Origin: an uncultured Acidobacteriota bacterium
GTDB taxonomy: Bacteria > Acidobacteriota > Thermoanaerobaculia > UBA5066 > Gp7-AA6
DNA length: 64,000 bases
NCBI GenBank assembly: GCA_963782585.1
Contig: CAWAKL010000001.1
Coordinates: 250,133 to 314,132 of the forward strand
Direction: 5' to 3'
Every line of letters begins with the position of its first letter. The first letter of the stretch is position 1. This document shows, piece after piece, positions 1 through 64,000 of the stretch. The notes below the pieces were generated by a model. It was not told the origin of the DNA. It saw nothing but the letters and a program-made list of their open reading frames with translations, and searched no databases. A program made the position numbers and the translations under genes.

Positions 1-374
1 ACCACGACACCGAAGCGCCGGCGACCGTGCTCAACTCGCTCATGACGATCACCCGGGCCGCCGGACGGATCGGGATCCCGGGTCTCTACGTCACCGACGA
101 TCCCGGATCGAAGGACGAGGCGGCCCGGCACGGCAATCTCCGCATGCGGTTCGGGCTCGGCTGGGCGAAGTCGCAGGCCTTCTTCACCGGCCAGACGCCG
201 GTCCTGCGCTACAACCGCCAGCTGATGCAGGCCATCCTTCACGACCGGCTGCCCATCGCAAAGATCGTCAACGCCACGGTGATCTCGCTCGACGCGGCGC
301 CGGAGGGCTACCGGAACTTCGATTCCGGCGCGGCGAAGAAGTTCGTGATCGATCCCCACAAGATGGTGGCGTAG
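1..374 (+). CDS. C-terminal fragment of a Zn-dependent alcohol/formaldehyde dehydrogenase (glutathione-independent formaldehyde dehydrogenase-like); the 5' end lies outside the window
   Basis: ORF 27..374 is open back to base 1 in the same frame. The C-terminal motif pattern (GIPGLYVTDDPG...MRFGLGWAKSQAFFTGQTPVLRYNRQLMQAILHDRL...) resembles the FdhA-type MDR family as recalled from memory. Confidence 0.55.
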   Translation, partial: HDTEAPATVLNSLMTITRAAGRIGIPGLYVTDDPGSKDEAARHGNLRMRFGLGWAKSQAFFTGQTPVLRYNRQLMQAILHDRLPIAKIVNATVISLDAAPEGYRNFDSGAAKKFVIDPHKMVA

Positions 375-388
375 CGGACGCGCGCGCG

Positions 389-838
389 ATGCGTTTCGAA
401 GGCAAGGTCTCGATCCAGGCGCCCCGGCAGAAGGTGTGGGAATTCCTCACGGACCCCGAAAAGGTCTCGAAGGCGGCGCCCGGCCTCGAGTCTTTCGAGG
501 TCCTCGAGCCGGGAAAGAAATTCCGCGCGACGACCTCGGTCGGCTTCGGCGCGGTCCGTGTCCGGTTCGTGAACGACGTCGAGTGGGTGGAGATGGATGC
601 TCCGAACGTCGCCCGCATGAAGGCCCACGGAAGCGCGCCCGGCTCGGCCGTGGACGCGACCACGGCGATGACCCTGACCGATCAGCCGGACGGCGGCACC
701 CACCTCGGCTGGTCCGCCGATATCCAGGTCGTGGGCACGGTGGCGAGCATGGCCGCGCGGTTGATGGGCGGCGTCACGAACAAGCTCACCGCCGCGTTCT
801 TCGAACGGGTCCGCGAGGAGATCGAGTCGGCCGCCTAG
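389..838 (+). CDS. coxG: SRPBCC-family CoxG-like protein (carbon monoxide dehydrogenase subunit G family)
   Basis: 149 aa and a compact ORF, 15 nt after the upstream stop. The sequence MRFEGKVSIQAPRQKVWEFLTDPEKV... is typical of CoxG/SRPBCC proteins. Confidence 0.75.
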   Translation: MRFEGKVSIQAPRQKVWEFLTDPEKVSKAAPGLESFEVLEPGKKFRATTSVGFGAVRVRFVNDVEWVEMDAPNVARMKAHGSAPGSAVDATTAMTLTDQPDGGTHLGWSADIQVVGTVASMAARLMGGVTNKLTAAFFERVREEIESAA

Positions 839-864
839 CGCGCCCGCTCGGATTCGGACTGTCC

Positions 865-1956
865 GTGAGAGACGTTCTTCCCGACATCGAGCGCTGGCAG
901 GGCGAAGGCCGGCAGGTCGCGATCGCGACCGTCGTCGAGACGTGGGGCTCGGCCCCGCGGCCGGCGGGCGGCAAGATGGCCCTGACGGAGGACGGCCGCA
1001 TCGCGGGCTCGGTCTCCGGAGGCTGCGTCGAGAATGCCGTCGTCGAGGCCGGGAAGAAGACGCTCGCGAGCGGCACGCCCCAGCTTCTGCACTACGGAAT
1101 CTCGGACGACACAGCCTGGAGCGTGGGCCTCGCCTGCGGCGGATCGCTCGACGTGTTCGTGGACCGGCTCGACCCGGCCCTCTTCCCGGCCGTCGACGCG
1201 GCCCTCCGCGCCGAGAAACCGCTGGCGATCGCGACGGTCATCCGCGGAACCGAGGAGGAGCTCGGCCGAAAGCTCGTTCTCTTCGAGGACGGGTCGGTGC
1301 GGGGCGCCTCGGACGAGGCGCTCCTGGCCGAAGCGCGCGCCGGTCTCGCCTCGGGACAGAGCCGCCGGATCTCCGCCGGCGAACGCGAGATCTTCGTCGA
1401 CGTTCTCCGTCCCGCGCCGCGCCTGGTGATCGTCGGAGGCGTCCACATCGCGATCGCCCTCGTGTCGCTCGCGAAGACGCTCGGGTTCCGGACGATCCTC
1501 GTCGATCCGAGGGAGTCCTTCGGCAACGCCCGGCGCTTCCCCCACGCGGACGAGATCGTGAACGACTGGCCGGACGCCGCCCTTGCCCGCATCGCGCCGG
1601 ACAGCTCCACGGCCGTCGCGATCCTGACGCACGACCCCAAGCTCGACGATCCGGCCCTTCTGGCCGCGCTTCCCGGACGATCGTTCTACGTCGGCGCTCT
1701 CGGCTCGAAGCGCACCCAGGAAAAACGGCGCGCGCGCATGGTCGAAGCGGGGCTCGCTTCGGATGTCCTGGCGCGCCTCCACGGACCGATCGGCCTGCCG
1801 CTCGGCGGCCGCTCGCCCGAGGAGATCGCGGTGGCGATCCTGGCCGAAATTGTCGCGACGCGAAACGGCGCGCCCGGGATCGCCGCGCGAAACGGAGTCG
1901 CGGCTTCGAAAGCCTCAGGCCGAGCCGAGGTCGAGGAGCGCACGGCGAAGGCGTGA
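865..1956 (+). CDS. XdhC/CoxI-family molybdo-enzyme maturation (accessory) protein
   Basis: GTG at 865 lies in the frame of ORF 436..1956, so the first roughly 140 aa of that ORF are wrong-frame extension over coxG. Conserved XdhC-like blocks are present (GSVSGGCVE, LVIVGGVHIA, ILTHDPKLDDPAL, YVGALGSKRT). Confidence 0.75.
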   Translation: MRDVLPDIERWQGEGRQVAIATVVETWGSAPRPAGGKMALTEDGRIAGSVSGGCVENAVVEAGKKTLASGTPQLLHYGISDDTAWSVGLACGGSLDVFVDRLDPALFPAVDAALRAEKPLAIATVIRGTEEELGRKLVLFEDGSVRGASDEALLAEARAGLASGQSRRISAGEREIFVDVLRPAPRLVIVGGVHIAIALVSLAKTLGFRTILVDPRESFGNARRFPHADEIVNDWPDAALARIAPDSSTAVAILTHDPKLDDPALLAALPGRSFYVGALGSKRTQEKRRARMVEAGLASDVLARLHGPIGLPLGGRSPEEIAVAILAEIVATRNGAPGIAARNGVAASKASGRAEVEERTAKA

Positions 1957-3615
1957 GTGCCGGCGCAGAAGGCGGAGATACCGCCGCTCGCCGCCCGCCG
2001 CCTTCGCCCGCACGACGTCGACGGCGGCCGCTCGCTCGGCCGGGCTCCAGCGCGACAGACCGGGCACCAGATCGAGCACCAGCGCGAAGCTCGAGAACGC
2101 AATACGCTCGTTCGCGGACAAAGACCGCGGCGAGAGCCGCAGGGCTCGCGCGACTCGCGTCTCCGCCCTCTCGCGAAACCGGTCCGCGCTCGTTCCATCC
2201 TTCCGCATGCGCCGGTTCACGGCGAGACCCAACCGCCGGACATGGAAGCGGTCCCAGGCCCCCGGCGTCGTCCCCGGCGCGTCGTAGATGAGGTTTCCGA
2301 CGACGAGCCGCTGGAGCGTTCGCCGCGAGGAGCGATAGGCCGGGTCGCGCGCGATGCGCCGCTCCTCGCTCTCGAGCAGCCTGCGGACCGCCGCTTGTGT
2401 CGGGCGGAATCCGAGCTTGCGGTAGAACCAGAAGGCGCCGGAATCGAGCGCCTCGTCGTTTTCGAATCCGAGCTGGTAAGGGTCGATCGAGAACGACGTC
2501 ACGCCCAGCGCGTCCTTGTGCAGCTTGAGGACCTGGGCATAGATCCAGGCCGACTCCCCTTCGCGGAACGTGTAGTACATGTTGAAACCGATCTCGAGCC
2601 GCTCGGCCAGGGCGAGACCCTCGATGTACCCGATGGGAACGCCGTTCTTGACGACGAAGCCGCCGTAGGCCGAACGCAGCGGCAGCCGACGCTCCGGCAG
2701 GACGCCGACGAGAAAGAGCTCCACGCCACGCCCCGGGCGGGCGGCGACGACCGAGGCCGGATCCGCGTAGGTGAACGTGTAGAACTCGCGGTAGCGCGCG
2801 GCCGTGGCCTCGCGCATCCGATCGCAGATGCGTTCGCCTTCCGTGCGCGAGAGCCGGCGGAGGGCCAGGGGCGGCCCCGACAGGATGGCGTCCAGCGAGA
2901 CGTCCCGGCGCGAAAGAAACGGCGCGTCGTGAAAGAACGCCGCCGGACCGGGGATTCGCATCCGCGTCCGCGAGGCCGGGCCGTCGCCCAGCTCCCAGGA
3001 GATCGGGACCTCCAGTGCGTCGAAGCGCTCCGCGCGGTCGTCGCGGGGCAGCGGCATCCGCGCGTAGCGCTCGAGAAGCCAGGCCGGATCGTCGCGACGG
3101 GGTCCCGCACCCGCGTCCAGCCACTCGAAGTACGCGACGTTGGCGTCGGCGAGCGCCTCTTCCTCGAGGAGCGGCAGAAACTGCGGCCAGCTCGCGCGCA
3201 TCCGGTCGGTCGCGACACCGGCGTCCCAGTCGAGGCGAACCCGCCGCGGGAACCGGCCCACCAGGAAGCGCGCGGCATCGAAGGAGTAGTCCGTTCCGAT
3301 CGTGGTTCCCGCGATGCCCGCGACTTCGGGAGCGTCGAAGGGCGAGAGATCCGCGCCGTCGTCTTCGAGGGCCGCCACACGCCGCGCCAGGGTGCGCAGA
3401 AGGCGCTCCGCGCCGTCGCGAACATGCCGATCGTGCGGATACGCGCACAGGAAGAGAAGCGCCTCGTGAAAACGAATCAGCCGCTCCGGGTCCGAAGACG
3501 CGAAGCGGCGCGCGGAAGCGATCGCGCGCCTCGCCTCGCCGGCTCCCGGGCGCACATGACGCGCGCGCTCGAGGCGGCGGAGGATCGCGTCGGCGCGGAT
3601 CGGCACGGCGCGCAT
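1915..3615 (-). CDS. Hypothetical protein, roughly 566 aa, with a C-terminal region that looks GNAT-fold-like (…FWFYRKLGFRP)
   Basis: Long minus-strand ORF (1915..4221) whose upstream part overlaps a convincing plus-strand secreted-protein gene. Start was set at ATG 3615 (MRAVPIRAD…). Non-low-complexity sequence supports a real gene. Function not recognised. Confidence 0.55.
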   Translation of the reverse strand: MRAVPIRADAILRRLERARHVRPGAGEARRAIASARRFASSDPERLIRFHEALLFLCAYPHDRHVRDGAERLLRTLARRVAALEDDGADLSPFDAPEVAGIAGTTIGTDYSFDAARFLVGRFPRRVRLDWDAGVATDRMRASWPQFLPLLEEEALADANVAYFEWLDAGAGPRRDDPAWLLERYARMPLPRDDRAERFDALEVPISWELGDGPASRTRMRIPGPAAFFHDAPFLSRRDVSLDAILSGPPLALRRLSRTEGERICDRMREATAARYREFYTFTYADPASVVAARPGRGVELFLVGVLPERRLPLRSAYGGFVVKNGVPIGYIEGLALAERLEIGFNMYYTFREGESAWIYAQVLKLHKDALGVTSFSIDPYQLGFENDEALDSGAFWFYRKLGFRPTQAAVRRLLESEERRIARDPAYRSSRRTLQRLVVGNLIYDAPGTTPGAWDRFHVRRLGLAVNRRMRKDGTSADRFRERAETRVARALRLSPRSLSANERIAFSSFALVLDLVPGLSRWSPAERAAAVDVVRAKAAGGERRYLRLLRRHSRLRRALLDLGSA

Positions 3616-3652
3616 GCTACCTTCGATGTATGCTCCGGCGCTCGGAGGACGC

Positions 3653-4570
3653 ATGACCCCGTCTCGACCGCGCCTGCTGCTCGCGGCCGCCGCCTCGCTC
3701 GCCCTCGCCATCCCGCTCTGCGCGCAGGCGCCGACGTCGGTGATGAGACCGTCCCCCGCTCCGGCGAAGCCCGTCGCTCCCGCCCCGACCGCCGCCCCGA
3801 CTCCTTCCGCCGCCGCGCTCGCCGAAGGGAAGGTGCTGTTCGCGAAAGTCGTCGAGTGGCTCGGGGGACCGCAGAAGATCGCGTCGGTCAAGGACGTCCG
3901 GACACGCGGGCGTCTGACGGCGAAGACCGGCGATGGCGACACGACCATGGAGGTCCAGTCCGCCATGGCCTTCCCGTACCACCTGCTGCAGGAGGTCGAC
4001 TCGCCGTTCGGGCGCGTCGTCATGGTCGTGACGCCCTCGAGCGCGTTTCTCGCGAGCTCGAACGGCACGCAGGACCTGCCCCCGGCGGCCGCGGCGGAGC
4101 TGCGCAAGCAGATCGTGCGAATCCCTCTGAACCTCACGCGCAACGCCAGCGATCCGAAGCTCGTCGTTTCCGCCGGCGGCAAGGAGACGGTCGCGGGGGT
4201 CGAGACGGCGGCCCTCGACATCGCCTACGGCGCGACGTCGGTGCGGTGGTTCGTGGACCCCGCGACCGGCCGGATTCTTCGCACCGCCCACACCGGCGTG
4301 GGGCCCGACGGCCAGAGCGTCCAGATGGTTTCGGACTACCACGATTACAAGGTCGTCGAAGGGTTCCCCGTCGCGCACCGCCTCGAGATCACGTCCAACG
4401 GCGAGAAGGACCAGACGCTGATCGTCGAGGAGTACAAGTTCAACGTCGGCGTCGACCCCAAGCTCTTCGAGAAGCCGAAGACGGCGGCCGAACCGCGGCA
4501 CCCGCTGCATTCGGCGCCGGCCACCCCGCCCGCCGCCCCGCCCGCGGAGCCGCCGAAACCGAAGCCCTGA
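3653..4570 (+). CDS. Secreted protein with a cleavable signal peptide and a Pro-rich C-terminal tail; possibly LolA-like (DUF4412-like) fold
   Basis: MTPSRPRLLLAAAASLALAIPLCAQAP signal peptide, with ATG at 3653 chosen inside ORF 3614..4570. Ordinary composition. The tail is PATPPAAPPAEPPKPKP. Confidence 0.6.
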   Translation: MTPSRPRLLLAAAASLALAIPLCAQAPTSVMRPSPAPAKPVAPAPTAAPTPSAAALAEGKVLFAKVVEWLGGPQKIASVKDVRTRGRLTAKTGDGDTTMEVQSAMAFPYHLLQEVDSPFGRVVMVVTPSSAFLASSNGTQDLPPAAAAELRKQIVRIPLNLTRNASDPKLVVSAGGKETVAGVETAALDIAYGATSVRWFVDPATGRILRTAHTGVGPDGQSVQMVSDYHDYKVVEGFPVAHRLEITSNGEKDQTLIVEEYKFNVGVDPKLFEKPKTAAEPRHPLHSAPATPPAAPPAEPPKPKP

Positions 4571-4589
4571 GCGCGCGCCGCCGCCGGCC

Positions 4590-5774
4590 TCAGGGCTCCC
4601 GGGGCGGACAGGTCGTGGGCGCCCGTTTTCCGTCGAAGCGGTCGCGCATCCACTGGATGGCGCTCGTGGCACTCGTGCGACCCGCCCGCATGTGGTCGAC
4701 TCCGGCGAACGTCTCGTAGCGGACGCGCTCGCCGGTCCGGCAGAGGCCGGCCACGAAATCCGCCGTCACGGACGGCCGGACGATGGAGTCTTCTTCGCCC
4801 TGCGCGACGTAGATCGGCGCCAGGATCGGACGCCGGCCCGGCCGGTTCTCTTCGAGCAGCGCCTTCCACGGATCGGCCTCGAACGCGCCGGGCTTCAGCA
4901 TGCCGGCGTGGAGGCCGCTCGAGTCGAACCCGGCGCGATAGACCTCGCCCCACGTCTCGACGCAGTCCCGCGCCGAGCGGTCGATGACGGACACGGACTT
5001 CTCCGCGACGACCGGCTCGAGCGGCGCGCCATAGACGCGCGTCCAGGACCAGAGGCTGTAGGCCGCGATCAGCCGGCCGGCGCGCTCGGCGACGTCGTCG
5101 GCGAGCAGCTGCGCGAGCTCCGTCGCCGGGGCGATCGCGGCCACACCGGCGAGCGTGAGCTCCGGCGCGTAAATCGAGGCGATCTCGCCCGCGAAGAGCG
5201 CGGCGTGGCCGCCCTGCGAGTGTCCCCAGACCGCATAGCGGACGCTCGCGCCCGTCTTCTCGAGCTCGCGCGCGGCGCGGACCGAGTCGATCACGGCGCG
5301 GCCCTCGCTCTCGCCGACGAGATACGGGTGCGGCCCGGCCGTGCCGAGGCCCGGATAGTCCGTCGCGGCGACGACGTAGTCGAGGGCGATCAGCGCCTGC
5401 AGGTGCGGGATCGTGTCGAAGACTTCGGCGCGGAGCGAGGGCGCGCAGTTGTCGGCGACGCCCGTCGTCGGATGCGCCCAGGCCACGACGTGCCGGCCCG
5501 CGATCGGCGCGGGCAGCTCCGGCGCCACGACGATGCCCGAGACCTCGACGGGCTTTCCGTCGAGCCCGGTCGAGAAGTACAGGATCCTCCAGGCCTTCGC
5601 GCCGGGCGGCGGCTCCGAGATCTCTTCGGACCGGATCAGCCGGCCCGGGGATCGCGAGGCCACGTCCGCGGGCGCCGTGTAGAACGGCCCCGGCGGCGGC
5701 GGCCCGCCCGCGCAACCGAGGGCGAAGACGACGGCGAGCCACGCGAAGCGGCGGGACGAGCCCAAGCGGGTCAC
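4590..5774 (-). CDS. Secretory lipase family (LIP/CalA-like alpha/beta hydrolase) with signal peptide
   Basis: 394 aa. N-terminal signal (FAWLAVVFALGCAG) and a GHSQGG nucleophile elbow. Overall similarity to the PF03583 secretory lipase family, from memory. Confidence 0.75.
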   Translation of the reverse strand: MTRLGSSRRFAWLAVVFALGCAGGPPPPGPFYTAPADVASRSPGRLIRSEEISEPPPGAKAWRILYFSTGLDGKPVEVSGIVVAPELPAPIAGRHVVAWAHPTTGVADNCAPSLRAEVFDTIPHLQALIALDYVVAATDYPGLGTAGPHPYLVGESEGRAVIDSVRAARELEKTGASVRYAVWGHSQGGHAALFAGEIASIYAPELTLAGVAAIAPATELAQLLADDVAERAGRLIAAYSLWSWTRVYGAPLEPVVAEKSVSVIDRSARDCVETWGEVYRAGFDSSGLHAGMLKPGAFEADPWKALLEENRPGRRPILAPIYVAQGEEDSIVRPSVTADFVAGLCRTGERVRYETFAGVDHMRAGRTSATSAIQWMRDRFDGKRAPTTCPPREP

Positions 5775-5798
5775 AGTGTACCTTCGGGCGGCCGCTCT

Positions 5799-6554
5799 TC
5801 AGCCCAGGAGCGTTTTCAGCCGGGCGTGGCCCTCGCGGCTGACCGGGACGCGCGATCCGTCGGCCAGGATCGCGACATAGCTGCCCTTCGCATATGCCTC
5901 GAGCCGGGCGATCGCGTCCACGCGCACGAGGTGGGAACGGTGCACGCGCACGAAGCGCTTCGGATCGAGCCCGGCCGCGAGGCTCGCGAGCGTCTGCGCC
6001 TTCAGGTACGTCTTGCCTTCGCTCGAGAGCTCGACGTAGTCGTCCTGGGCCCGCGCCCCGAGCAGCTTCTCGACCGGAATGATGTGGACGCGGGCGCCGT
6101 CGCGCACGACCACGCGCTCGAGCCACGTTCCCGCGGGTCGGGCGGCCGCGGACAGGGCCCCGGCGTCCCGAGGCGCGCGGGAAGCCAGGCGTTCGCGAGC
6201 CCGCTCGACGGCCGCCGCGATCCTCGCCGCCTCGAACGGCTTCAGCACGTAGTCGACGGCGTGCACCTCGAAGGCCTTGACCGCCCATTCGTCGTAGGCC
6301 GTGACGAAGACGGCCGCGATCTTCGGGTCGAGCAGCTCGAGGACCTCGAACCCCGAGAGCTTCGGCATCTCGATGTCGAGAAAGACGACGTCGGGCGAGA
6401 GCTCCCCGGCGGCCCGCAGGGCCTCGATCCCGTTCGCGCAGTCGGCGAGCACGCGCACGCCGGGCACCTTCTCGAGGTGCTCGCGGAGGATGCTCCGCGC
6501 GGGCGCTTCGTCGTCGACGACGAGGACGCCGAGCGCGGAGGGCTCTTTGTTCAC
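5799..6554 (-). CDS. LytTR-family two-component response regulator (LytR/AlgR type)
   Basis: REC domain (VLVVDDE…DVVFLDIEMP) plus a C-terminal LytTR DNA-binding domain (…VHRSHLVRVDAI…). Confidence 0.85.
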   Translation of the reverse strand: MNKEPSALGVLVVDDEAPARSILREHLEKVPGVRVLADCANGIEALRAAGELSPDVVFLDIEMPKLSGFEVLELLDPKIAAVFVTAYDEWAVKAFEVHAVDYVLKPFEAARIAAAVERARERLASRAPRDAGALSAAARPAGTWLERVVVRDGARVHIIPVEKLLGARAQDDYVELSSEGKTYLKAQTLASLAAGLDPKRFVRVHRSHLVRVDAIARLEAYAKGSYVAILADGSRVPVSREGHARLKTLLG

Positions 6555-6576
6555 GCCGGAGCCTCCGCTCCGGACG

Positions 6577-7638
6577 TCACGCGCCCGCCTCCGCCGGGAC
6601 CGAGATGACGACGAGGAACCGGTCGGCGAGACGCTTGGCCGCGAAGAGCCCGTCGGGCCCCCACTTGGCCGCGAGGCGCTGGCGGACGTTTGCGATCCCC
6701 ACTCCCGTCCCGGGGCGCGAGGGCGCGTCCGGGTCGAACGGGTTCTCGATCAGGATCCGCAGCCGTCCGGCCGAGCAGGCCACGCTGACGCGCACCTTGC
6801 CGCCTTCGATCCGCGACGCCACGCCGTGCCGCACGGCGTTCTCGACGAGGGGCTGGAGGAGCAGCGGCGGCAGCTGGCACAGGTCGCCCCGTTCGTCGAG
6901 GTCCTCCTCGACCTGCAGCCGGTCGCCGAAACGCAGCGCCTCGACCTGCAGGTAGGCGCGCGAGAGGGCGAGCTCCTCGGCGACGGAGATCGTCTTGCGA
7001 TCGCCGACGGAGAGGCTCTTCCGCAGAAAGTCGCCCAGACGCACGCACATCTCCTGCGCCTTGGGCGGATCGGTCGAGGCCAGGGCCGAGATCGAGTTGA
7101 GACTGTTGAAGAGGAAATGCGGCCGGATCTGGGCGCGCAGGGCCGCGAGCTCGGCCTCGCGGGCCAGGATCTCGAGCTCGGCTTCTCTGCGTTCGGCGTC
7201 GCTCGCCGCCTGGAGCGCGAGGAGCACGTAGTTCAGCGCCCCCGACAGCAGGTAGAGGAGGAAGCCCGCGGCCAGCAGCGTGATCGCCTGGGCGGCAAAG
7301 CGGCCGGGCAGTCCCTGGAACGCCGGAGCCACGCCGTACGCGGCGGCGAGGACGGCCGCGAAACCCACCCAGAGCGCGGCGATGAGCGCGGCGGCCAGCG
7401 CGTGCGCCACGACGAGAGGCACGATCCGCGCCTTCTTCAGGGGAAACTGGCGGCACACGTACCAGGGCGAGAGCCCCATGAACGCGTAGGCCACCGTCAG
7501 GGGAATCGCCAGCGCGACGGCCTCGCCGAGAAACAGGCCTCCGGGCCGGGCGAGGAGCGCCGTCACGATGGCCGCGAGCGGGGCGCACGCCGCGAGATAC
7601 GGAAGCAGGCGGCCGGGTCTTGCGAGTATCGGGTGCAT
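6577..7638 (-). CDS. LytS/YehU-type sensor histidine kinase (His_kinase PF06580 + HATPase), multi-TM N-terminus
   Basis: Motifs LRAQIRPHFLFNSLNSI and ENAVRHG. Lies immediately upstream of the LytTR regulator, with the same strand and a 22-nt gap. Confidence 0.8.
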   Translation of the reverse strand: MHPILARPGRLLPYLAACAPLAAIVTALLARPGGLFLGEAVALAIPLTVAYAFMGLSPWYVCRQFPLKKARIVPLVVAHALAAALIAALWVGFAAVLAAAYGVAPAFQGLPGRFAAQAITLLAAGFLLYLLSGALNYVLLALQAASDAERREAELEILAREAELAALRAQIRPHFLFNSLNSISALASTDPPKAQEMCVRLGDFLRKSLSVGDRKTISVAEELALSRAYLQVEALRFGDRLQVEEDLDERGDLCQLPPLLLQPLVENAVRHGVASRIEGGKVRVSVACSAGRLRILIENPFDPDAPSRPGTGVGIANVRQRLAAKWGPDGLFAAKRLADRFLVVISVPAEAGA

Positions 7639-7669
7639 GACGTCGTGGCTCCGTGCTCAGCGTTGCGGC

Positions 7670-8452
7670 TCAGTGCTTGACGTCGATTCCGCCCATGAAC
7701 ACGAACCCCGAGACCGTGAGGACTTTCGGCGGGCCCTCGGCCGGCGCGCGCCGCGTCCCGGGACGATAGTCCGCGCCCCCCATGAACGGCGTCACGTCCA
7801 GAACGACGGTCCAGCCCTCGGGCACCTTCATGTCGATGCCGCCCATCACGACGAAGACCTCGATCCGGGCCGCGTCGCCTTCCATCAAGGCGTCGCGCAG
7901 GTCGATGTCGAAGCCGCCCATGATCGCCGTGACGCTGCCTCCGCGGAAAGCCGACGAACGGATCATGCGGTCGCCTCCGCCGAACATCGCGAACTCGTTC
8001 AGCCGGTCGACTCCCGTCGGCGTCGGGCCGCGAAGCCCTTCGCCGGGGCCGAGGTTCGAGCTCGTGGCGTCGAACGGCCTTCCACCGCCGGCGCCGCCCG
8101 GCGGGCCGCCTTCTTTCCGGACGTCCATCGTTCTCCAGATCAGATAGATGCCGAGCGCGACCAGGATCACAGGCCAGATGTGACGGAAGGAGACCCAGAT
8201 GATTCCCAGGTTGCGTAGAAGCAGGAGGGTCCCGACGCTGGCGAGCACCGCGCCCCAGAAACGATCGGCGTTCTTCCGCGGCCAGCAGATGTTGACGATG
8301 CCCGGAATGATCAGGACGACCGGCCAGTAATCGCCGAGCGAGCCGGCGTCGATGACGTTGAAGCTGTCCAGCGTGAAGAGGACGCCGAGAGCGATCAGCA
8401 CGAAGCCGGCGACGACTCGGGGAGAGAAGGGTGGTCTCGAAATTTCGTTCAT
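7670..8452 (-). CDS. LiaF-like / DUF2154-type membrane protein (cell-envelope stress module) with repeated MGGID(V/M)K beta-strand repeats
   Basis: Start chosen at ATG 8452 (MNEISRPPF), preceded by GGAGG. TM helices are followed by a Gly-rich region and MGGIDMK/MGGIDVK repeats. Confidence 0.65.
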   Translation of the reverse strand: MNEISRPPFSPRVVAGFVLIALGVLFTLDSFNVIDAGSLGDYWPVVLIIPGIVNICWPRKNADRFWGAVLASVGTLLLLRNLGIIWVSFRHIWPVILVALGIYLIWRTMDVRKEGGPPGGAGGGRPFDATSSNLGPGEGLRGPTPTGVDRLNEFAMFGGGDRMIRSSAFRGGSVTAIMGGFDIDLRDALMEGDAARIEVFVVMGGIDMKVPEGWTVVLDVTPFMGGADYRPGTRRAPAEGPPKVLTVSGFVFMGGIDVKH

Positions 8453-8562
8453 GTCTTTCCTCCACTCCAACGTACGCGAGGACGCCGGGCGCCTCTCACC
8501 CGAATCGGCCAACGGCGGCTCGCTGCCGGCGAACGGATGCTATTCTTCGGTGGAGTGATTCG

Positions 8563-8610
8563 TCGCGGCGACCCGTGAGGTCGCCATCGGGCGGGGCGGG
8601 CCCCGCCCCG
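8563..8610. promoter_or_regulatory. Two GC palindromes in the E2 5' leader: GCGACC-cgtga-GGTCGC (8563-8579) and CGGGGCGGG-c-CCCGCCCCG (8592-8610)
   Basis: Read directly from sequence. Located 25-70 nt upstream of the E2 start (8635), in the divergent region shared with the LiaF-like gene. Confidence 0.25.
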
Positions 8611-8634
8611 AGGTCAGGCGAGGGAGGAGCAATC

Positions 8635-10136
8635 ATGTCGACGCCGGTCATCATGCCCCAGATGGGCGAGTCCATCGCCGAGGGCACCATCACCAAGTGG
8701 CTCAAGAAAGTCGGCGACACGATCAAGCGCGACGAGCCGATCTTCGAGATCTCGACCGACAAGGTCGACGCCGAGATCCCCTCGCCGGTCGCGGGAACGC
8801 TCCTCGAGATCAAGGTCGCCGAGGGTCAGACGGTGGCGATCAACACGGTCGTCGGGACGATCGGCGAAGCGGGCGAACAAGCCGCCTCGGCACCAGCCAC
8901 CGCCTCCGCCGAAGCTACGGAGGTCAAGCCCGCTGCCCAGCCGCCAGCGGCGCCTGCTCCGGCGGCTCAGGCCGACGGCGCTTCGGCCAAGACCACCGCC
9001 TCCGCCGAGGCTACGGCGGTCAAGCCGGCGCCGGCTCCGCCGGCGGCCCCACCCGCTCCCGCGCGGCCCGCGGCCGCTCCGCCCGCCACCGCCGTCCGCC
9101 GAGGCTCCGGCCGTCAGGGCCCCCGCACCGCGTGTCGAGCCTGCCCCGAGCGCCGGCGGCCAGGTCGAGTCGATCGAGGAGCGCATCCGCCGCAAGTCCT
9201 CGCCCCTCGTCCGCAAGATTGCGCAGGAAAACGCGATCGACATCTCCGAGATCGAGGGCACCGGCATCCACAACCGCGTCACGAAGAACGACGTCTTCTC
9301 CTACCTCGAGAACCGCAAGGTCGCGCAGGCGCCCATCCGCGGTTCGGCCGCGCCGGCCGAGGCGCCCGATGGTCGGACGGGCCGAGCCGGCGGAAGCGCC
9401 CGCGCCGCGCCCGGCGATCCCGGTGACCGAGCGGGATGAAGTCGTCGCGATGTCCAAGATCCGGAGGATCACCGCCGAGAACATGATGCTCTCGAAGCGG
9501 ACCTCGGCGCACGTCACCACCGTCTTCTCGGTCGACTACACGAACATCGCGCGGCTGCGGGCGAAGCACAAGGACGACTTCCTGGCGAAGAACGGCGTCA
9601 AGCTCACGTACCTGCCCTTCATCTTCCGGTCCGTGATCCAGTCGATTCCGCAGTTTCCCCAGGTCAACGCGTCGATCGACGGGGAAAACATCGTCTACCA
9701 CAAGGACGTGCACCTCGGGATGGCCGTGGCCCTCGACTGGGGCCTCATCGTTCCGATCATCAAGAACGCCGACGAGAAGTCGATCCTCGGCCTGGCCCGC
9801 GCGTCGCAGGACCTGGCCGAGCGCGCCCGCACCAAGCGCCTGAAGCCGGAGGAGATCCAGGGCGGCACGTTCACCGTGACGAATCCGGGGGTGTTCGGCT
9901 CGCTCTTCGGGACGCCGATCATCCCGCAGCCGCAGGTCGCGATCCTCGGTGTCGGCACGATCGAGAAGCGGCCCGTGGTGGTTAACGACGAGAACGGCCA
10001 GGACGCGCTGGGCATCCGGACGACGGGCTATCTCGCGCTGTCCTTCGATCATCGCCTGATCGACGGCGCCGACGCCGATCAGTTCATGGCGGCCGTCAAG
10101 AAGACCCTCGAGACGGGAGAGTTCGACCTCGGTTAG
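8635..10136 (+). pseudogene. Dihydrolipoamide acyltransferase (E2; lipoyl domain + E3-binding domain + catalytic domain), interrupted by two +1 frameshifts (about 9085-9095 and 9365-9375) inside Ala/Pro-rich linkers
   Basis: ATG 8635 preceded by AGGGAGGAG. The lipoyl domain (frame 1) carries IFEISTDKV around the lipoyl-lysine. The E3-binding domain SPLVRKIAQENAIDISEIEGTGIHNRVTKNDV is readable only in frame 2. The catalytic domain (DHRLIDGA) is in frame 0. Confidence 0.75.
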
Positions 10137-10139
10137 GGA

Positions 10140-11364
10140 TCTCGAGGTCCCCCGGCTCGGCCGGCGAGCCGCCGCCGGGCTCTTCCTGCTCGCACTCGCC
10201 GCGCGAGTCGCCGCGATCGCCTGGTTCGGGATCGCGACCACGCGCTTCGGCGACGCGCAGTCCTACCGGCGGGCCGCGGCGGAGCTCGTCGAAACCGGCC
10301 GATACCCGAAACGCACCGAGCCGTACTACTTCCGGGCGCCCGGCTATCCGTTCTTCCTGGCCGCGGCGACGCTCGGCCATCCCCGGTCGGTCGTGGCCGG
10401 AAAGGCGGTCAACGCGGTCGTCGGCGCCCTCGGCGTCCTCGTTCTCGCCGCGCTGTCGGCCCGGATCTTTCGAAGCCGGAGGATCGCGCTGGCGACCGGG
10501 ATCGCCGGCGCGCTGCACCCGGGCCTCGTCATGCTCTCGACCGACGTCCAGAGCGAGCCGCTGTTCGTCCTGCTCCTGCTGTGCTCGGCGTACCTCCTGC
10601 TCGTCGCCGCTGATCGGCCGTCCTCGAATCTCGCCATCGCGGCCGGGGCGGGACTCGCGCTCGCCGCCCTCACTCGCCCCTCTGCTCTCGCGCTCGCGCC
10701 GCTCGTCGCGGCTCCCCTCTTCGACCGGCGCTGGCCGTGGCGCGTCCGCGGGCAGGTGGCGGCCTCGGCGGTCCTGGGGCTCTTTCTGACCCTGCTGCCC
10801 TGGACGCTCCGCAACGCCCTGGTCTTTCGCGAGCTCGTGCCGGTCAACGACGCCGCCGGCAGCGCCTTCTACCAGGGCAACTCCGACTGGATGGTCCGTT
10901 TCTACGAGGTCGAGTCGCTCCCGGAGTACCGGACCTGGGTGACCGCGGCGTTCTCCGATCTCGAGCGCGAGACGAGGCGGATCGACGAGGCGAGCGGAGG
11001 CTCGCCGGCGGCGTTGTCCCGACACTTCGTCCGGAAGACGTTCGAAGAGCGCCGAGGCGATCCCGGCGGCTGGGCCCGCCTGCTCGGGCGCAAGGCCTGG
11101 GACTGGCTCCGGCCGTATCCGAGCCCGCTGTTCTGGCCCCCGTGGGTCCTGTGGGTCGTCGGGTCAGTCAACGTCCTCGTCGCGGTGTTCGCGGTTCGCG
11201 GCTTCGCGAGAGCGCCGGGAGGCGTGCGCGCCTTCGCGCTGACCTATCTCGCCGTGACCATGCTCGCGCACGTTCTCTTCATCGTCGTGTGGCGCTACCG
11301 GATCGCCTCCTGGGATCCCGTGCTGCTCCTCTTCGCGGCGCCGGGCGCTCTGGGACGCCGATGA
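10140..11364 (+). CDS. PMT_2/ArnT-like (GT39/GT83-type) GT-C membrane glycosyltransferase; 5' end uncertain (no canonical start codon upstream of first ATG at 10393)
   Basis: The frame is open from just after the E2 stop and encodes the N-terminal TM helix plus the FGDAQSYRRAAAELVETGRY motif (DxxxY-like region). Only the ATG at 10393 is a canonical start. Confidence 0.6.
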
Positions 11365-12152
11365 TCGGCGACGCGCTGCGATCGGTCCGCACGCTCGGGT
11401 TGCGGCTCGCGAGTCCGCTCGACCGCGCCTGGCGGAAAGCCACCGGGCGCCGCGAGCTTCCGCCGCTCTGGCTGCGCCGCCATACCGGCTCCGTCACGGC
11501 GTTCGAGAGCGCGGCGCGAGAGACCGGAGCGTTCCTGGATCGCCTCGATCTCGCGCGCGACGCGCGTCTGGTCCTCGACGTCGGATGCGGCGCCGGCGCG
11601 ATGGTCGAAGAGCTCCTGCGCCGCCTGCCGGCGGAGGGACGCTACGTCGGGTTCGATGTGCACGCGGCCTCCATCGCCTGGTGCCGGCGGCGCTGGGCGG
11701 ACGAGCCGAGAGCCGCTTTCGAGCTCGCGCCGGTGGCCTCGCCCTACGGGTCCCAATCCGGGCCCCCGGCGGCGGGCTACCGCTTTCCGATCGCGAGCGG
11801 CGAAGCGGACCTCGTCCTCGCCAAGTCCGTATTCACGCACCTGCTCGAGGCCGACGCGCGGCGCTATCTCGCCGAGACGCGGCGCGTGCTCCGCCCGGGA
11901 AAGCCCGCGGTCGTCACGGCGTTCCTCTACGAGGCGGGCGCCTCCGGAGTGGAAACGGCCTTCCCGCTCCCGGTGGCGGACGGCTTGCGCGTCCGATGGC
12001 GCGCGCGGCCGACGGCGGCCGTGGCATGGGAGAAGACGCGGTTCCTCGCGATGCTCGAGGAGGCCGGCCTGCGCCTGCAGTGGCACTCCGAGGGCTATTA
12101 CCCCGGACGCGATCGCCTGACGGCTCAGGACATCCTCCTTCTCGGACATTAG
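11361..12152 (+). CDS. Class I SAM-dependent methyltransferase
   Basis: ATG 11361 overlaps the upstream stop (ATGA). Has the VLDVGCGAGAM motif. Confidence 0.75.
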   Translation: MIGDALRSVRTLGLRLASPLDRAWRKATGRRELPPLWLRRHTGSVTAFESAARETGAFLDRLDLARDARLVLDVGCGAGAMVEELLRRLPAEGRYVGFDVHAASIAWCRRRWADEPRAAFELAPVASPYGSQSGPPAAGYRFPIASGEADLVLAKSVFTHLLEADARRYLAETRRVLRPGKPAVVTAFLYEAGASGVETAFPLPVADGLRVRWRARPTAAVAWEKTRFLAMLEEAGLRLQWHSEGYYPGRDRLTAQDILLLGH

Positions 12153-12161
12153 ACTGTCCGC

Positions 12162-12842
12162 ATGGAGGCGATCGTGGCGCCCGCGACCCGCACGCTCCGC
12201 GCCCACTGGCTCGGGCGCGTGTCGTACGACGACGCCCTCGCCGCGCAGGGCGAGGCGGCGAAGCGGGCGGCCTCCGGGGATGAGTCCCTTTTCCTTCTGG
12301 AGCACGAGCCGGTCTTCACGCTCGGTCGCAACGCCACGGCGGAGGACATCCTGTTCACGCCCGAACGCTGCCGCGAGCTCGGCGTCGTCGTCCGCGAGTG
12401 CGACCGCGGAGGCAAGGTCACGTACCACGGCCCCGGCCAGCTCGTGGGCTATCCGATCCTCAACCTCGCGCCGGACCGCAAGGACGTGAAGCGCTACGTC
12501 CGGGACCTCGAGGAGGTCCTCATCCGCACGCTCGGCGGTTTCGGCATCCGCGCCGAACGCTCGCCCATCCGGGAGCGGGTCACATCCGTCTGGGTCGGCA
12601 ACGACAAGATCGCAGCCATCGGCATCCACATCGCGCGCTGGGTCACGACCCACGGGTTCGCCCTCAACGTGACGAACGAGCCGCTGCCGTTTTTCGGCGG
12701 GATCGTTCCCTGCGGGATCACGGACGGCGGCGTCACCACGATGGAACGCCTCGTGGGCCGCCCGGTCGTGCTCTCGGAGTTGCTCGAGCCCATCCGCTCG
12801 CATTTTTCGGACGTCTTCGGACGGGAGATAATCCCGGCGTGA
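12162..12842 (+). CDS. lipB: Octanoyltransferase LipB
   Basis: 226 aa. LipB motifs present ([29 protein letters not shown]). Confidence 0.9.
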
Positions 12843-13774
12843 ACGGCCCTTTGGAGCTGCCCGTCCTCGCGCCTGCCCCGCCCTCGCGCCCCTCCCGGCT
12901 CGAGCGGCCGGAGTGGCTCAAGGTCCGCCTCAACACGACCGGCGAATACGAGGAGGTGCGCGCCATGATGCGCCGCCTCTCGCTCGTGACGGTGTGCGAG
13001 GAGGCCCGCTGCCCCAACATCCACGAGTGCTGGGCGCGGGAGCGGACGGCGACCTTCATGCTGATGGGCGACATCTGCACGCGCCATTGCGGCTTCTGCG
13101 CCGTCGGCAAGGGCCGGCCCGGAAGCCTCGACCCCGGCGAGCCGGGGCGCGTGGCCGAGGCGGCCCGGGAGCTCGGCCTGTCGCACGCGGTCGTCACCTC
13201 GGTCAACCGCGACGACCTCCCCGACGGCGGCGCGGCCCACTTCGCCGAGACGATCCGGTCCATCCGGGAACGCAACCCCGGGTGCACGGTGGAAGTTCTG
13301 ATCCCCGACTTCCAGGGGAACTGGTCGGCCCTCGAAACGGTGCTCGACGCGAAGCCCGAGATCCTGAACCACAACGTCGAGACGGTGCCCCGACTCTATC
13401 GGCGGGTGCGCCCCGACGCGAAGTACGCGCAGTCGCTCGAGCTGCTCTCCCGCGCGCGGACCTGGCGCGACGAACGGGCGCTGCCCTTGCGCACCAAATC
13501 CGGCCTGATGGTCGGGCTGGGGGAATCCCTGGACGAGCTGCTGGCGACGCTCTCGGAGCTTCATGCCTCGGGCTGCGACATCGCGACGGTCGGGCAGTAT
13601 CTCCAGCCCTACGAGCGCCGGCTGCCGGTCGAGCGCTACTACACGCCGGACGAGTTCGCGGCCATCCGCGAGCGCGCCGAGGCCATGGGCTTTTTTCGAG
13701 TGGAGTCCGGCCCGCTCGTCCGTTCTTCGTACCACGCGCGCCGCGCGCTCGCTCCGGCGAGCCCGGCGGCCTGA
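12839..13774 (+). CDS. lipA: Lipoyl synthase LipA (radical SAM)
   Basis: GTG 12839 overlaps the lipB stop (GTGA). Has [12 protein letters not shown] and CTRHCGFC cysteine clusters. Confidence 0.9.
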
Positions 13775-13783
13775 GGAGACAGC

Positions 13784-14539
13784 ATGTCCCATCGGAGCCT
13801 CCGGATCCTCTCCATCCTCGCCTGCGCGCTTCTCGCCGCCGCCGCCGCGTTTGCCCAGAACCGGGGGGCCACGCGCACCAAGTTCATTTCCGCGATCTAC
13901 CCGGAGGACCCCGACAAGAAGGACATCCAGGGCAACGTCCTGCTGATCGGCCGGATCGACAAGGAGGGCAACGTCTCGGACCTCCACGTCGTCGCCGCGA
14001 CGGGCAAGGAGTTCATCGCACCGGCGATGGACTCGGTGCGCCTGTGGAAGTTCTCCCCGGCCATGCGCGATGGGAAGCCCATCGAGAGCCCGCTCAACGC
14101 GGGCGTGCGCTTCCGCATGACGGGCGGAGGCCGCGGGCGGATTCCGCGACCGATTCTGGGCGACCTCGCCGTCTTCCCCGCCGACGCTTCGGGGGCGAAG
14201 ACCGGCCCGGACGGCTTCCCGCTCTGGAAGGGGAAGGACGCCGCATTCCGCGCCGAGGTCCTGCTCGACGTCCCCCCCTCCGAGCAGCCGCGCACGATGA
14301 CTGTGAAGGTCGAGGCGGTCTCGCCCTCCGGCCGGAAGGTACCGCTCTTTCAGCCGCCGGTCGCGATCCCTGCTCTCGCGACCGAGGTGACCTTCCCCGC
14401 CGTCGCGCAGATCGGAACGGACTGGGAGGACGGAGTCTGGATCCTGCGTTTCTCCGTCGACGGAAGCAACGCCGGAGGCGGCCAGTTCTGGCTCGCGAAG
14501 GACCCGCTGACCTTTCCCTTCGCGCTTCCCGTGCTGTGA
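13784..14539 (+). CDS. Secreted TonB C-terminal-domain-like protein
   Basis: Signal peptide (ILSILACALLAAAAAFAQN). A TonB_C-like block follows (AIYPEDPDKKDIQGNVLLIGRIDKEGNVSDLHVV). Confidence 0.65.
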   Translation: MSHRSLRILSILACALLAAAAAFAQNRGATRTKFISAIYPEDPDKKDIQGNVLLIGRIDKEGNVSDLHVVAATGKEFIAPAMDSVRLWKFSPAMRDGKPIESPLNAGVRFRMTGGGRGRIPRPILGDLAVFPADASGAKTGPDGFPLWKGKDAAFRAEVLLDVPPSEQPRTMTVKVEAVSPSGRKVPLFQPPVAIPALATEVTFPAVAQIGTDWEDGVWILRFSVDGSNAGGGQFWLAKDPLTFPFALPVL

Positions 14540-15276
14540 CGTTCGCTCCGCGACTGGCGGCCGCGCTCGGCGCGGTTCTCCTCGGCGCCCTGGCCGCGAG
14601 CGCGACGGCGCAATCAGCCCCCGCAGCCTGCGAGGGGATCACGCCGCCGCGCCGTCTGACGACGGCGTTCGTCACGCTGCCTGCGTCCTACACCGCGACG
14701 CGGCTCGGGGGGATCGTCGTCGACGAGGCCGTCATCGGAATCGACGGCCGGGTCTCGGGCGTGCGTGTCGTTCGTGCGCGCGTGGAAGGCCTCGCCCCCT
14801 TCGGCCAGAAGTCGATCGAGGAGTCGATCTTCGACCCCGCGCTGATGGAAGGCAATCCCGTGGCGACGCGGGTCCAGATCGCGACGACGCTCGGGACCGT
14901 CTCCAAAGCCCGCATCGAGCCCGAGTACGACATCCTGTGGGCGCACGTCTCGGGCGGCCAGTCGCGCGAGGCGCGGTGGCAGCTCGCCCAGAGCGTCGAG
15001 AGCCTGACCGTCACCGCGCACCTGGGCACGCTTACCGGTAAGGGGGGCGACGTCGTCGCCGTCGCGCCCGACGGCAAAGAGTTGATCCTCGCCCGTGTGC
15101 CGCCTTCCGAAAAGCCGGTCGACCTGACGGAGACGGTGTCGACGGAACGGTTCCTGTGGGCGGCGGGGGACTACCGGCTGGAGCTTCGATCCGACGGCCG
15201 GACTCTCGCCTGGACGACCCTGACGATCGCCGACGATTACACGCGCGCGATCGTCAACGCCTGTCGGCCGCTCTGA
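14536..15276 (+). CDS. Second secreted TonB-C-like / hypothetical protein
   Basis: GTG 14536 overlaps the upstream stop (GTGA). Has a signal peptide (LAAALGAVLLGALAASATAQ). Confidence 0.55.
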   Translation: MTFAPRLAAALGAVLLGALAASATAQSAPAACEGITPPRRLTTAFVTLPASYTATRLGGIVVDEAVIGIDGRVSGVRVVRARVEGLAPFGQKSIEESIFDPALMEGNPVATRVQIATTLGTVSKARIEPEYDILWAHVSGGQSREARWQLAQSVESLTVTAHLGTLTGKGGDVVAVAPDGKELILARVPPSEKPVDLTETVSTERFLWAAGDYRLELRSDGRTLAWTTLTIADDYTRAIVNACRPL

Positions 15277-15286
15277 GAGCCGATGC

Positions 15287-15314
15287 AAAAAGGCCGGGGC
15301 ACCCGGCCCCGGCC
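15287..15314 (-). terminator. Intrinsic-terminator-like hairpin (9-bp GC stem GGCCGGGGC/GCCCCGGCC, 5-nt loop) followed on the minus strand by TTTTT
   Basis: Read from sequence. Lies in the 180-nt convergent gap between the TonB-like gene (+) and the radical SAM gene (-). Also sits 16 nt after the plus-strand stop. Confidence 0.5.
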
Positions 15315-15455
15315 CGCACGCGATCCCCTCGACTCCCCGTTCCCTGCGTCTAGTTTCGCACGCGGACTCCCTCCGTGTCGACCGGTTCGGGGACGTGGGT
15401 GTGATCGGAGTGCGTTGCGCGGAAACCGGACACTGTCCGGCCGGTCAAATTCCGA

Positions 15456-16535
15456 TCAGCTGAGCTGTCGGCTGTCGCTGTCAGCTCTCGATGCGAAATC
15501 GCGAATGTCCCTGAAGGGCTTCTCTCTGTCTGAGAAGTCGGGACGGTAGTACTTCGCCGACGTCTCGAGCTCCTGCTCGAAGCCATGCGAGAAACCGTTC
15601 GCCTCGAGCGCGTCGAGCGCCTCGCGCCACTCGGCCGCGGTGATCGAGCGGTCGAGCGCGCGGTACTTCTCGTTCGAGGCGGCCCGGTGGATCGGGTAGT
15701 ACTGGGCCATGAGCGAGATCGCGACGGAGGGCGAGAGCGTTTCGGCGATCCAGGCCAGCGACTCCGAGACACCCGCGACGCCGTTGGGAAGAACGAGCAG
15801 GCGCACGAGCAGCCCGCTCTTCAAGAGGCCATCCTCGCCCATCTCGAGGCGGCCCCCCTTCTGCCGGTACATCTCGATGAGGGCCGCGCGCGCATGCCGC
15901 GCATAGTCGGGCACCTTGGAGTAGAGCGCGCCCGCCTCCGAGTCCGCGTACTTGAAGTCCGGGAGGTAGACGTCGACGATGCCTTCGAGCAGCCGCAGGA
16001 CCTCGACCGAGTCGTAGGCGTTGGTGTTGTAGACGATCGGGAGAGAGAGGCCCTCGCGTGCGGCGAGCAGCACCGCCTTCGCCATCTGGGGAGCGAAGTG
16101 CGTCGGCGAGACGAAGCCGATGTTGTGACAGCCGCGGGCCTGGAGCTCCAGGGCCATCTCCGCCAGCCGTTCGACGGAGACCTCGTTGGTCTTCTGGACC
16201 GTGTAGTCCTGGCTGATTTGAAAGTTCTGGCAGTACACGCAGCGCAGGTTGCAGTTGCCGAAGAAGATATTGCCGGCCCCCTTCGTCCCCGACAGGCAGG
16301 GCTCCTCGCCGAAGTGCGGCGTATGGGACGAGACGATCGGCCGCTCAGCCGAGGCGCAGGAAGCGAGAACACCCGCCAGGCGGTCGTTGCCGCAGTCGCG
16401 CGGACAGACCGTGCAGGCCCTGAGAAGCGCGTAGAGCCGCTCCACCCGCTCCTCGAGCTCTCCCGAGGCGAGCAGCCGCGCATATCCGGGCTCGTAGGCG
16501 TCCATGGGCATGATCCGAGCGCGAAAGTTTAGCAT
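15456..16535 (-). CDS. Radical SAM protein (PflX/pyruvate-formate-lyase-activase-like family)
   Basis: CNLRCVYCQN motif and the overall pattern. Start is ambiguous among ATGs at 16535, 16511 and 16505. Confidence 0.75.
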   Translation of the reverse strand: MLNFRARIMPMDAYEPGYARLLASGELEERVERLYALLRACTVCPRDCGNDRLAGVLASCASAERPIVSSHTPHFGEEPCLSGTKGAGNIFFGNCNLRCVYCQNFQISQDYTVQKTNEVSVERLAEMALELQARGCHNIGFVSPTHFAPQMAKAVLLAAREGLSLPIVYNTNAYDSVEVLRLLEGIVDVYLPDFKYADSEAGALYSKVPDYARHARAALIEMYRQKGGRLEMGEDGLLKSGLLVRLLVLPNGVAGVSESLAWIAETLSPSVAISLMAQYYPIHRAASNEKYRALDRSITAAEWREALDALEANGFSHGFEQELETSAKYYRPDFSDREKPFRDIRDFASRADSDSRQLS

Positions 16536-16540
16536 TCGGC

Positions 16541-17017
16541 ATGCCCGAGTCCTGGCGCACGCGGATCACGAGGTGGGGCTTCAACCTCTTTCCGGCCTGG
16601 CGCGGAACGGGCGCCCGCGTCACCTACATCGCGGACGACTGGCGCGAGGTGCGGGTTCGCCTCCCCCTCTCCTGGCGCACGCGCAACTACGTCGGGACCA
16701 TCTTCGGGGGGAGCCTCTACGCCGCGGCCGACCCGATGTACATGATCATGCTCATCCGGAACCTTGGTCCGGCCTACACCGTCTGGGACAAGGCCGCGAC
16801 GATCCGGTTCCAGAAGCCCGGCCGTTCGACCCTATATGCGCGGTTCGTCCTCGACGAGGGCGAGCTCCTGGAGATCCGGAGGCTTCTCCAAACGGCTCCG
16901 TCGATCGACCGTGTCTACGTCGTGGAGCTCGCCGATGCGGACGGCGCCGTGCACGCGACCGTGGAGAAGACGATCTACATCCGGACGGACTCGGGGCGCA
17001 GCCGCGGAAGCGCCTGA
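16541..17017 (+). CDS. DUF4442/YiiD-C-terminal-like hot-dog fold (putative thioesterase) protein
   Basis: 158-aa compact ORF, divergent from the radical SAM gene. Confidence 0.6.
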   Translation: MPESWRTRITRWGFNLFPAWRGTGARVTYIADDWREVRVRLPLSWRTRNYVGTIFGGSLYAAADPMYMIMLIRNLGPAYTVWDKAATIRFQKPGRSTLYARFVLDEGELLEIRRLLQTAPSIDRVYVVELADADGAVHATVEKTIYIRTDSGRSRGSA

Positions 17018-17865
17018 CGCCCCCGCCAGAACCCTTCCCACGGATCGCCCTGTTTGAGGCGGCGCTCGAAGTTGCCGAGGTGGAACTTCGCGGGATCGAG
17101 CGACGAACGCACCTCCGACCAGTCGAGGGGTGTCGAGACGAGAGCGTGCGGCCGCGCACGCACCGAGTACGGCGTGACGACCGTCTGGGCGAAGCCGTTG
17201 CGCGCCGCGTCGAGATAGAGACGGCCGCGCCGGCTCGCGATGCGGGTCTCGTCGGTCAGCTCCTTCGGATACGCCTGCGCGAGAAGGCCGCCGAGCGCTC
17301 GCGCAAACCCGTGGACCTCGTCGGCGTCGGGCCCCCTCCGGATCGGGACGAACACGTGGAGCCCCTTTCCGCCGGACGTCTTGACCCAGGAGGTCAGGCG
17401 GAGCGCCTCGAGCGCCTCGCGGACCCGGAGCGCCGCGGCGATCGCCGCCGGAAATCCGCCCTTTCCCGGATCGAGGTCGAAACAGACCCAGTCGGGCTTC
17501 CGCGGCGCGTCCGCGCGGCTCCCCCAGACGTGCACGGCAATGCAACCGAAGTTCGCGAGGGCGAGCTGCGTCTCGCGCCGCCCGCCGACGACGTAGTTGG
17601 TGACCCCCTTCTCGTGCTGGATGGCTTTCGTGGGCGTCTTCGGCGGAAGCCCGCGGGGAGCCTCCTTCTGGTAGAAGCACTCTCCGCGAATGCCTTGCGG
17701 GCAGCGCTCGAGCGAGAGCAGGCGCCCGTTGACCCACGGCCGGAGCTTCGGAAAGACGCGGTCGTAGAAGACCGCGAGGTCCATTTTCGTGTAGCCGTCG
17801 CCGGGGAACAGGACGCGCTCCGGGTGCGTGATCGTGACGGGGAGGCTCTTGGGCCGGGCGCTCAT
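16975..17865 (-). CDS. LigD-type polymerase/primase (LigD_pol) domain protein, stand-alone
   Basis: ATG 17865 (MSARPKSLPVTITHPERVLFP…) overlaps the stop of the ligase gene (ATGA). Matches the LigD polymerase domain of the second LigD copy in this window. Confidence 0.75.
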   Translation of the reverse strand: MSARPKSLPVTITHPERVLFPGDGYTKMDLAVFYDRVFPKLRPWVNGRLLSLERCPQGIRGECFYQKEAPRGLPPKTPTKAIQHEKGVTNYVVGGRRETQLALANFGCIAVHVWGSRADAPRKPDWVCFDLDPGKGGFPAAIAAALRVREALEALRLTSWVKTSGGKGLHVFVPIRRGPDADEVHGFARALGGLLAQAYPKELTDETRIASRRGRLYLDAARNGFAQTVVTPYSVRARPHALVSTPLDWSEVRSSLDPAKFHLGNFERRLKQGDPWEGFWRGRQALPRLRPESVRM

Positions 17866-18803
17866 GGGAGCCTGGGAAGCCTCGCCTCGCGCGGGCTCTT
17901 GTCGTCGCGCAACCCGAGGAAGACGGGCTGGCGCAGCTTCGCATCGGCCGTCCATTCCTGGAAGGCGATCTGGGCCACGAGCTTCGGCAAAAGCCACGTC
18001 GCGTCCTTCTCGCGGGGCGGATCGACGAACGGCGGGCGGGCACGGATCAAGGGACGGAGCTTTTTGGAAAGCGACTCGAGCGTCGCTCCCGAAAACCCCG
18101 TTCCGACCTTCCCGACGAAGTGGAGGTCCCGACCCCGGTAGGCTCCGAGAAGCAGCGCCCCGAGGTGCTCGCGCGCTCCGCGCGGCGCGGTGAAGCCGCC
18201 CACGACGAGCTCCTCTTCCTGATGCACCTTGACCTTGAGCCACTTGAACCCCCGGCGTTCTTCGTAGGGCGACGACGCGTCCTTGGCAACGATGCCCTCG
18301 AAGCCACGGCGCCGTGCGATCCGGTAGGCCGAGAGCCCGTTGGCCGCGAGGCGGCGGGACAGGAGGATGCCGGCCTCAGCGCCTCCGACGGCCTTCTCGA
18401 GCTCCGCGCGGCGCACGTCGAGCGGCTCCTGCCGCAGGTCGCGGCCGTTTCTGTAAAGACAATCGAACACGGCGAAGACGTGCCGGGCCGAGCCGCGCTG
18501 AATCAGTTGGAACCGCGAGACCCGATGCTTGTCGAACGCCACCGCCTCTCCGTCGAGAAGCAGCGTCCGGTCGCGCAGCCGGCCGATCGCCTTCGCGATC
18601 TCCGCAAATGTCGCAGTCCGATCGATGTCGTTTCGCGAGAACAGGCGCGTCGCGCCGCCTTCCTTGTACGCAAGGATCCGGTAGCCGTCGTACTTCTCCT
18701 CGTAGACCCAGCCCGGCCGGTGGAACGGCTCGTCGACGAGCGTCGCGAGCATCGGCCGGATGTGGAAGGGAATCCGGGTCGCCGGGCGCCTCTCCGCGGT
18801 CAC
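17862..18803 (-). CDS. ATP-dependent DNA ligase (LigD ligase-domain type)
   Basis: Active-site lysine motif (EEKYDGYR). 313 aa. Confidence 0.85.
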   Translation of the reverse strand: MTAERRPATRIPFHIRPMLATLVDEPFHRPGWVYEEKYDGYRILAYKEGGATRLFSRNDIDRTATFAEIAKAIGRLRDRTLLLDGEAVAFDKHRVSRFQLIQRGSARHVFAVFDCLYRNGRDLRQEPLDVRRAELEKAVGGAEAGILLSRRLAANGLSAYRIARRRGFEGIVAKDASSPYEERRGFKWLKVKVHQEEELVVGGFTAPRGAREHLGALLLGAYRGRDLHFVGKVGTGFSGATLESLSKKLRPLIRARPPFVDPPREKDATWLLPKLVAQIAFQEWTADAKLRQPVFLGLRDDKSPREARLPRLP

Positions 18804-18906
18804 GCACGGCCGCCGTTCGAGCTCGCGGGGCGTATGTTTGCAGTCACGCCATCTCCGCCGTGCAAGCGGCGCGCCCGCGCGGCTCGTCTACAATGCTTCT
18901 CACGGC

Positions 18907-21063
18907 ATGCGGGACATTCTGGCCTGGGCCCTGACGACGGAGATTCTGGGCCTCGCCGTCCTCCCGATGCTGCGCGCGTACTTCGGCAACCGCCGGGACG
19001 CCGCCCTGCTCTCGCGACCCCTGGGCCTCGCGATCGTCGCGTATCTGGGCTGGGTGGTCTCGCTCCTGCTGAATCCTCCGGGCTTCCGCCGGGTCACACT
19101 CCTCGCGGTCGTCCTGGCCGTGGCCGCCGTCGGGTGGCTCGCCCGCCGCCGCAGCGCCGATGAGACGGCGATCCGCGAGCCGATCTGGGGAGACGAGGAG
19201 AAGCTCGCGGCGATCCTCTTCTGGGCCTCGGCCGGCGTCTTCATCGTCCTTCGGGCCGTCGGACCGGCCATCGTCGGCGCCGAAAAGTTCATGGACCTTG
19301 CGTTCGTGAACTCCCTGGCCCGCTACTCCGCCATGCCGCCCGCGGACACCTGGCTTTCGGGTTCGACGATCAACTACTACTACTGGGGGTACCTGCTCGC
19401 CGCGGCGCAGGCCAAGCTCTCGGGAGTCGCGCCGCTGACCGCGTACAACCTCGCGCTCGCGTCGTTCGCCGGCTTTTCGTTCGTGTCGGCGGCCTGCCTC
19501 GGGCTGCGGCTCTCGCGCGGCAATCTCCGCGTCGGGCTGGGCGCCGGCGGCCTGACCGTCTTCGCCGGCAATCTCGCGGGCGCCTTCCATGCCTGGGCGA
19601 AACCCATCTCGACCGCTTTCGATTACTGGCCCGCGTCGCGCGTCATCGGCCCGGAGCAGCACAAGACGATCAACGAATTTCCTTTCTTCACCTTCTTTCA
19701 TGCGGACCTGCACCCGCACCTCATCGCCTTTCCCTACTTCATCGCGGCCTTCGTGGTCGCGCACCGCTGGGTCGAGGCTGGACGGCCGCAGGCACGCCGC
19801 GCCTGGCTGTGGGTGCTGCTCGTGGCTCTCGTCTGCGGCACGGCGCGCGCGGCGAACTTCTGGAACCTGCCGGTGATGGGCGTCCTGCTCGTCGTGTCGG
19901 GCGCCCTCTGGTTCACCCGGGGCGAACGACTTCCCCGATTCCCGCAGGCCGTCTCCGGAGTCCTCCTCGGCGCGGGCGTATTCGTGCTTTCGCTCGCCCT
20001 CTTCTACCTCTACACGGCGTCCTTCCAGCTCGAGAACCGGGGCCTCGGCCTTGCCACGATGTTCTCCGGGGCGATCGAGCACCTCGGCGTCTGGGGCATC
20101 CTCTTCGCGCTGTGCGGCGCCGCCCTCTGGCCGCGGGCCTCGGCCGCGGGGCCCGAAGACACGGAAGCCGCCCGACGGCGGCGCCACCTGATCCTGACGG
20201 TGGCCGCCAGCGTGTCGCTCGCCACGGGCTTCCTCCTGAAGAGGCCGGCGATGCCGATCCTGCTCTTCCTGCTCTTCCTCGCGGCCCGCTCCACCTGGCG
20301 GAGCCTGCGCGCCGAGACGGCCGATCCCGACGGCGTCTTCGCCGGGCTCCTCGTTCTGCTCGGCCTCGCGGTGATCGCGGGCTGCGAGGTCGTGTATCAC
20401 CGGGACACGTACGGCGTGGAGCTGCAGCGGATGAACACGATCTTCAAGTACTACCACCAGGCCTGGCCGCTGCTCGCGATCGGCGGCGCCGTGTTCGCGG
20501 GCCGCGCGTGGGACGCGGCTCCCGCGCGCCAGCGCGGCCTCTGGCGGCTCGGGCTCTCCGCCCTGGGCGTCCTCGCGCTCGCCTGGCCGTTGAACGTCAC
20601 GATCTCCCGAATCCGGCAGAAGGACGGCCCGCTCTCGCTCGATGCCCGGGGACCGCTCGCGAAGCGCAGCGCCGGCGATGCCGCGGCGGTCGACTGGTTC
20701 CTGAAGAACGCCCCCGTCGGCTCGACGATTCTCGAGGCGTCCGGCGATCCCTACACCGAGTACGCGCGCATCTCCTCGCACAGCGGCGTGCCGACCGTGC
20801 TCGGTTGGGCCAATCACGAGCTGCTCTGGCGCAACAACGACACGGAGGTGCAGGAGCGGCTCAACCGGATCCGCCACTTCTACACGGCGGGGGACCCGCG
20901 CGTCGCCTGGGACACGCTCGGCAAGTACCGCGTCACGCACGTCGTCGTGGGCGACATGGAGCGCCGGACGTATCCGAACGCCGACGTCGTGGGGACGTTT
21001 CCCTTCCTCACCCCCGTCCTGACGGGTGACACGACGATCTACGCCGTCACGCGCCCCGAATGA
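18907..21063 (+). CDS. DUF2298 ('Chlor_Arch_YYY'-type) large polytopic GT-C-like membrane protein
   Basis: ATG 18907 (MRDILAWALTTEILG…). Has the INYYYWGY motif and the conserved INEFPFFTFFHADLHPH block. Confidence 0.75.
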   Translation: MRDILAWALTTEILGLAVLPMLRAYFGNRRDAALLSRPLGLAIVAYLGWVVSLLLNPPGFRRVTLLAVVLAVAAVGWLARRRSADETAIREPIWGDEEKLAAILFWASAGVFIVLRAVGPAIVGAEKFMDLAFVNSLARYSAMPPADTWLSGSTINYYYWGYLLAAAQAKLSGVAPLTAYNLALASFAGFSFVSAACLGLRLSRGNLRVGLGAGGLTVFAGNLAGAFHAWAKPISTAFDYWPASRVIGPEQHKTINEFPFFTFFHADLHPHLIAFPYFIAAFVVAHRWVEAGRPQARRAWLWVLLVALVCGTARAANFWNLPVMGVLLVVSGALWFTRGERLPRFPQAVSGVLLGAGVFVLSLALFYLYTASFQLENRGLGLATMFSGAIEHLGVWGILFALCGAALWPRASAAGPEDTEAARRRRHLILTVAASVSLATGFLLKRPAMPILLFLLFLAARSTWRSLRAETADPDGVFAGLLVLLGLAVIAGCEVVYHRDTYGVELQRMNTIFKYYHQAWPLLAIGGAVFAGRAWDAAPARQRGLWRLGLSALGVLALAWPLNVTISRIRQKDGPLSLDARGPLAKRSAGDAAAVDWFLKNAPVGSTILEASGDPYTEYARISSHSGVPTVLGWANHELLWRNNDTEVQERLNRIRHFYTAGDPRVAWDTLGKYRVTHVVVGDMERRTYPNADVVGTFPFLTPVLTGDTTIYAVTRPE

Positions 21064-22208
21064 GGATCCTGATGGCGATCGACTACTACCGGCCGAACGT
21101 GTCGGGGCTGACGATCTACGTCGAGCATCTCTCCGAAGCGTTGGCGCGGCGGGGCCACACCGTCAGCGTCCTCACCAACCGTCACCTCCCCGAGCTCCCC
21201 CTCGAGAGCCGGGAGAATGGCGTCCGGATCGTGCGTGCCCCGGTGCTCGCGCAGGTCGGAAAGGCTCTCGTGGCCCCGGCGATCCTGGCCCGCGCTCTGG
21301 CGGAGCTTCCGCGTTCCGACGTCCTCCACCTCCACTCGCCCGCCGCCAACGCGATCCCGCTCTCGCTTCTGGCCGCTTCGCTTCGCGTGCCGATCGTGAT
21401 CACCTATCACTGCGACCTGCAGCTCCCGGCCTCCGGCGGGCCGGCGCTCGTGCGGATGCTCGCGCAGGCCTCCCAGAACTTCGCGCTCGACCGCGCCGAC
21501 CGCGTGATCACGTACACCGAGGACTACGCGCGGCACACGGCCCCGCTCGCCGACCGCCTCGAGAAGGTGGGCTGGATCCTGCCGCCGGTGACGGATCCGC
21601 CGAGGACGGGACGCGGCGCAGCCGAGGCCCGGAAGCGCTACGGCATCCGCGGGAAGCCCGTCATCCTCTTTCTCGGCCGCTTCGCCGAGGAGAAGGGGCT
21701 GCCGCATCTGCTGACGGCTTTCGCGGAGGTCCGGCGGCGGTTTCCGGAAGCGATCCTCCTGCTCGCGGGTGCGAAGCAGGTCGCCGGGGAGACGGTCTGG
21801 GAGCGCGTCGCTCCCCTGGCGGCCGATCCGGCGTCGGGCGTCCTCGCGCCAGGCATCGTTCCGCCGGCGGAGATCGCGGACCTCTTCGCTGTCTCCGACG
21901 TGCTCGCGTTGCCGTCGATCAATGCCACCGAGTCCTTCGGCCTCGTCCAGGTGGAGGCGATGCTCTCGGGCGTGCCGGTCGTCGCCTCCGACCTTCCCGG
22001 CGTGCGTCAGCCGGCCCGGCTCACGGGGATGGGCGAGATCGCCCGCATCGGCGACGCCACCGATCTCGCGCGGCAGCTCATCCGCGTCCTCGAGGCGCCC
22101 GAGCGGTACCGCAAAGACGCGGCCGAGATACGCGCGATCTTTCCGCCCGAGAAGACGCTCGACTTCTACGAGGCCACCTATCGCTCGCTCGCGGGAGGCT
22201 CCCGATGA
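21060..22208 (+). CDS. Glycosyltransferase family 4 (GT-B fold)
   Basis: ATGA overlap with the upstream gene. Shows a GT4-like C-terminal pattern (…SINATESFGLVQVEAMLSGVPVVASD…). Confidence 0.85.
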   Translation: MRILMAIDYYRPNVSGLTIYVEHLSEALARRGHTVSVLTNRHLPELPLESRENGVRIVRAPVLAQVGKALVAPAILARALAELPRSDVLHLHSPAANAIPLSLLAASLRVPIVITYHCDLQLPASGGPALVRMLAQASQNFALDRADRVITYTEDYARHTAPLADRLEKVGWILPPVTDPPRTGRGAAEARKRYGIRGKPVILFLGRFAEEKGLPHLLTAFAEVRRRFPEAILLLAGAKQVAGETVWERVAPLAADPASGVLAPGIVPPAEIADLFAVSDVLALPSINATESFGLVQVEAMLSGVPVVASDLPGVRQPARLTGMGEIARIGDATDLARQLIRVLEAPERYRKDAAEIRAIFPPEKTLDFYEATYRSLAGGSR

Positions 22209-23020
22209 CCGAGGCCGACCGCGCCGAAAGCATGCTCCGCGCCCACCTGCGCGAGATGCCGCTCCACCGCGTCATCATGCGCACGCTCGAAGCGCGGATC
22301 CTCGCGGAAGTCCCCTTTCCCCGCCCGATTCTCGACATCGGCTGCGGCGACGGCCACTTCGGGTCCGTCATCTTTCCGGACGGCGCCGACGTCGGCCTGG
22401 ATCCGGGGCTCGGGGACCTCTCCGAAGCCGGGCCCCGCGGCGTGTATCGGCTGCTCGTCTCCGCCGACTCGGGCGCGATGCCCTTCCCGCGGTCGTACTT
22501 CGGGTCGGTCGTCTCCAACTGCGTGTTCGAGCACATCCCCGACATCGACAGGACGGTCGCCGAGATTGCCCGCGTGCTCCGGCCGGGAGGCACGTTCGCG
22601 TGCACGGTCGTGGGCGAGAACTTCAGCGAGTTTCTGACGAGCGCCCGCGCATGGAGCCGTCTGGGCCTGGCGCGAGCGCACCGCGCGTACCTCGACTGGT
22701 TCAATCGGAAGTCGGTTCACTACCGTTTCGATTCGCCGCCGGTCTGGAAAGAGCGGTTCGAGCGGGTCGGACTCGAGGTCCGGCGGTGGCGCTACTACCT
22801 CTCCCCGGCGGCGGCGCGCGCCTTCCACCGAAGCCACTACGTCAGCCTGCCCCACCTCGCCGCGCGCAAGCTGACCGGCCGCTGGGTCCCGGTTCCCGCG
22901 CTCATGGACAACGCGTTCTGGGTGCGACGCCTCTCACGCTATACGGGCGAGCCCGAGCCCGGAGCGGGCTCATGCATCGCGTTCGTCTGCGCGCGGCGCC
23001 CCGATCCTCCTGTAAAATGA
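22205..23020 (+). CDS. Class I SAM-dependent methyltransferase
   Basis: ATGA overlap with the upstream gene. Has the ILDIGCGDGHFG motif. Confidence 0.8.
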   Translation: MTEADRAESMLRAHLREMPLHRVIMRTLEARILAEVPFPRPILDIGCGDGHFGSVIFPDGADVGLDPGLGDLSEAGPRGVYRLLVSADSGAMPFPRSYFGSVVSNCVFEHIPDIDRTVAEIARVLRPGGTFACTVVGENFSEFLTSARAWSRLGLARAHRAYLDWFNRKSVHYRFDSPPVWKERFERVGLEVRRWRYYLSPAAARAFHRSHYVSLPHLAARKLTGRWVPVPALMDNAFWVRRLSRYTGEPEPGAGSCIAFVCARRPDPPVK

Positions 23021-23045
23021 AGGGCTTAGGGTAACCACAGCCGAC

Positions 23046-24107
23046 ATGCGATTCCTGATTACCGGCGGAGCCGGCTTCATCGGCTCGAACGCGGCGGCGC
23101 GGCTGCGCGAGCTCGGCCACGACGTGGTCGTCTTCGACAGCTTCGTCCGCGCAGCTTCGCGGTTCAACCGCGCATGGCTCGAGAGCCTGCATCCCGCCGT
23201 CCGCTTCATCGAGGGTGACGTCCGCGACGCCGGTGCCCTGCGGGACGCTCTCGCTCCGGATTTCGACGTGGTCCTTCATCTCGCCGGACAGGTCGCCGTG
23301 ACGACCTCGATCGTCGACCCGGTGACCGACTATGAGATCAACGCGCTCGGCACGTTCCGGCTCCTCGAGGAGCTTCGCCGCCGGCACGCCGGCGCCCCCG
23401 AACGGGCGCCGCTTCTGATCTACGCCTCGACCAACAAGGTCTACGGGCACCTGAGCATGGGAGAGACCGTCCGCGACGGCCGCTGGGACTTCCAGAACCT
23501 CCCGACCGGAGTCTCGGAGACGGAGCCCCTGTCGTTCGAATCGCCTTACGGCTGCTCCAAGGGCGCGGCCGATCAGTACGTGATCGACTACCACCGCAGC
23601 TTCGGCCTTCCCACCGTGGCCATGCGGCAGTCCTGCATCTACGGTCCGCGGCAGTTCGGCGAGGAGGACCAGGGCTGGGTGGCGTGGTTCGCGCTCGCGG
23701 CGGTGTTCGGCCTGCCGATCACGTTTTACGGCGACGGGCTGCAGGTCCGCGACCTCCTCTGGGTCGACGACCTCGTGGCGCTCTATCTCGCTGCGGCGCA
23801 GAAGCGGGACACGGTCTCCGGACGGGCCTACAACGTCGGAGGCGGCCCGGGGTACCGGCTGTCGCTCAAGGAGCTCATGGGCATGCTCGAGACGCGCCTG
23901 AAGCGGCCGATCCCGGTCGCCAAGGCGCCCACGCGTCTGGGCGACCAGCCCGTCTTCTACTGCAACGTGGACCGCGCCATGCGCGAGCTCGACTGGAAGC
24001 CCCGCGTTTCGCCGGAGCAGGGCGTGGACCGCCTGCTCGCCTGGATCCAGGGGAACCGTGAAGAGATCGCGCGCTTCCTCACCAAGAAGGGCCTGCAGAT
24101 CGCGTGA
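23046..24107 (+). CDS. NAD-dependent epimerase/dehydratase (extended SDR; CDP-/UDP-sugar epimerase-like)
   Basis: GGAGFIGS Rossmann motif. YxxxK as YGCSK. Confidence 0.85.
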   Translation: MRFLITGGAGFIGSNAAARLRELGHDVVVFDSFVRAASRFNRAWLESLHPAVRFIEGDVRDAGALRDALAPDFDVVLHLAGQVAVTTSIVDPVTDYEINALGTFRLLEELRRRHAGAPERAPLLIYASTNKVYGHLSMGETVRDGRWDFQNLPTGVSETEPLSFESPYGCSKGAADQYVIDYHRSFGLPTVAMRQSCIYGPRQFGEEDQGWVAWFALAAVFGLPITFYGDGLQVRDLLWVDDLVALYLAAAQKRDTVSGRAYNVGGGPGYRLSLKELMGMLETRLKRPIPVAKAPTRLGDQPVFYCNVDRAMRELDWKPRVSPEQGVDRLLAWIQGNREEIARFLTKKGLQIA

Positions 24108-27100
24108 CCCGGCTTCCCCGACGGCGCGCGCGCGCGATCCTTCTCGGAATCCTCCTGCTCGGAGGCCTCTTCCGGTTTCAGGGCCTGAACTGGGACGAAG
24201 GCCATCACCTCCATCCCGACGAGCGCTTCATCTCGATGGTCGAGGAGAAGCTGGCCTTCCCGAAGGAGCCCGGCGCCTACTTCGATTCCAAACGCTCGAC
24301 GCTCAACCCCTACAACCGCGGCGAGGGCTCCTTCGTCTACGGGACGCTGCCCATGGTCATGGCCAAGGCGGTGGCGCCGCTGTTCGGGAAGAAGGGCTAC
24401 GGCGAGACGCACCTGGTCGGCCGCGCGCTCTCGGGCTTCTTCGACCTCGTCACCGTGTGGCTCGTCTACCGGATCACCCGCCGCTTCACGCACCGCCGCG
24501 CCGCGCTCTTCGCCGCGGGGCTCTCGGCCTTCTGCGCGCTGGGCATCCAGCTCTCCCACTTCTGGGCCGTCGATGCCGTCCTGACGGCCTTCACCGCCGC
24601 GGCGCTCCTCGGGGCGGTCCGGATTGCCCAGGACCGTTCGGGCCTCGCCGGCGATGCCCTGACGGGAGCGGCGATCGGCCTGGCCGCGGCGTGCAAGATC
24701 ACGGCTCTCGCGCTCTTCGCGCCGGTCGGCATCGCCCTGCTCGTTCGGGCGCTCGCACGCGGGCGGGCCCGCGGCTGGATGGTCGGGCAGATCTTCGCCG
24801 CGATTCCCCGCGGCCTTCTCCTGCTCGCCTCGGCCGCGGTGACCGTCCGGATCTTCTTGCCGCACGTCTTCCTCGGGCCGAGCCCCCTCTCCTTCCGCCT
24901 CGACCCGCGCTGGATCGACGACCTGAGGAAGCTCAAGCTCTTGTCGAGCTCGGTCGCCGGGTTCCCGCCGGCCCTCCAGTGGGCGGGCCGCACGCTCTTT
25001 TTCCCCGTCGAGAACTTCGTCCTCTGGGGAGCGGGCGTGGCATTCGGCCTCGCGGCGATCGCCGCCCTCCTCTGGTCGTTCGGCGCCATCCTCCGCCGCC
25101 GGCAGTTCGTCCTCGCTCCGCTGAGCCTCTACGTCCTCTTTCTCTTCGGATACCACGGCCTGACGCTCGTGAAGTCGATCCGGTACTTCTACCCGGCGTA
25201 CCCCGCCCTGGCCGTGCTGACCGGCGTCGCATTCTCCTCGTGGCTGTCGCGCTCGCGGACTCCCGGCCGCGCGCGCTTCGCCCGAATCTGCGCGCTCGTC
25301 GTTCTCGCCGCGACGTTCCTCTGGGCGGTGGCCTTCACGTCGATCTACCGCCGCCCGAACACGCGCGTGGAGGCGACCCGGTGGATCTACTCGCATGTGC
25401 CGCCGCCGAAAGCCTTCGCCAACGAGAGCTGGGACGACGGCCTGCCGATGCCGATGCCCAACTACGACCCGGCGCGTTATGCCGGGCCTTCGCTGCCCCT
25501 CTTCGACCCGGATTCCCCCGAGAAGGTGGAGGCCGTCGTCACAGCCCTGACGCAGGCCGATTGGGTGGCCGTGACCTCCGGCCGCGTCTACATGAACGTC
25601 ACGCGCGTGCCGGTCGTCTTTCCGATGTCGATCGCCTACTACCGGGCTCTGTTCGACGGTGAGCTCGGCTTCCGGCGGGCGGCCGACTTCACGTCCTACC
25701 CGTCCCTCGGCCCGCTGCGTTTTCCCGACGACCGTGCCGAGGAGCAGTTCACCGTCTACGACCATCCGCGCGTCCTGCTCTTCCAGAAGACCCCGGAGTT
25801 TTCGCCCGCGAAGGCCCGCGCTCTGCTCTCGGCCGCCATTCCCCAGACCCCGCCGACCATGCACGACTGGGAGCGCTGGCCGCGGGCCCTGCGCCGCGTC
25901 AGCGCGCCGGTGCGTCCCGATCGGAGCGCGCGGCCCGAAACTCCGGCGCCTTCGTACGCCGAGCCGGGCGAGCCCGTGGGCCGCTCCTTCGGCGCCGCGG
26001 CCGTCTGGTATCTCGGCCTCGCCCTCGTCGGGCTGCTCGGCGCGCCGCTCTGCTTCGCGGCCTTCCCGCGGTTCGCCGACCGCGGCTTCGGATTCGCCCG
26101 GATCTTCGGGCTCGTGATCGTCACGTATCTGCTGACCCTCGCAGTGACGTTCCGCGTCCTGGCCAACGGACGTCGGGCGGCCCTCGTCTGCCTCCTGCTT
26201 CTCGCGGCCGCATCCGCCTGGACCTTCCTGCGGAACCGCCACGACCTCCTCCGCTTCGTGCGCGAGAACCGCCGCGCGCTCCTCCAGAGCGAGCTCGTGT
26301 TTGCCGCGGGCTTCGTCCTCTTTCTCGGCATCCGCGCCCTCAACCCCGAGATCTTCTGGGGCGAGAAGCCGATGGACTTCTCGATCCTGAACATCCTCGC
26401 GCGCACGCGCTCCCTGCCGCCGTCCGATCCGTGGCTGGCGGGAGCTCCGCTCGGCTACTACACGTTCGGCCAGGAGATGGTCGTCTTCCTGACGTTTCTG
26501 ACGAACCTCTCCACGCGCTTCACGTTCAACCTGGCCTTCGGCATGCTGGGCGGCACGATCCTGCAGGGAGCGTTCTCGCTGGCGCGCAACTGGGGCGGCC
26601 GCCTTCGCGCGGGCATCGCCGGGGCCGTGCTCACGCTGCTCCTCGGCAATCTCTCGGGCCTGCGCGAATGGCTGGAGCGCAAGCGCCCCCTCGACTGGGA
26701 CTACTTCTGGGCGACCTCGCGGGTCATCCGCGACACGATCAACGAATACCCGTTCTGGAGTCTCGTCTTCGCGGACCTCCACGCCCACGTTCTCGCGATT
26801 CCAGTCTTTCTCTTCTTCGCCGCGGCCGCTCTCCACTACGTCCGGCTCCACGCCCTCCCGGCGGGGTCCTGGGGCCGGCGGCTCTCGGGCGCGGTGCTGC
26901 TGGGTTTCGTCGCGGCGTGCCAGGCCCTCACGAACGCGTGGGACGTGCCCGTTCTCACCGGGATGCTCGTCCTCGTCATCCCCGCCGCGGCCGCCCTGAT
27001 GCCGGGAGTGACGCTCGCGGGTCTCGGCCGGGCGGGCGCGGGGCTTCTCGTAGGCGCCGGGTCGGCCTATCTCTTCGCCCTGCCCCTCTGGTTCCGCGCG

Positions 27101-29059
27101 GGAGGCCGGCCGGGAATCGGAAAGAACCTCGAGCCTTCCTCGCTGGGCGTCGATCAGCTCACCGTCTTCGGCCTCTTCGTCTTCCTGGCGCTCGGATGGT
27201 GGATTTCTTCCGCCGGCAGCCGACTCGCGGGACGGGGCCTCGGCCGGCCGGCGCGGTGGGTCGCCGGGCTGCTCCTGGTCGCCGCGCTCGTGTTCCTCGC
27301 CCTGCGCTTCCCGGACGCGTTCCTTCTGGTCTGCGTGCTGCTCTTTCTCGCGGCCTTCTTCTTCTTCGCCGAAGAGAAAGAAGACCGCCTGACGCTCGCG
27401 TTTCTCGCGGCGGCGTTCTTCCTCGTCCTCTTCACCCAGCGTTTCTACATCGTCGACCGGATGAACACGTTCTTCAAGCTCTACCTGGAAGCCTGGATCC
27501 TCTTCGCGATCGGCACCGCCGTTCTCGTGTTCCGCGGCCGGAATCGCCGGGGCGTGATCGACGCGTGGCCGTGGCCCGCGAAGGCCGCCACCGCGCTCCT
27601 CGTTCTGGCCGCCCTCTTCACGAGTGTGACGGGGGGACGCGCCGCCGTGAGCCGCCATTTCGCGCCGTACTCGGGGCCGTCCCTCGACGGGCTCCGATAC
27701 CTGCAGGAGCAGCGGCCGGGCGAGTACCGCGCCGTCGAGTGGCTGCGACGCAACGTGGCGGGCACTCCCGTCGTGCTCGAGGCCCAGGGGCCCTCGTACC
27801 AGGACTTCGGCCGGATCTCGATGCTCACGGGTCTTCCGACGCTGCTCGGCTGGGACTATCACGTCAAACAGCGGGGCAATCCGGAAAGCGAAATCGAAAC
27901 GCGCAAGAACGTGGTCCGGACGATCTACTCGCACACCGAGGCCGGAAGAGCGATCGCGTACCTCAAACGCTACGGTGTCGGCTACATCTACGTCGGCCCG
28001 GTCGAGCGCAAGACGTATCCGCCGGCGGGCTTGCTGAAGTTCCGTACGAACCCGCAGCAGTTTCCGCTCGTGTACGAGAACCCCGAGGTGCAGATCTACC
28101 GCGTGGCAGGAGGTCCGGCGCAGGACGTGCTGGTTCCCGTCCAGGAGACCCTGCCGCAGACCACCGCCTCCGGGCCTCCCGCCGACGAGCCGGAAGAGAA
28201 ACCCGCGGTGGCGGCTGAGGCCTCGGGCGAGGCCCCCTGGGCGAAGCTCCGCGAGCCGCGCGGCATCGCGGTCGACGGACGAGGACGCGTCTGGGTCGCG
28301 GATTTCGGCAATTCGCGCCTGCGCGTCTTCGATCGCGACGGGGGCTCGCTCGGCGGATGGGGAGGCCGCGGTTCCGGCGAGTTCGGCTTCCGCGAGCTCT
28401 GCGGTCTCGCGATCGCGGGAGACGCGCTCTACGTCGCCGACACCTGGAACGGCCGGGTCCGCGCGTACACCGTCGAGGGCCTCCTGCGCGGCTCGGCCGC
28501 CGAGCTCTACGGCCCGCGCGGCGTCGCCGTCGCTCCGAACGGGCGGGTCTGGGTTGCGGACACGGGCAATCACCGGATCGTCAACTACGGCCCGCTCCTC
28601 GACGATCCGCGCATCGTCGGGAAAAAGGGCGGACGCCCCGGCGAGTTTGCGAGCCCCATCGGCATCGCGGCCTCCCCCGGCGGCGAGATCTACGTCGGCG
28701 ACACGGGCAACCGCCGGATCCAGGTCCTGCATCCGGACGGCTCCCTCGCCCGCGTGCTCGCGTTCCCGGGCTGGGGCGAGAACGTGGAGCCCGGCCTCGC
28801 CGTCGACGCCGACGGAACGATCTGGGCCACCGATCCCGCTACGGCCTCCGTCCTGGCGCTCGATCCGAGCGGCGAAGTGAAGACGCGGATCTCTGCGGAC
28901 GAGAACGGGCGCAAGTTCGAGAACCCGACGGGGCTCGCAATCGACGCGAAAGACCGTATCCTCTACGTCGTCAACTCGGGCTCGAGCACGGTCTCGAAGA
29001 TTCGACTGGCGGCCGCGGCGACTCCCGCCGCTCCGCGGGGCAAGGGGGCGACGCGTTGA
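24104..29059 (+). CDS. 1651-aa fusion protein: N-terminal PMT/ArnT-like GT-C domain + DUF2298 ('YYY') membrane domain + C-terminal NHL-repeat beta-propeller
   Basis: GTG 24104 overlaps the epimerase stop (GTGA). N-terminus resembles GT39 (…HPDERF…). The middle domain parallels gene 18907..21063 (INEYPFWSLVFADLHAH). The C-terminus has six NHL-like repeats (VADTGNHRIV, VGDTGNRRIQ, …). Confidence 0.8.
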   Translation: MTRLPRRRARAILLGILLLGGLFRFQGLNWDEGHHLHPDERFISMVEEKLAFPKEPGAYFDSKRSTLNPYNRGEGSFVYGTLPMVMAKAVAPLFGKKGYGETHLVGRALSGFFDLVTVWLVYRITRRFTHRRAALFAAGLSAFCALGIQLSHFWAVDAVLTAFTAAALLGAVRIAQDRSGLAGDALTGAAIGLAAACKITALALFAPVGIALLVRALARGRARGWMVGQIFAAIPRGLLLLASAAVTVRIFLPHVFLGPSPLSFRLDPRWIDDLRKLKLLSSSVAGFPPALQWAGRTLFFPVENFVLWGAGVAFGLAAIAALLWSFGAILRRRQFVLAPLSLYVLFLFGYHGLTLVKSIRYFYPAYPALAVLTGVAFSSWLSRSRTPGRARFARICALVVLAATFLWAVAFTSIYRRPNTRVEATRWIYSHVPPPKAFANESWDDGLPMPMPNYDPARYAGPSLPLFDPDSPEKVEAVVTALTQADWVAVTSGRVYMNVTRVPVVFPMSIAYYRALFDGELGFRRAADFTSYPSLGPLRFPDDRAEEQFTVYDHPRVLLFQKTPEFSPAKARALLSAAIPQTPPTMHDWERWPRALRRVSAPVRPDRSARPETPAPSYAEPGEPVGRSFGAAAVWYLGLALVGLLGAPLCFAAFPRFADRGFGFARIFGLVIVTYLLTLAVTFRVLANGRRAALVCLLLLAAASAWTFLRNRHDLLRFVRENRRALLQSELVFAAGFVLFLGIRALNPEIFWGEKPMDFSILNILARTRSLPPSDPWLAGAPLGYYTFGQEMVVFLTFLTNLSTRFTFNLAFGMLGGTILQGAFSLARNWGGRLRAGIAGAVLTLLLGNLSGLREWLERKRPLDWDYFWATSRVIRDTINEYPFWSLVFADLHAHVLAIPVFLFFAAAALHYVRLHALPAGSWGRRLSGAVLLGFVAACQALTNAWDVPVLTGMLVLVIPAAAALMPGVTLAGLGRAGAGLLVGAGSAYLFALPLWFRAGGRPGIGKNLEPSSLGVDQLTVFGLFVFLALGWWISSAGSRLAGRGLGRPARWVAGLLLVAALVFLALRFPDAFLLVCVLLFLAAFFFFAEEKEDRLTLAFLAAAFFLVLFTQRFYIVDRMNTFFKLYLEAWILFAIGTAVLVFRGRNRRGVIDAWPWPAKAATALLVLAALFTSVTGGRAAVSRHFAPYSGPSLDGLRYLQEQRPGEYRAVEWLRRNVAGTPVVLEAQGPSYQDFGRISMLTGLPTLLGWDYHVKQRGNPESEIETRKNVVRTIYSHTEAGRAIAYLKRYGVGYIYVGPVERKTYPPAGLLKFRTNPQQFPLVYENPEVQIYRVAGGPAQDVLVPVQETLPQTTASGPPADEPEEKPAVAAEASGEAPWAKLREPRGIAVDGRGRVWVADFGNSRLRVFDRDGGSLGGWGGRGSGEFGFRELCGLAIAGDALYVADTWNGRVRAYTVEGLLRGSAAELYGPRGVAVAPNGRVWVADTGNHRIVNYGPLLDDPRIVGKKGGRPGEFASPIGIAASPGGEIYVGDTGNRRIQVLHPDGSLARVLAFPGWGENVEPGLAVDADGTIWATDPATASVLALDPSGEVKTRISADENGRKFENPTGLAIDAKDRILYVVNSGSSTVSKIRLAAAATPAAPRGKGATR

Positions 29060-31760
29060 ACGAAACCGCAGCAGCGGAGCTCGCGGGCGGCCGGCGGAGA
29101 ATCTCCGGCCGGCTCGCCGCGGCCCTGCTCCTCTTCGCGGCGCTCGCCGTCGCTTCCCGCTTCTGGGCGCTCGGCGACCGGCCCCTCCACCACGACGAGT
29201 CGATCCACGCCTATCAATCGTGGACGCTCTCGCGGGGAGGCGACTGGCGCTATGACCCCGCGTACCACGGCCCGTTCCTCTACTACCTGAACGCCCTCGT
29301 CTACAAGATCTTCGGCGCCACCGACGCGACGGCGCGCCTCGCGCCGGCGTTCTTCGGAGTGATCCTCATCGCGTTTGCCTTCCCGCTCGCCCGCTGGCTC
29401 GGCCGCAAGGCCGCCGTGGCCTACGCGATCTTCGTCCTGCTGACCGCGCACTATCTCTATTTCTCCCGGTTCATCCGCGAGGATCTCTATTCGCTGGTCT
29501 TCACGCTCGGCACGATCGTCGCCTTCCAGCGGTTCCTGGAGACGGACCGGGCGCGATGGCTGCTCGGCTCGGCGGCCTGCTTCGCCTTCGCCGGGGTCAC
29601 GAAGGAGAACGCCTACATGACCGGCGTCCTCTTCGTCGCGTACGGGCTCTGGTGCCTCATCCGCACCGCGCCCTCGCCGGCGGGCCCCAAACCCGGTGCC
29701 GCCGTGGCGGCCGGCTGGCGCTGGACGATCGCGCGCATCGCGCCGGTCGTCTCGGCCGGCCTGCTCTTCCTCGTCATCTGGGCGGCGATGTACACGGCCT
29801 TCGGCAAGTACCCCGGCGACTGGCTCGCGATCCCCAAGGCCGTCAAGTACTGGATGGGCCAGCACGCCATCGCCCGCATCCCGGGGCCCTGGTGGTACTA
29901 CTTCCCGCAGCTCGCCGCCTACGACACCGCGATCGTCGTCGCCGCGCTCTTCGCGTTTCGCCGGCGCGACTGGCGTACCGATCCCTTGCTCCGGACGGTC
30001 CTCGTGGCGCTTCCCCTCTTCGCCGCCTATGTCGCTCTGCATGAGTGGAAGCCCGCCTTCGGCGGGCCCGCGCTGCTCGTGGCGCTCGGCCTGTCCGTCG
30101 TGGCGTTCGTGGTCGCCGGATGGGTCTGGAAACCGCCACCGGTCTCGGAGCTCTCTCCCTTCCTCCAGTTCGTCGCCTTCTGGGCCGTCGGCTCGCTCGC
30201 CATCTACGCATGGGCCCGCGAGAAGGTGCCCTGGCTCACGGTCCATCCCCTTCTGCCTCTGACGGTGCTCGCCGCCATCGGCGTCGCGCGGCTCTGGGAG
30301 GAGCGGCCGAAGCCCTATGCGCGCGCCGGTCTCGTCGCCATCGCCGCGCTTCTCGCGGTCAACGCCTGGGGCGCGTACCTCGCGGCCTTCCGCTACGGAG
30401 CGCACGACGTCGAAAAAGTGCCCGGGCACGCCGAGATGCTCGCGTACGTGCAGACCTCGGAGGATCTCGTCCGCTCCCTTCGCGCCGTTCAGCAGGCGAA
30501 GGGGCGGGTGCCCGACGGCCAGAACCTCGTCACCGTCGCGGGTGAAGCCGCCTGGCCCCTGACCTGGTACCTGCGCGACATCCCGACGACGTGGGCCTCG
30601 CGGATCGAGCAGGCCTCGACACCGGTCATCATCGCGGACTGGGACGCCGAGGGGGCGCTCGAGAAGCAGCTCAGCGACAAGTACGACGCGAAGCGCGTGC
30701 CGATTCGCGCCTGGTGGTTCCCGGAGATTCGCAAGGAAGCGGGGAAACCCACCCGCCCGAGCTTCCGCGACATGCTCCGCCTCTGGCTCTTCCACGAGAT
30801 CTGGAGCCCGATCGGGTCGCAGGACGCGACCGTCTACGTCCGCAAGGACCTCGGCGGCAGCGGCATGCTCGAGCCGCTCTCGGTCGAGGTGCAGGACACG
30901 TCCGCGCGGGACTACCCCAACGAAGCCGTGGAGCTTCCCGCGGGACGCGAGTTCGGCGGACCCGGCGCGGGCCCCGGCCAGCTCTCCGAGCCGCGAGGAG
31001 TCGCCGCGGACGCGAAGGGCAACCTCTACGTCGCGGATTCGAAGAACAGCCGGATCGCGATCTTCGACGGCAACGGTGCGTTCCTGCGGACGGTCGGTTC
31101 TCGGGGCGACGGCGACGGCCAGCTCAACGAGCCGAGCGGCGTCGCCGTCGGGCCGGACGGCGAGATCTACGTCGCCGACACCTGGAACCACCGCGTCGCG
31201 CGCTTCGGGCCGAACGGGGAGTGGCGCGGGCAGTGGAAGGATTCGGACCGTGCTTTCTTCGGTCCGCGCGCGGCCGTCCTCTCGGGCGGATCCTTTACGT
31301 CGCCGACACGGGAAACAAGCGGATCGTCCGCTTCGACGCCGAGGGCAACGTCGCGGGCTCCTGGGGGGGCGCCGGAAACGGACCTGGCCAGTTCGTCGAG
31401 CCCGTCGGGCTCGCCGCGGACGCGGGAGGGCGGATCTACGTCGCGGACACCGGCAACCACCGTGTCCAGGTCTTCGAGGCCGACGGCCGGTTCGTCCGGC
31501 AGTTCCCCGTCTACGGCTGGAAGGATTTCTACACCGAGCCCTACCTCGCCGTGGGCCCGTCCGACGGCGTCTTCGTCACGGATTCCTGGAAGGGCCGGAT
31601 CGCGCACTACGACGCGGCGGGCAATCTCCAGAAGTCGTACTCGGCGAAGGGGCTGAAGAGTCCGACGGGGATCGCGCTCGATGCGTTCGGGAGGGTGTTC
31701 GTTTCGGACCGCGGACAGAACCGGATCGTCTCGTGGGGGCTCGCCGACTTGATGAGGTAG
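29056..31760 (+). CDS. PMT-like GT-C membrane glycosyltransferase (TIGR03663-like) fused to a C-terminal NHL-repeat propeller; apparent single-base frameshift near 31265-31275
   Basis: TTG 29056 overlaps the upstream stop (TTGA). The N-terminal membrane domain is in frame 1 up to …FFGPR. The NHL repeats (YVADTGNKRIV, YVADTGNHRVQ) continue in frame 0 to stop at 31760. Confidence 0.7.
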
Positions 31761-31763
31761 TCG

Positions 31764-33806
31764 CTACCTCAGCCGCACCTCGCGGAGATGCACATGCTGG
31801 GGCTCTCCGGCGTTCACGTCCCGCACCGAGATTCTCACCGTCGCCACCGGGCCGCCGATCGGCGGTAGCGGCACCGTCACCGTGGGGTCGGCAGGCAAGT
31901 CCCGGTAGAGCTGCGAGAAAGACCCCTCTCCCGATGGCCCGGAGACGTCGACCGTGATCTCGCAGTGCATGCTGCCGAGCGTCAGAGCCAGCTCCCGAAG
32001 CGGCCGCGGCGGGTCGAAGTGGACGGCCACGACCGCGGGATTCGCGCCCCCGGTTCGGACGACCGAAGCATCCTCGCCGTCGAAGAGGTGGAACGCTCCG
32101 CCGACGTCGAAGACGGAATGTTCGACTTCGGCTTTCGCGCCGCCGATAACGACCTCTTCCCTCACGAGCCTTCGCCATTCCTGCTGCTCGGCCGCGAGAA
32201 CCTTCTCGAATTCCGGCGCGTAGCGCAGCCAGACGGCGCGGAACCCGGGCCGGCCGTCGGGGTACAGAATCGTCTTCTCGAGGCGCAGCGGCTCGAAGCG
32301 CGGGTCGGCCTTCGCCTGCTGATATTCGGGCTCCGTCAGGACGGCGAGGGTCTCCGCGGGGATGTCCTGCTTCTGATAGCGGAACCAGTCGATGTTGGCG
32401 ACCAGCATGCGCTCCTGCCCGGGAACGAAAAACTCCAGAAGGTCGTCCATGCCGTTGGCCCAGTCCGGTGAGACCACGATGAGGGCGTCGGGGTGACGCT
32501 TTCTCAGCCGCGCGACCTCGCCAAGGACCTCGCGCCCCCCCCACTGCATTCCGTAAAGGCCGTAGTCGCGATACCACGTCGGTCCGTGGACGAGGGCGTC
32601 GGCGAGCATCGCCCCCTGCGACACGGCGAGGCCCGCCCAGACGAGCGCGCCGACGACGATCGGGCGCACCCATCGCGTGAGAAACCGCAGAAGAGGATCC
32701 GCGGCGACTCCGACGAGCATCCCGAACACGACGACCAGGATCATCGCCCGCGTGATGCCGGAGTGGACGATGGCCGCTCCGGCCGGCGCGCAGAGGAAGG
32801 CCACGAGCAGGGTGCGCTCGCCGGGTGAGCGGATCCGCCAGGCGCAGAGGACCGCGCCGGCCACGATGAAGGGCAGGGCCAGCAACGGAACGTGCGTGTA
32901 ACCCTTCATCGTGTGGCGGGCGATGTCGTCCGGCGGATTCGGGCGGAACCAGTACCGCGGGTTGTAGGCGTTGGCGTACTCGCGGCCATAGAGGCCGAGC
33001 TTCTCCGGCAGACTGCGCCGGGAGTCCGTCCAGTAGGAGTCGAGGCTCCGCAGGCGCTCCCCGACTTCGCGCGAGTGCGCCCGGACGAATCTCACGTACG
33101 GGAGCGCGAGAAGAACGGCCAGGGCCGCGGCGGCGAGTACCGTCCGGCGGTTCTTCCAGTGGAATCGGGCGTCGACGACTCCGAGCAGCAGCGCCGTCGC
33201 GACGATGACCGGCTGGAACGTGTTGTACCCGTAAAACGTGAGGGCGCCGAAGACGGCGGCGGCGTAGAGCGAGCGGGTTCGCCCGCCCCGGTAGCGCAGG
33301 TAGAAGTAGAGGAACCAGACGTAGGCCGCGGTCGCGAGCATGAGCTCGAAGGCGATGCGCGTGTGCAGGAACCATCCCGGGAAGCCGGAGAGCGCGAGGA
33401 TGCCGACCCAGTAGAAACGGAGCTTCAGGAAGTCGCGGAGGATCAGGCCGGCCGCCAGCATGGCCGAGAAGAGGACAGCGACCGGCACAGCGCGCGCGAC
33501 GAAGACCGACCGGGGCAGGAGCTTCTCCGGAAGAACCTGGAGGTAGACGCCGACGCTCAGGTTGAAGAACTCGGTGTTGCGGAAGTAGGCCGGAAAGAGC
33601 TCGCCCTTCTCGCCGCGAAACCCGTTGGCCGAGAGGCGCGCGGCCTGGACGGTCTGCACGGCCTCATCGCAGAAGAAGAAGATCGGGAACCTCTCGAGGC
33701 CCCAGAGCCGGGTCCCGAGAAAGACGGCGAGCGTCAGCGCGAAGAAGACGAGGTTTTGCCGGGGCGTGGGGCCGTCGCGGCCTTCGCCCATCGCCCTCGC
33801 GTCCAT
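31764..33806 (-). CDS. PMT/ArnT-like GT-C membrane glycosyltransferase with a C-terminal beta-sandwich (galactose-binding-like) domain
   Basis: 680 aa. FFCDEAVQ (DE motif) precedes multiple TM segments. Convergent with gene 29056..31760. Confidence 0.75.
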   Translation of the reverse strand: MDARAMGEGRDGPTPRQNLVFFALTLAVFLGTRLWGLERFPIFFFCDEAVQTVQAARLSANGFRGEKGELFPAYFRNTEFFNLSVGVYLQVLPEKLLPRSVFVARAVPVAVLFSAMLAAGLILRDFLKLRFYWVGILALSGFPGWFLHTRIAFELMLATAAYVWFLYFYLRYRGGRTRSLYAAAVFGALTFYGYNTFQPVIVATALLLGVVDARFHWKNRRTVLAAAALAVLLALPYVRFVRAHSREVGERLRSLDSYWTDSRRSLPEKLGLYGREYANAYNPRYWFRPNPPDDIARHTMKGYTHVPLLALPFIVAGAVLCAWRIRSPGERTLLVAFLCAPAGAAIVHSGITRAMILVVVFGMLVGVAADPLLRFLTRWVRPIVVGALVWAGLAVSQGAMLADALVHGPTWYRDYGLYGMQWGGREVLGEVARLRKRHPDALIVVSPDWANGMDDLLEFFVPGQERMLVANIDWFRYQKQDIPAETLAVLTEPEYQQAKADPRFEPLRLEKTILYPDGRPGFRAVWLRYAPEFEKVLAAEQQEWRRLVREEVVIGGAKAEVEHSVFDVGGAFHLFDGEDASVVRTGGANPAVVAVHFDPPRPLRELALTLGSMHCEITVDVSGPSGEGSFSQLYRDLPADPTVTVPLPPIGGPVATVRISVRDVNAGEPQHVHLREVRLR

Positions 33807-33819
33807 GCTCCGCCGGCGC

Positions 33820-34383
33820 TCAGCGAAGCTTGAGCGTACGAATGTGGATGTGGCCGTCGTCGCTGTCGAGGTCGAGAATCTCGAGGCGGAGGGACTCGAT
33901 CGGGGTGCCGCCCGTGTCGAAGTCCAGCTCGAGCTCCGGGTCCGCTCCCGCGCCGCGGAAGTCCTTCGTGTAGGTCTTCGGCGCGCCGCCTCCGGCGGGC
34001 TGTACGATCGCGGTCACCCGGAATTCCGCGCCCCCCATCTTGAGAGAGACGCCGCCGAGCGGACGGGCCTCCGGAAGCTTCAGCTCGAGGATCGCCGGGT
34101 TCGCTTTCTCGGTGCGCGCCATCGAGGCGGGATTCGTGTCGAACATGTCCGAGGTCTGTCCGCCGTCCCACTTGCTGTGCGTGACGAGGACGAGATGCCC
34201 GTCGAGGAGCGCCTTGTCCGAGACGAGGGCCGGGGCGGCAGCGGCCGCCGCTTCTCCGGAGGCCGCCGGGCCCCCGCCGGCGGCGGGAGGAGCCGCGGCG
34301 CCACCCGCCGCTTCCTTCCGGGAGCACGCCGGGGAAAACAACGCAAGACTCAGAACGAGAGCCGTCAGGCCGCGTTTCGACAC
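33820..34383 (-). CDS. Lipoprotein (signal peptide + Cys, …LALFSPAC) carrying a stand-alone copy of the beta-sandwich domain found at the C-terminus of the downstream GT-C gene
   Basis: GTG 34383 preceded by GGAGG. The tail (HIHIRTLKLR) parallels …HVHLREVRLR of gene 31764..33806. Confidence 0.7.
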   Translation of the reverse strand: MSKRGLTALVLSLALFSPACSRKEAAGGAAAPPAAGGGPAASGEAAAAAAPALVSDKALLDGHLVLVTHSKWDGGQTSDMFDTNPASMARTEKANPAILELKLPEARPLGGVSLKMGGAEFRVTAIVQPAGGGAPKTYTKDFRGAGADPELELDFDTGGTPIESLRLEILDLDSDDGHIHIRTLKLR

Positions 34384-34460
34384 GCTTCCTCCCTTGTTTC
34401 GGATGCTTCTGTACGCGCGATTTTACCGCACCGCCGCGCCGGGTTATCATCGAAGCACAC

Positions 34461-36482
34461 TTGATTCACACGTCGGACTTCGCCCCCGCGCGCGACGAGG
34501 CGGGTTCGTCGTTCGCGGATCCGGCGGCGCGCGCTTCCAGCGGTCTGCTCGCCCTCGGGATCGCCGGCGTCCTGCTTCTGACGGCCGCCTGCTGGCCGAT
34601 GCAGCGGCACGCGCTCCCGGCCTGGGCGGCCGCGACCCTCGCGGCTGGCCTCCTCTCGTGGCTCGCCGTCGCCTGGAAATCGGCCGGCGCGGCGGAGGCG
34701 TTGCCCGGGATCGCGCCGGCGCCGGCCAACGTCAACTGGCTGGCCCCCGCGCTCCTCGCCGCCCTCGCGCTCGCAGCTCTCTCCTGGACGCGCACGGCGT
34801 CCGGCCGGTTCGAGATGGTTGGCGTCGCCTCCTGGCTCGGCGCGGTCGTGATCTGGCTCTGGGGGTGGTCGCAGAGCTTCCACGAGACGCCTCGCGACGC
34901 GCGGCCCGCGCCACCGGCGCCAGCGTCTCCCCGCGCTCGACTGTCCGTGGGGCTCGCCCTCCTCGCCATTCTCGCCGTCGGCGCGTTCTTCCGGTTCCAC
35001 GACCTCGCCGGAATTCCTCCGCATCCCGGAAGCGATCATGCCGAGGACCTCCTGAACGTCGAGCAGCTCTCGCGAGGGGAGCGGCCCGTCTTCTTCCCGA
35101 CGAACACGGGGCAGGCGCCGCTCCCCTTCTACTTCGAGTACCTGCTGGTGAAACTCGGCCTGCCGATCAACTACCTCATGCTCAAGATCTCGACCGCCCT
35201 CGTGGGGATGCTCGCGATCCCGGCGATGTACGTTGTCGGCCGCGAGCTCGGCGGCGCGCCCCTCGGGCTCGTGGCCGCCGCGCTGTGCGCCTGGAGCAAG
35301 TGGCCGACGCTGGGCGCACGCCGGGGCCTCACGTTCGCGTGGGCGGTCTTCCCGGCGGCCCTCTTCCTGGCGGCGATCCTCCGGTACATGCGGCGAGGCG
35401 ATCGTCCGAGCGCGCTCTCCGCGGGCTTCTGGCTGGGCCTCGGCCAGTACGGATACAACGCTTTCAAGATCGTCCCGGCGATGGTGCCCCTCGCCTTCGG
35501 GCTCTGCCTCTTCGATCGGCGCTGGAGGCGCCATCGCGGGCGGCTCGTCTTCGACGGCGTCCTCGTCGCGGCCACGGCCCTGCTCGTGTTCCTGCCGCTG
35601 CTCCAGTACATGTTGCAGCGTCCCCAGGACTTCTGGTACCGCGCGATGACGCGCGCGGGCAGCCAGGAGAGGCCGCTCCCCGGCTCGCCCGCCGCCCTCT
35701 TCGCCGGAAACCTCGGCCGCATGGCCCTGGCTTTCCACTACCGCGGGGATCAGGCCTGGATCAACACCGTGGCGGAGGAGCCGTTTCTCGATCCCGTCAC
35801 GGGCGCGTTGCTGCTCGCTGGCCTCGTCGTCGCGGCCGTTCTGATCGTTCGAGGCTCGACCCGCTGGGCCCTCGTGGTCCTCTCCCTGTTCGTGCTGACG
35901 CTCGCCTCGACGCTCGCGCTCGCCTTCCCGGTCGAGAACCCCGGGATCAACCGCGCCTCTGTGGCCATCCCCTCCGTTCTCGTGCTCGCGGGGTTGCCGG
36001 TCGTCTGGCTGCTGCGCCGGGCGCGGGAACGCGGACGCGGATGGCTGTTGGTCGCCGGCGGCGTTCTCGCGGCGCTGGGCGCGCTGTCCCTCCAGCAGAA
36101 CTACGAGAGTTACTTCGTGCGCTTTCGCCACGAGCAGGTGACGATCCTCGAGCCAACCATGGACGTCGTGCGGGTCATGCGCGAGTACCGCGACAACGAG
36201 GGCGTCCCGTTCGACAACGCCTATCTCCTCAACACGACGAACTGGATCGACGGCCGCTGCATCGACTTCGAGATCGGGGACCGCCTCTGGTCCGGGCCCC
36301 ACGACGTCCCGCCCGCACAGCCGGTGCCCCTCATCCGGGACCGGCCGCTCGTGTTCTTCGTCCACCAGAGCGACCGCCCGCGCCGGGAGCAGCTCAAGAC
36401 CGACTACCCGAACGCCGAGGAACACTTCGTCGCGCAGCCGTTCCGGGACCGGAGCTACTTCACGTATTTCGTTCCGCGCTGA
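34461..36482 (+). CDS. Glycosyltransferase family 39 (ArnT/PMT-like) GT-C membrane protein
   Basis: 673 aa. TTG 34461; an alternative ATG is at 34599. Has PGSDHAED (DE-type motif) and many TM helices. Confidence 0.7.
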   Translation: MIHTSDFAPARDEAGSSFADPAARASSGLLALGIAGVLLLTAACWPMQRHALPAWAAATLAAGLLSWLAVAWKSAGAAEALPGIAPAPANVNWLAPALLAALALAALSWTRTASGRFEMVGVASWLGAVVIWLWGWSQSFHETPRDARPAPPAPASPRARLSVGLALLAILAVGAFFRFHDLAGIPPHPGSDHAEDLLNVEQLSRGERPVFFPTNTGQAPLPFYFEYLLVKLGLPINYLMLKISTALVGMLAIPAMYVVGRELGGAPLGLVAAALCAWSKWPTLGARRGLTFAWAVFPAALFLAAILRYMRRGDRPSALSAGFWLGLGQYGYNAFKIVPAMVPLAFGLCLFDRRWRRHRGRLVFDGVLVAATALLVFLPLLQYMLQRPQDFWYRAMTRAGSQERPLPGSPAALFAGNLGRMALAFHYRGDQAWINTVAEEPFLDPVTGALLLAGLVVAAVLIVRGSTRWALVVLSLFVLTLASTLALAFPVENPGINRASVAIPSVLVLAGLPVVWLLRRARERGRGWLLVAGGVLAALGALSLQQNYESYFVRFRHEQVTILEPTMDVVRVMREYRDNEGVPFDNAYLLNTTNWIDGRCIDFEIGDRLWSGPHDVPPAQPVPLIRDRPLVFFVHQSDRPRREQLKTDYPNAEEHFVAQPFRDRSYFTYFVPR

Positions 36483-36490
36483 GGCGCCGC

Positions 36491-36521
36491 CAAAGAAAAC
36501 GGCCGGCCCGAAGGCCGGCCG
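36491..36521 (-). terminator. Intrinsic terminator for the SLH-protein gene: perfect 9-bp GC stem (CGGCCGGCC / GGCCGGCCG), 4-nt loop, then TTTTCTTT on the minus strand
   Basis: Read from sequence. Lies 22 nt downstream of the minus-strand stop (36543) and 18 nt downstream of the plus-strand stop (36482). Confidence 0.6.
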
Positions 36522-36542
36522 TCGCACAAACGGAACTCGGGG

Positions 36543-37361
36543 TTATTCCCAGCCGAGGCCGAGGGCCTTCGCGAGGAACGTCGCCATCTGCCCGCGGGTC
36601 ACCGGGCTGTCGGGGCAGAACAGCGGCGGCGCCTGCTGACACCCGCCGGTCACACCCGACGCCGCGAGGGCCTCGATGAACTGGAAGAAGATGTGGCCCG
36701 TCGGCACGTCGTTAAACGTCGCAACGGCCGGCGCGGGAGACGGTTCGAGGACGTAACCCAGAACGACGCCCGAAAAGCTGTTGGTCCCGTCGCTCGCTCC
36801 GAATTTGACGTCCAGCAGCGTCTGGCCGAGGAAGTTGTTCACGCGGTGGCTGATCGCGCTGTCCGTGACGATGTGGCACGGGTCGGGAACATCGCTCACC
36901 GTCGTGAGGCTCGTCAGGGGCGTGTCGTCGCAGAAACCTTCGAAGTCGCAATTCCAGACTGTGAGGTTCAGGTGCAAGTCTGTCGTGCTGGCGTCGCAAG
37001 CGTCGAGCTCCACATAAACGATGCGGGCACCGCCGGGGATGGTCGGCGACGAAACGAGATGGTTGAAGCCATCGCCGACGAAGTACCGCTGGTAGTCATA
37101 GCCGTCGAAGTCCGGATTCCACGTGCTCGTGTAAGTGTCGGTGCTGACATCGGAGGTGAACTGCATCACCGAGACTCGCTGGTACTGAATGCCGACGCCG
37201 CCGAACTCGGGGGACATCAGCGGCCGCACTTTCGGGGTTCTGGGGCTCGTGTTCCGAAGAGGCTGGGCCCTCTTCTTCGACGCCGAGGCCTCCTGACCCA
37301 TCGCGATACCTGCCGCGAAGACCGAAACGAACGACAAGGCGAGGATTCCCCTGATTTTCAT
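36543..37361 (-). CDS. Secreted protein with a C-terminal S-layer-homology (SLH) domain; visibly lower GC than its neighbours
   Basis: Signal peptide MKIRGILALSFVSVFAAGIAMGQEA. The C-terminus (FNDVPTGHIFFQFIEALAASGVTGG…VTRGQMATFLAKALGL) fits the SLH pattern. RBS is AAGGAGCCGGAG-ATG. Confidence 0.7.
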   Translation of the reverse strand: MKIRGILALSFVSVFAAGIAMGQEASASKKRAQPLRNTSPRTPKVRPLMSPEFGGVGIQYQRVSVMQFTSDVSTDTYTSTWNPDFDGYDYQRYFVGDGFNHLVSSPTIPGGARIVYVELDACDASTTDLHLNLTVWNCDFEGFCDDTPLTSLTTVSDVPDPCHIVTDSAISHRVNNFLGQTLLDVKFGASDGTNSFSGVVLGYVLEPSPAPAVATFNDVPTGHIFFQFIEALAASGVTGGCQQAPPLFCPDSPVTRGQMATFLAKALGLGWE

Positions 37362-37484
37362 CTCCGGCTCCTTCCCAAATGAAATAAAAACTCCGTTCCC
37401 CGTAGAGAGAGAACCGCCCGCGAAGTCCGAGGCAAGGAAGCAGTGCCGGCTATTCTACCAGCGCAGACCCGTGAGGGAGGTCAC
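37362..37484 (-). promoter_or_regulatory. AT-richer upstream/leader region of the SLH gene containing a TAGAAT -10-like hexamer and a long leader
   Basis: Local drop in GC (…ggtagaatagcc… / …gagtttttatttcatttgggaaggagccggagATG on the minus strand). No experimental support. Confidence 0.25.
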
Positions 37485-38843
37485 CTACGAGCGGAAAACC
37501 TTCTCCTCGCTTCCGTCCAGCCAGCGGTCGACGAGCTCGACACCCTGCATCAGCGAGTGGTCCTGGTTTCCGATCTCGTACTTCCAGGAGCCGAAGCGGC
37601 CGCGCGAGAAGATCCCGCGGGGCTCGAGGTAGGCGTGGATCGTCTCCAGGGCCGGGTTCCGATCGGTCGACGGGATCGGATAGGAGTGGCCGGCGTGGAT
37701 CAGGAACACCGTCTCGATGAGCGGCAGGTCGGACGGTTGGAGGATGCCCTCCGCCACCAGCCCGTCCACGACGGCCTTGCCGAAGTCCCCCTTCGGGAGC
37801 GGCTTGAACTTCGAGTAGGACGTCTCGGTCAGGACCGAGAAGTACCGGCTCGTGTCGCCTCCCGGCACGATCTGGGGCGAGTAGTTGGAGAGGTACGTCA
37901 TCCGGTAGAACGGCGTCTCCAGGTTCGGGAAGTAGATCCAGTTCTTGTCCGACGGCGACGGCCGCTTGAGGCCGATGCCGACCGAGAAGAGGCGGTTGAA
38001 GAGCAGCTTCGAGGCCGCGGCGCGCACGCTCTCGGGGGCGCGCGTCAGGCGCGCGACGAGCGCGTCGAGGGGCATCGTCGAGAGCAGCCGGTCGTACGAC
38101 CGCGTGGAGCCGTCGGCGAACGTGACTTCCCGCTTCTCCTCGTCGATCGAGACCACCCGCTTGTGGAGGCGGACGCGATCGCCCAGAAACGGGAGGACAG
38201 CCTTCCAGAGCCCGAGCGTTCCGCCGCGCGCCGGATAACCGAACTTGGCGTTGGGACCCCACTCCGTGGATCTCGGAACGAGCGTCGTCTCGATGGCCTT
38301 CCGCCAGTCCACGACCGAGACCCGCTCGGCGATCCAGTAGTGCCCCATCTTCGCGAGCGGCGTCGCCCAGACCTTGAAGTTGTAGGGGTTCATGAAGTGC
38401 TTGGCGATGCCGGCGCCGAACTTCGCGAGCACCCACTCCTCGAAGTTCGTGAAGGCCTTGTCCTTCGAGATGGTCTGGGACTCGACGAGGCCGATCAGGC
38501 ACTCGAGCATCGCCTGTTCGGGGAGCGAGGAGAGGTGGTTCTGGAACGGGTAGCGGACGTACTTGTCCTCGAACTTGATCCAGCTCTCCCGATCGATCCA
38601 GCGGATCCCGTCCGAGCCGAGGACCTTCGCGAGGAAATCGTTGAAGTACTTGTAGCCGGAAAAGATGATGTGGCCCGAGACGTCCCACGTCCAGCCCTTC
38701 GGGTCGACGAAGCTCGTCGCGAGCCCGCCGACCTGGCCGGCGCGTTCGAAGATCTCGAAGCCCGTCTCGCCCCGTTCGACGAGCCGGTAGGCCGCGCCGA
38801 GCCCGGTCGGGCCGGCGCCCAGGATGACGGTGCCGCCGCTCAC
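37485..38843 (-). CDS. glf: UDP-galactopyranose mutase, eukaryote-type (long-form) family
   Basis: GTG 38843 overlaps the GT2 stop (GTGA). From memory, blocks match fungal/protozoan UGM: ILGAGPTGLGAAYRL, YPFQNH, FMNPYNFKVWA, WGPNAKFGYPARGG, SRGRFGSWKYEIGNQDHSLMQGVELVD. Confidence 0.75.
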   Translation of the reverse strand: MSGGTVILGAGPTGLGAAYRLVERGETGFEIFERAGQVGGLATSFVDPKGWTWDVSGHIIFSGYKYFNDFLAKVLGSDGIRWIDRESWIKFEDKYVRYPFQNHLSSLPEQAMLECLIGLVESQTISKDKAFTNFEEWVLAKFGAGIAKHFMNPYNFKVWATPLAKMGHYWIAERVSVVDWRKAIETTLVPRSTEWGPNAKFGYPARGGTLGLWKAVLPFLGDRVRLHKRVVSIDEEKREVTFADGSTRSYDRLLSTMPLDALVARLTRAPESVRAAASKLLFNRLFSVGIGLKRPSPSDKNWIYFPNLETPFYRMTYLSNYSPQIVPGGDTSRYFSVLTETSYSKFKPLPKGDFGKAVVDGLVAEGILQPSDLPLIETVFLIHAGHSYPIPSTDRNPALETIHAYLEPRGIFSRGRFGSWKYEIGNQDHSLMQGVELVDRWLDGSEEKVFRS

Positions 38844-39625
38844 GCCTTCTTCCTCGTCACGCGCTTCAGGGCGTCGGCCTGCTTCATCTCCCTCCGCAGG
38901 TCGAAGAGGTACCGGATGACCCGCAGGATCGTGCCCAGCATCTTGAACGGACGGTGAATCGACTGGCCGGCCTCCCGCGGGAAGTGGCGGACGATCACCT
39001 CGTCGACCTTCCACCCCGCGATCCGGCAGCGCGCATAGATCTCGTCGCCGACGAAGTTGATCCGGTGCTTGATCTCGATGCGGCGCGCGACGTCCCGCCG
39101 GAACGCGCGGCAGCCCGCGTTGATGTCGTGCAGGGGCGAGCCCAGGATCCAGTGCGAGAGGATCCGCAAGCCGCGCGAGAGGATCAGCCGGCCCACCGGA
39201 TCGTGGCGGACCTTCTTCCAGCAGAAGACGACGTCGGCGCCGCGGTCGATCGCCTCGATAAAGAGCGGGGCGTCGCCCATGGTGTGCTGGCCGTCGCCGT
39301 CCACGACCATCACGACTTCGCCCGGGACGTTTCGCAGCGCGGTCTCCGTCGCCACGGCGTAGCCCTTGTTGCCGTCGTGGTGGACCACCGAGACGCGCGG
39401 GTCCTTTTTGGCCAGCTCCTCGGCGATCTCGCCGGTGCGGTCCCGGCTCCCGTCGTTCACGACCACGACGTGCCAGGTGAGGCCCGGGATCGCCGAGAGC
39501 GAGGTGACCGCCTCCTCGACGGTCTTCGCGATCAGGTCCTGCTCGTTGTAGGCGAGGAAGCCGACGCCGAAGCGGACCTTCCGCTCGGCGGTCTCCGTCG
39601 CGGGGGCCCGGGAATCAGCGGCCAT
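38840..39625 (-). CDS. GT2 polyprenyl-phosphate hexose synthase (DPM1/Ppm1-like, soluble type)
   Basis: 261 aa. VVVVNDGSRDRT and DGDGQH motifs are typical of dolichol/polyprenol-phosphate mannose or glucose synthases. Overlaps the UbiA-gene stop by 11 nt. Confidence 0.8.
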   Translation of the reverse strand: MAADSRAPATETAERKVRFGVGFLAYNEQDLIAKTVEEAVTSLSAIPGLTWHVVVVNDGSRDRTGEIAEELAKKDPRVSVVHHDGNKGYAVATETALRNVPGEVVMVVDGDGQHTMGDAPLFIEAIDRGADVVFCWKKVRHDPVGRLILSRGLRILSHWILGSPLHDINAGCRAFRRDVARRIEIKHRINFVGDEIYARCRIAGWKVDEVIVRHFPREAGQSIHRPFKMLGTILRVIRYLFDLRREMKQADALKRVTRKKA

Positions 39626-40538
39626 AGATGATCCAGCCGGCCGTGGCCACCCAGCCGATGACGACCAGAAGAAGCCAGGGGTCGTCGGTCAGCAGCGCGC
39701 GGGTCGGGTTGCCGCCTCCTCCGCCCTTGTACACCAGCCGGACGTAGCGAGCGATTCCGAGCACGACGAAAGGCACCGTCGGCGCGAGCGAGCGGCCGTA
39801 GTGCGTGACCGTCGCGGGCGAGGTGCTGTAGGCGGCATAGCCGGCGACGGTGGCCAGTCCCGTGACGATGAAGAGATGGTCCAGGCCCTCCTCGCGATAC
39901 GCGGCGAGGGCGGGCCGATGCCCGGGCGCGGCGTTGAGAAACTCCCACTGCCGCTTGCCCGCCACGAGAAAGAGGGCGAGGAGGTACGCGCAGCCCATCA
40001 GAAACAGGGAGGGATGCACGGCGGCGAGGGCCGCGCCGGCGAGCGCCCGCAGCGGCATTCCCGCCGCGACCACGAGCGCTTCGAGAAACGGCACGCGCTT
40101 CCAGAGAAGCGAGTAGGTCAGCATCAGCGCGGCATAGACCGCGCACCAGAAACCGAACGGGCGCGAGAGGAGGAACGCCGCCCCGAGGCCGGCGGCCTCC
40201 AGGATCGCCGCGACGGAGATGGCCGTCGACGGCGTGAGCCGGCCCGAGGCGAGAGGGCGGAATCTCTTGACCGGGTGCGCCCGGTCGCGCTCTCGGTCCG
40301 CGACGTCGTTGACGAGGTAGATGCCGCTCGTGATGACGCAGAAGACCGCGACCCCCGCGGCGGCCAGGGCCCAGCCGGCCGGCTCGCCGAGAGCCACGCC
40401 GAACAGAAACGGCAGCGGCACGACCAGGTTCTTGACCCACTGGGCCGGCCGCATCGCGGCCAGGAGCGCGCTGGCGACTCCGCCGGAAGTAGACAAGGGT
40501 TCCGCGGGCGTCGCGTCTCCCGGCGCTGGCGCAGACAT
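39615..40538 (-). CDS. UbiA-family decaprenyl-phosphate phosphoribosyltransferase-like enzyme (Rv3806c/DPPR synthase family)
   Basis: RPAQWVKN, YLVNDVADRERDRAHPVKRFRPLASG and AGKRQWEF blocks match my recollection of the mycobacterial DPPR synthase. Confidence 0.75.
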   Translation of the reverse strand: MSAPAPGDATPAEPLSTSGGVASALLAAMRPAQWVKNLVVPLPFLFGVALGEPAGWALAAAGVAVFCVITSGIYLVNDVADRERDRAHPVKRFRPLASGRLTPSTAISVAAILEAAGLGAAFLLSRPFGFWCAVYAALMLTYSLLWKRVPFLEALVVAAGMPLRALAGAALAAVHPSLFLMGCAYLLALFLVAGKRQWEFLNAAPGHRPALAAYREEGLDHLFIVTGLATVAGYAAYSTSPATVTHYGRSLAPTVPFVVLGIARYVRLVYKGGGGGNPTRALLTDDPWLLLVVIGWVATAGWIIYGR

Positions 40539-40595
40539 TTACGCCATTTTAAAGGATTGAGCCGCCGAAGTCTCCGATCTTCGCGAGCTCCCGCC
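40539..40595 (-). promoter_or_regulatory. Short AT-rich gap upstream of the UbiA gene with a TAAAAT -10-like element only about 8 nt before the ATG (possible very short or leaderless 5' end); no SD
   Basis: Minus-strand reading …ttcggcggctcaatcctttaaaatggcgtaaATG. Inference only. Confidence 0.25.
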
Positions 40596-41831
40596 TCAAT
40601 GCCCCGCGTGGCCCCCGTGTCCTCCGCCCAGACCGATGTCGAATCGGATCCGCGTGAACACGTGGAACGAGACGGGATTCGTCGAGTAGACGTCGTCGAG
40701 CCGATCCGTGAAGCGGTAGAGCGTCAGGTCCGCGCCGACGCCGGTCGTGGCGTTGGGCAGCAGCGTGAAGTCGCGCACGTACCCAAGCGTCCCGGCGTAG
40801 ACGCGCGTGCGATCCAGCGGGACCTCCTCGGGACGCTGACGCTTGAACCTCAACTCGAAGAGATCGCGGTCCACGGCCTCGAAGCGACCGTAGATCGTGT
40901 TGCAGTCGGCAAACTTCCACGTCCCCTCGAGAAGCGTTCCCCAGAACTTCGTGGCCTCTTCGACCTCCTGGTTCTGTCCGGTGATGAGCGAGACCGCCAG
41001 GAACCCGCGCGGAAACGCCTTCTCCCAGGCGAGCATGGCCGTGAACCGGTTGAGGTTCCCGGGCTCCGCCGCCTCGGGATTCGTGAGGTGGCCGCCCGAG
41101 AACTGGACCGTCCAGCCGGGAAGCGGGACGGCGGTGAGCCGGACGGCGTAGGAGTCGATCGCTCCCGCCTTGATGTCCCAGCGGTTCTCATCGGGCTCCG
41201 CGCCGTGGAAGGCCGAGCCCTCCAGCGTGAAGATGGAGGCCTCGAGGCCCAGCGTCAGCACGTCGTAGGAGATGTGCGTCGAGTCCTGATTGTGATGGGA
41301 CAGCGGCGCGGTCGGGTTCGCCGAAGCGGAGAGGCGATGAACGAAAGCCGGAGGACCGAGCGCCGGCTCTCCCACCGCGGCTGCGTAGAAGCGGAGACTC
41401 AATCCGGGTGCGAACGTTTTCTCCCACGCTCCCGCGAGTTGCATGAAGAAGTCGTGGGGGTGCTGGTAGTCCACGAGGAGCACGCCCTGAAACGTCTCGC
41501 CGACCTGGAAGAGCTCCCGGCTGCCGGGATCGGGGATCGTCGCCGGCTCGAGCGAGAGGGTTCCGTAGAAGGAGAGCTTCCCTCCGAGGAACGAGCGGGT
41601 GGCCATCCCCATGAAATGGTTCTGCGACCCGAACTGGTCGCCTCCCGAAGGGCCGCCCTGGTCGTTGTAGGTCAGGTAGGCCCAGCCGTGGACCATCGTC
41701 ATCCAGTGGTCCATCGCGGGCATCTGCTCCATCGCGACCATCGGGTCGACCGGGGCGACGGGTTCCTGTCCCGACACGAGCGGGGCCGCGAGGCCGAGAG
41801 CAATCGAAAGTAGGCCGACACGAAGAAACAT
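40596..41831 (-). CDS. Secreted / probable outer-membrane beta-barrel protein with a His-rich C-terminal tail (GGGHGGHAGH)
   Basis: ATG 41831 preceded by AGGAGG. Signal peptide MFLRVGLLSIALGLAAPLVSGQEP. Alternating-pattern beta-strand-like sequence ending in aromatic residues. Confidence 0.6.
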   Translation of the reverse strand: MFLRVGLLSIALGLAAPLVSGQEPVAPVDPMVAMEQMPAMDHWMTMVHGWAYLTYNDQGGPSGGDQFGSQNHFMGMATRSFLGGKLSFYGTLSLEPATIPDPGSRELFQVGETFQGVLLVDYQHPHDFFMQLAGAWEKTFAPGLSLRFYAAAVGEPALGPPAFVHRLSASANPTAPLSHHNQDSTHISYDVLTLGLEASIFTLEGSAFHGAEPDENRWDIKAGAIDSYAVRLTAVPLPGWTVQFSGGHLTNPEAAEPGNLNRFTAMLAWEKAFPRGFLAVSLITGQNQEVEEATKFWGTLLEGTWKFADCNTIYGRFEAVDRDLFELRFKRQRPEEVPLDRTRVYAGTLGYVRDFTLLPNATTGVGADLTLYRFTDRLDDVYSTNPVSFHVFTRIRFDIGLGGGHGGHAGH

Positions 41832-41899
41832 CCCATCCTCCTGAGGCCGGGCGGACGCGCCCGGCGAAACGCGCGAAAACAACGGCTCGCGCCGGAGGA

Positions 41900-42259
41900 T
41901 CAGAGGCGCTGGGGGATGTGGGCGATTCGCGCGACGAGAGCGGCGGGCGAAGCCGCAGTTCCGGTCTGCGCATGCGCCGTCGTGCGGAGCTCGACGGCGA
42001 TGACTGCAACGCCGGCCGGCGCTGCAGGAGCGGAGGGTCTCGCGGCGGCCAGGCTGTCCGACGGCGACGGCGGCGCCGGGGCCATGGCCTCGTCGCATCC
42101 GCAGCAACTCGCGTCCGTGATGGAGAGGTCGATCTCGGCGGCCGGCGCGCAGCAGTCAAAGCAGAATGCGGCGGCCGGACCGGCGAGGACGGCCAGGGCG
42201 ATCAGGGCGGCGACGAGGGAACGCAGCATGGACACGGAAGAAAGCATGCGCCCGCCCAT
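41900..42259 (-). CDS. Small secreted Cys-rich protein (CFDCC…CCGCDE), putative metal-binding
   Basis: Signal peptide MLRSLVAALIALAVLAGPAAA. Seven Cys in about 35 residues. Lies between the MerR-type regulator and the His-tailed OMP on the same strand. No homolog recognised. Confidence 0.4.
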   Translation of the reverse strand: MGGRMLSSVSMLRSLVAALIALAVLAGPAAAFCFDCCAPAAEIDLSITDASCCGCDEAMAPAPPSPSDSLAAARPSAPAAPAGVAVIAVELRTTAHAQTGTAASPAALVARIAHIPQRL

Positions 42260-42260
42260 C

Positions 42261-43100
42261 TTATTCCGGCTGCGTCAGCTTCCGGTACGTCCGGAGGTGA
42301 CGCAGGGCCTCGGCCGGCCGGCCGAGCTTCTCGGCGAGCGATGCGGCGTTGAAGTGGGCGTCGGCGTTGTCCGGGTCGATGCGGACGGCTTTCTGGTAGG
42401 CGAGCAGGGCCTCGGGCGTTCGCCCCAGATCCTCGAGGGCTACGCCCAGGTTGAAGGCCGCTATGGCGTCGTCGGGGCGCGCCGCGAGAGCCGCCTCGTA
42501 GTGCGGCTCCGCTGCGGCGGCATCACCGGCCTCGTGGAGGAGCCGGCCGAGGTTCACGTGCGCGTCCGGATGGGCCGGATCGATCGAGAGCGCGCGCCGG
42601 TACGCCGCGATCGCCTCGCCCGGCGAGCCGGGCTCGAGCTCGCAGCCCCACTCGTACCAGTCGTCGGCGGAAAACTCGGTCCCGTTCGCCCGGGCTTCCT
42701 TGAACGCGCGGCGCACGACCGGAGCGGCTTTCTTCGCGAGATCGGCGACGCCGAAGTCGAAGAGGATCTGTCCGGACTCGGGCTGCCAGCGGCGCGACCC
42801 GTCGGCCACGACGATCCGGCTCCCTTCAACGGCGATGCGCACGGCCGCGAGCGGCCGGCCGTCGGGAAGCTGTTCGCGCAGGCGCCGCAGCGCCTTTCGG
42901 ATCCGCCGCGGCGCCACGCGCGCCGAAAGGAGGCCGCGGGCCGTGCGGAGAAAGACGAGGTCCTGGAACGAGAACGTGAGCCGGCCGGCGGAGCCGCGCT
43001 CGGGCGAGAGAAACCCGGCGCGCACGTAGCCGCGGACCTGGGAGGCCGAGAGACCGAGGAGCTTTGCGACTTCGGAGGTCGAGTAGCCCGTCATGGCCAT
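42261..43100 (-). CDS. MerR-family HTH regulator fused to a C-terminal TPR-repeat domain
   Basis: N-terminal MerR-like HTH (YSTSEVAKLLGLSASQVRGYVRAGFL). C-terminal TPR repeats (AIAAYRRALSIDPAHPDAHVNLGRLL…, AIAAFNLGVALEDLGR…, ADAHFNAASL…). Confidence 0.7.
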   Translation of the reverse strand: MAMTGYSTSEVAKLLGLSASQVRGYVRAGFLSPERGSAGRLTFSFQDLVFLRTARGLLSARVAPRRIRKALRRLREQLPDGRPLAAVRIAVEGSRIVVADGSRRWQPESGQILFDFGVADLAKKAAPVVRRAFKEARANGTEFSADDWYEWGCELEPGSPGEAIAAYRRALSIDPAHPDAHVNLGRLLHEAGDAAAAEPHYEAALAARPDDAIAAFNLGVALEDLGRTPEALLAYQKAVRIDPDNADAHFNAASLAEKLGRPAEALRHLRTYRKLTQPE

Positions 43101-43169
43101 CAGCTGTCAGCTCTCAGCTTTCAGCCCCGCTCGCGTCCGGCTGATCGCTGATGGCTGATCGCTGACAGC

Positions 43170-44065
43170 TTACCCCTTGGCCGTCCGCATCTGGGCGACG
43201 CGTCCCGGCGCGCGCTTGGCCGGCTTCCGCGCAGGCGCTTGTTCGCCGGACGCAGCCTTCTTCGTATCCGCCGTAGCCTTGGCGGAGGCGGAGGGCTTCT
43301 TTGCGAGGCTCGCCTTCAGGGCTTCCATCAGGTCGATGATCTGGCCGCCGCCCGTGGCCTCGGGAACGATCGAGATGTCCTGGCCCTCGACCTTCTTCTG
43401 GATGAGGCCGAGCACGCGCTTTTTCACGTCGTCCTCGTAGGTCTCGGGCTTGAAGGCGTTCGCGGCGCGCTGCTCCACGAGGAGCTTCGCGAGATCGAGC
43501 TCCTTCGAGCTGACCTCGGCCGGCTCGAGCGGCACTTCCGAGAAGGACCGGACCTCGTCGGCGTAGAGGAGCTGCTGCATCACGATCCCGTTCTCGAAGG
43601 GTCGGAGCATGACGAGGTACATCTTTCCGCGAGCGGCGTACCGGGCGAGGGCGACCCGCCCGGTCTCCTTCATGACCTCGGAGAGGAGGGCGTACGCTTT
43701 GGCGCCGCCCTTGTCGGGGCCGACGTAGTAGGTCCGCTCGAAATAGACCGGGTCGACTTTCGTGATCGGCACGAACTCGACGACCTCGACCGACTGGGTC
43801 GACTGCTCTTCGAGGGCCTTGAGCTCCTCGGGCGTGAAGGTGACGTAGCGGTCCTTCGAGAACTCGAAGCCCTTGACCATCTGGTCGCGGGGCACGATCT
43901 CGCCGTCCTTCGTGCAGATGTACTGCTGCTTGAGGCGCGCGCGTCCTTCGCGTGCAGCATGTTGAAGGAGACTCCCGCCGAGGCATCCGAGGCGGCGTAG
44001 AGCTTGATCGGGATCGAGACGAGCCCGAAGGAGATGGTCCCTGACGCTATCGGCCTTGCGCTCAT
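43170..44065 (-). CDS. ku: Ku protein (NHEJ) with an apparent single-base frameshift near 43940-43950 in a GCGCGCGC run
   Basis: N-terminus MSARPIASGTISFGLVSIPIKLY…FNMLHAKD in one frame. Continuation …RLKQQYICTKDGEIVPRDQMVKGFEF… through to the Lys-rich tail in the adjacent frame. Confidence 0.8.
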
Positions 44066-44111
44066 AGGTTTAGGGACCGACAAATGTAACATGCCCGCGG
44101 AGTCATAGTTC

Positions 44112-46636
44112 TTGCCCCTCGAGAAATACAGGCAAAAACGGTCGGCGGATTCCACCCCCGAGCCCTTCGGCCGGGGGGGTGAAAATCGCCCGCATCTCTT
44201 CGTCGTTCAGAAACATGCGGCCACCCGGCTCCACTGGGATTTCCGCCTCGAGTGGGCCGGCGTCCTGAAGTCCTGGGCCGTGCCGCAGGGCCCCTCCGCC
44301 GACCCGGCCGACAAGCGCCTGGCCGTCGAGGTCGAGGACCACCCGGTCGAGTACGCTGATTTCGAAGGCGTCATCCCCGACGGCAACTACGGCGCCGGCG
44401 AGGTCATCGTTTGGGACCAGGGCCGCTGGACTCCGCTCGCCGACCTCGACGAGGGGTTGAAGAAGGGCAAGCTCCTCTTCGAGCTGCACGGCTACAAGCT
44501 CCGCGGCACCTGGACCCTCGTCCGGATGAAGACGAAGGGCAAGACGACCGGCAAGGAGTGGCTCCTCATCAAGGAGCGCGACGGGTGGGCGAAGAAGGGG
44601 CCCGAGGCCGCGTACCCGCAGGAATCGATCTTCTCGGGCCTCACGATCGAGGATCTCAAATCCGGCAAGAGCCGGGCGGACGAGATCCGCGCCGAGCTCG
44701 AGAGACTCGGGGCGCCGCGCAGGAGAGTCCGGGCCGCGGACGTCAAGCTGATGCTGGCCGAGACGCGCGACTCCGCGTTCACGCGGCCCGGCTGGATCTG
44801 GGAGCTCAAGTACGACGGCTATCGCCTCCTGGCGGGGCGCGAGAGCGGAAAGACGATCCTGCGCTACCGGCACGGCATGGACTCGACGGCGACGTTTCCG
44901 GAGATCGCCCGCGCCGTGTCCGCTCTCCCCTGCGACGCCTTCGTCCTCGACGGCGAGGTCGTCGTGCTCGACCCGAGCGCGCGGCCGCGGTTCGGACTTC
45001 TGCAGAAGCGCGGCCTCCTCCAGCGCCGCACCGACATCGAGCGCGCCGCGGTCGAGCTTCCGGCGACGTACTTTGCCTTCGATCTTCTCGGCTTCGAGGA
45101 CTACGACCTGCGAGGCCTGCCGCTCTCGACCCGCAAGGCGCTCCTGCAGCGCTTCGTGCCGAAGGCCGGGCCCCTCCGCTTCGCCGACCACATCGAGGAG
45201 AAGGGCGACGACCTGCTCGCGGCCGCGGGCGAGCTCGGCCTCGAAGGCGTCGTCGGGAAGAAGGCGGACTCGACGTATCGCGGGGCGCGCTCCGCGGACT
45301 GGCTCAAGGTGAGGCTCGATCGCGCGGGCGATTTCGCCGTGGTCGGTTACACGAAGCCCGACGGCGGACGCTCGGGATTCGGCGCGCTGCATCTGGCCTA
45401 CTGGCAGGAGGGCGGACTGCGTCTACGGCGGCCGCGTCGGCACGGGGTTCTCGGACAAGCAGCTGCGCGAGATCCACGCCCGACTCGAGAAGAGCGTTCG
45501 GGAGAATCCCGCGTTCGGCGGCGCCGTCCCGACCGGACGCGACCACGTCTGGGTCGAGCCGGAGATGGTGGTGGAGGTGCGCTTCAAGGAGTGGACGGGC
45601 GACGGGCTCCTGCGGCATCCCGCGTTTCTGCGCCTGCGCGAGGACAAGCCGATCGAGGAGTGCGTGCGCGAGGCCGACCCGGGCAGCCATGAGCCGCCGG
45701 CCCGAACCGCCGTAGCCTCGGCGAAGGCGGTCGAGAAGGACGAGAAGACCGTCCCGTTCTCGAACCTCACGAAGGTCTTCTGGCCGGACGAGGGCTACAC
45801 CAAGGGCGACCTCATCGAGTACTACCGGGCGATCTCGCCGTGGCTCCTCCCCTATCTCGCCGACCGTCCGCTCGTCATGACCCGCTACCCCGACGGCATC
45901 GACGGCAAGTCGTTCTTCCAGAAGGACGCCCCCAACTTCGCGCCGGACTGGATCCGACTCGAGCGCATCTGGAGCGAGCACGCCGAGCGCGAGATCGACT
46001 ACTTCGTCTGCGACGACCTCGAGACGCTGCTCTACGTCGCGAACCTCGGCTCGATTCCCCTCCACGTGTGGGCCAGCCGCGTCGCCGCGCCGGAGCGGCC
46101 GGACTGGTGCATCCTGGATCTCGATCCGAAGGGCGCCCCGTTCTCGCACGTCGTCACGATCGCCCGGGCGATCCGCGAGCTCTGCGAGGAGATCGAGCTG
46201 CCGAGCTTCATCAAGACGAGCGGAGCGACGGGCCTCCACGTCCTCATCCCGCTCGGCGGCCAGTGCACGCACTCGGAGTCGCGCGTCTTCGGCGAGATCC
46301 TCGCCCGCGTCATCGAGCAACGCCACGGCAAGATCGCCACGACGGCCCGGGCCATCGGAGCCCGCGACGGAAAGGTCTACGTCGACTATCTCCAGAATGG
46401 CCACGGCAAGACGATCGCCGGGCCCGTTCTCGGCGCGGCCCGTCCCCGGCGCCACCTGCTCGGCGCCCCTGAAGTGGAGCGAGGTGGACGGGAAGCTCGA
46501 CCCGAAGAAGTACACGCTGAAGACGCTTCCGGCGCGGATGAAGAAGCTGAAGGACGATCCGCTCGCGCCGGTCCTGACGCTCAAGCCGGATCTGCAGAGC
46601 GCCCTGACGAAGCTGACCGGACGGCTCAAGCCGTGA
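44112..46636 (+). CDS. ligD: Multidomain LigD (phosphoesterase + ligase + polymerase) with two apparent +1 frameshifts (about 45405-45420 and about 46430-46445)
   Basis: TTG 44112. PE domain (FVVQKHAATRLHWDFRLE…), ligase (ELKYDGYR), polymerase (…FIKTSGATGLHVLIPL…). The three parts are in frames 0, 1 and 2 successively. Divergent from ku. Confidence 0.8.
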
Positions 46637-47235
46637 GACAGCGCCGCGCGACTCCGATCACGTCGCCGATGAGCCAGGTCGCGGCGGCCGCGACGCGAGG
46701 ATAGACGACCCGGCCGTCGACGGCGAGGCCGCGCCGCTCGAGCGCCGAGAGGAGCGTATCGGGCTCCGGCACGCGCATCCTCTCGAAGGAGTGCGTCGCC
46801 AGAGGATAGAACCCCCTCAGGAAGCGGCCGGTGACCCACTCGAAGTAGTAACGCCCGCCGGGCTTGAGGACGCGCCGGACTTCGTCGAGCGCCTGCTCCC
46901 AGGGCGCAATGAAATGAATCGCTCCGAAGTCGAAGACCGCGTCGAACGTCGCGTCCCGGAAGGGAGTGCCGGTCGCGTCGGCGAGAAGCACTCGAGCGCT
47001 CCGCGGGCGCGCGGGCGAGCATCCGAGGATCGAGATCGATCCCGACGATCTCGGCGAGTCCGAAGCGCTCGCGCAGCATCGCGAGCGCGGCGCCCCGACC
47101 GCAGCCGACTTCGAGACCCCGCCCGCCGGGAACATGACCGCCGAGGCGCTCGAGCCACGGGGCCATGAAACGCCGCTGCAGAAAGGCCCGCAACGGGTTG
47201 TTCATCGAGGCCCGGCCGAGCGCGTTGAGCCTCAT
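46626..47235 (-). CDS. SAM-dependent methyltransferase with an apparent frameshift near 47000-47012
   Basis: ATG 47235 overlaps the DUF72 stop (ATGA). GLEVGCGRGAA motif, then the frame switches to …FDFGAIHFIAPWEQALDEVRRVLKPGG…. Confidence 0.6.
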
Positions 47236-47934
47236 GGCGTCGCGAAGCGGCGCAGGAACTCGGCGGCCAGCTTCGGCCCCGAGCCCGCGTCCTCGTGCTT
47301 GAAGAAAACGTACGCGTCGCTCCACGCTCTGCCCCCGGACCTTCTCCGCCCAGGCGGCCACGGCCGCGTCGTCGTAGTCCTGACGGCGGAGACGCAGGTA
47401 CCCCCATCCGGCGGTGGCGACGAGAGGCGTCGCGAGCTCCTCGTCTTCGGCGACGCAGAGGGCCGCGCCGCGCGCACGGAGCGCGGCAAAGACGTCCTCC
47501 TCGAACCACGAGGCGTGGCGGAACTCGAATGCCGCCCGCGCACCCTCGGGCAGCACGCCGAGGAACGCCTCGAGGCGCGGCAGGTCCTTCTTCAGGTTGG
47601 GCGGAAGCTGGAAGAGCGCGGGCCCGAGCCGATCGCCCAGCGTCGACGCGGTCTGGAAGAAGTACTCGACCTCCGCTCCCGCCTCCTTGAGCCGCTTGAA
47701 GTGCGTGATCCTCTGCGAGGCCTTCAGGACGAAGCGGAACTCGGCCGGAACCTGCGCGGCCCACCCTTCGAGCAGCGCGGGCTTGGGCATCCGGTAGAAG
47801 GTGTTGTTGATCTCGACCGCGGGAAGCTTCGCGGCGTAGTACGCGAGCATCTCTTCCGCGGGGAGATCTTCCGGATAGAAGCTCCCCTTCCACTCTTTGT
47901 ACGAGAAACCGCTCGTCCCGGCGAGGACGCGCAT
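47232..47934 (-). CDS. DUF72-family protein with an apparent frameshift near 47340-47370
   Basis: N-terminus MRVLAGTSGFSYKEWKGSFYP. The characteristic C-terminus …YVFFKHEDAGSGPKLAAEFLRRF is in a different frame. Confidence 0.65.
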
Positions 47935-47964
47935 GGCGAAACTCTATACTCTCGGCTCCTCCGC

Positions 47965-49482
47965 ATGACCGTCCCCCGCTTCGACCCGAAACGCCGGCGA
48001 GCCGTCACGATCGCCCTCCTGCTCGTCACGGCGCTCGCGTCCTTCGAGGCGACCGTCGTCTCGACCGCGATGCCGACGATCATCGGCGATCTCGGCGGCC
48101 TCGCCCTCTACTCCTGGGTCTTCGCGATCTACCTGATGACGGCGACGGTCATGATGCCGATCTACGGCCGCCTCGCCGACATCTACGGGCGCCGCCGCAT
48201 CCTCCTCACCGCCGTGTCCGTCTTTCTGGCGGGCGCGATCGCCTGCGGCTTCGCCCACTCCATGCCCCAGCTCATCGCGGCGCGCGCCCTGCAGGGCCTG
48301 GGCGCCGCCGGCCTCGTGCCGATCGCCCTCACGGTCTCGGCCGACCTCTACTCGCTGGAGGAACGCGCCAAGGTCCAGGGCCTGTTCTCCGGAGTGTGGG
48401 GCGTCGCGAGCCTGATCGGTCCGCTCCTCGGCGCGTGGATGACGATCTCCTTCGGCTGGCGCTCGATCTTCACGATCAACATTCCCCTGGGCCTCATCGC
48501 GCTGATCCTCGTGGCGACGCAGATGCAGGAGTCCCGCGCGGCCCTGCCCGACCCGCTGGATTTCGCCGGCGCGGCGACGCTCGTGGCCGGAATCGCGGGC
48601 CTTCTGTTCGCGGTCCTCCACCGGCCCGCCGAAGCGGCGATGCCCTTGCTCTGGCGCGCGGCGATCTTCGCGGCCGCCGCTCGGATCGCTCGCCCTCTTC
48701 GTGCATCTCCAGAATCGGCGGACGCATCCTCTGGTGCCGCCGGTGCTCTTCCGCCGGATGGCGACGGCGGCGCCCGTTCATCGCGGGCGTGCTCCTCGGC
48801 ACGACCATCTTCGGCGTCGACACGTTCGTGCCTCTCTTCGTGCAGGGCGCGCGCGGCGGAACGGCGGGCGCCGCCGGCGCGGTCGTCACGCCGCTCGTTC
48901 TCCTCTGGGCCGTCTCCGCCACGCTGGCGGCGAAGCTCATCGTCCGTTTCGGCTTTCGGCGAACCGCCCGCTGGGGCGCGCTGCTCTCGCTCGCGGGTCT
49001 CGTCGCCCTCATGGCCGCCGCCTGGTGGAATGCCTCCGTCCCCTGGATCTCGGCCGCGTGCGCGCTCGTCGGCGCCGGCCTCGGACCGTCGTCGATGTCG
49101 CAGGTGCTGGCGGTGCAGGCGTCGGTGCCCGAGCGTCAGCGCGGCGTCGCGACGGCGCTCGTTCCGTTCTTCCGCACGCTCGGGGGCGCCGTCGGAGTCG
49201 GGGCGCTCGGAGGCCTCCTCGCGATGGGCCTCCTTCAGCGGCTGGGGCCTGCGGCGGAGAGCGCGGGACGGCTCCTGGCGGCGGGGCATGGCGACGTCGG
49301 TGACCGCGACCTCGGTCGATCCCGCGGCGTTCCGCCTCGCGATCGAGCGCTCGCTTCTGCCGGTCTTCGGCATCCTCATCGGCCTCGCCGTCGTCAACGT
49401 CCTCGTGACCGGGCGCTTCCCGGAGCGCGCCGTCGCCGAGGTGGATTCGCCGGCGGAGAAGGTGATGCTTTCCGTCGATTGA
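47965..49482 (+). CDS. MFS transporter (DHA2/EmrB-like), apparently interrupted by three +1 frameshifts (about 48690, about 48775, about 49290)
   Basis: ATG 47965. TM-rich MFS signature (GRLADIYGRRR). Successive segments read in frames 1, 2, 0 and 1. Confidence 0.65.
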   Translation: MTVPRFDPKRRRAVTIALLLVTALASFEATVVSTAMPTIIGDLGGLALYSWVFAIYLMTATVMMPIYGRLADIYGRRRILLTAVSVFLAGAIACGFAHSMPQLIAARALQGLGAAGLVPIALTVSADLYSLEERAKVQGLFSGVWGVASLIGPLLGAWMTISFGWRSIFTINIPLGLIALILVATQMQESRAALPDPLDFAGAATLVAGIAGLLFAVLHRPAEAAMPLLWRAAIFAAAARIARPLRASPESADASSGAAGALPPDGDGGARSSRACSSARPSSASTRSCLSSCRARAAERRAPPARSSRRSFSSGPSPPRWRRSSSSVSAFGEPPAGARCSRSRVSSPSWPPPGGMPPSPGSRPRARSSAPASDRRRCRRCWRCRRRCPSVSAASRRRSFRSSARSGAPSESGRSEASSRWASFSGWGLRRRARDGSWRRGMATSVTATSVDPAAFRLAIERSLLPVFGILIGLAVVNVLVTGRFPERAVAEVDSPAEKVMLSVD

Positions 49483-50383
49483 GCTCGGCGTAGCCGTAGA
49501 CGAGCGCGAGGCCCCGGTGCGGCGCCCAGCGCTCGGCGAAGCGGCGCATGTCCTCTTCCTTGGCCTTCGAGGTCGTCGCGTGGCCGAGCAGTCCCTGCGC
49601 GAGGTACTTCACGACGCCGAGATCGCCCGCGGGAAAGATGTCCGTCCGGCCGAGGCCCCTCAGGAGCCCGATCTCCGCCGTCCAGCGACCCACGCCGCGA
49701 AACGAGGTCAGCCGCCCGATCGCATCCTCGTCGGAGAGCGGCGTCAGGCTCTCCTCCGAGACATCGCCGGAGGCGAAGGCCCTCCCGATCTCCCGGATGG
49801 CGACGGCTTTCGAGCGCGAGAGGCGAAAGCGCCGCAGGCGAGGAAGCGTCTCGGCGGCGAGCGGCTCGGGCCCGGGAAAAGAGATGTAGGTCTCGCCCGA
49901 GAAGCGGGCGCGGCGCCCGTAGGCGAGACAGAGCTCGCGGCGGATGTCGTAGGCGAACTTGAGGTTGACCTGCTGCGCCAGGACCGCTGTCACGAGCGCC
50001 TCCCACAGCGACGGGACGCCCGCGATGCGGAGCCCTCGGAACGCCCGGATGGGCGCGCAGAGAACCGGGTCGGCGCCATGCGACCGGTAGAAGCCCGCCA
50101 CGGCCGTCGAGGCGCCGAGCGAACGATCGACGACCTGGCGGGCCGCCTGTTCCGCGGCAGGAGAATCTGCCGTTCTCCCCTCGAGCCGCACGTCGAGCAC
50201 GGCCCGCGAAGCCGGCCCGAGCTGCTCGACCGAAAGGAGCACCCCGCGCGTTCCGACCGGGAGGAGCCGCCGGTAGACGCGTCCGTCGAAGCGATCCACC
50301 ACCTCGGGAAACCGGGTGTAGCGCTCGGCCGTCAGGGCGAGCGAGTAGGGACGCGGCGGCACCACCGTGAAGCGAACTGGCAC
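49394..50383 (-). CDS. DNA-3-methyladenine glycosylase II (AlkA) family
   Basis: HhH-GPD-like region (…FRGVGRWTAEIGLLRGLGRTDIFPAGDLGV…). The C-terminal roughly 25 aa (PSPPANPPRRRRAPG…) overlap the MFS 3' end and may be a frame artefact. Confidence 0.7.
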   Translation of the reverse strand: MPVRFTVVPPRPYSLALTAERYTRFPEVVDRFDGRVYRRLLPVGTRGVLLSVEQLGPASRAVLDVRLEGRTADSPAAEQAARQVVDRSLGASTAVAGFYRSHGADPVLCAPIRAFRGLRIAGVPSLWEALVTAVLAQQVNLKFAYDIRRELCLAYGRRARFSGETYISFPGPEPLAAETLPRLRRFRLSRSKAVAIREIGRAFASGDVSEESLTPLSDEDAIGRLTSFRGVGRWTAEIGLLRGLGRTDIFPAGDLGVVKYLAQGLLGHATTSKAKEEDMRRFAERWAPHRGLALVYGYAELNRRKASPSPPANPPRRRRAPGSARSRGR

Positions 50384-50456
50384 TCGACCTCCTCAACACC
50401 GAATGATGTCACCGGGTTGCGACTATGATTCGCGCGACAGAAGTAAGGAGGACGGA

Positions 50457-50816
50457 ATGCGGTTTCTTCTCCGGCTCCTGATCAACGCCGTGGCGCTGTG
50501 GGTCGCCGTCAAGATCGTCCCCGGGATCTCCTACACCGGTGACTGGCTTCCCTTCCTCGGCGTCGCCCTGATCTTCGGCATCGTCAACGCGTTCATTCGC
50601 CCGATCGTCAAGCTGTTCACGCTGCCGATCATCTTCCTCACGCTCGGCCTGTTCGCCCTCGTCGTCAACGGCCTGATGCTCTGGCTGACGAGTTGGCTCT
50701 CGACGGGGTTCGGCGTGAACTTCCACGTCGAGGGCTGCCTCGCGGCGATCCTCGGCGCGCTCGTCGTGAGCGTGGTCAGCGCGCTGCTGTCGATGTTCCT
50801 GCCGGACGGGGACTAG
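50457..50816 (+). CDS. Phage_holin_4_2-family small membrane protein (4 TMS)
   Basis: ATG 50457 preceded by AAGGAGG. 119 aa, very hydrophobic. Confidence 0.65.
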   Translation: MRFLLRLLINAVALWVAVKIVPGISYTGDWLPFLGVALIFGIVNAFIRPIVKLFTLPIIFLTLGLFALVVNGLMLWLTSWLSTGFGVNFHVEGCLAAILGALVVSVVSALLSMFLPDGD

Positions 50817-51004
50817 CCGTCGCTAGGCGCGGCGCTCCGGGTCTGCGCCGTGGCGCACCGGCCTGCGGCTCGCCCAAAGGGGCTCGACCGCAGGCCTGAC
50901 CCTGCGCTTCGCGCTTCGCTCCCGCGGCGCGAACCTCCTCCCTACCTTCGGTCGGGAGACTATTCGCGCCGCGAGCAAAGAGACCAGCGCGGCGAGTGGA
51001 GGTA

Positions 51005-52520
51005 TCAGGTCGCGGAGAGACGCCCCGCGAGAAGAGCCATCCGGCGAAGCCGCTCGGCCTCCTCCGGCCGGAACGCCCAGTCCGGCGCGCGCCAGGTCCA
51101 GTTGCCGGCGGGCTCGGCGGGCGTGTTCATGCGGGCCTCGCCGCCGAGGCCGAGCACGTCCTGCACAGGAACGAGCGCCACGCCGGGCGACGGAGCCGTA
51201 GGCCGCGCGGATGAGCGCCCAGTGGACCTCGCTGCCGTCCGAGCCGAGGTAGTCGTACACCCGTTCTCGCTCCTCGGGCTTGAGCGCCGCGTACCAGCCC
51301 TTCGCCGTGTCGTTGTCGTGGGTGCCCGTGTAGACGAGCGCGTTCTCGGTGTGACGATGCGGCAGGTATTCGCTGTCCGCTCCGTAGAACGCGAACTGCA
51401 GGACCTTCATCCCCGGAAAGCCGAGCTCGGCGAGAAGGGCCTTCACGTCCGCGTCGATGTCGCCGAGATCCTCCGCGACGATGGGAAGCGGGTCTCCCCC
51501 GAGCGCGACGCGAGCGGCTTCGAAGAGTTTCGCGCCGGGACCCGGGACCCACTTTCCGTTCAGAGCGGTTGTTTCGCCGGCGGGCACGGCCCAGTACGCC
51601 GAGAACGCGCGGAAGTGGTCCATGCGAAGGAGGTCGCAGAGGCGCAGGTTCGCGCGCAGCCGCTCGATCCACCACTCGTAACCCGTCGTCTCCGCCTGTT
51701 CCCAGTCGTAGAGTGGGTTGCCCCAGAGCTGGCCGGTCTCCGAAAAGTAATCCGGCGGCACGCCGGAAACGGCCATCGGCTGCCCCATCTCGTCGATCTG
51801 AAAGAGGTCGGGGTGTGCCCATACGTCCGCCGAGTCGAGCGAGACGTAGATCGGCACGTCGCCCATGATCTCCACGCCGCGCTCCTTCGCCGCGGCGCGC
51901 ACGCGGTCCCACTGGCGGAAGAAGAGGTACTGGAGGTAGGCCTGAAAGGACACTTCCGCCTCCAGCTCTCCGGTGGCTCGCTCCAGCGCGTCCGGCTCGC
52001 GCTGCCGCAGGTCCTTGTCCCACGACGTCCAGGGCCGACCCGAGAAACGCGCCTTGAGGGCCGCGAAGAGCGTCCAGTCGGCGAGCCACGCCGCACGTTC
52101 CGGCGATTTCCGAAACTTCTCGAGCTCGTCCCGCGCCGGATCGCCGGCGTGGGCCAGGAAGTGGTCCCAGGACTGGTGGAGGATGCGCTCCTTCCAGCGG
52201 ATCACCGACGGGAAGTCCACGCGCTCCTTCGAAAACGTCGGCAGATCCTCGAAGGCCGAGACGGGAAGGAATCCGTCCTTCAGCAGAAGCTCCGGCGAGA
52301 TCAGCAGCGGATTCCCGGCGAAGGCCGAGGCACCGCCGTAGGGCGCGCCGCCGCCGCCGATCGTCGTCAGCGGCAGCACCTGCCACAGTGTCTGGCCGGC
52401 CGACTTCGCCCAGTCGAGGAAGCGATCCACCCACGGACCGAAGTCGCCGATACCGAACGGGCCCGGAAGCGACGTGGGGTGAAGGAGAATTCCGGCGGAC
52501 CGGGGCGCCGAAGACGTCAC
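51005..52520 (-). CDS. malQ: 4-alpha-glucanotransferase MalQ (GH77) with an apparent frameshift near 51170-51180
   Basis: GTG 52520 overlaps the glgP stop (GTGA). The C-terminus …ALVPVQDVLGLGGEARMNTPAEPAGNWTWRAP… is in the neighbouring frame. Confidence 0.8.
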
Positions 52521-55128
52521 GAAGCCGGAGTGTAACGCCTCGCACTGCGGCTCTCTTCTCCCCACCAGAGAACGAGCCCGGTGTCGTTCGGGTGCGCGAG
52601 GTCGCGATGCGTCGGGCGGACGCGGACCGTGTAGCCGAGGTTCTCGTCCTGGGGCTTGCGGTGGGTCAGGCGGAAGATGCCGGTCTCGCCTTCGCGCGCC
52701 GCGGGCTCGAGCCGGGTGACGGCGCCGGACTCGAGGCGCCCGTCCTCCTCGATCGGCCCCTCGAAGAGCTCGACCGAGACTTCCGACGCGTCGAGGGGGC
52801 CGAGGCGGACCCGCGCCAGCGACGTCGAAGGGCGCGGCCGGAGGAAGCGTGGCCGGATCGGGAACGACCTCGACGCTTTCGAACGCGACGCCGGGCCACG
52901 CGCCGCGCACCCGTTCCTTCCAGGCCACGAGGCGCTTGAGCGGCTCGCGCCCGCCGTCCTTCATCGCCCGCCGGTAGAACGCGCCCGGCAGATAGCAGTA
53001 CTTGAGGTACTCCGCGACCATGCGGTCGGACGAAAACTCCTGGGCCACGCGCGAGGCTGCGACGATCATGCGGTCGAGCCAGCGCTGGGGCGTGCCGGTG
53101 GCGTCGCGGTCGAAGAACATCGGGCAGGACGCGCTTCTCGAGCGTGTCGTAGAGAGCGCGGACGATCTCCTCCTCCGGCATGTGGTCGACGGCCTCCCCG
53201 ACGGCGAACCCGGCCTCGTCGTGCGGGGCTTCGTCCCACCATCCGTCGAGGACCGAAAGGTTGAGAGCGCCGTTCATCGCGGCCTTCATGCCCGAGGTTC
53301 CGGACGCCTCGCGCGGCCGCTCGGGCGTATTCAGCCAGACGTCGCAGCCGGCGACGAGCTGCCGGGCGAGAGCCATGTCGTAGTCCGACAGAAGGACGAT
53401 GCGGCCGCGGAACTCCGGGCGCGCGGCGGCGACCGAGACCGCACGCAGGTACTCCTTGCCGGCCTCGTCCCGCGGATGCGCCTTGCCGGCGAAGAGAATC
53501 TGGACCGGGCGCCCGATCTGGTGCAGCAGGTACTCGAGGCGCTTGGGCTCGCGGAAAAGGAGCGTCGCGCGCTTGTAGGTCGCGAAGCGCCGGGCGAAAC
53601 CGATCGTCAGGGCTTTCGGGTCGAGGGCCCGTCCGGCCTCGGCGATCTCCTCCTCGCGCGCGCCCTGCCGACGCTTCTCCTCGACGAGCTTCTCGCGACA
53701 GGCCGCGACGAGCTTCGCGCGCAGGGCCTCGTGCGCCTGCCAGAGCTCCGTGCGATCGACGGCCTCGGGAGCCTCCACGACTCCCGTCTGTGCGATCTCG
53801 GGCGCGGTCCAGGTCGCCGCGTGCACGCCGTTGGTGATCGGCAGGATCGGGATCTCGGAAAGCGGCAGATCGGGCGCGACGTTGCGCCAGAGCTTGCGCG
53901 ACACCTCGCCGTGCAGCTTCGAGACGGCGTTCTGGTGCGTCGAGAGCCGCATCGCGAGGACCGCCATCGAAAAGAGCTCCCGGCGGTCTTCTCCCACCTC
54001 GCGTCCCAGGTCGAAGAATTCGTCGAAAGAAATGCCGAGCTCGTCGACGTAGGAAGCAAAGTACTTCCAGAGAAGCTCCGGCGTGAAGACGTCGATCCCC
54101 GCCGGCACGGGCGTGTGCGTCGTGAACACGTTGCCGCTCGTGGCCGCTTCGCGAGCCTCGGCGAAGGTCAGATGCTCTTCCTGCACGAAGCGGCGGATCC
54201 TCTCGAGCGAGACGAAGGCGGCGTGGCCCTCGTTGATGTGGCGGATGGTCGGCCACTGCTGGACCCTCTCGAGCGCGCGCAAGCCGCCGATACCGAGAAC
54301 GATTTCCTGCTGGAGCCGCATCTCGTGGCCGCCGCCGTAGAGCCGGGCCGTGACTTCGCGGTCGGGCGGCTCGTTCTCCGGCAGGTTCGAGTCGAGAAGC
54401 AGGACCGGGACGCGGCCGACCCGGGCCAGCCGGATGAGGAGATTCACGTTGCGTCCGGCGAGATTCACCGAGACGACCGGCGGCGACCCGTCCGGCGGCT
54501 CGGCGACCGACAACGGCAGCTCGTCGGGCTCGAGGACCGGGTAGGACTCCGTCTGGCGGCCTTCGCCGTCCACGACCTGGCGGAAGTAGCCCTCGCGGTA
54601 GAACAGACCCACTCCGGTCATGGGGACGCCGAGATCGCTGGCGGACTTCAAGAGGTCGCCGGCCAGGACGCCGAGGCCGCCGGCGTAGATCGGGAGCACC
54701 TCGGTCAGGCCGAACTCCGCCGAGAAGTATGCGATCCGCTCTCCCCGCGCGACGAGCTCGCGGGCGGCGGCGTCGCGAGGCTCGGCCCGGTCTTCCTCGG
54801 CGAGCTGCGCGACCATGGCGAGGACTCGCGCCTGGAACTCCGGATCCTCCGCGGCCCGCCAGAGTTTCTCCGCCGACGCCTCCCGGAACAGCCGCATGGG
54901 GTTGCCGCGGACTTTCCGCCAGGCCTCCGGGTCGATCCCTTCGAAAAGCGCGCGCAGGTCGGCGCGCCACGTCCATCGGAGGTCGTGCGCGAGGGCGAAG
55001 AGTGGGAGGAGCTTTTCGGGAACGCCGGAGACCCGAAGCGCCTTTTCGAGGACGGGTGTCAATCCAACAGGGAGTGTAACAGAGCGACCGGCGACACTAG
55101 CGGCTGTGGGATGGTGTCTCCGGGTCAT
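52517..55128 (-). CDS. glgP: Alpha-glucan (glycogen/maltodextrin) phosphorylase, GlgP 'more_P_ylases' type, with two apparent frameshifts (about 53115 and about 52830)
   Basis: N-terminus …LAHDLRWTW…, with conserved core blocks. The C-terminal domain (…LARVRLGPLDASEVSVELFEGP…VLWW…) is readable only in a third frame. Confidence 0.8.
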
Positions 55129-57566
55129 CCGCGTCGTCGCCCACGCGCACAGCGAGCTTGTCGCCGAGGGCGCGGAAACGCTCCACCCACTGCGTCGCGG
55201 TGGACGAGCCTCCCTCGGCGGACCGGCGCATCACCGGCAGGACCGTCCGCGACAGCTCGTAGTACGCGTTCTGGGCCTTGCCGAAGTCGACCTCGAAGGG
55301 CAACGACTTCGCGAGCGCGACGACTCCCTCGAAGGTCTCGATCAGCTCGGCGTCGTCGGGCTTGCCCGCGAGCCGGCCCGAGAGACGCGCGACCGTCTGC
55401 TCGAGAGCGAGGCCCAGGCCGTCCTCGTGGAGCGTGATCCCCGCGTGGCCGGCTTCCTCGAGGAGCGCGCGCATCCGTCCGAGGTCGGGCCGCGGGGCCT
55501 CGAGGGCCTGCTTGAAACCGGTGGCGAGCGCGCGCTCGGCCGCCACTGCGAATCCGCGCGGCAGGCGCACGCCGTGGCCGGAGAGGAACCGCATGAGCGG
55601 CGCGTGCTCTTCGTAGAGCCGGCGGTAGACGTCGTCGGCATGCTCGAGGGCCGAGGCCAGGATGATGCGGACGACCTGCCTCTGCTCGTCCTTGAACAGG
55701 AGACGGAGCGTGTAGACGTCGGAGCCGAAGCGCCGGTCGACCAGCCGCAGGGTCTCCGTCAGGTCCGCGGCGGCGAAGGGCGCGGAGATCTCCCGGACGA
55801 GCTCCTCGTACTCCTTCTCGTCGGTGAAACGCGTCACCCCGCCGGAGAGGTTGTGGTCCCCCAGATGGAGGACGCCGAAGACGACACGCTCCGACTCCTC
55901 GGTGATCACCGAGGTGACCCGGACCCGGCCGAGCGCGAGTCGGGCGCGGCCGCTCGGCAGCTTCCGGTAGTCCTCCCGCTCCACGCGGTAGCAGTAGACG
56001 GGCGCCGTGTCCGCATACTCGGTGAAGAGGGAGTGCACGGCGTAGTGCGCGGCGACGCGCTCGAGGGTGACGCGCGCCGGGCGGACGGAGTGCTCGTAGA
56101 TGCGGCGGCCGTCCCCCGCCTCCGGGTCGTTGCTCTTCGCCAGCGCGAGCGTCTCGAGAAACGGCGCCTCCAGATCCGTGCCCGGGAAGACGTCCCGGCA
56201 GAGCTCCAGGGCCCGCCCGGCGTACTGGAGGATCTGCCGGGCCTCGATGCCGCCGATGTCGTCGAAGAACCAGCCGCAGCTCGTGTACATGAGCTGCGCG
56301 TGCCGCTCCATCTCCAGAAGCTTCAGGGCCCGGATGCGCTCGGCGCCCTCCAGCGCGCGCTGGCCGTGCCGGCCCAGAAAGCGCGCGACGCTCTCGCGTG
56401 CGCGGTCGAGGATGACGTCGACGTAGTCGTCGCGCGCCGCCCAGGGGTCGCGGAAGATCTTTCCCGCGGCCTCTGTATAGAGGGGCGCCAGTCCGTCGCG
56501 CAATCCATCCAGCGCCTCGCGCAGGGGCGCGCGCCAGTCCTGGCGCCACGCCGGGTGAGCCTCCGTGCGGCAGCCGCAGTGGCTCCGCCAGCGCTCGATG
56601 CCGTGCGCGCAGCTCCACGACGTGGCCTCCAGGATCCGGACCTCCTCGGTCGGAGGGTGGGCCTCGAGAAACTCGGCGTAGTTCGTCAGACGCGCCCGCC
56701 CGGCCGTCTCGATCGTGCGGAGCGCGTAGGCGAGCGCCATGTCGCCGTGGCGATGGTGGTGGCCGTAGGTCTCGCCGTCCGAGGCGATGTGGACGAGCTC
56801 GGGACGCTGGCGCGCCTCGTCGAAGGCCCCCATGAGGCGCTCCGCCAGATGGTCCCCGCGGGACAGCAGCACCGGATCGAAGGCCACCGCGCGCGAAACC
56901 GGGCCGTCGAAGAAGAAGACCGCGATCGAGCCGCCGGACGGCAGGGCCACGCGGTACGGCCGCGTCGGATCGATCCCCTCGGCGGGAACCGCGGACCCAC
57001 TCCCCGTCCCCCGAGCGGACGTGGCTGGCCTGCTGCGGCGCGAGGATCGTGAACCGGATCCCGGCGGCCGCGAGGACTTCGAGCGAGGCCAGGTCCACCG
57101 CCGTCTCGGGCAGCCACATCCCCTCGGGACGCCGCCCGAAGCGGCGTTCGAAGTCGCGAATGCCCCAGGTCACCTGCGTCGTCTTGTCGCGGGCGTCCGC
57201 GAGCGGCAGGATCATGTGGTTGTACGGCTGGGCAATGGCCGAGCCGTGCCCGGAGAAGCGCTCGACGCTCAGGCGGTCGGCCTCGAGAACCGCGGCGTAG
57301 ACGTCGGGCCGCTTCCCTTCGAGCCAGGAGAGGAGCGTCGGCCCGAAGTTGAAGCTCATCGATGCGTAGTTGTTGACGATCGCGACGATGCGGTTCTCCC
57401 CGTCGAGAATCCGGGCGCGCGCATTCGCCGCATAGCACTCCGACGTGATCCGCTCGTTCCAGTCGTGGTACGGGTACGCGGAGTCCTGCGCCTCGATCGC
57501 CTCGAGCCAGGGATTCTCGCGGGGCGGCTGGTAGAAGTGGCCGTGGATGCAGACGAAGCGGTCCAT
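55097..57566 (-). CDS. Glycoside hydrolase family 57 protein with DUF3536-like C-terminal region; one or more frameshifts near 56950-57000
   Basis: ATG 57566 (MDRFVCIHGHFYQPPRENPW, GH57 N-terminal signature). The catalytic region (…SIAVFFFDGPVSRAVAFD…HIASDGETYGHHH…) is in another frame. Confidence 0.75.
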
Positions 57567-57577
57567 GGCTACGCAGG

Positions 57578-59650
57578 CTACGCCGGGGCCAGAACCAGCT
57601 CGACCTCGTCCTCCGGCGTCTCGGCCGCGGCGGTTTCCTGCGCCTTCGCCGGCTCGGGCGCCGGTATCGGCTTGAGAAAGAGCGCCCCGAGAGGAGGCAG
57701 CGAGAGCGCGAGGCTGTGGGAGCGGCCGTGCACGGGAACTCCGAGCGCGACGGCCCGCCCCATGTTGCCGACGCCACTTCCCCCGTAGACCGTCGCGTCG
57801 CTGTTGGCGAGCTCCACCCAGTCCTCTCCTCCGTCGACGCCGACGAGATAGCCGTGGCGCGGCACCGGCGTGAAGTTGAAGACGCCGACGACCCGCTCGC
57901 CGCGTGTCTGGCCGTGGCGCTCGAGAGAGACGATGCTGTGGTCCGCGTCGTTGCAGTCGATCCACTCGAACCCCCGGGGATCGAAGTCGAGCTCGTGGAG
58001 GGCGGGCTCCGCCCGGAGCAGCCGGTTCAGGTCGCGGACCCAGAGCCGCAGTCCGGCGTGCCGCGGATCGTCGAGAAGATGCCAGTCCAGGCTGGTGTCG
58101 TGGTTCCACTCCTTCCACTGGCCGAACTCGCCGCCCATGAAGAGGAGCTTCTTGCCCGGCAGCGCCCACATGTAGGCCAGCAGCAGGCGCAGGCTCGCCG
58201 CCATCTTCCAGGCGTCGCTCCCGGGCATCTTGGAGATCAGCGACTTCTTCAGGTGCACGACCTCGTCGTGCGAGAGCGGCAGCACGAAGTTCTCCGAGTA
58301 CGCGTACATCCGGCGGAACGTGAGCTTGCCGTGGTGGAACTTGCGGTGGATGGGGTCGAGCTCCATGTAATCGAGCGTGTCGTTCATCCAGCCCATGTCC
58401 CACTTCATCGAGAACCCGAGGCCGCCGATGTAGGTCGGACGCGAGACCATCGGCCAGGAGGTGGACTCCTCGGCGATCGTCACGGCGTCGGGGAAGCTCC
58501 GCCCGATTTCCTCGTTGAGCTTCCGGAGGAACACGATCGCGTCGATGTTCTCCCGACCGCCGAACTGGTTGGGCACCCACTCGCCGGCCTTGCGCGAGAA
58601 GTCGAGGTAGATCATCGACGCGACCGCGTCGACCCGCAGCCCGTCGATGTGGAAGCGGTCGAGCCAGTACAGCCCCGAAGACAGCAGAAAGGACCGCACC
58701 TCGTGCCGTCCATAGTTGAAGACGCAGCTTCCCCAGTCGGGCTGGTAGCCCTTGCGCCAGTCAGCGTGCTCGTAGAGGTGGGTGCCGTCGAAGTAGACGA
58801 GGCCGTGCTCATCCGAGGGAAAGTGCGACGGCACCCAGTCGAGCAGAACGCCGATGCCGGCCTGGTGCAGCGTGTCGACGAGATACATGAAGTCCTGGGG
58901 CGTGCCGAAGCGGGAGGTCGGCGCGAAGAAGCCGGTTGCCTGGTAGCCCCACGAGCCGGTGAAGGGATGCTCGTTGACCGGCAGTAGCTCGACGTGCGTG
59001 AAGCCCATCGCGCGCGCGTACTCGGCGAGAAGGGGCGCGGTCTCGCGGTACGTCAGCGAGCGGTTCGCCTCGTCCGGCACGCGGCGCCAGGAGCCGAGGT
59101 GGACCTCGTAGATGGACATTGGCGAGGTCGTGAACGGCCGCTCGCCGCGCCGGCGCATCCACTCGCCGTCGCCCCACGTGTAGTCCAGATCCCAGACGAC
59201 CGAGCCCGTCCGCGGAGGCGGCTCGTGGCGCACGCCGTAGGGGTCCGCCTTGTCGACCGTGTACCCCTGAATGCGCGACAGGATGCGGTACTTGTAGATT
59301 GCGCCCCGGGAAACTCCCGGGATGAAGGCGTCCCAGATGCCGGAGACGCCGACCGCCTGCATTGGGTGCTTCTCGGCGTTCCAGCCGTTGAAGTCTCCGA
59401 CGACCGAGACGGCGGCCGCGTTCGGCGCCCAGACCGAAAACTGCGTCCCCGCGACGCCCGCGACCGTCCTGGGATGGGCGCCGAGCTTTTCGTAAAGCCG
59501 CGCGTGGTTGCCTTCGTTGAAGAGATAGAGGTCGTCGGCCGACAGGAGCTCTTCCCCGTAGCGCGGCGGACCAACCAGCGCTTCGGATCGCCGCCGCGTC
59601 TTTCTCGGCTCCTGCTTCTCCGCCAGTCGAGCCTCCCGTTGGGGAGGCAG
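57578..59650 (-). CDS. glgB: 1,4-alpha-glucan branching enzyme GlgB (GH13); N-terminal region present in-frame up to about 59746 but no canonical start codon found (5' end unresolved)
   Basis: Has …VWAPNAAAVSVVGDFNGWN…, LLDWVPSHF, GLRVDAV and FMGGEFG. The first in-frame ATG is at 59362, about 100 codons into the recognisable protein. Upper coordinate approximate. Confidence 0.75.
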   Translation of the reverse strand: MPPQREARLAEKQEPRKTRRRSEALVGPPRYGEELLSADDLYLFNEGNHARLYEKLGAHPRTVAGVAGTQFSVWAPNAAAVSVVGDFNGWNAEKHPMQAVGVSGIWDAFIPGVSRGAIYKYRILSRIQGYTVDKADPYGVRHEPPPRTGSVVWDLDYTWGDGEWMRRRGERPFTTSPMSIYEVHLGSWRRVPDEANRSLTYRETAPLLAEYARAMGFTHVELLPVNEHPFTGSWGYQATGFFAPTSRFGTPQDFMYLVDTLHQAGIGVLLDWVPSHFPSDEHGLVYFDGTHLYEHADWRKGYQPDWGSCVFNYGRHEVRSFLLSSGLYWLDRFHIDGLRVDAVASMIYLDFSRKAGEWVPNQFGGRENIDAIVFLRKLNEEIGRSFPDAVTIAEESTSWPMVSRPTYIGGLGFSMKWDMGWMNDTLDYMELDPIHRKFHHGKLTFRRMYAYSENFVLPLSHDEVVHLKKSLISKMPGSDAWKMAASLRLLLAYMWALPGKKLLFMGGEFGQWKEWNHDTSLDWHLLDDPRHAGLRLWVRDLNRLLRAEPALHELDFDPRGFEWIDCNDADHSIVSLERHGQTRGERVVGVFNFTPVPRHGYLVGVDGGEDWVELANSDATVYGGSGVGNMGRAVALGVPVHGRSHSLALSLPPLGALFLKPIPAPEPAKAQETAAAETPEDEVELVLAPA

Positions 59651-59770
59651 TCTACCCTCTCGCGCGTGAAGCTGACGGTCGCGCCGTCGTGGTGGAAGGA
59701 AAGCTGTCGCGCGGCGAGAAGTCTTGTGGCGGCAGGCTCCCGCAGCTTACGCGCGATCCCCGGGGACGGC

Positions 59771-62452
59771 TCACTCGCCGCGCAGCGCGATCATCGGGTC
59801 GACGCGCACCGCGCGGCGGGCGGGGATGAGCGCGGCCACGAGGCCGACCGCCGCGAGCACGGCCGCCGCGGCGACGAGCGTGCCCAGATCGCGCGGTCCG
59901 ACGCCGTAGAGGAGCTTCTGCAGGAGACGCGTCATCAGGAGCGAGCCGGCGAGCCCCGTCAGAAGCCCCGCGCCCACGAGCCCGACGGTCTGCCGCAGGA
60001 CGAGCCAGGCGATGTCCCGCGGGCGGCCGCCGAGGGCGACGCGGACGCCGATCTCGGTGGAGCGCTGCGCGACGGTGTACGCGAGGATGCCGTAGATCCC
60101 GATCCCGGCCAGAAGCAGCGCGAGACCAGCCAGGGAGGCGGCGATCACCGTCGTGAAGCGCGCCGCGGCGCGGGCCTGCCGCACGTAGTCCTCGAGCAGG
60201 CGAACCTTGGAGACGGCGAGGTCCCGATCGAGCCGCGCGACTTCGCGGCGGGCGGGGGCGGCGAGGCTCCGGGCGTCGGCGCCGGGAGCTCCGCGCAGCG
60301 TGAACGCGAGCTCGGGGCGGACGCTCTGGAAGAACGGGACGTAGACCTGCCCCCGGCCGTCGGCGCCGAGGTCCCGATACCGGATGTGGCGGACCACGCC
60401 CACGACTTCCGCGACCGTCGAGTCGAACGAGCCCTCGTGAATGAAGGAGACGCTGAGCCGCTTTCCGAGCGCGCTCTCGCCCGGCCACGTCTTCTTCGCG
60501 AGCGTCTCGTCCACCACGATGACGTTCGGATGCGCGGCGTCGTCCGCGTCGGCGAAGGTCCGGCCCTCCGTGACCGCGACGCCGAGGCTCTCGAAGAACC
60601 CGGGGAGCACGGCGCGGTGGTCCGCCATCGCACTGTTCTTCTCGGACTCGGCCGCGCCCTCGCGCCAGTAGTACTCGTACCAGTTCGGGTAATCGTCGAA
60701 AGGCAGATGCGACGTGGCGCCGACGGCCTCGACGCCCGGCAGCGCCGCGAAATTCGCCGAAAGCGTCTTCGCGAGACGCCGCCGGGACTCGTCGTCCGGA
60801 TATCGGCCGCCCTGGGCCGAGACCTGCAACGTCAGCGTTCCCTGGGGACGGAACCCGGGATCGGCGCCCGAGAGCGCGACGAAGGTCCGCACGAGAAGCC
60901 CCGCGCCGACGAGAAGCAGAAAGCCCAGGGCGACCTCGGCGAAGACGAGGACTTTCTGGGGCCGGGTGCGGCCTCCGCCGGAGCCCGACCCGCGGCCGCC
61001 CTCCTGGAGCGCCCGCGAAAGATCCCGCCGGGACGCGGTGACAGCCGGTGCGAGCCCGCAGACCAGGCCCGTCGCCCCGGCGAGAAGCAGCGTGAAGCCG
61101 AGCACGGTCCAGGAGAGACCCGTCGGAGCGAGCCGGGAGAGGCTTGCGGGGCGCAGCGCGAGGAGGGCCGCGAGGCCGAGGCGCCCGACGAGGAGCCCGA
61201 GCAGCGCGCCAAGCCCCGAGAGCACCAGGCTCTCGGTCAGAAGCTGCCTCGCGATGCGGCTGCGACTCGCGCCCAGGGCCGCGCGCAGCCCGATCTCCTT
61301 CTCGCGGCGGGTCGCTCGCGCGAGGAGGAGGTTCGCGACGTTCGCGCAGGCGATCAGGACGACGAGACCGACGCCGGCAAAGAGCGCGAGCAGGGCCGGC
61401 CGCACGTCCCGCACGGCGTCGGCGTGCAGCGGAACGATCTGGAGCTCGAGGCCGGGGGTCTTGTACTCGGCGAACTCCGCGCGCAGCCGTTCGGCGATCG
61501 CGGAAAGCTCCGCCTGCGCGCTGGCCGGCGTCGCCCGGGGCGCGAGGCGGGCGACCATGCGGATCCACCCCATGTCGCGGGGCATTTCCGCGAGGTCCTG
61601 GCCGAACGTCGTGAAGATCTCGATCCTCGGAGGAACGCTCGAGTCGCCCGCGAAGACGACGTCGAAGCCCTCGGGCATGACGCCCACGACCGTCGCGAGC
61701 CCGCCGTCGATGCGCACGGCTTTTCCGATCACTGCCGGGTCGCCGCCGAAGCGGCGCCGCCAGAATCCATCGGAGAGCACGACGGCCCGCGAGTCTCCAC
61801 TCGTCTCGTCGGCGGGAAGAAGCGTGCGGCCGAGCGCCGGAGGGACCCCGAAGATGGGAAGGAAGTTCGAGGTCGTCAGGGCGACGCGGACTCTTTCGGG
61901 CTCGCCCTCCCCCGTGATCGAGCCGGCGCCCACCCAGATCCCCGCCACGTCCGACAGCTGCCGGCTGCGACGGCGGATCTCGAGAACTTCGTGCCCGGAG
62001 GCCGGTACGCGCGGCTGCCGCGCCTCGCGGTAGCCCGTCCACAGCATCACGAGACGCGACGGCTCGGCGTACGGAAGCGGTGCGATCAGAGTCGCGTCGA
62101 GCACGGTGAAGATCGCCGTGTTGGCGCCGATGCCGAGGGCGAGCGTCGCGACGGCGACGGCGGAGAAACCCGGGCTCCGGCCGAGCATCCGGATGGCGTA
62201 GCGCACGTCCTGCCAGAAGGTCTCGAGGCCCGCACCGGCGCGGCTCTCGCGCACGGCCTCCTGGACCTGCGCGACGCCGCCCAGCGAGATCCGGGCCTGG
62301 CGGCGGGCCTCCTCGGGAGTCATCCCGGCCGCGACGTTCTCCTCGGCCAGCATCTCCACCGACGACGCCAGCTCCTCCGCGAGATCCCGCTCGACGCGCT
62401 CACGCCGGAAGAGGTTGCGCAGGAGAGACCGAAGTCGGGCTCCGACGGCCAT
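59771..62452 (-). CDS. ADOP-family duplicated FtsX/MacB-type ABC permease (893 aa)
   Basis: N-terminal MAVGARLRSLLRNLFRRERVERDLAEELASSVEMLAEENVAAGMTPEEARRQA… matches the ADOP family signature from memory. Two FtsX-like 4-TM modules are separated by large periplasmic domains. Confidence 0.85.
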   Translation of the reverse strand: MAVGARLRSLLRNLFRRERVERDLAEELASSVEMLAEENVAAGMTPEEARRQARISLGGVAQVQEAVRESRAGAGLETFWQDVRYAIRMLGRSPGFSAVAVATLALGIGANTAIFTVLDATLIAPLPYAEPSRLVMLWTGYREARQPRVPASGHEVLEIRRRSRQLSDVAGIWVGAGSITGEGEPERVRVALTTSNFLPIFGVPPALGRTLLPADETSGDSRAVVLSDGFWRRRFGGDPAVIGKAVRIDGGLATVVGVMPEGFDVVFAGDSSVPPRIEIFTTFGQDLAEMPRDMGWIRMVARLAPRATPASAQAELSAIAERLRAEFAEYKTPGLELQIVPLHADAVRDVRPALLALFAGVGLVVLIACANVANLLLARATRREKEIGLRAALGASRSRIARQLLTESLVLSGLGALLGLLVGRLGLAALLALRPASLSRLAPTGLSWTVLGFTLLLAGATGLVCGLAPAVTASRRDLSRALQEGGRGSGSGGGRTRPQKVLVFAEVALGFLLLVGAGLLVRTFVALSGADPGFRPQGTLTLQVSAQGGRYPDDESRRRLAKTLSANFAALPGVEAVGATSHLPFDDYPNWYEYYWREGAAESEKNSAMADHRAVLPGFFESLGVAVTEGRTFADADDAAHPNVIVVDETLAKKTWPGESALGKRLSVSFIHEGSFDSTVAEVVGVVRHIRYRDLGADGRGQVYVPFFQSVRPELAFTLRGAPGADARSLAAPARREVARLDRDLAVSKVRLLEDYVRQARAAARFTTVIAASLAGLALLLAGIGIYGILAYTVAQRSTEIGVRVALGGRPRDIAWLVLRQTVGLVGAGLLTGLAGSLLMTRLLQKLLYGVGPRDLGTLVAAAAVLAAVGLVAALIPARRAVRVDPMIALRGE

Positions 62453-62455
62453 GGC

Positions 62456-62788
62456 TTACGTCGACTCCAGCGCGAGACCGATCGCCGCCGACACGCGGGC
62501 CCACTCGCGCGCCTCCGCCGCGAGCTGCTTCTGGCCGGCCTTCGTGAGCGTGTAGAAGCGGGCGCGCCGGTTGTTCTCGGACCGCCCCCAGGAGGCCGCG
62601 ACCCAGCCGTTTTCCTCGAGGCGATTGAGCGCCGGAAAGAGCGAGCCGGGTTTGACGTCGAAGGCGCCGCGCGTCACGAGGCCGATTCGCCGCGACACGC
62701 CGAGACCGTGGAGGGGACCTCCGGCGAGAGCCTTGAGGACCAGGAGGTCGAGGGTGCCCTGCAGGAGCTCCGAGGTTTCGGCCGTCAT
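62456..62788 (-). CDS. PadR-family transcriptional regulator
   Basis: 110 aa. LLQGTLDLLVLKAL…SLFPALNRLEENGWV pattern. Confidence 0.85.
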   Translation of the reverse strand: MTAETSELLQGTLDLLVLKALAGGPLHGLGVSRRIGLVTRGAFDVKPGSLFPALNRLEENGWVAASWGRSENNRRARFYTLTKAGQKQLAAEAREWARVSAAIGLALEST

Positions 62789-62862
62789 CGTCTTCCTACA
62801 GACAGTCTATACGAACGCCGCGCCCCGGGGTTTTGAAGGTTTCATCGCATAATGCGCCGGCC

Positions 62863-63939
62863 ATGGATGGGACCGCGCTCGTCGTCTGCGACGGCTTCTT
62901 CGACACCGCGAACGGAAAGACCGCCCACGGCCTCGTCCGCGGGACGGAGCGGTACCGCGTCCTCGGCGTCGTCGACGCTCCGACAGCCGGCCGGGACGCC
63001 GGCGAGGTGCTCGACGGCCGGGCGCGCGGCATCCCGATTTTCGCGACTCTTCCGGAGGCGCTTCGCGCCCTGGCCGCCACTCCGGATTTCTGCGTCGTCG
63101 GCGTCGCGACCTCCGGCGGCCGCGTGACGCCCGGCCTGCGCGGCCTGCTCGCCGAGGCCATCTCCCTCGGAATGTCGGTCGTCAACGGGCTCCACGAGTT
63201 CGTCTCCGACGACGTCGAGCTCGCGGCCGCCGCCGCCACGAAGGGCGTCGCGATCACGGACGTACGCAAGACCGCGAAGCGGACGGAGCTTCACTTCTGG
63301 AGCGGGGAGATCGGGGAGGTGGCCGCGCCCCGCATCGCGGTCCTCGGCACCGACTGCGCCCTGGGCAAGCGGACAACGGCGCGCTTCCTGCTCGAGGCCT
63401 GCCGCCGGGCGGGCCTGAAGACCGAGCTGATCTTCACGGGCCAGACCGGCTGGATGCAGGGCGCTCCGTTCGGGTTCATCTTCGACTCCATCCCCAACGA
63501 CTTCGTATCGGGCGAGCTCGAGCACGCCGTCGTCTCCTGCTGGAGGGCCGCCCGTCCCGACCTCATCCTCTTCGAGGGGCAGTCCGCGCTGCGGAATCCG
63601 TCCGGCCCGTGCGGCTCCGAATTCCTCCTTTCGGGCGGTGCCAGGGGCGTCATCCTCCAGCATGCCCCGGCGCGTACCTTCTACGAAGGCCTCGAAGACC
63701 TCGGGTATCGGATCCCGCCGCTGGCCGACGAGATCGCGCTCATCGAGCGCTACGGCGCGAAGACGCTCGCCGTGACGCTGAACGGCGAGCATCGAACGCC
63801 CGACCAGCTCCGAGCCGACCAGGATCGCTACCGCGCCGAGCTCGGAATCCCGGTCGTGCGGCCGCTCGAGGAGGGCGTCGAGGAGCTGGTCCCGTTGATC
63901 CGCGACTTCGTAGCCCGAGAGGCGGCGGTGACGCGGTGA
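62863..63939 (+). CDS. DUF1611-family protein (P-loop/acetyltransferase-like; commonly paired with dipeptide epimerases)
   Basis: ATG 62863 chosen (MDGTALVVCDGFF…) inside ORF 62833..63939. Confidence 0.7.
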   Translation: MDGTALVVCDGFFDTANGKTAHGLVRGTERYRVLGVVDAPTAGRDAGEVLDGRARGIPIFATLPEALRALAATPDFCVVGVATSGGRVTPGLRGLLAEAISLGMSVVNGLHEFVSDDVELAAAAATKGVAITDVRKTAKRTELHFWSGEIGEVAAPRIAVLGTDCALGKRTTARFLLEACRRAGLKTELIFTGQTGWMQGAPFGFIFDSIPNDFVSGELEHAVVSCWRAARPDLILFEGQSALRNPSGPCGSEFLLSGGARGVILQHAPARTFYEGLEDLGYRIPPLADEIALIERYGAKTLAVTLNGEHRTPDQLRADQDRYRAELGIPVVRPLEEGVEELVPLIRDFVAREAAVTR

Positions 63940-64000
63940 GGATCCGCTCGATCCAGGTCGCCCGCGAGCTGTTCGCGCTGACCCGCCCGTACGCGATCGC
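63936..64000 (+). CDS. Start of a probable dipeptide (L-Ala-D/L-Glu) epimerase, enolase superfamily; truncated by window end
   Basis: GTG 63936 overlaps the upstream stop (GTGA). VRIRSIQVARELFALTRPYAIA resembles the N-terminus of dipeptide epimerases. Confidence 0.4.
   Translation, partial: MRIRSIQVARELFALTRPYAI

Follow-up and report, generated by a model that had tools for sequence, protein, structure and literature searches.

The window, by which we mean the whole 64-kb stretch of DNA analysed here, carries a trio of overlapping genes encoding a UbiA-fold membrane protein, a family 2 glycosyltransferase (GT2) and a UDP-galactopyranose mutase (UGM), with other glycosylation genes as neighbours (Table 1). 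An ORF check of the window returned exactly the bounds listed for the UbiA-fold gene, and the three blocks which the earlier note had quoted from its product are indeed there: RPAQWVKN corresponds to residues 30-37, YLVNDVADRERDRAHPVKRFRPLASG to residues 74-99 and AGKRQWEF to residues 193-200.

Table 1. Genes and features of the glycosylation locus (positions in the window).
Feature	Positions	Strand	Basis
DUF2298/TIGR03662 membrane protein	18760-21063	+	
GT4	21060-22208	+	
SDR sugar epimerase/dehydratase	23046-24107	+	
1651-aa fusion: PMT_2 (GT-C), DUF2298/TIGR03662 and NHL repeats	24104-29059	+	
Agl23-family (TIGR03663) membrane protein fused to NHL repeats	28357-31656	+	TIGR03663, Pfam PMT_2 and NHL
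GT-C glycosyltransferase, 680 aa, C-terminal CBM32-like beta-sandwich	31764-33806	-	homologues, AF2, Foldseek
Lipoprotein-like 187-aa protein, CBM32/galactose-binding-like by inference	33820-34383	-	phmmer
GT-C glycosyltransferase (GT39/ArnT-like), 673 aa, polytopic	34461-36482	+	homologue annotation, hydrophobic segments
Terminator-like hairpin, 11-bp stem, 9 GC pairs, T-run	36498-36523	-	after the SLH-like gene
Secreted 272-aa protein, C-terminal SLH-like domain	36543-37361	-	downstream of UGM, same strand
Eukaryote-type UGM, 452 aa	37485-38843	-	PDB matches, active-site residues
GT2, polyprenyl-phosphate glycosyltransferase type (DPM1/ArnC/GtrB-like), 261 aa	38840-39625	-	Pfam, NCBIfam, PDB
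PPPRS/DPPRS-family UbiA-fold membrane enzyme, 307 aa	39615-40538	-	HMM, PDB match, residues, fold, NJ tree

Family assignment of the UbiA-fold protein

UbiA was the sole Pfam family matched by the 307-aa protein (E=1.6e-22), and JGI labels its relatives "4-hydroxybenzoate polyprenyltransferase". Both observations would suit the alternative that it is an ordinary prenyltransferase, acting in the synthesis of quinones, haem O, chlorophyll or ether lipids, which was wrongly taken for a DPPR synthase. The more specific models tell against this: the DPPR-synthase models of NCBIfam matched with E=2e-53 and 7e-51, and the scores were 181.6 bits with NF008977 (cut-off 234), 173.2 bits with NF008978 (cut-off 207) and 132 bits with NF008976 (cut-off 474), whereas the UbiA, CyoE, MenA-like, DGGGPS and ChlG models gave at most 45.6 bits. 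In a sequence search of the PDB the only solved structure matched was that of Rv3806c (8j8j; residues 21-303 of our protein, E=8e-28), no other UbiA-superfamily protein being retrieved, and the identity to Rv3806c is 33% over the full length. True prenyltransferases have a second Asp-rich motif, DRDDD in E. coli UbiA; the residues aligned with it in our protein are GKRQWE, which is of the PPPRS-type GKRxxE. A neighbour-joining tree (45 sequences, 100 bootstraps), which included E. coli UbiA, MenA and CyoE, split these three from all PPPRS-like sequences, the clade of our protein included, in 100/100 bootstraps. The phylogenetic check which the earlier note had proposed thus placed the clade with the PPPRS enzymes and not with quinone or haem prenyltransferases. 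There are no quinone or haem genes linked to the gene, and its neighbours are glycosylation genes. On HMM scores, structure search, motif, tree and neighbours, we regard an ordinary UbiA-type prenyltransferase as effectively refuted; the data support placing the protein in the Rv3806c-type PPPRS/DPPRS branch of the UbiA superfamily, not among the quinone, haem or ether-lipid prenyltransferases.

As judged from sequence, the scores below the cut-offs deny the protein equivalog status with the enzymes modelled by NCBIfam, but they do not deny it membership of the family. In the tree its clade was monophyletic (100/100 bootstraps), was not nested among the reference enzymes and branched outside the group that holds Rv3806c together with the Lactococcus and Flammeovirgaceae homologues validated by context. 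The homology to Rv3806c which had been proposed therefore stands at the level of the family, where HMMs, the 8j8j match, residues, fold and tree agree, but "mycobacterial-type" orthology is unsupported, because the scores are below the equivalog cut-offs and the protein sits on a deep branch of its own.

Among the homologues found, this deep clade is confined to Acidobacteriota (Thermoanaerobaculia). The family as a whole comprises 8077 clusters at 50% identity (E<=1e-10), with homologues in dozens of phyla, and in three loci a PRPP synthetase gene adjoins a family member. The PGAP name "decaprenyl-phosphate phosphoribosyltransferase" is already attached to plasmid-borne copies from Bacteroidota, Lactococcus, Alphaproteobacteria and haloarchaea, and PPPRS systems outside Actinobacteria were characterised by Kelly et al. 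2024 (PMC11127046). The occurrence outside Actinobacteria, which the earlier note had singled out, is thus true but neither new nor remarkable, and to find one more such protein in so large a family is, taken alone, to be expected.

Active-site residues and fold

Residue roles in Rv3806c were assigned from PMC10994848: N73 and D77 are the Mg2+ ligands, the Lys/Arg cluster R22, K87, R90 and K143 together with Y138 holds the diphosphate of PRPP, K28 and Y70 are ligands of the 5-phosphate, and K191 is a ligand of the lipid phosphate. The alignment shows that R30, K36, Y74, N77, D78, D81, D85, K91, R94, Y142, K147, K195, R196 and E199 (numbering of our protein) are kept. The diphosphate cluster is represented by R30, K91, R94, K147 and Y142, and of the four phosphoribose-specific contacts, which true prenyltransferases do not have (K28, Y70, Q135 and Y157 in Rv3806c), the first two are kept, as K36 and Y74. 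Eleven Rv3806c positions (R22, K28, Y70, N73, D74, D77, D81, R90, Y138, K191 and R192) are invariant among 143 diverse representatives of the family, and our protein retains all of them; its NDxxDxxxD motif (N77, D78, D81, D85) is invariant in the same set.

The other two of these substrate contacts differ. Q135 of Rv3806c is replaced by M139, at a position that varies family-wide (N/Q/M/T/S), and Y157 by M161, where the family has F (133/143) or Y (9/143); M or L at the latter position is specific to the clade of our protein. The clade is also distinguished by substitutions near the 5-phosphate/lipid-phosphate site, GMPLRA for GFVLRA and KRQWE for KRRxE.

The AF2 model of the protein (pLDDT 83.5, pTM 0.79) had 8j8j and 8j8k as top Foldseek matches (TM 0.80/0.84, 30% identity), with AfUbiA (TM 0.67), DGGGPS (0.56) and ApUbiA (0.54) lower down.

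The three-gene operon

The GT2 start lies 11 nt before the stop of the UbiA-fold gene, and a GTG start of the UGM gene overlaps the TGA stop of the GT2 gene (GTGA); we therefore took the 452-aa frame, not the 509-aa maximal ORF, as the UGM gene. With these stop-start overlaps, and with an arrangement conserved in the relatives, the earlier note was right to put the gene in one operon with a UGM and a DPM1-like GT2.

The GT2 matched Glycos_transf_2 in Pfam (1.9e-29), and its best NCBIfam matches were all polyprenyl-phosphate sugar synthases, among them dolichyl-phosphate hexose transferase, PgfS, ArnC, AglJ and PpgS. The best PDB matches were DPMS (5mlz), ArnC (9bhc/8vxh) and GtrB (5ekp). Residues 21-245 align with residues 30-248 of PfDPMS and 12-221 of ArnC (E about 1e-15), and the GT-A domain and the interface helices match DPMS, ArnC and GtrB, which assigns the protein to the DPM1/GtrB/ArnC class. 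A hydropathy scan found no TM segment in it.

The UGM is of the eukaryotic class. In the PDB search it matched the UGMs of T. cruzi (4dsg, E=2e-99) and A. fumigatus (3uka, E=2e-95) and none of the bacterial UGM structures. It is 41% identical to AfUGM and, by alignment, has the same residue at 26 of the 27 active-site or uridine-binding positions (residue list from PMC3322874). These include the residues that discriminate eukaryotic from bacterial enzymes (F66, N207, W315, Y317 and Q458 in AfUGM) as well as R182, R327, Y419, Y453, N457 and H63. It differs from the eukaryotic enzymes in being bacterial and operon-encoded, and in having Gly for H68 of AfUGM.

We compared 18 distinct loci of the clade. 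In 16 of them the GT2 gene comes immediately after the PPPRS gene, and in the remaining two (L015 and L072) it lies within 1.4 kb downstream, the GT2 orthologues being 76-90% identical; UGM is present in 16/18 loci and missing from L014 and L015. The unusual feature of this locus is that a PPPRS, a lipid-phosphate sugar transferase and a eukaryote-type UGM share a conserved operon. In other phyla there are PPPRS genes paired with unrelated GT2 genes (L077 and L081; 27-28% identity), which look like independent combinations.

Neighbouring genes

The SLH-like protein has a signal-peptide-like N-terminus and a marginal Pfam SLH match (20.1 bits, cut-off 20.8). Pfam SLH is recorded on the equivalent genes of three relatives (L001, L003 and L005), and a homologous ORF occurs in seven loci. 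It is possible that this is a ligand-binding or substrate protein; its membership of the module is uncertain. The hairpin that follows its gene is likely to be the end of the transcription unit.

No direct Pfam match was obtained for the 673-aa GT-C, which has at least 12 predicted hydrophobic segments; PF13231 is present in its homologues (32-48% identity over at least 72% of the length), whose names are GT39 or ArnT-like. Homologues of the 680-aa GT-C likewise carry PF13231 and GT39 names, and their alignment columns show an invariant D47-E48 pair in the first periplasmic loop. Its AF2 model (pLDDT 91) matched ArnT (5f15/5ezm) best in Foldseek, followed by AftD (6wby), PglB, EmbC and AftA at similar significance. 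The C-terminal domain matched CBM32 and F5/8 type C folds, and the 187-aa protein shares this domain (phmmer, E about 1e-17).

The Agl23-like protein scored 299.4 bits with TIGR03663 (cut-off 126); the true start of its gene is probably near 29.06-29.13 kb. Twelve of the 18 clade loci have an orthologue near the trio, at about 2.6-10 kb from it. Agl23 has been described as a putative hexose-phosphate-dolichol flippase (PMC11182771), and we consider the present protein a candidate flippase for polyprenyl-phosphate sugars, or else a further GT-C. The 1651-aa fusion is probably part of the same envelope-glycosylation island. The genes between 18760 and 24107 are possible further members of it, their tie to the trio being tentative.

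Search for an epimerase, a phosphatase and a flippase

The window was searched by a Pfam scan of about 40 ORFs and by tblastn with reference proteins. As the earlier note had said, no gene like those of the 2'-epimerase pair, DprE1 (FAD oxidase) and DprE2 (SDR reductase), is visible in the 64 kb (Pfam; tblastn with DprE1-like and DprE2-like references, E<=0.01), and there was none within +/-9 kb of the PPPRS gene in any of the 18 clade loci. Nor did the flanks contain a recognised epimerase next to the trio. Since the gene has no linked epimerase pair, the pentose most likely remains ribofuranose.

The protein might instead be the entry enzyme of a genuine decaprenyl/undecaprenyl-phosphate-arabinose (DPA-type) pathway, with DprE1/DprE2 and the phosphatase encoded elsewhere and the GT-Cs acting as arabinofuranosyltransferases; we think this unlikely. 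Its first reaction would be identical to that of our preferred reading, and the fold matches of the 680-aa GT-C do include AftD, EmbC and AftA, but the match to ArnT is as good. In Mycobacterium, too, dprE1/E2 are not adjacent to ubiA, and on one side of the Tsukamurella ubiA neither turned up in about 55 kb. Against the DPA-type pathway count the blank searches of the window and of the 18 loci and the fact that non-actinobacterial Araf systems cluster DprE1/DprE2 with the PPPRS gene (Flammeovirgaceae plasmid, L068; PMC11127046).

A phosphatase was not found either. The PAP2 proteins of Tsukamurella and Rhodococcus had no tblastn match in the window, where Pfam PAP2 was also not detected, and the HAD-IB reference from Lactococcus remained without a match there. 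At 307 aa our protein has no extra domain, thus no fused HAD PRP domain. No PAP2 or HAD 5-phosphate phosphatase was found in the flanks of the relatives, and L083 was the only one of the 86 loci compared in which HAD turned up. As to flippases, none of the scanned window ORFs matched MatE, GtrA or SMR in Pfam, Lactococcus GtrA gave no tblastn match, and in the relatives' flanks no MATE (Pfam) or GtrA flippase was found.

The lack of a nearby phosphatase gene would fit a scheme with serial action of the PPPRS-like enzyme and the GT2 on one lipid intermediate, in place of two separately made donors (the phosphate-directed GT2 could, for example, put a hexose or hexofuranose on polyprenyl-phosphate-ribose-5-phosphate, at its 5-phosphate or at a hydroxyl), or one in which the clade has shifted its donor or acceptor specificity. 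Such a scheme would also agree with the 11-nt overlap of the two genes, with the GT2 having no membrane anchor of its own, with the clade-specific GMPLRA and KRQWE near the 5-phosphate/lipid-phosphate site, and with the linkage of GT2 to the PPPRS gene, which is tighter than that of UGM (18/18 loci, including the UGM-less L014 and L015). However, Rv3807c is dispensable in mycobacteria, therefore an absent phosphatase gene is weak evidence. The characterised GT2s of this type (DPMS, ArnC, GtrB) take polyprenyl phosphate itself as acceptor, the pairs of PPPRS and unrelated GT2 in L077 and L081 look independent, and for serial action, which is purely inferred, we found no precedent. We consider it rather improbable.

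Discussion

Our best reading of the locus, to which we would give a probability of about 0.6, is that of a variant extracytoplasmic furanose-glycosylation module built on a PPPRS. It starts from what we observed, namely that the protein belongs to the family and keeps the catalytic residues, that the genes form an operon and that synteny is conserved. For the substrates, the flipping, the usage of the GT-Cs and the final sugar we propose the following. The UbiA-fold protein would be a polyprenyl-phosphate 5-phosphoribosyltransferase, a nine-helix enzyme of the cytoplasmic membrane. By analogy with the Rv3806c structures, PRPP would be bound at the cytoplasmic face. N77 and D81 would hold Mg2+, while the diphosphate would be bound by R30, K91, R94, K147 and Y142 and the 5-phosphate by K36 and Y74. 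Attack on C1, with inversion, would come from the phosphate of the polyprenyl phosphate, itself held by K36 and K195, and the predicted product is polyprenyl-phosphate-beta-D-ribofuranose-5-phosphate. The translationally coupled DPM1/ArnC-type GT2 would make a second polyprenyl-phosphate-linked sugar, and the coupled eukaryote-type UGM, present in most relatives, would supply UDP-galactofuranose. The lipid-linked donors would be flipped, the candidate flippase being the neighbouring Agl23-like protein, and outside the cytoplasm the adjacent GT39/ArnT-like GT-Cs, one of them with a CBM32-like module, may decorate or build an envelope glycan. There is precedent for such a route: in other bacteria, systems made up of a PPPRS, a flippase and a GT-C add Ribf, Xylf or Araf (PMC11127046).

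It is instructive to compare the locus with the known systems. The protein shares with Rv3806c the fold (TM 0.80/0.84), 33% sequence identity and the ligands of Mg2+, diphosphate, 5-phosphate and lipid phosphate, but has Met for both Q135 and Y157 and belongs to a separate, deep clade. The surroundings differ as well. In Mycobacteriales the canonical order is glf-glfT2-PAP2-ubiA-aftB (Tsukamurella and Rhodococcus loci), whereas homologues of PAP2 (Rv3807c), bacterial Glf, GlfT2, AftB and DprE1/E2 are all missing from the window; tblastn gave no match in it to Rhodococcus Glf or GlfT2 or to AftB. The mirror image of the Rv3806c-Rv3809c neighbourhood, which the earlier note had seen here, is therefore nominal only: the GT2 is not GlfT2 and the UGM is of the eukaryotic class.

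The O1/O2 system of Citrobacter youngae consists of a PRP-PPPRS (ORF15), a MATE flippase (ORF14), a GT136 GT-C with a CBM (ORF12) and an epimerase (ORF13) (PMC11127046). With ORF15 a lipid-P-(5-P)-ribose product has been observed (m/z 513, or 435 after dephosphorylation). There, too, a PPPRS of the same family occurs outside Actinobacteria (31% identity to Rv3806c, compared with 33% here) and is linked to GT-Cs, one of which in our locus has a C-terminal carbohydrate-binding module; without an epimerase, the predicted product is polyprenyl-phosphate-Ribf. In contrast to C. youngae, our locus is not an O-antigen locus and has no HAD phosphoribose phosphatase, fused or separate. Its candidate flippase is an Agl23-family protein, no MATE having been found. 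Its GT-Cs are of the GT39/ArnT-like kind, and a DPM1-like GT2, usually accompanied by a UGM, is an obligatory extra component. In the pilin D-arabinofuranosylation of the Gram-negative Pseudomonas (para)aeruginosa PA7/Pa5196, a PPPRS homologue feeds a GT-C, TfpW (bioRxiv 10.1101/2020.04.19.049825; PMC11127046). In that system and in the Flammeovirgaceae-type modules DprE1/DprE2 homologues adjoin the PPPRS gene (L090, for example), which is not the case in our clade.

With Agl22/Agl23 of Haloarcula hispanica (a hexose-phosphate-dolichol synthase and a putative flippase) and with bacterial GtrA/GtrB/GtrC systems our locus shares a DPM1-like GT2 and extracytoplasmic GT-Cs. The best NCBIfam match of our GT2 is the haloarchaeal dolichyl-phosphate hexose transferase model, and our Agl23-family protein is above the curated cut-off. 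However, the GT2 reaches 70 bits where the Agl22-type equivalog cut-off is 375, and the hexose branch is joined here to a PPPRS and a UGM, with no GtrA.

A wider reading, which we offer tentatively for Thermoanaerobaculia, is that the one operon provides both polyprenyl-phosphate-ribofuranose and polyprenyl-phosphate-galactofuranose. The PPPRS would make the former from PRPP, possibly retaining the 5-phosphate, and the DPM1-like GT2, fed by the UGM, would make the latter from UDP-Galf. After flipping by the Agl23-like protein, the battery of GT39/ArnT-like GT-Cs would carry out polymerisation or attachment, as in mycobacterial arabinan assembly, and the glycan may be the ligand of the adjacent SLH-domain protein. 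None of six wordings for such a lipid-linked Galf donor ("lipid-linked galactofuranose" and "Und-P-Galf" among them) turned up in the searchable literature.

The locus has no bearing on tuberculosis drug targets, nor does it demonstrate D-arabinan outside Actinobacteria. Eukaryote-type UGMs in bacteria are currently labelled only "FAD-dependent oxidoreductase". Acidobacteriota are abundant in soil and have few cultured members. If our reading is right, the recently recognised route from PRPP through polyprenyl-phosphate-pentofuranose to GT-Cs reaches this phylum, in a form that would differ from the known ones: it has no linked phosphatase or epimerase, its candidate flippase is another one, and a second lipid-sugar synthase, which is tied to a eukaryote-type UGM, is obligatory. 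As a clonable three-gene cassette, the locus offers a way to probe the existence of a lipid-linked galactofuranose donor.

A divergent member of the PPPRS family

The gene under study, exactly 39615-40538, has the strong third-position GC bias of genuine genes elsewhere in the window, the G+C content of which is ~70%. Its product is a new and divergent addition to the polyprenyl- or decaprenyl-phosphate 5-phosphoribosyltransferases (PPPRS or DPPRS), an enzyme family already known and very large, whose type enzyme is Rv3806c (PDB 8j8j). In Pfam the protein matched the generic UbiA family alone (80 bits). In NCBIfam, two models named "decaprenyl-phosphate phosphoribosyltransferase" gave 181.6 and 173.2 bits; next came NF006088, the HAD-fused PRK08238 model (151 bits), and NF008976, a further model for DPPRS (132 bits), and each of the NCBIfam models for quinone, haem, chlorophyll and ether-lipid prenyltransferases stayed at or below 45.6 bits. 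Rv3806c was the sole match among all PDB sequences (E=8e-28, full length). Rv3806c is about as distant from this protein (33% identity) as it is from the Citrobacter PPPRS, whose activity has been proven by experiment (31% identity, PMC11127046).

The motif blocks quoted in the earlier note were located at residues 30-37, 74-99 and 193-200. With roles assigned to residues as in the cryo-EM study of Rv3806c (PMC10994848), we found that the Mg2+ ligands (N73, D77), the diphosphate cluster (R22, K87, R90, K143, Y138), two 5-phosphate ligands (K28, Y70) and the lipid-phosphate ligand K191 are all conserved. Eleven positions (R22, K28, Y70, N73, D74, D77, D81, R90, Y138, K191 and R192 in Rv3806c numbering) do not vary among 143 diverse representatives of the family, and a PPPRS-type basic motif stands where E. 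coli UbiA has its second Asp-rich motif, DRDDD. Q135 is replaced by Met at a position that varies freely across the family; Y157 is also Met, where the rest of the family has Phe or Tyr. This Met, together with GMPLRA for GFVLRA and KRQWE for KRRxE, makes up a signature confined to the protein's own deep branch, hereafter the focal clade. The AlphaFold model (pLDDT 83.5) had 8j8j as its best structural match (TM 0.80/0.84), with AfUbiA (0.67), DGGGP synthase (0.56) and ApUbiA (0.54) clearly behind.

Were the protein an ordinary prenyltransferase, as one rival explanation holds, it should group with the quinone/haem enzymes, an outcome that the earlier note had named as speaking against its proposal. 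We built a neighbour-joining tree in which E. coli UbiA, MenA and CyoE served as outgroups; its rooting is weak, and it does not include C. youngae ORF15 (the Citrobacter PPPRS), PSPA7_6246 and NoeC. Since the outgroups split from every PPPRS-like sequence, focal clade included, in 100/100 bootstraps, the tree argues against an ordinary prenyltransferase. The focal clade was itself monophyletic (100/100) and lay outside the group formed by Rv3806c and its Rhodococcus, Tsukamurella, Lactococcus and Flammeovirgaceae homologues. The designation "mycobacterial-type" is correct for the family branch, on which HMM scores, residues, fold and tree agree, but does not amount to demonstrated strict orthology: the two best scores are below the curated equivalog cut-offs (234 and 207) and the protein belongs to a clade of its own.

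Distribution of the family

Metagenomes contain many close homologues (66-90% identity); those with a named source are from Thermoanaerobaculia or Acidobacteriota MAGs, which makes the source organism an acidobacterium of the class Thermoanaerobaculia. HMMER, run exhaustively against 1.84 billion cluster representatives, matched 8077 clusters with E<=1e-10, 1034 of them with E<=1e-30. When one genome for each GTDB species was scanned with the focal clade alignment as query, homologues sharing 33-45% identity turned up in many groups, among them Myxococcota, Chloroflexota (including Herpetosiphon aurantiacus), Bacillota, Planctomycetota, Armatimonadota, Patescibacteria and Pseudomonadota. PGAP already applies the name DPPR synthase to copies on plasmids of Flammeovirgaceae, Lactococcus, Marivivens and haloarchaea. 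Kelly et al. (2024, PMC11127046) demonstrated biochemically that enzymes of this type make undecaprenyl-P-ribofuranose for periplasmic GT-C enzymes, and termed the pathway widespread. The family being so common outside Actinobacteria, the headline of the earlier note, a DPPR synthase homolog outside that phylum, is true but not new.

In 11 loci from many phyla (L021, L022, L026, L031, L037, L047, L056, L057, L059, L076, L079) the gene directly 3' of the PPPRS-like gene, at a spacing of -30 to +192 nt, encodes a DUF362 protein of ~370 aa. We found no account of this partnership, which implies that much of the family works in contexts beyond the described DprE or HAD systems. Three unrelated genomes (L054, L076, L082) have a gene for ribose-phosphate pyrophosphokinase (PRPP synthetase) ~1.7-2.0 kb 3' of the PPPRS homologue, consistent with PRPP as the donor of the family.

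The PPPRS-GT2-UGM operon

The earlier note had proposed that the gene is co-operonic with a DPM1-like GT2 and a UDP-galactopyranose mutase (UGM), and this is borne out by the stop-to-start packing of the three genes and by its retention in relatives. The GT2 ATG lies 11 nt ahead of the UbiA stop, and the GTG start of the UGM overlaps the TGA stop of the GT2. The ORF upstream was left out of the operon because its position next to the trio is not conserved in relatives.

Features of the window discussed in the text
Feature	Position	Strand	Remarks
Second ATP-dependent ligase	17862-18803		
Second DUF2298/TIGR03662 protein	18760-21063		farther along from the GT-Cs
PMT_2 + DUF2298 (TIGR03662) + NHL fusion	24104-29059		1651 aa; farther along from the GT-Cs
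Agl23-family protein fused to NHL repeats	28357-31656	+	TIGR03663, 299 bits, above cut-off
GT4 and SDR sugar epimerase/dehydratase			same stretch as Agl23-like and DUF2298 genes
GT-C with C-terminal beta-sandwich	31764-33806	-	680 aa
Lipoprotein	33820-34383	-	187 aa
GT-C	34461-36482	+	673 aa
Secreted protein, single C-terminal SLH-like domain	36543-37361	-	marginal Pfam score; directly after UGM gene
Predicted UGM	37485-38843	-	
GT2	38840-39625	-	261 aa
PPPRS	39615-40538	-	307 aa
Upstream ORF	40596-42107		503 aa
Ku	43170-43895		
LigD	44112-46704	+	apparent frameshift
Alpha-glucan metabolism cluster	50823-59362	-	GH77 4-alpha-glucanotransferase, glucan phosphorylase with DUF3417, GH57/DUF3536, alpha-amylase-family enzyme

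The GT2 has no TM helix. Its structural-database matches were polyprenyl-phosphate sugar synthases only (P. furiosus DPMS, ArnC, GtrB), and its NCBIfam matches dolichyl-P hexose transferase, PgfS, ArnC, AglJ and PpgS. Because it matches DPMS, ArnC and GtrB alone and GlfT2 has no match in the window, a GlfT1/GlfT2-like enzyme was ruled out.

The flavoprotein encoded next to the GT2 is, judged from its sequence, a predicted UGM of the eukaryotic class. It matched T. cruzi UGM (E=2e-99) and A. fumigatus UGM (AfUGM; 2e-95, 41% identity), and none of the bacterial UGM structures in a PDB sequence search. Of the AfUGM active-site residues (listed in PMC3322874) 26/27 are kept, including the uridine and diphosphate ligands, so its substrate would be a UDP-sugar. 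A role as DprE1 substitute, i.e. an amine-oxidase-fold oxidase, was ruled out because the protein is a full UGM with these 26/27 residues. Bacterial relatives (33-39% identity) occur on Streptomyces, Pantoea, Methylomagnum and other plasmids; their annotations go no further than "FAD-dependent oxidoreductase" or "NAD(P)-binding protein", which suggests that bacteria have a family of eukaryote-type UGMs that is under-annotated. We found nothing relevant on such enzymes in the literature, which is not proof of absence.

The SLH-like gene, which follows the UGM gene, is itself followed by a strong terminator-like hairpin and lies in a local G+C dip (0.645 for 36-38 kb). The usual ligands of SLH domains are secondary cell-wall polymers, so its product might be a candidate binder of the glycan made by the locus.

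We compared 19 fetched focal clade loci, 18 of them distinct (L004 and L011 are the same contig), spanning 65-90% identity. All 18 carry a GT2 orthologue (76-90% identical) downstream of their PPPRS gene, directly adjacent to it in 16; in L072 the distance is 316 nt, and in L015 ~1.35 kb, beyond an inserted AI-2E family transporter gene. The UGM follows in 16 of the 18. The two exceptions, L014 (10001-16884) and L015 (10001-17854), keep the PPPRS, GT2, a GT-C and an Agl23-like gene without a UGM within 10 kb; the link of the GT2 to the PPPRS is thus closer than its link to the UGM. Among the fetched loci compared, no UGM stood beside a PPPRS gene outside the focal clade; PPPRS-GT2 pairs were few there (L077, L081), with unrelated GT2s (27-28% identity).

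Neighbouring membrane proteins and other genes

The 673-aa and 680-aa membrane proteins beside the operon are GT-C enzymes. As direct Pfam, NCBIfam and PDB sequence searches gave no match, this identity is drawn from homologues, which carry PF13231 and the names GT39 or ArnT, and from the predicted structure of the 680-aa protein (pLDDT 91), the fold of which matches ArnT, AftD, PglB, EmbC and AftA. Its C-terminal domain is modelled as a CBM32/F5-8-C-like beta-sandwich. The adjacent lipoprotein is homologous to this domain (E ~1e-17), which suggests a free-standing copy of the glycan-binding module.

The true start of the Agl23-like gene is probably at about 29.06-29.13 kb; in 12/18 distinct clade loci such a gene is found no more than 10 kb from the trio. 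Agl23/TIGR03663 is an archaeal/Chloroflexi-type family of putative lipid-sugar flippases; here it is present in Acidobacteriota, alongside TIGR03662/DUF2298 proteins. For Agl23 itself the putative function given in PMC11182771 is that of a hexose-P-dolichol flippase.

The alpha-glucan metabolism cluster is unrelated to the operon. LigD, near Ku and a second ligase, has an apparent single-base frameshift near 45410-45425: phosphoesterase and ligase core share a frame (44112-45692), the OB domain of the ligase and the primase-polymerase use another (45565-46704), and the frames join at ...GGL followed by VYGGRVGTGFSDK. The apparent break reflects either an error of assembly or a pseudogene.

Proposed mechanism and comparison with described systems

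On homology and synteny we infer a mechanism in which the PPPRS most likely converts PRPP to polyprenyl-P-ribofuranose-5-phosphate, as Rv3806c and ORF15 do. This product would be dephosphorylated by an unlinked phosphatase, or not at all. The GT2 would make a second polyprenyl-P-sugar, UDP-Galf being the obvious donor where the UGM is present; a literature search for a lipid-linked galactofuranose donor found nothing relevant, which is not proof of absence. A rival reading has PPPRS and GT2 act serially on a single lipid intermediate. With two separate lipid products, as we prefer, these would cross the membrane, the Agl23-like protein being the candidate flippase, and the GT-C enzymes would consume the flipped lipid-linked sugars. 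The CBM32-like module on one of them suggests that its acceptor is a glycan.

Another rival is the mycobacterial decaprenyl-P-arabinose (DPA) route with dprE1/dprE2 encoded at a distance. The references for tblastn were DprE1-like and DprE2-like proteins from a Flammeovirgaceae plasmid (because the Tsukamurella record has no such pair near ubiA across ~77 kb), HAD-IB and GtrA from a Lactococcus plasmid, and PAP2, Glf, GlfT2 and AftB from Rhodococcus and Tsukamurella. Over the whole window none of these had a match, the sole tblastn hit being the PPPRS itself, and Pfam found no FAD_binding_4, PAP2, HAD, MatE or GtrA among the ~40 window ORFs; the earlier observation that DprE1/DprE2 are missing from the window therefore stands. 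A wider comparison of 86 loci took in 81 of the 85 family loci that were fetched (L001-L085), five reference loci from outside the family, and the window; L068 was the only one with a DprE1/E2-like pair and L083 the only one with a HAD. These searches cover the 64-kb window and the +/-10-kb flanks of relatives, and the rival places the epimerase genes at a distance. The GT-C gene after ubiA in Tsukamurella and Rhodococcus (aftB position; L086 20872-22878, L088 8956-10827) is annotated "flagellar motor control protein ZomB", which looks like a misleading automatic name for a protein of arabinofuranosyltransferase type.

Compared with the mycobacterial DPA pathway, the system described here is without PAP2, DprE1/E2, bacterial Glf, GlfT2 and Aft/Emb sequence homologues, and next to the three-component system of Citrobacter it has neither HAD domain nor MATE. 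What it adds is that, in this clade specifically, a DPM1-like GT2 and a predicted eukaryote-type UGM are coupled to it in a conserved way, and as a system the locus differs from every described one in the respects tested.
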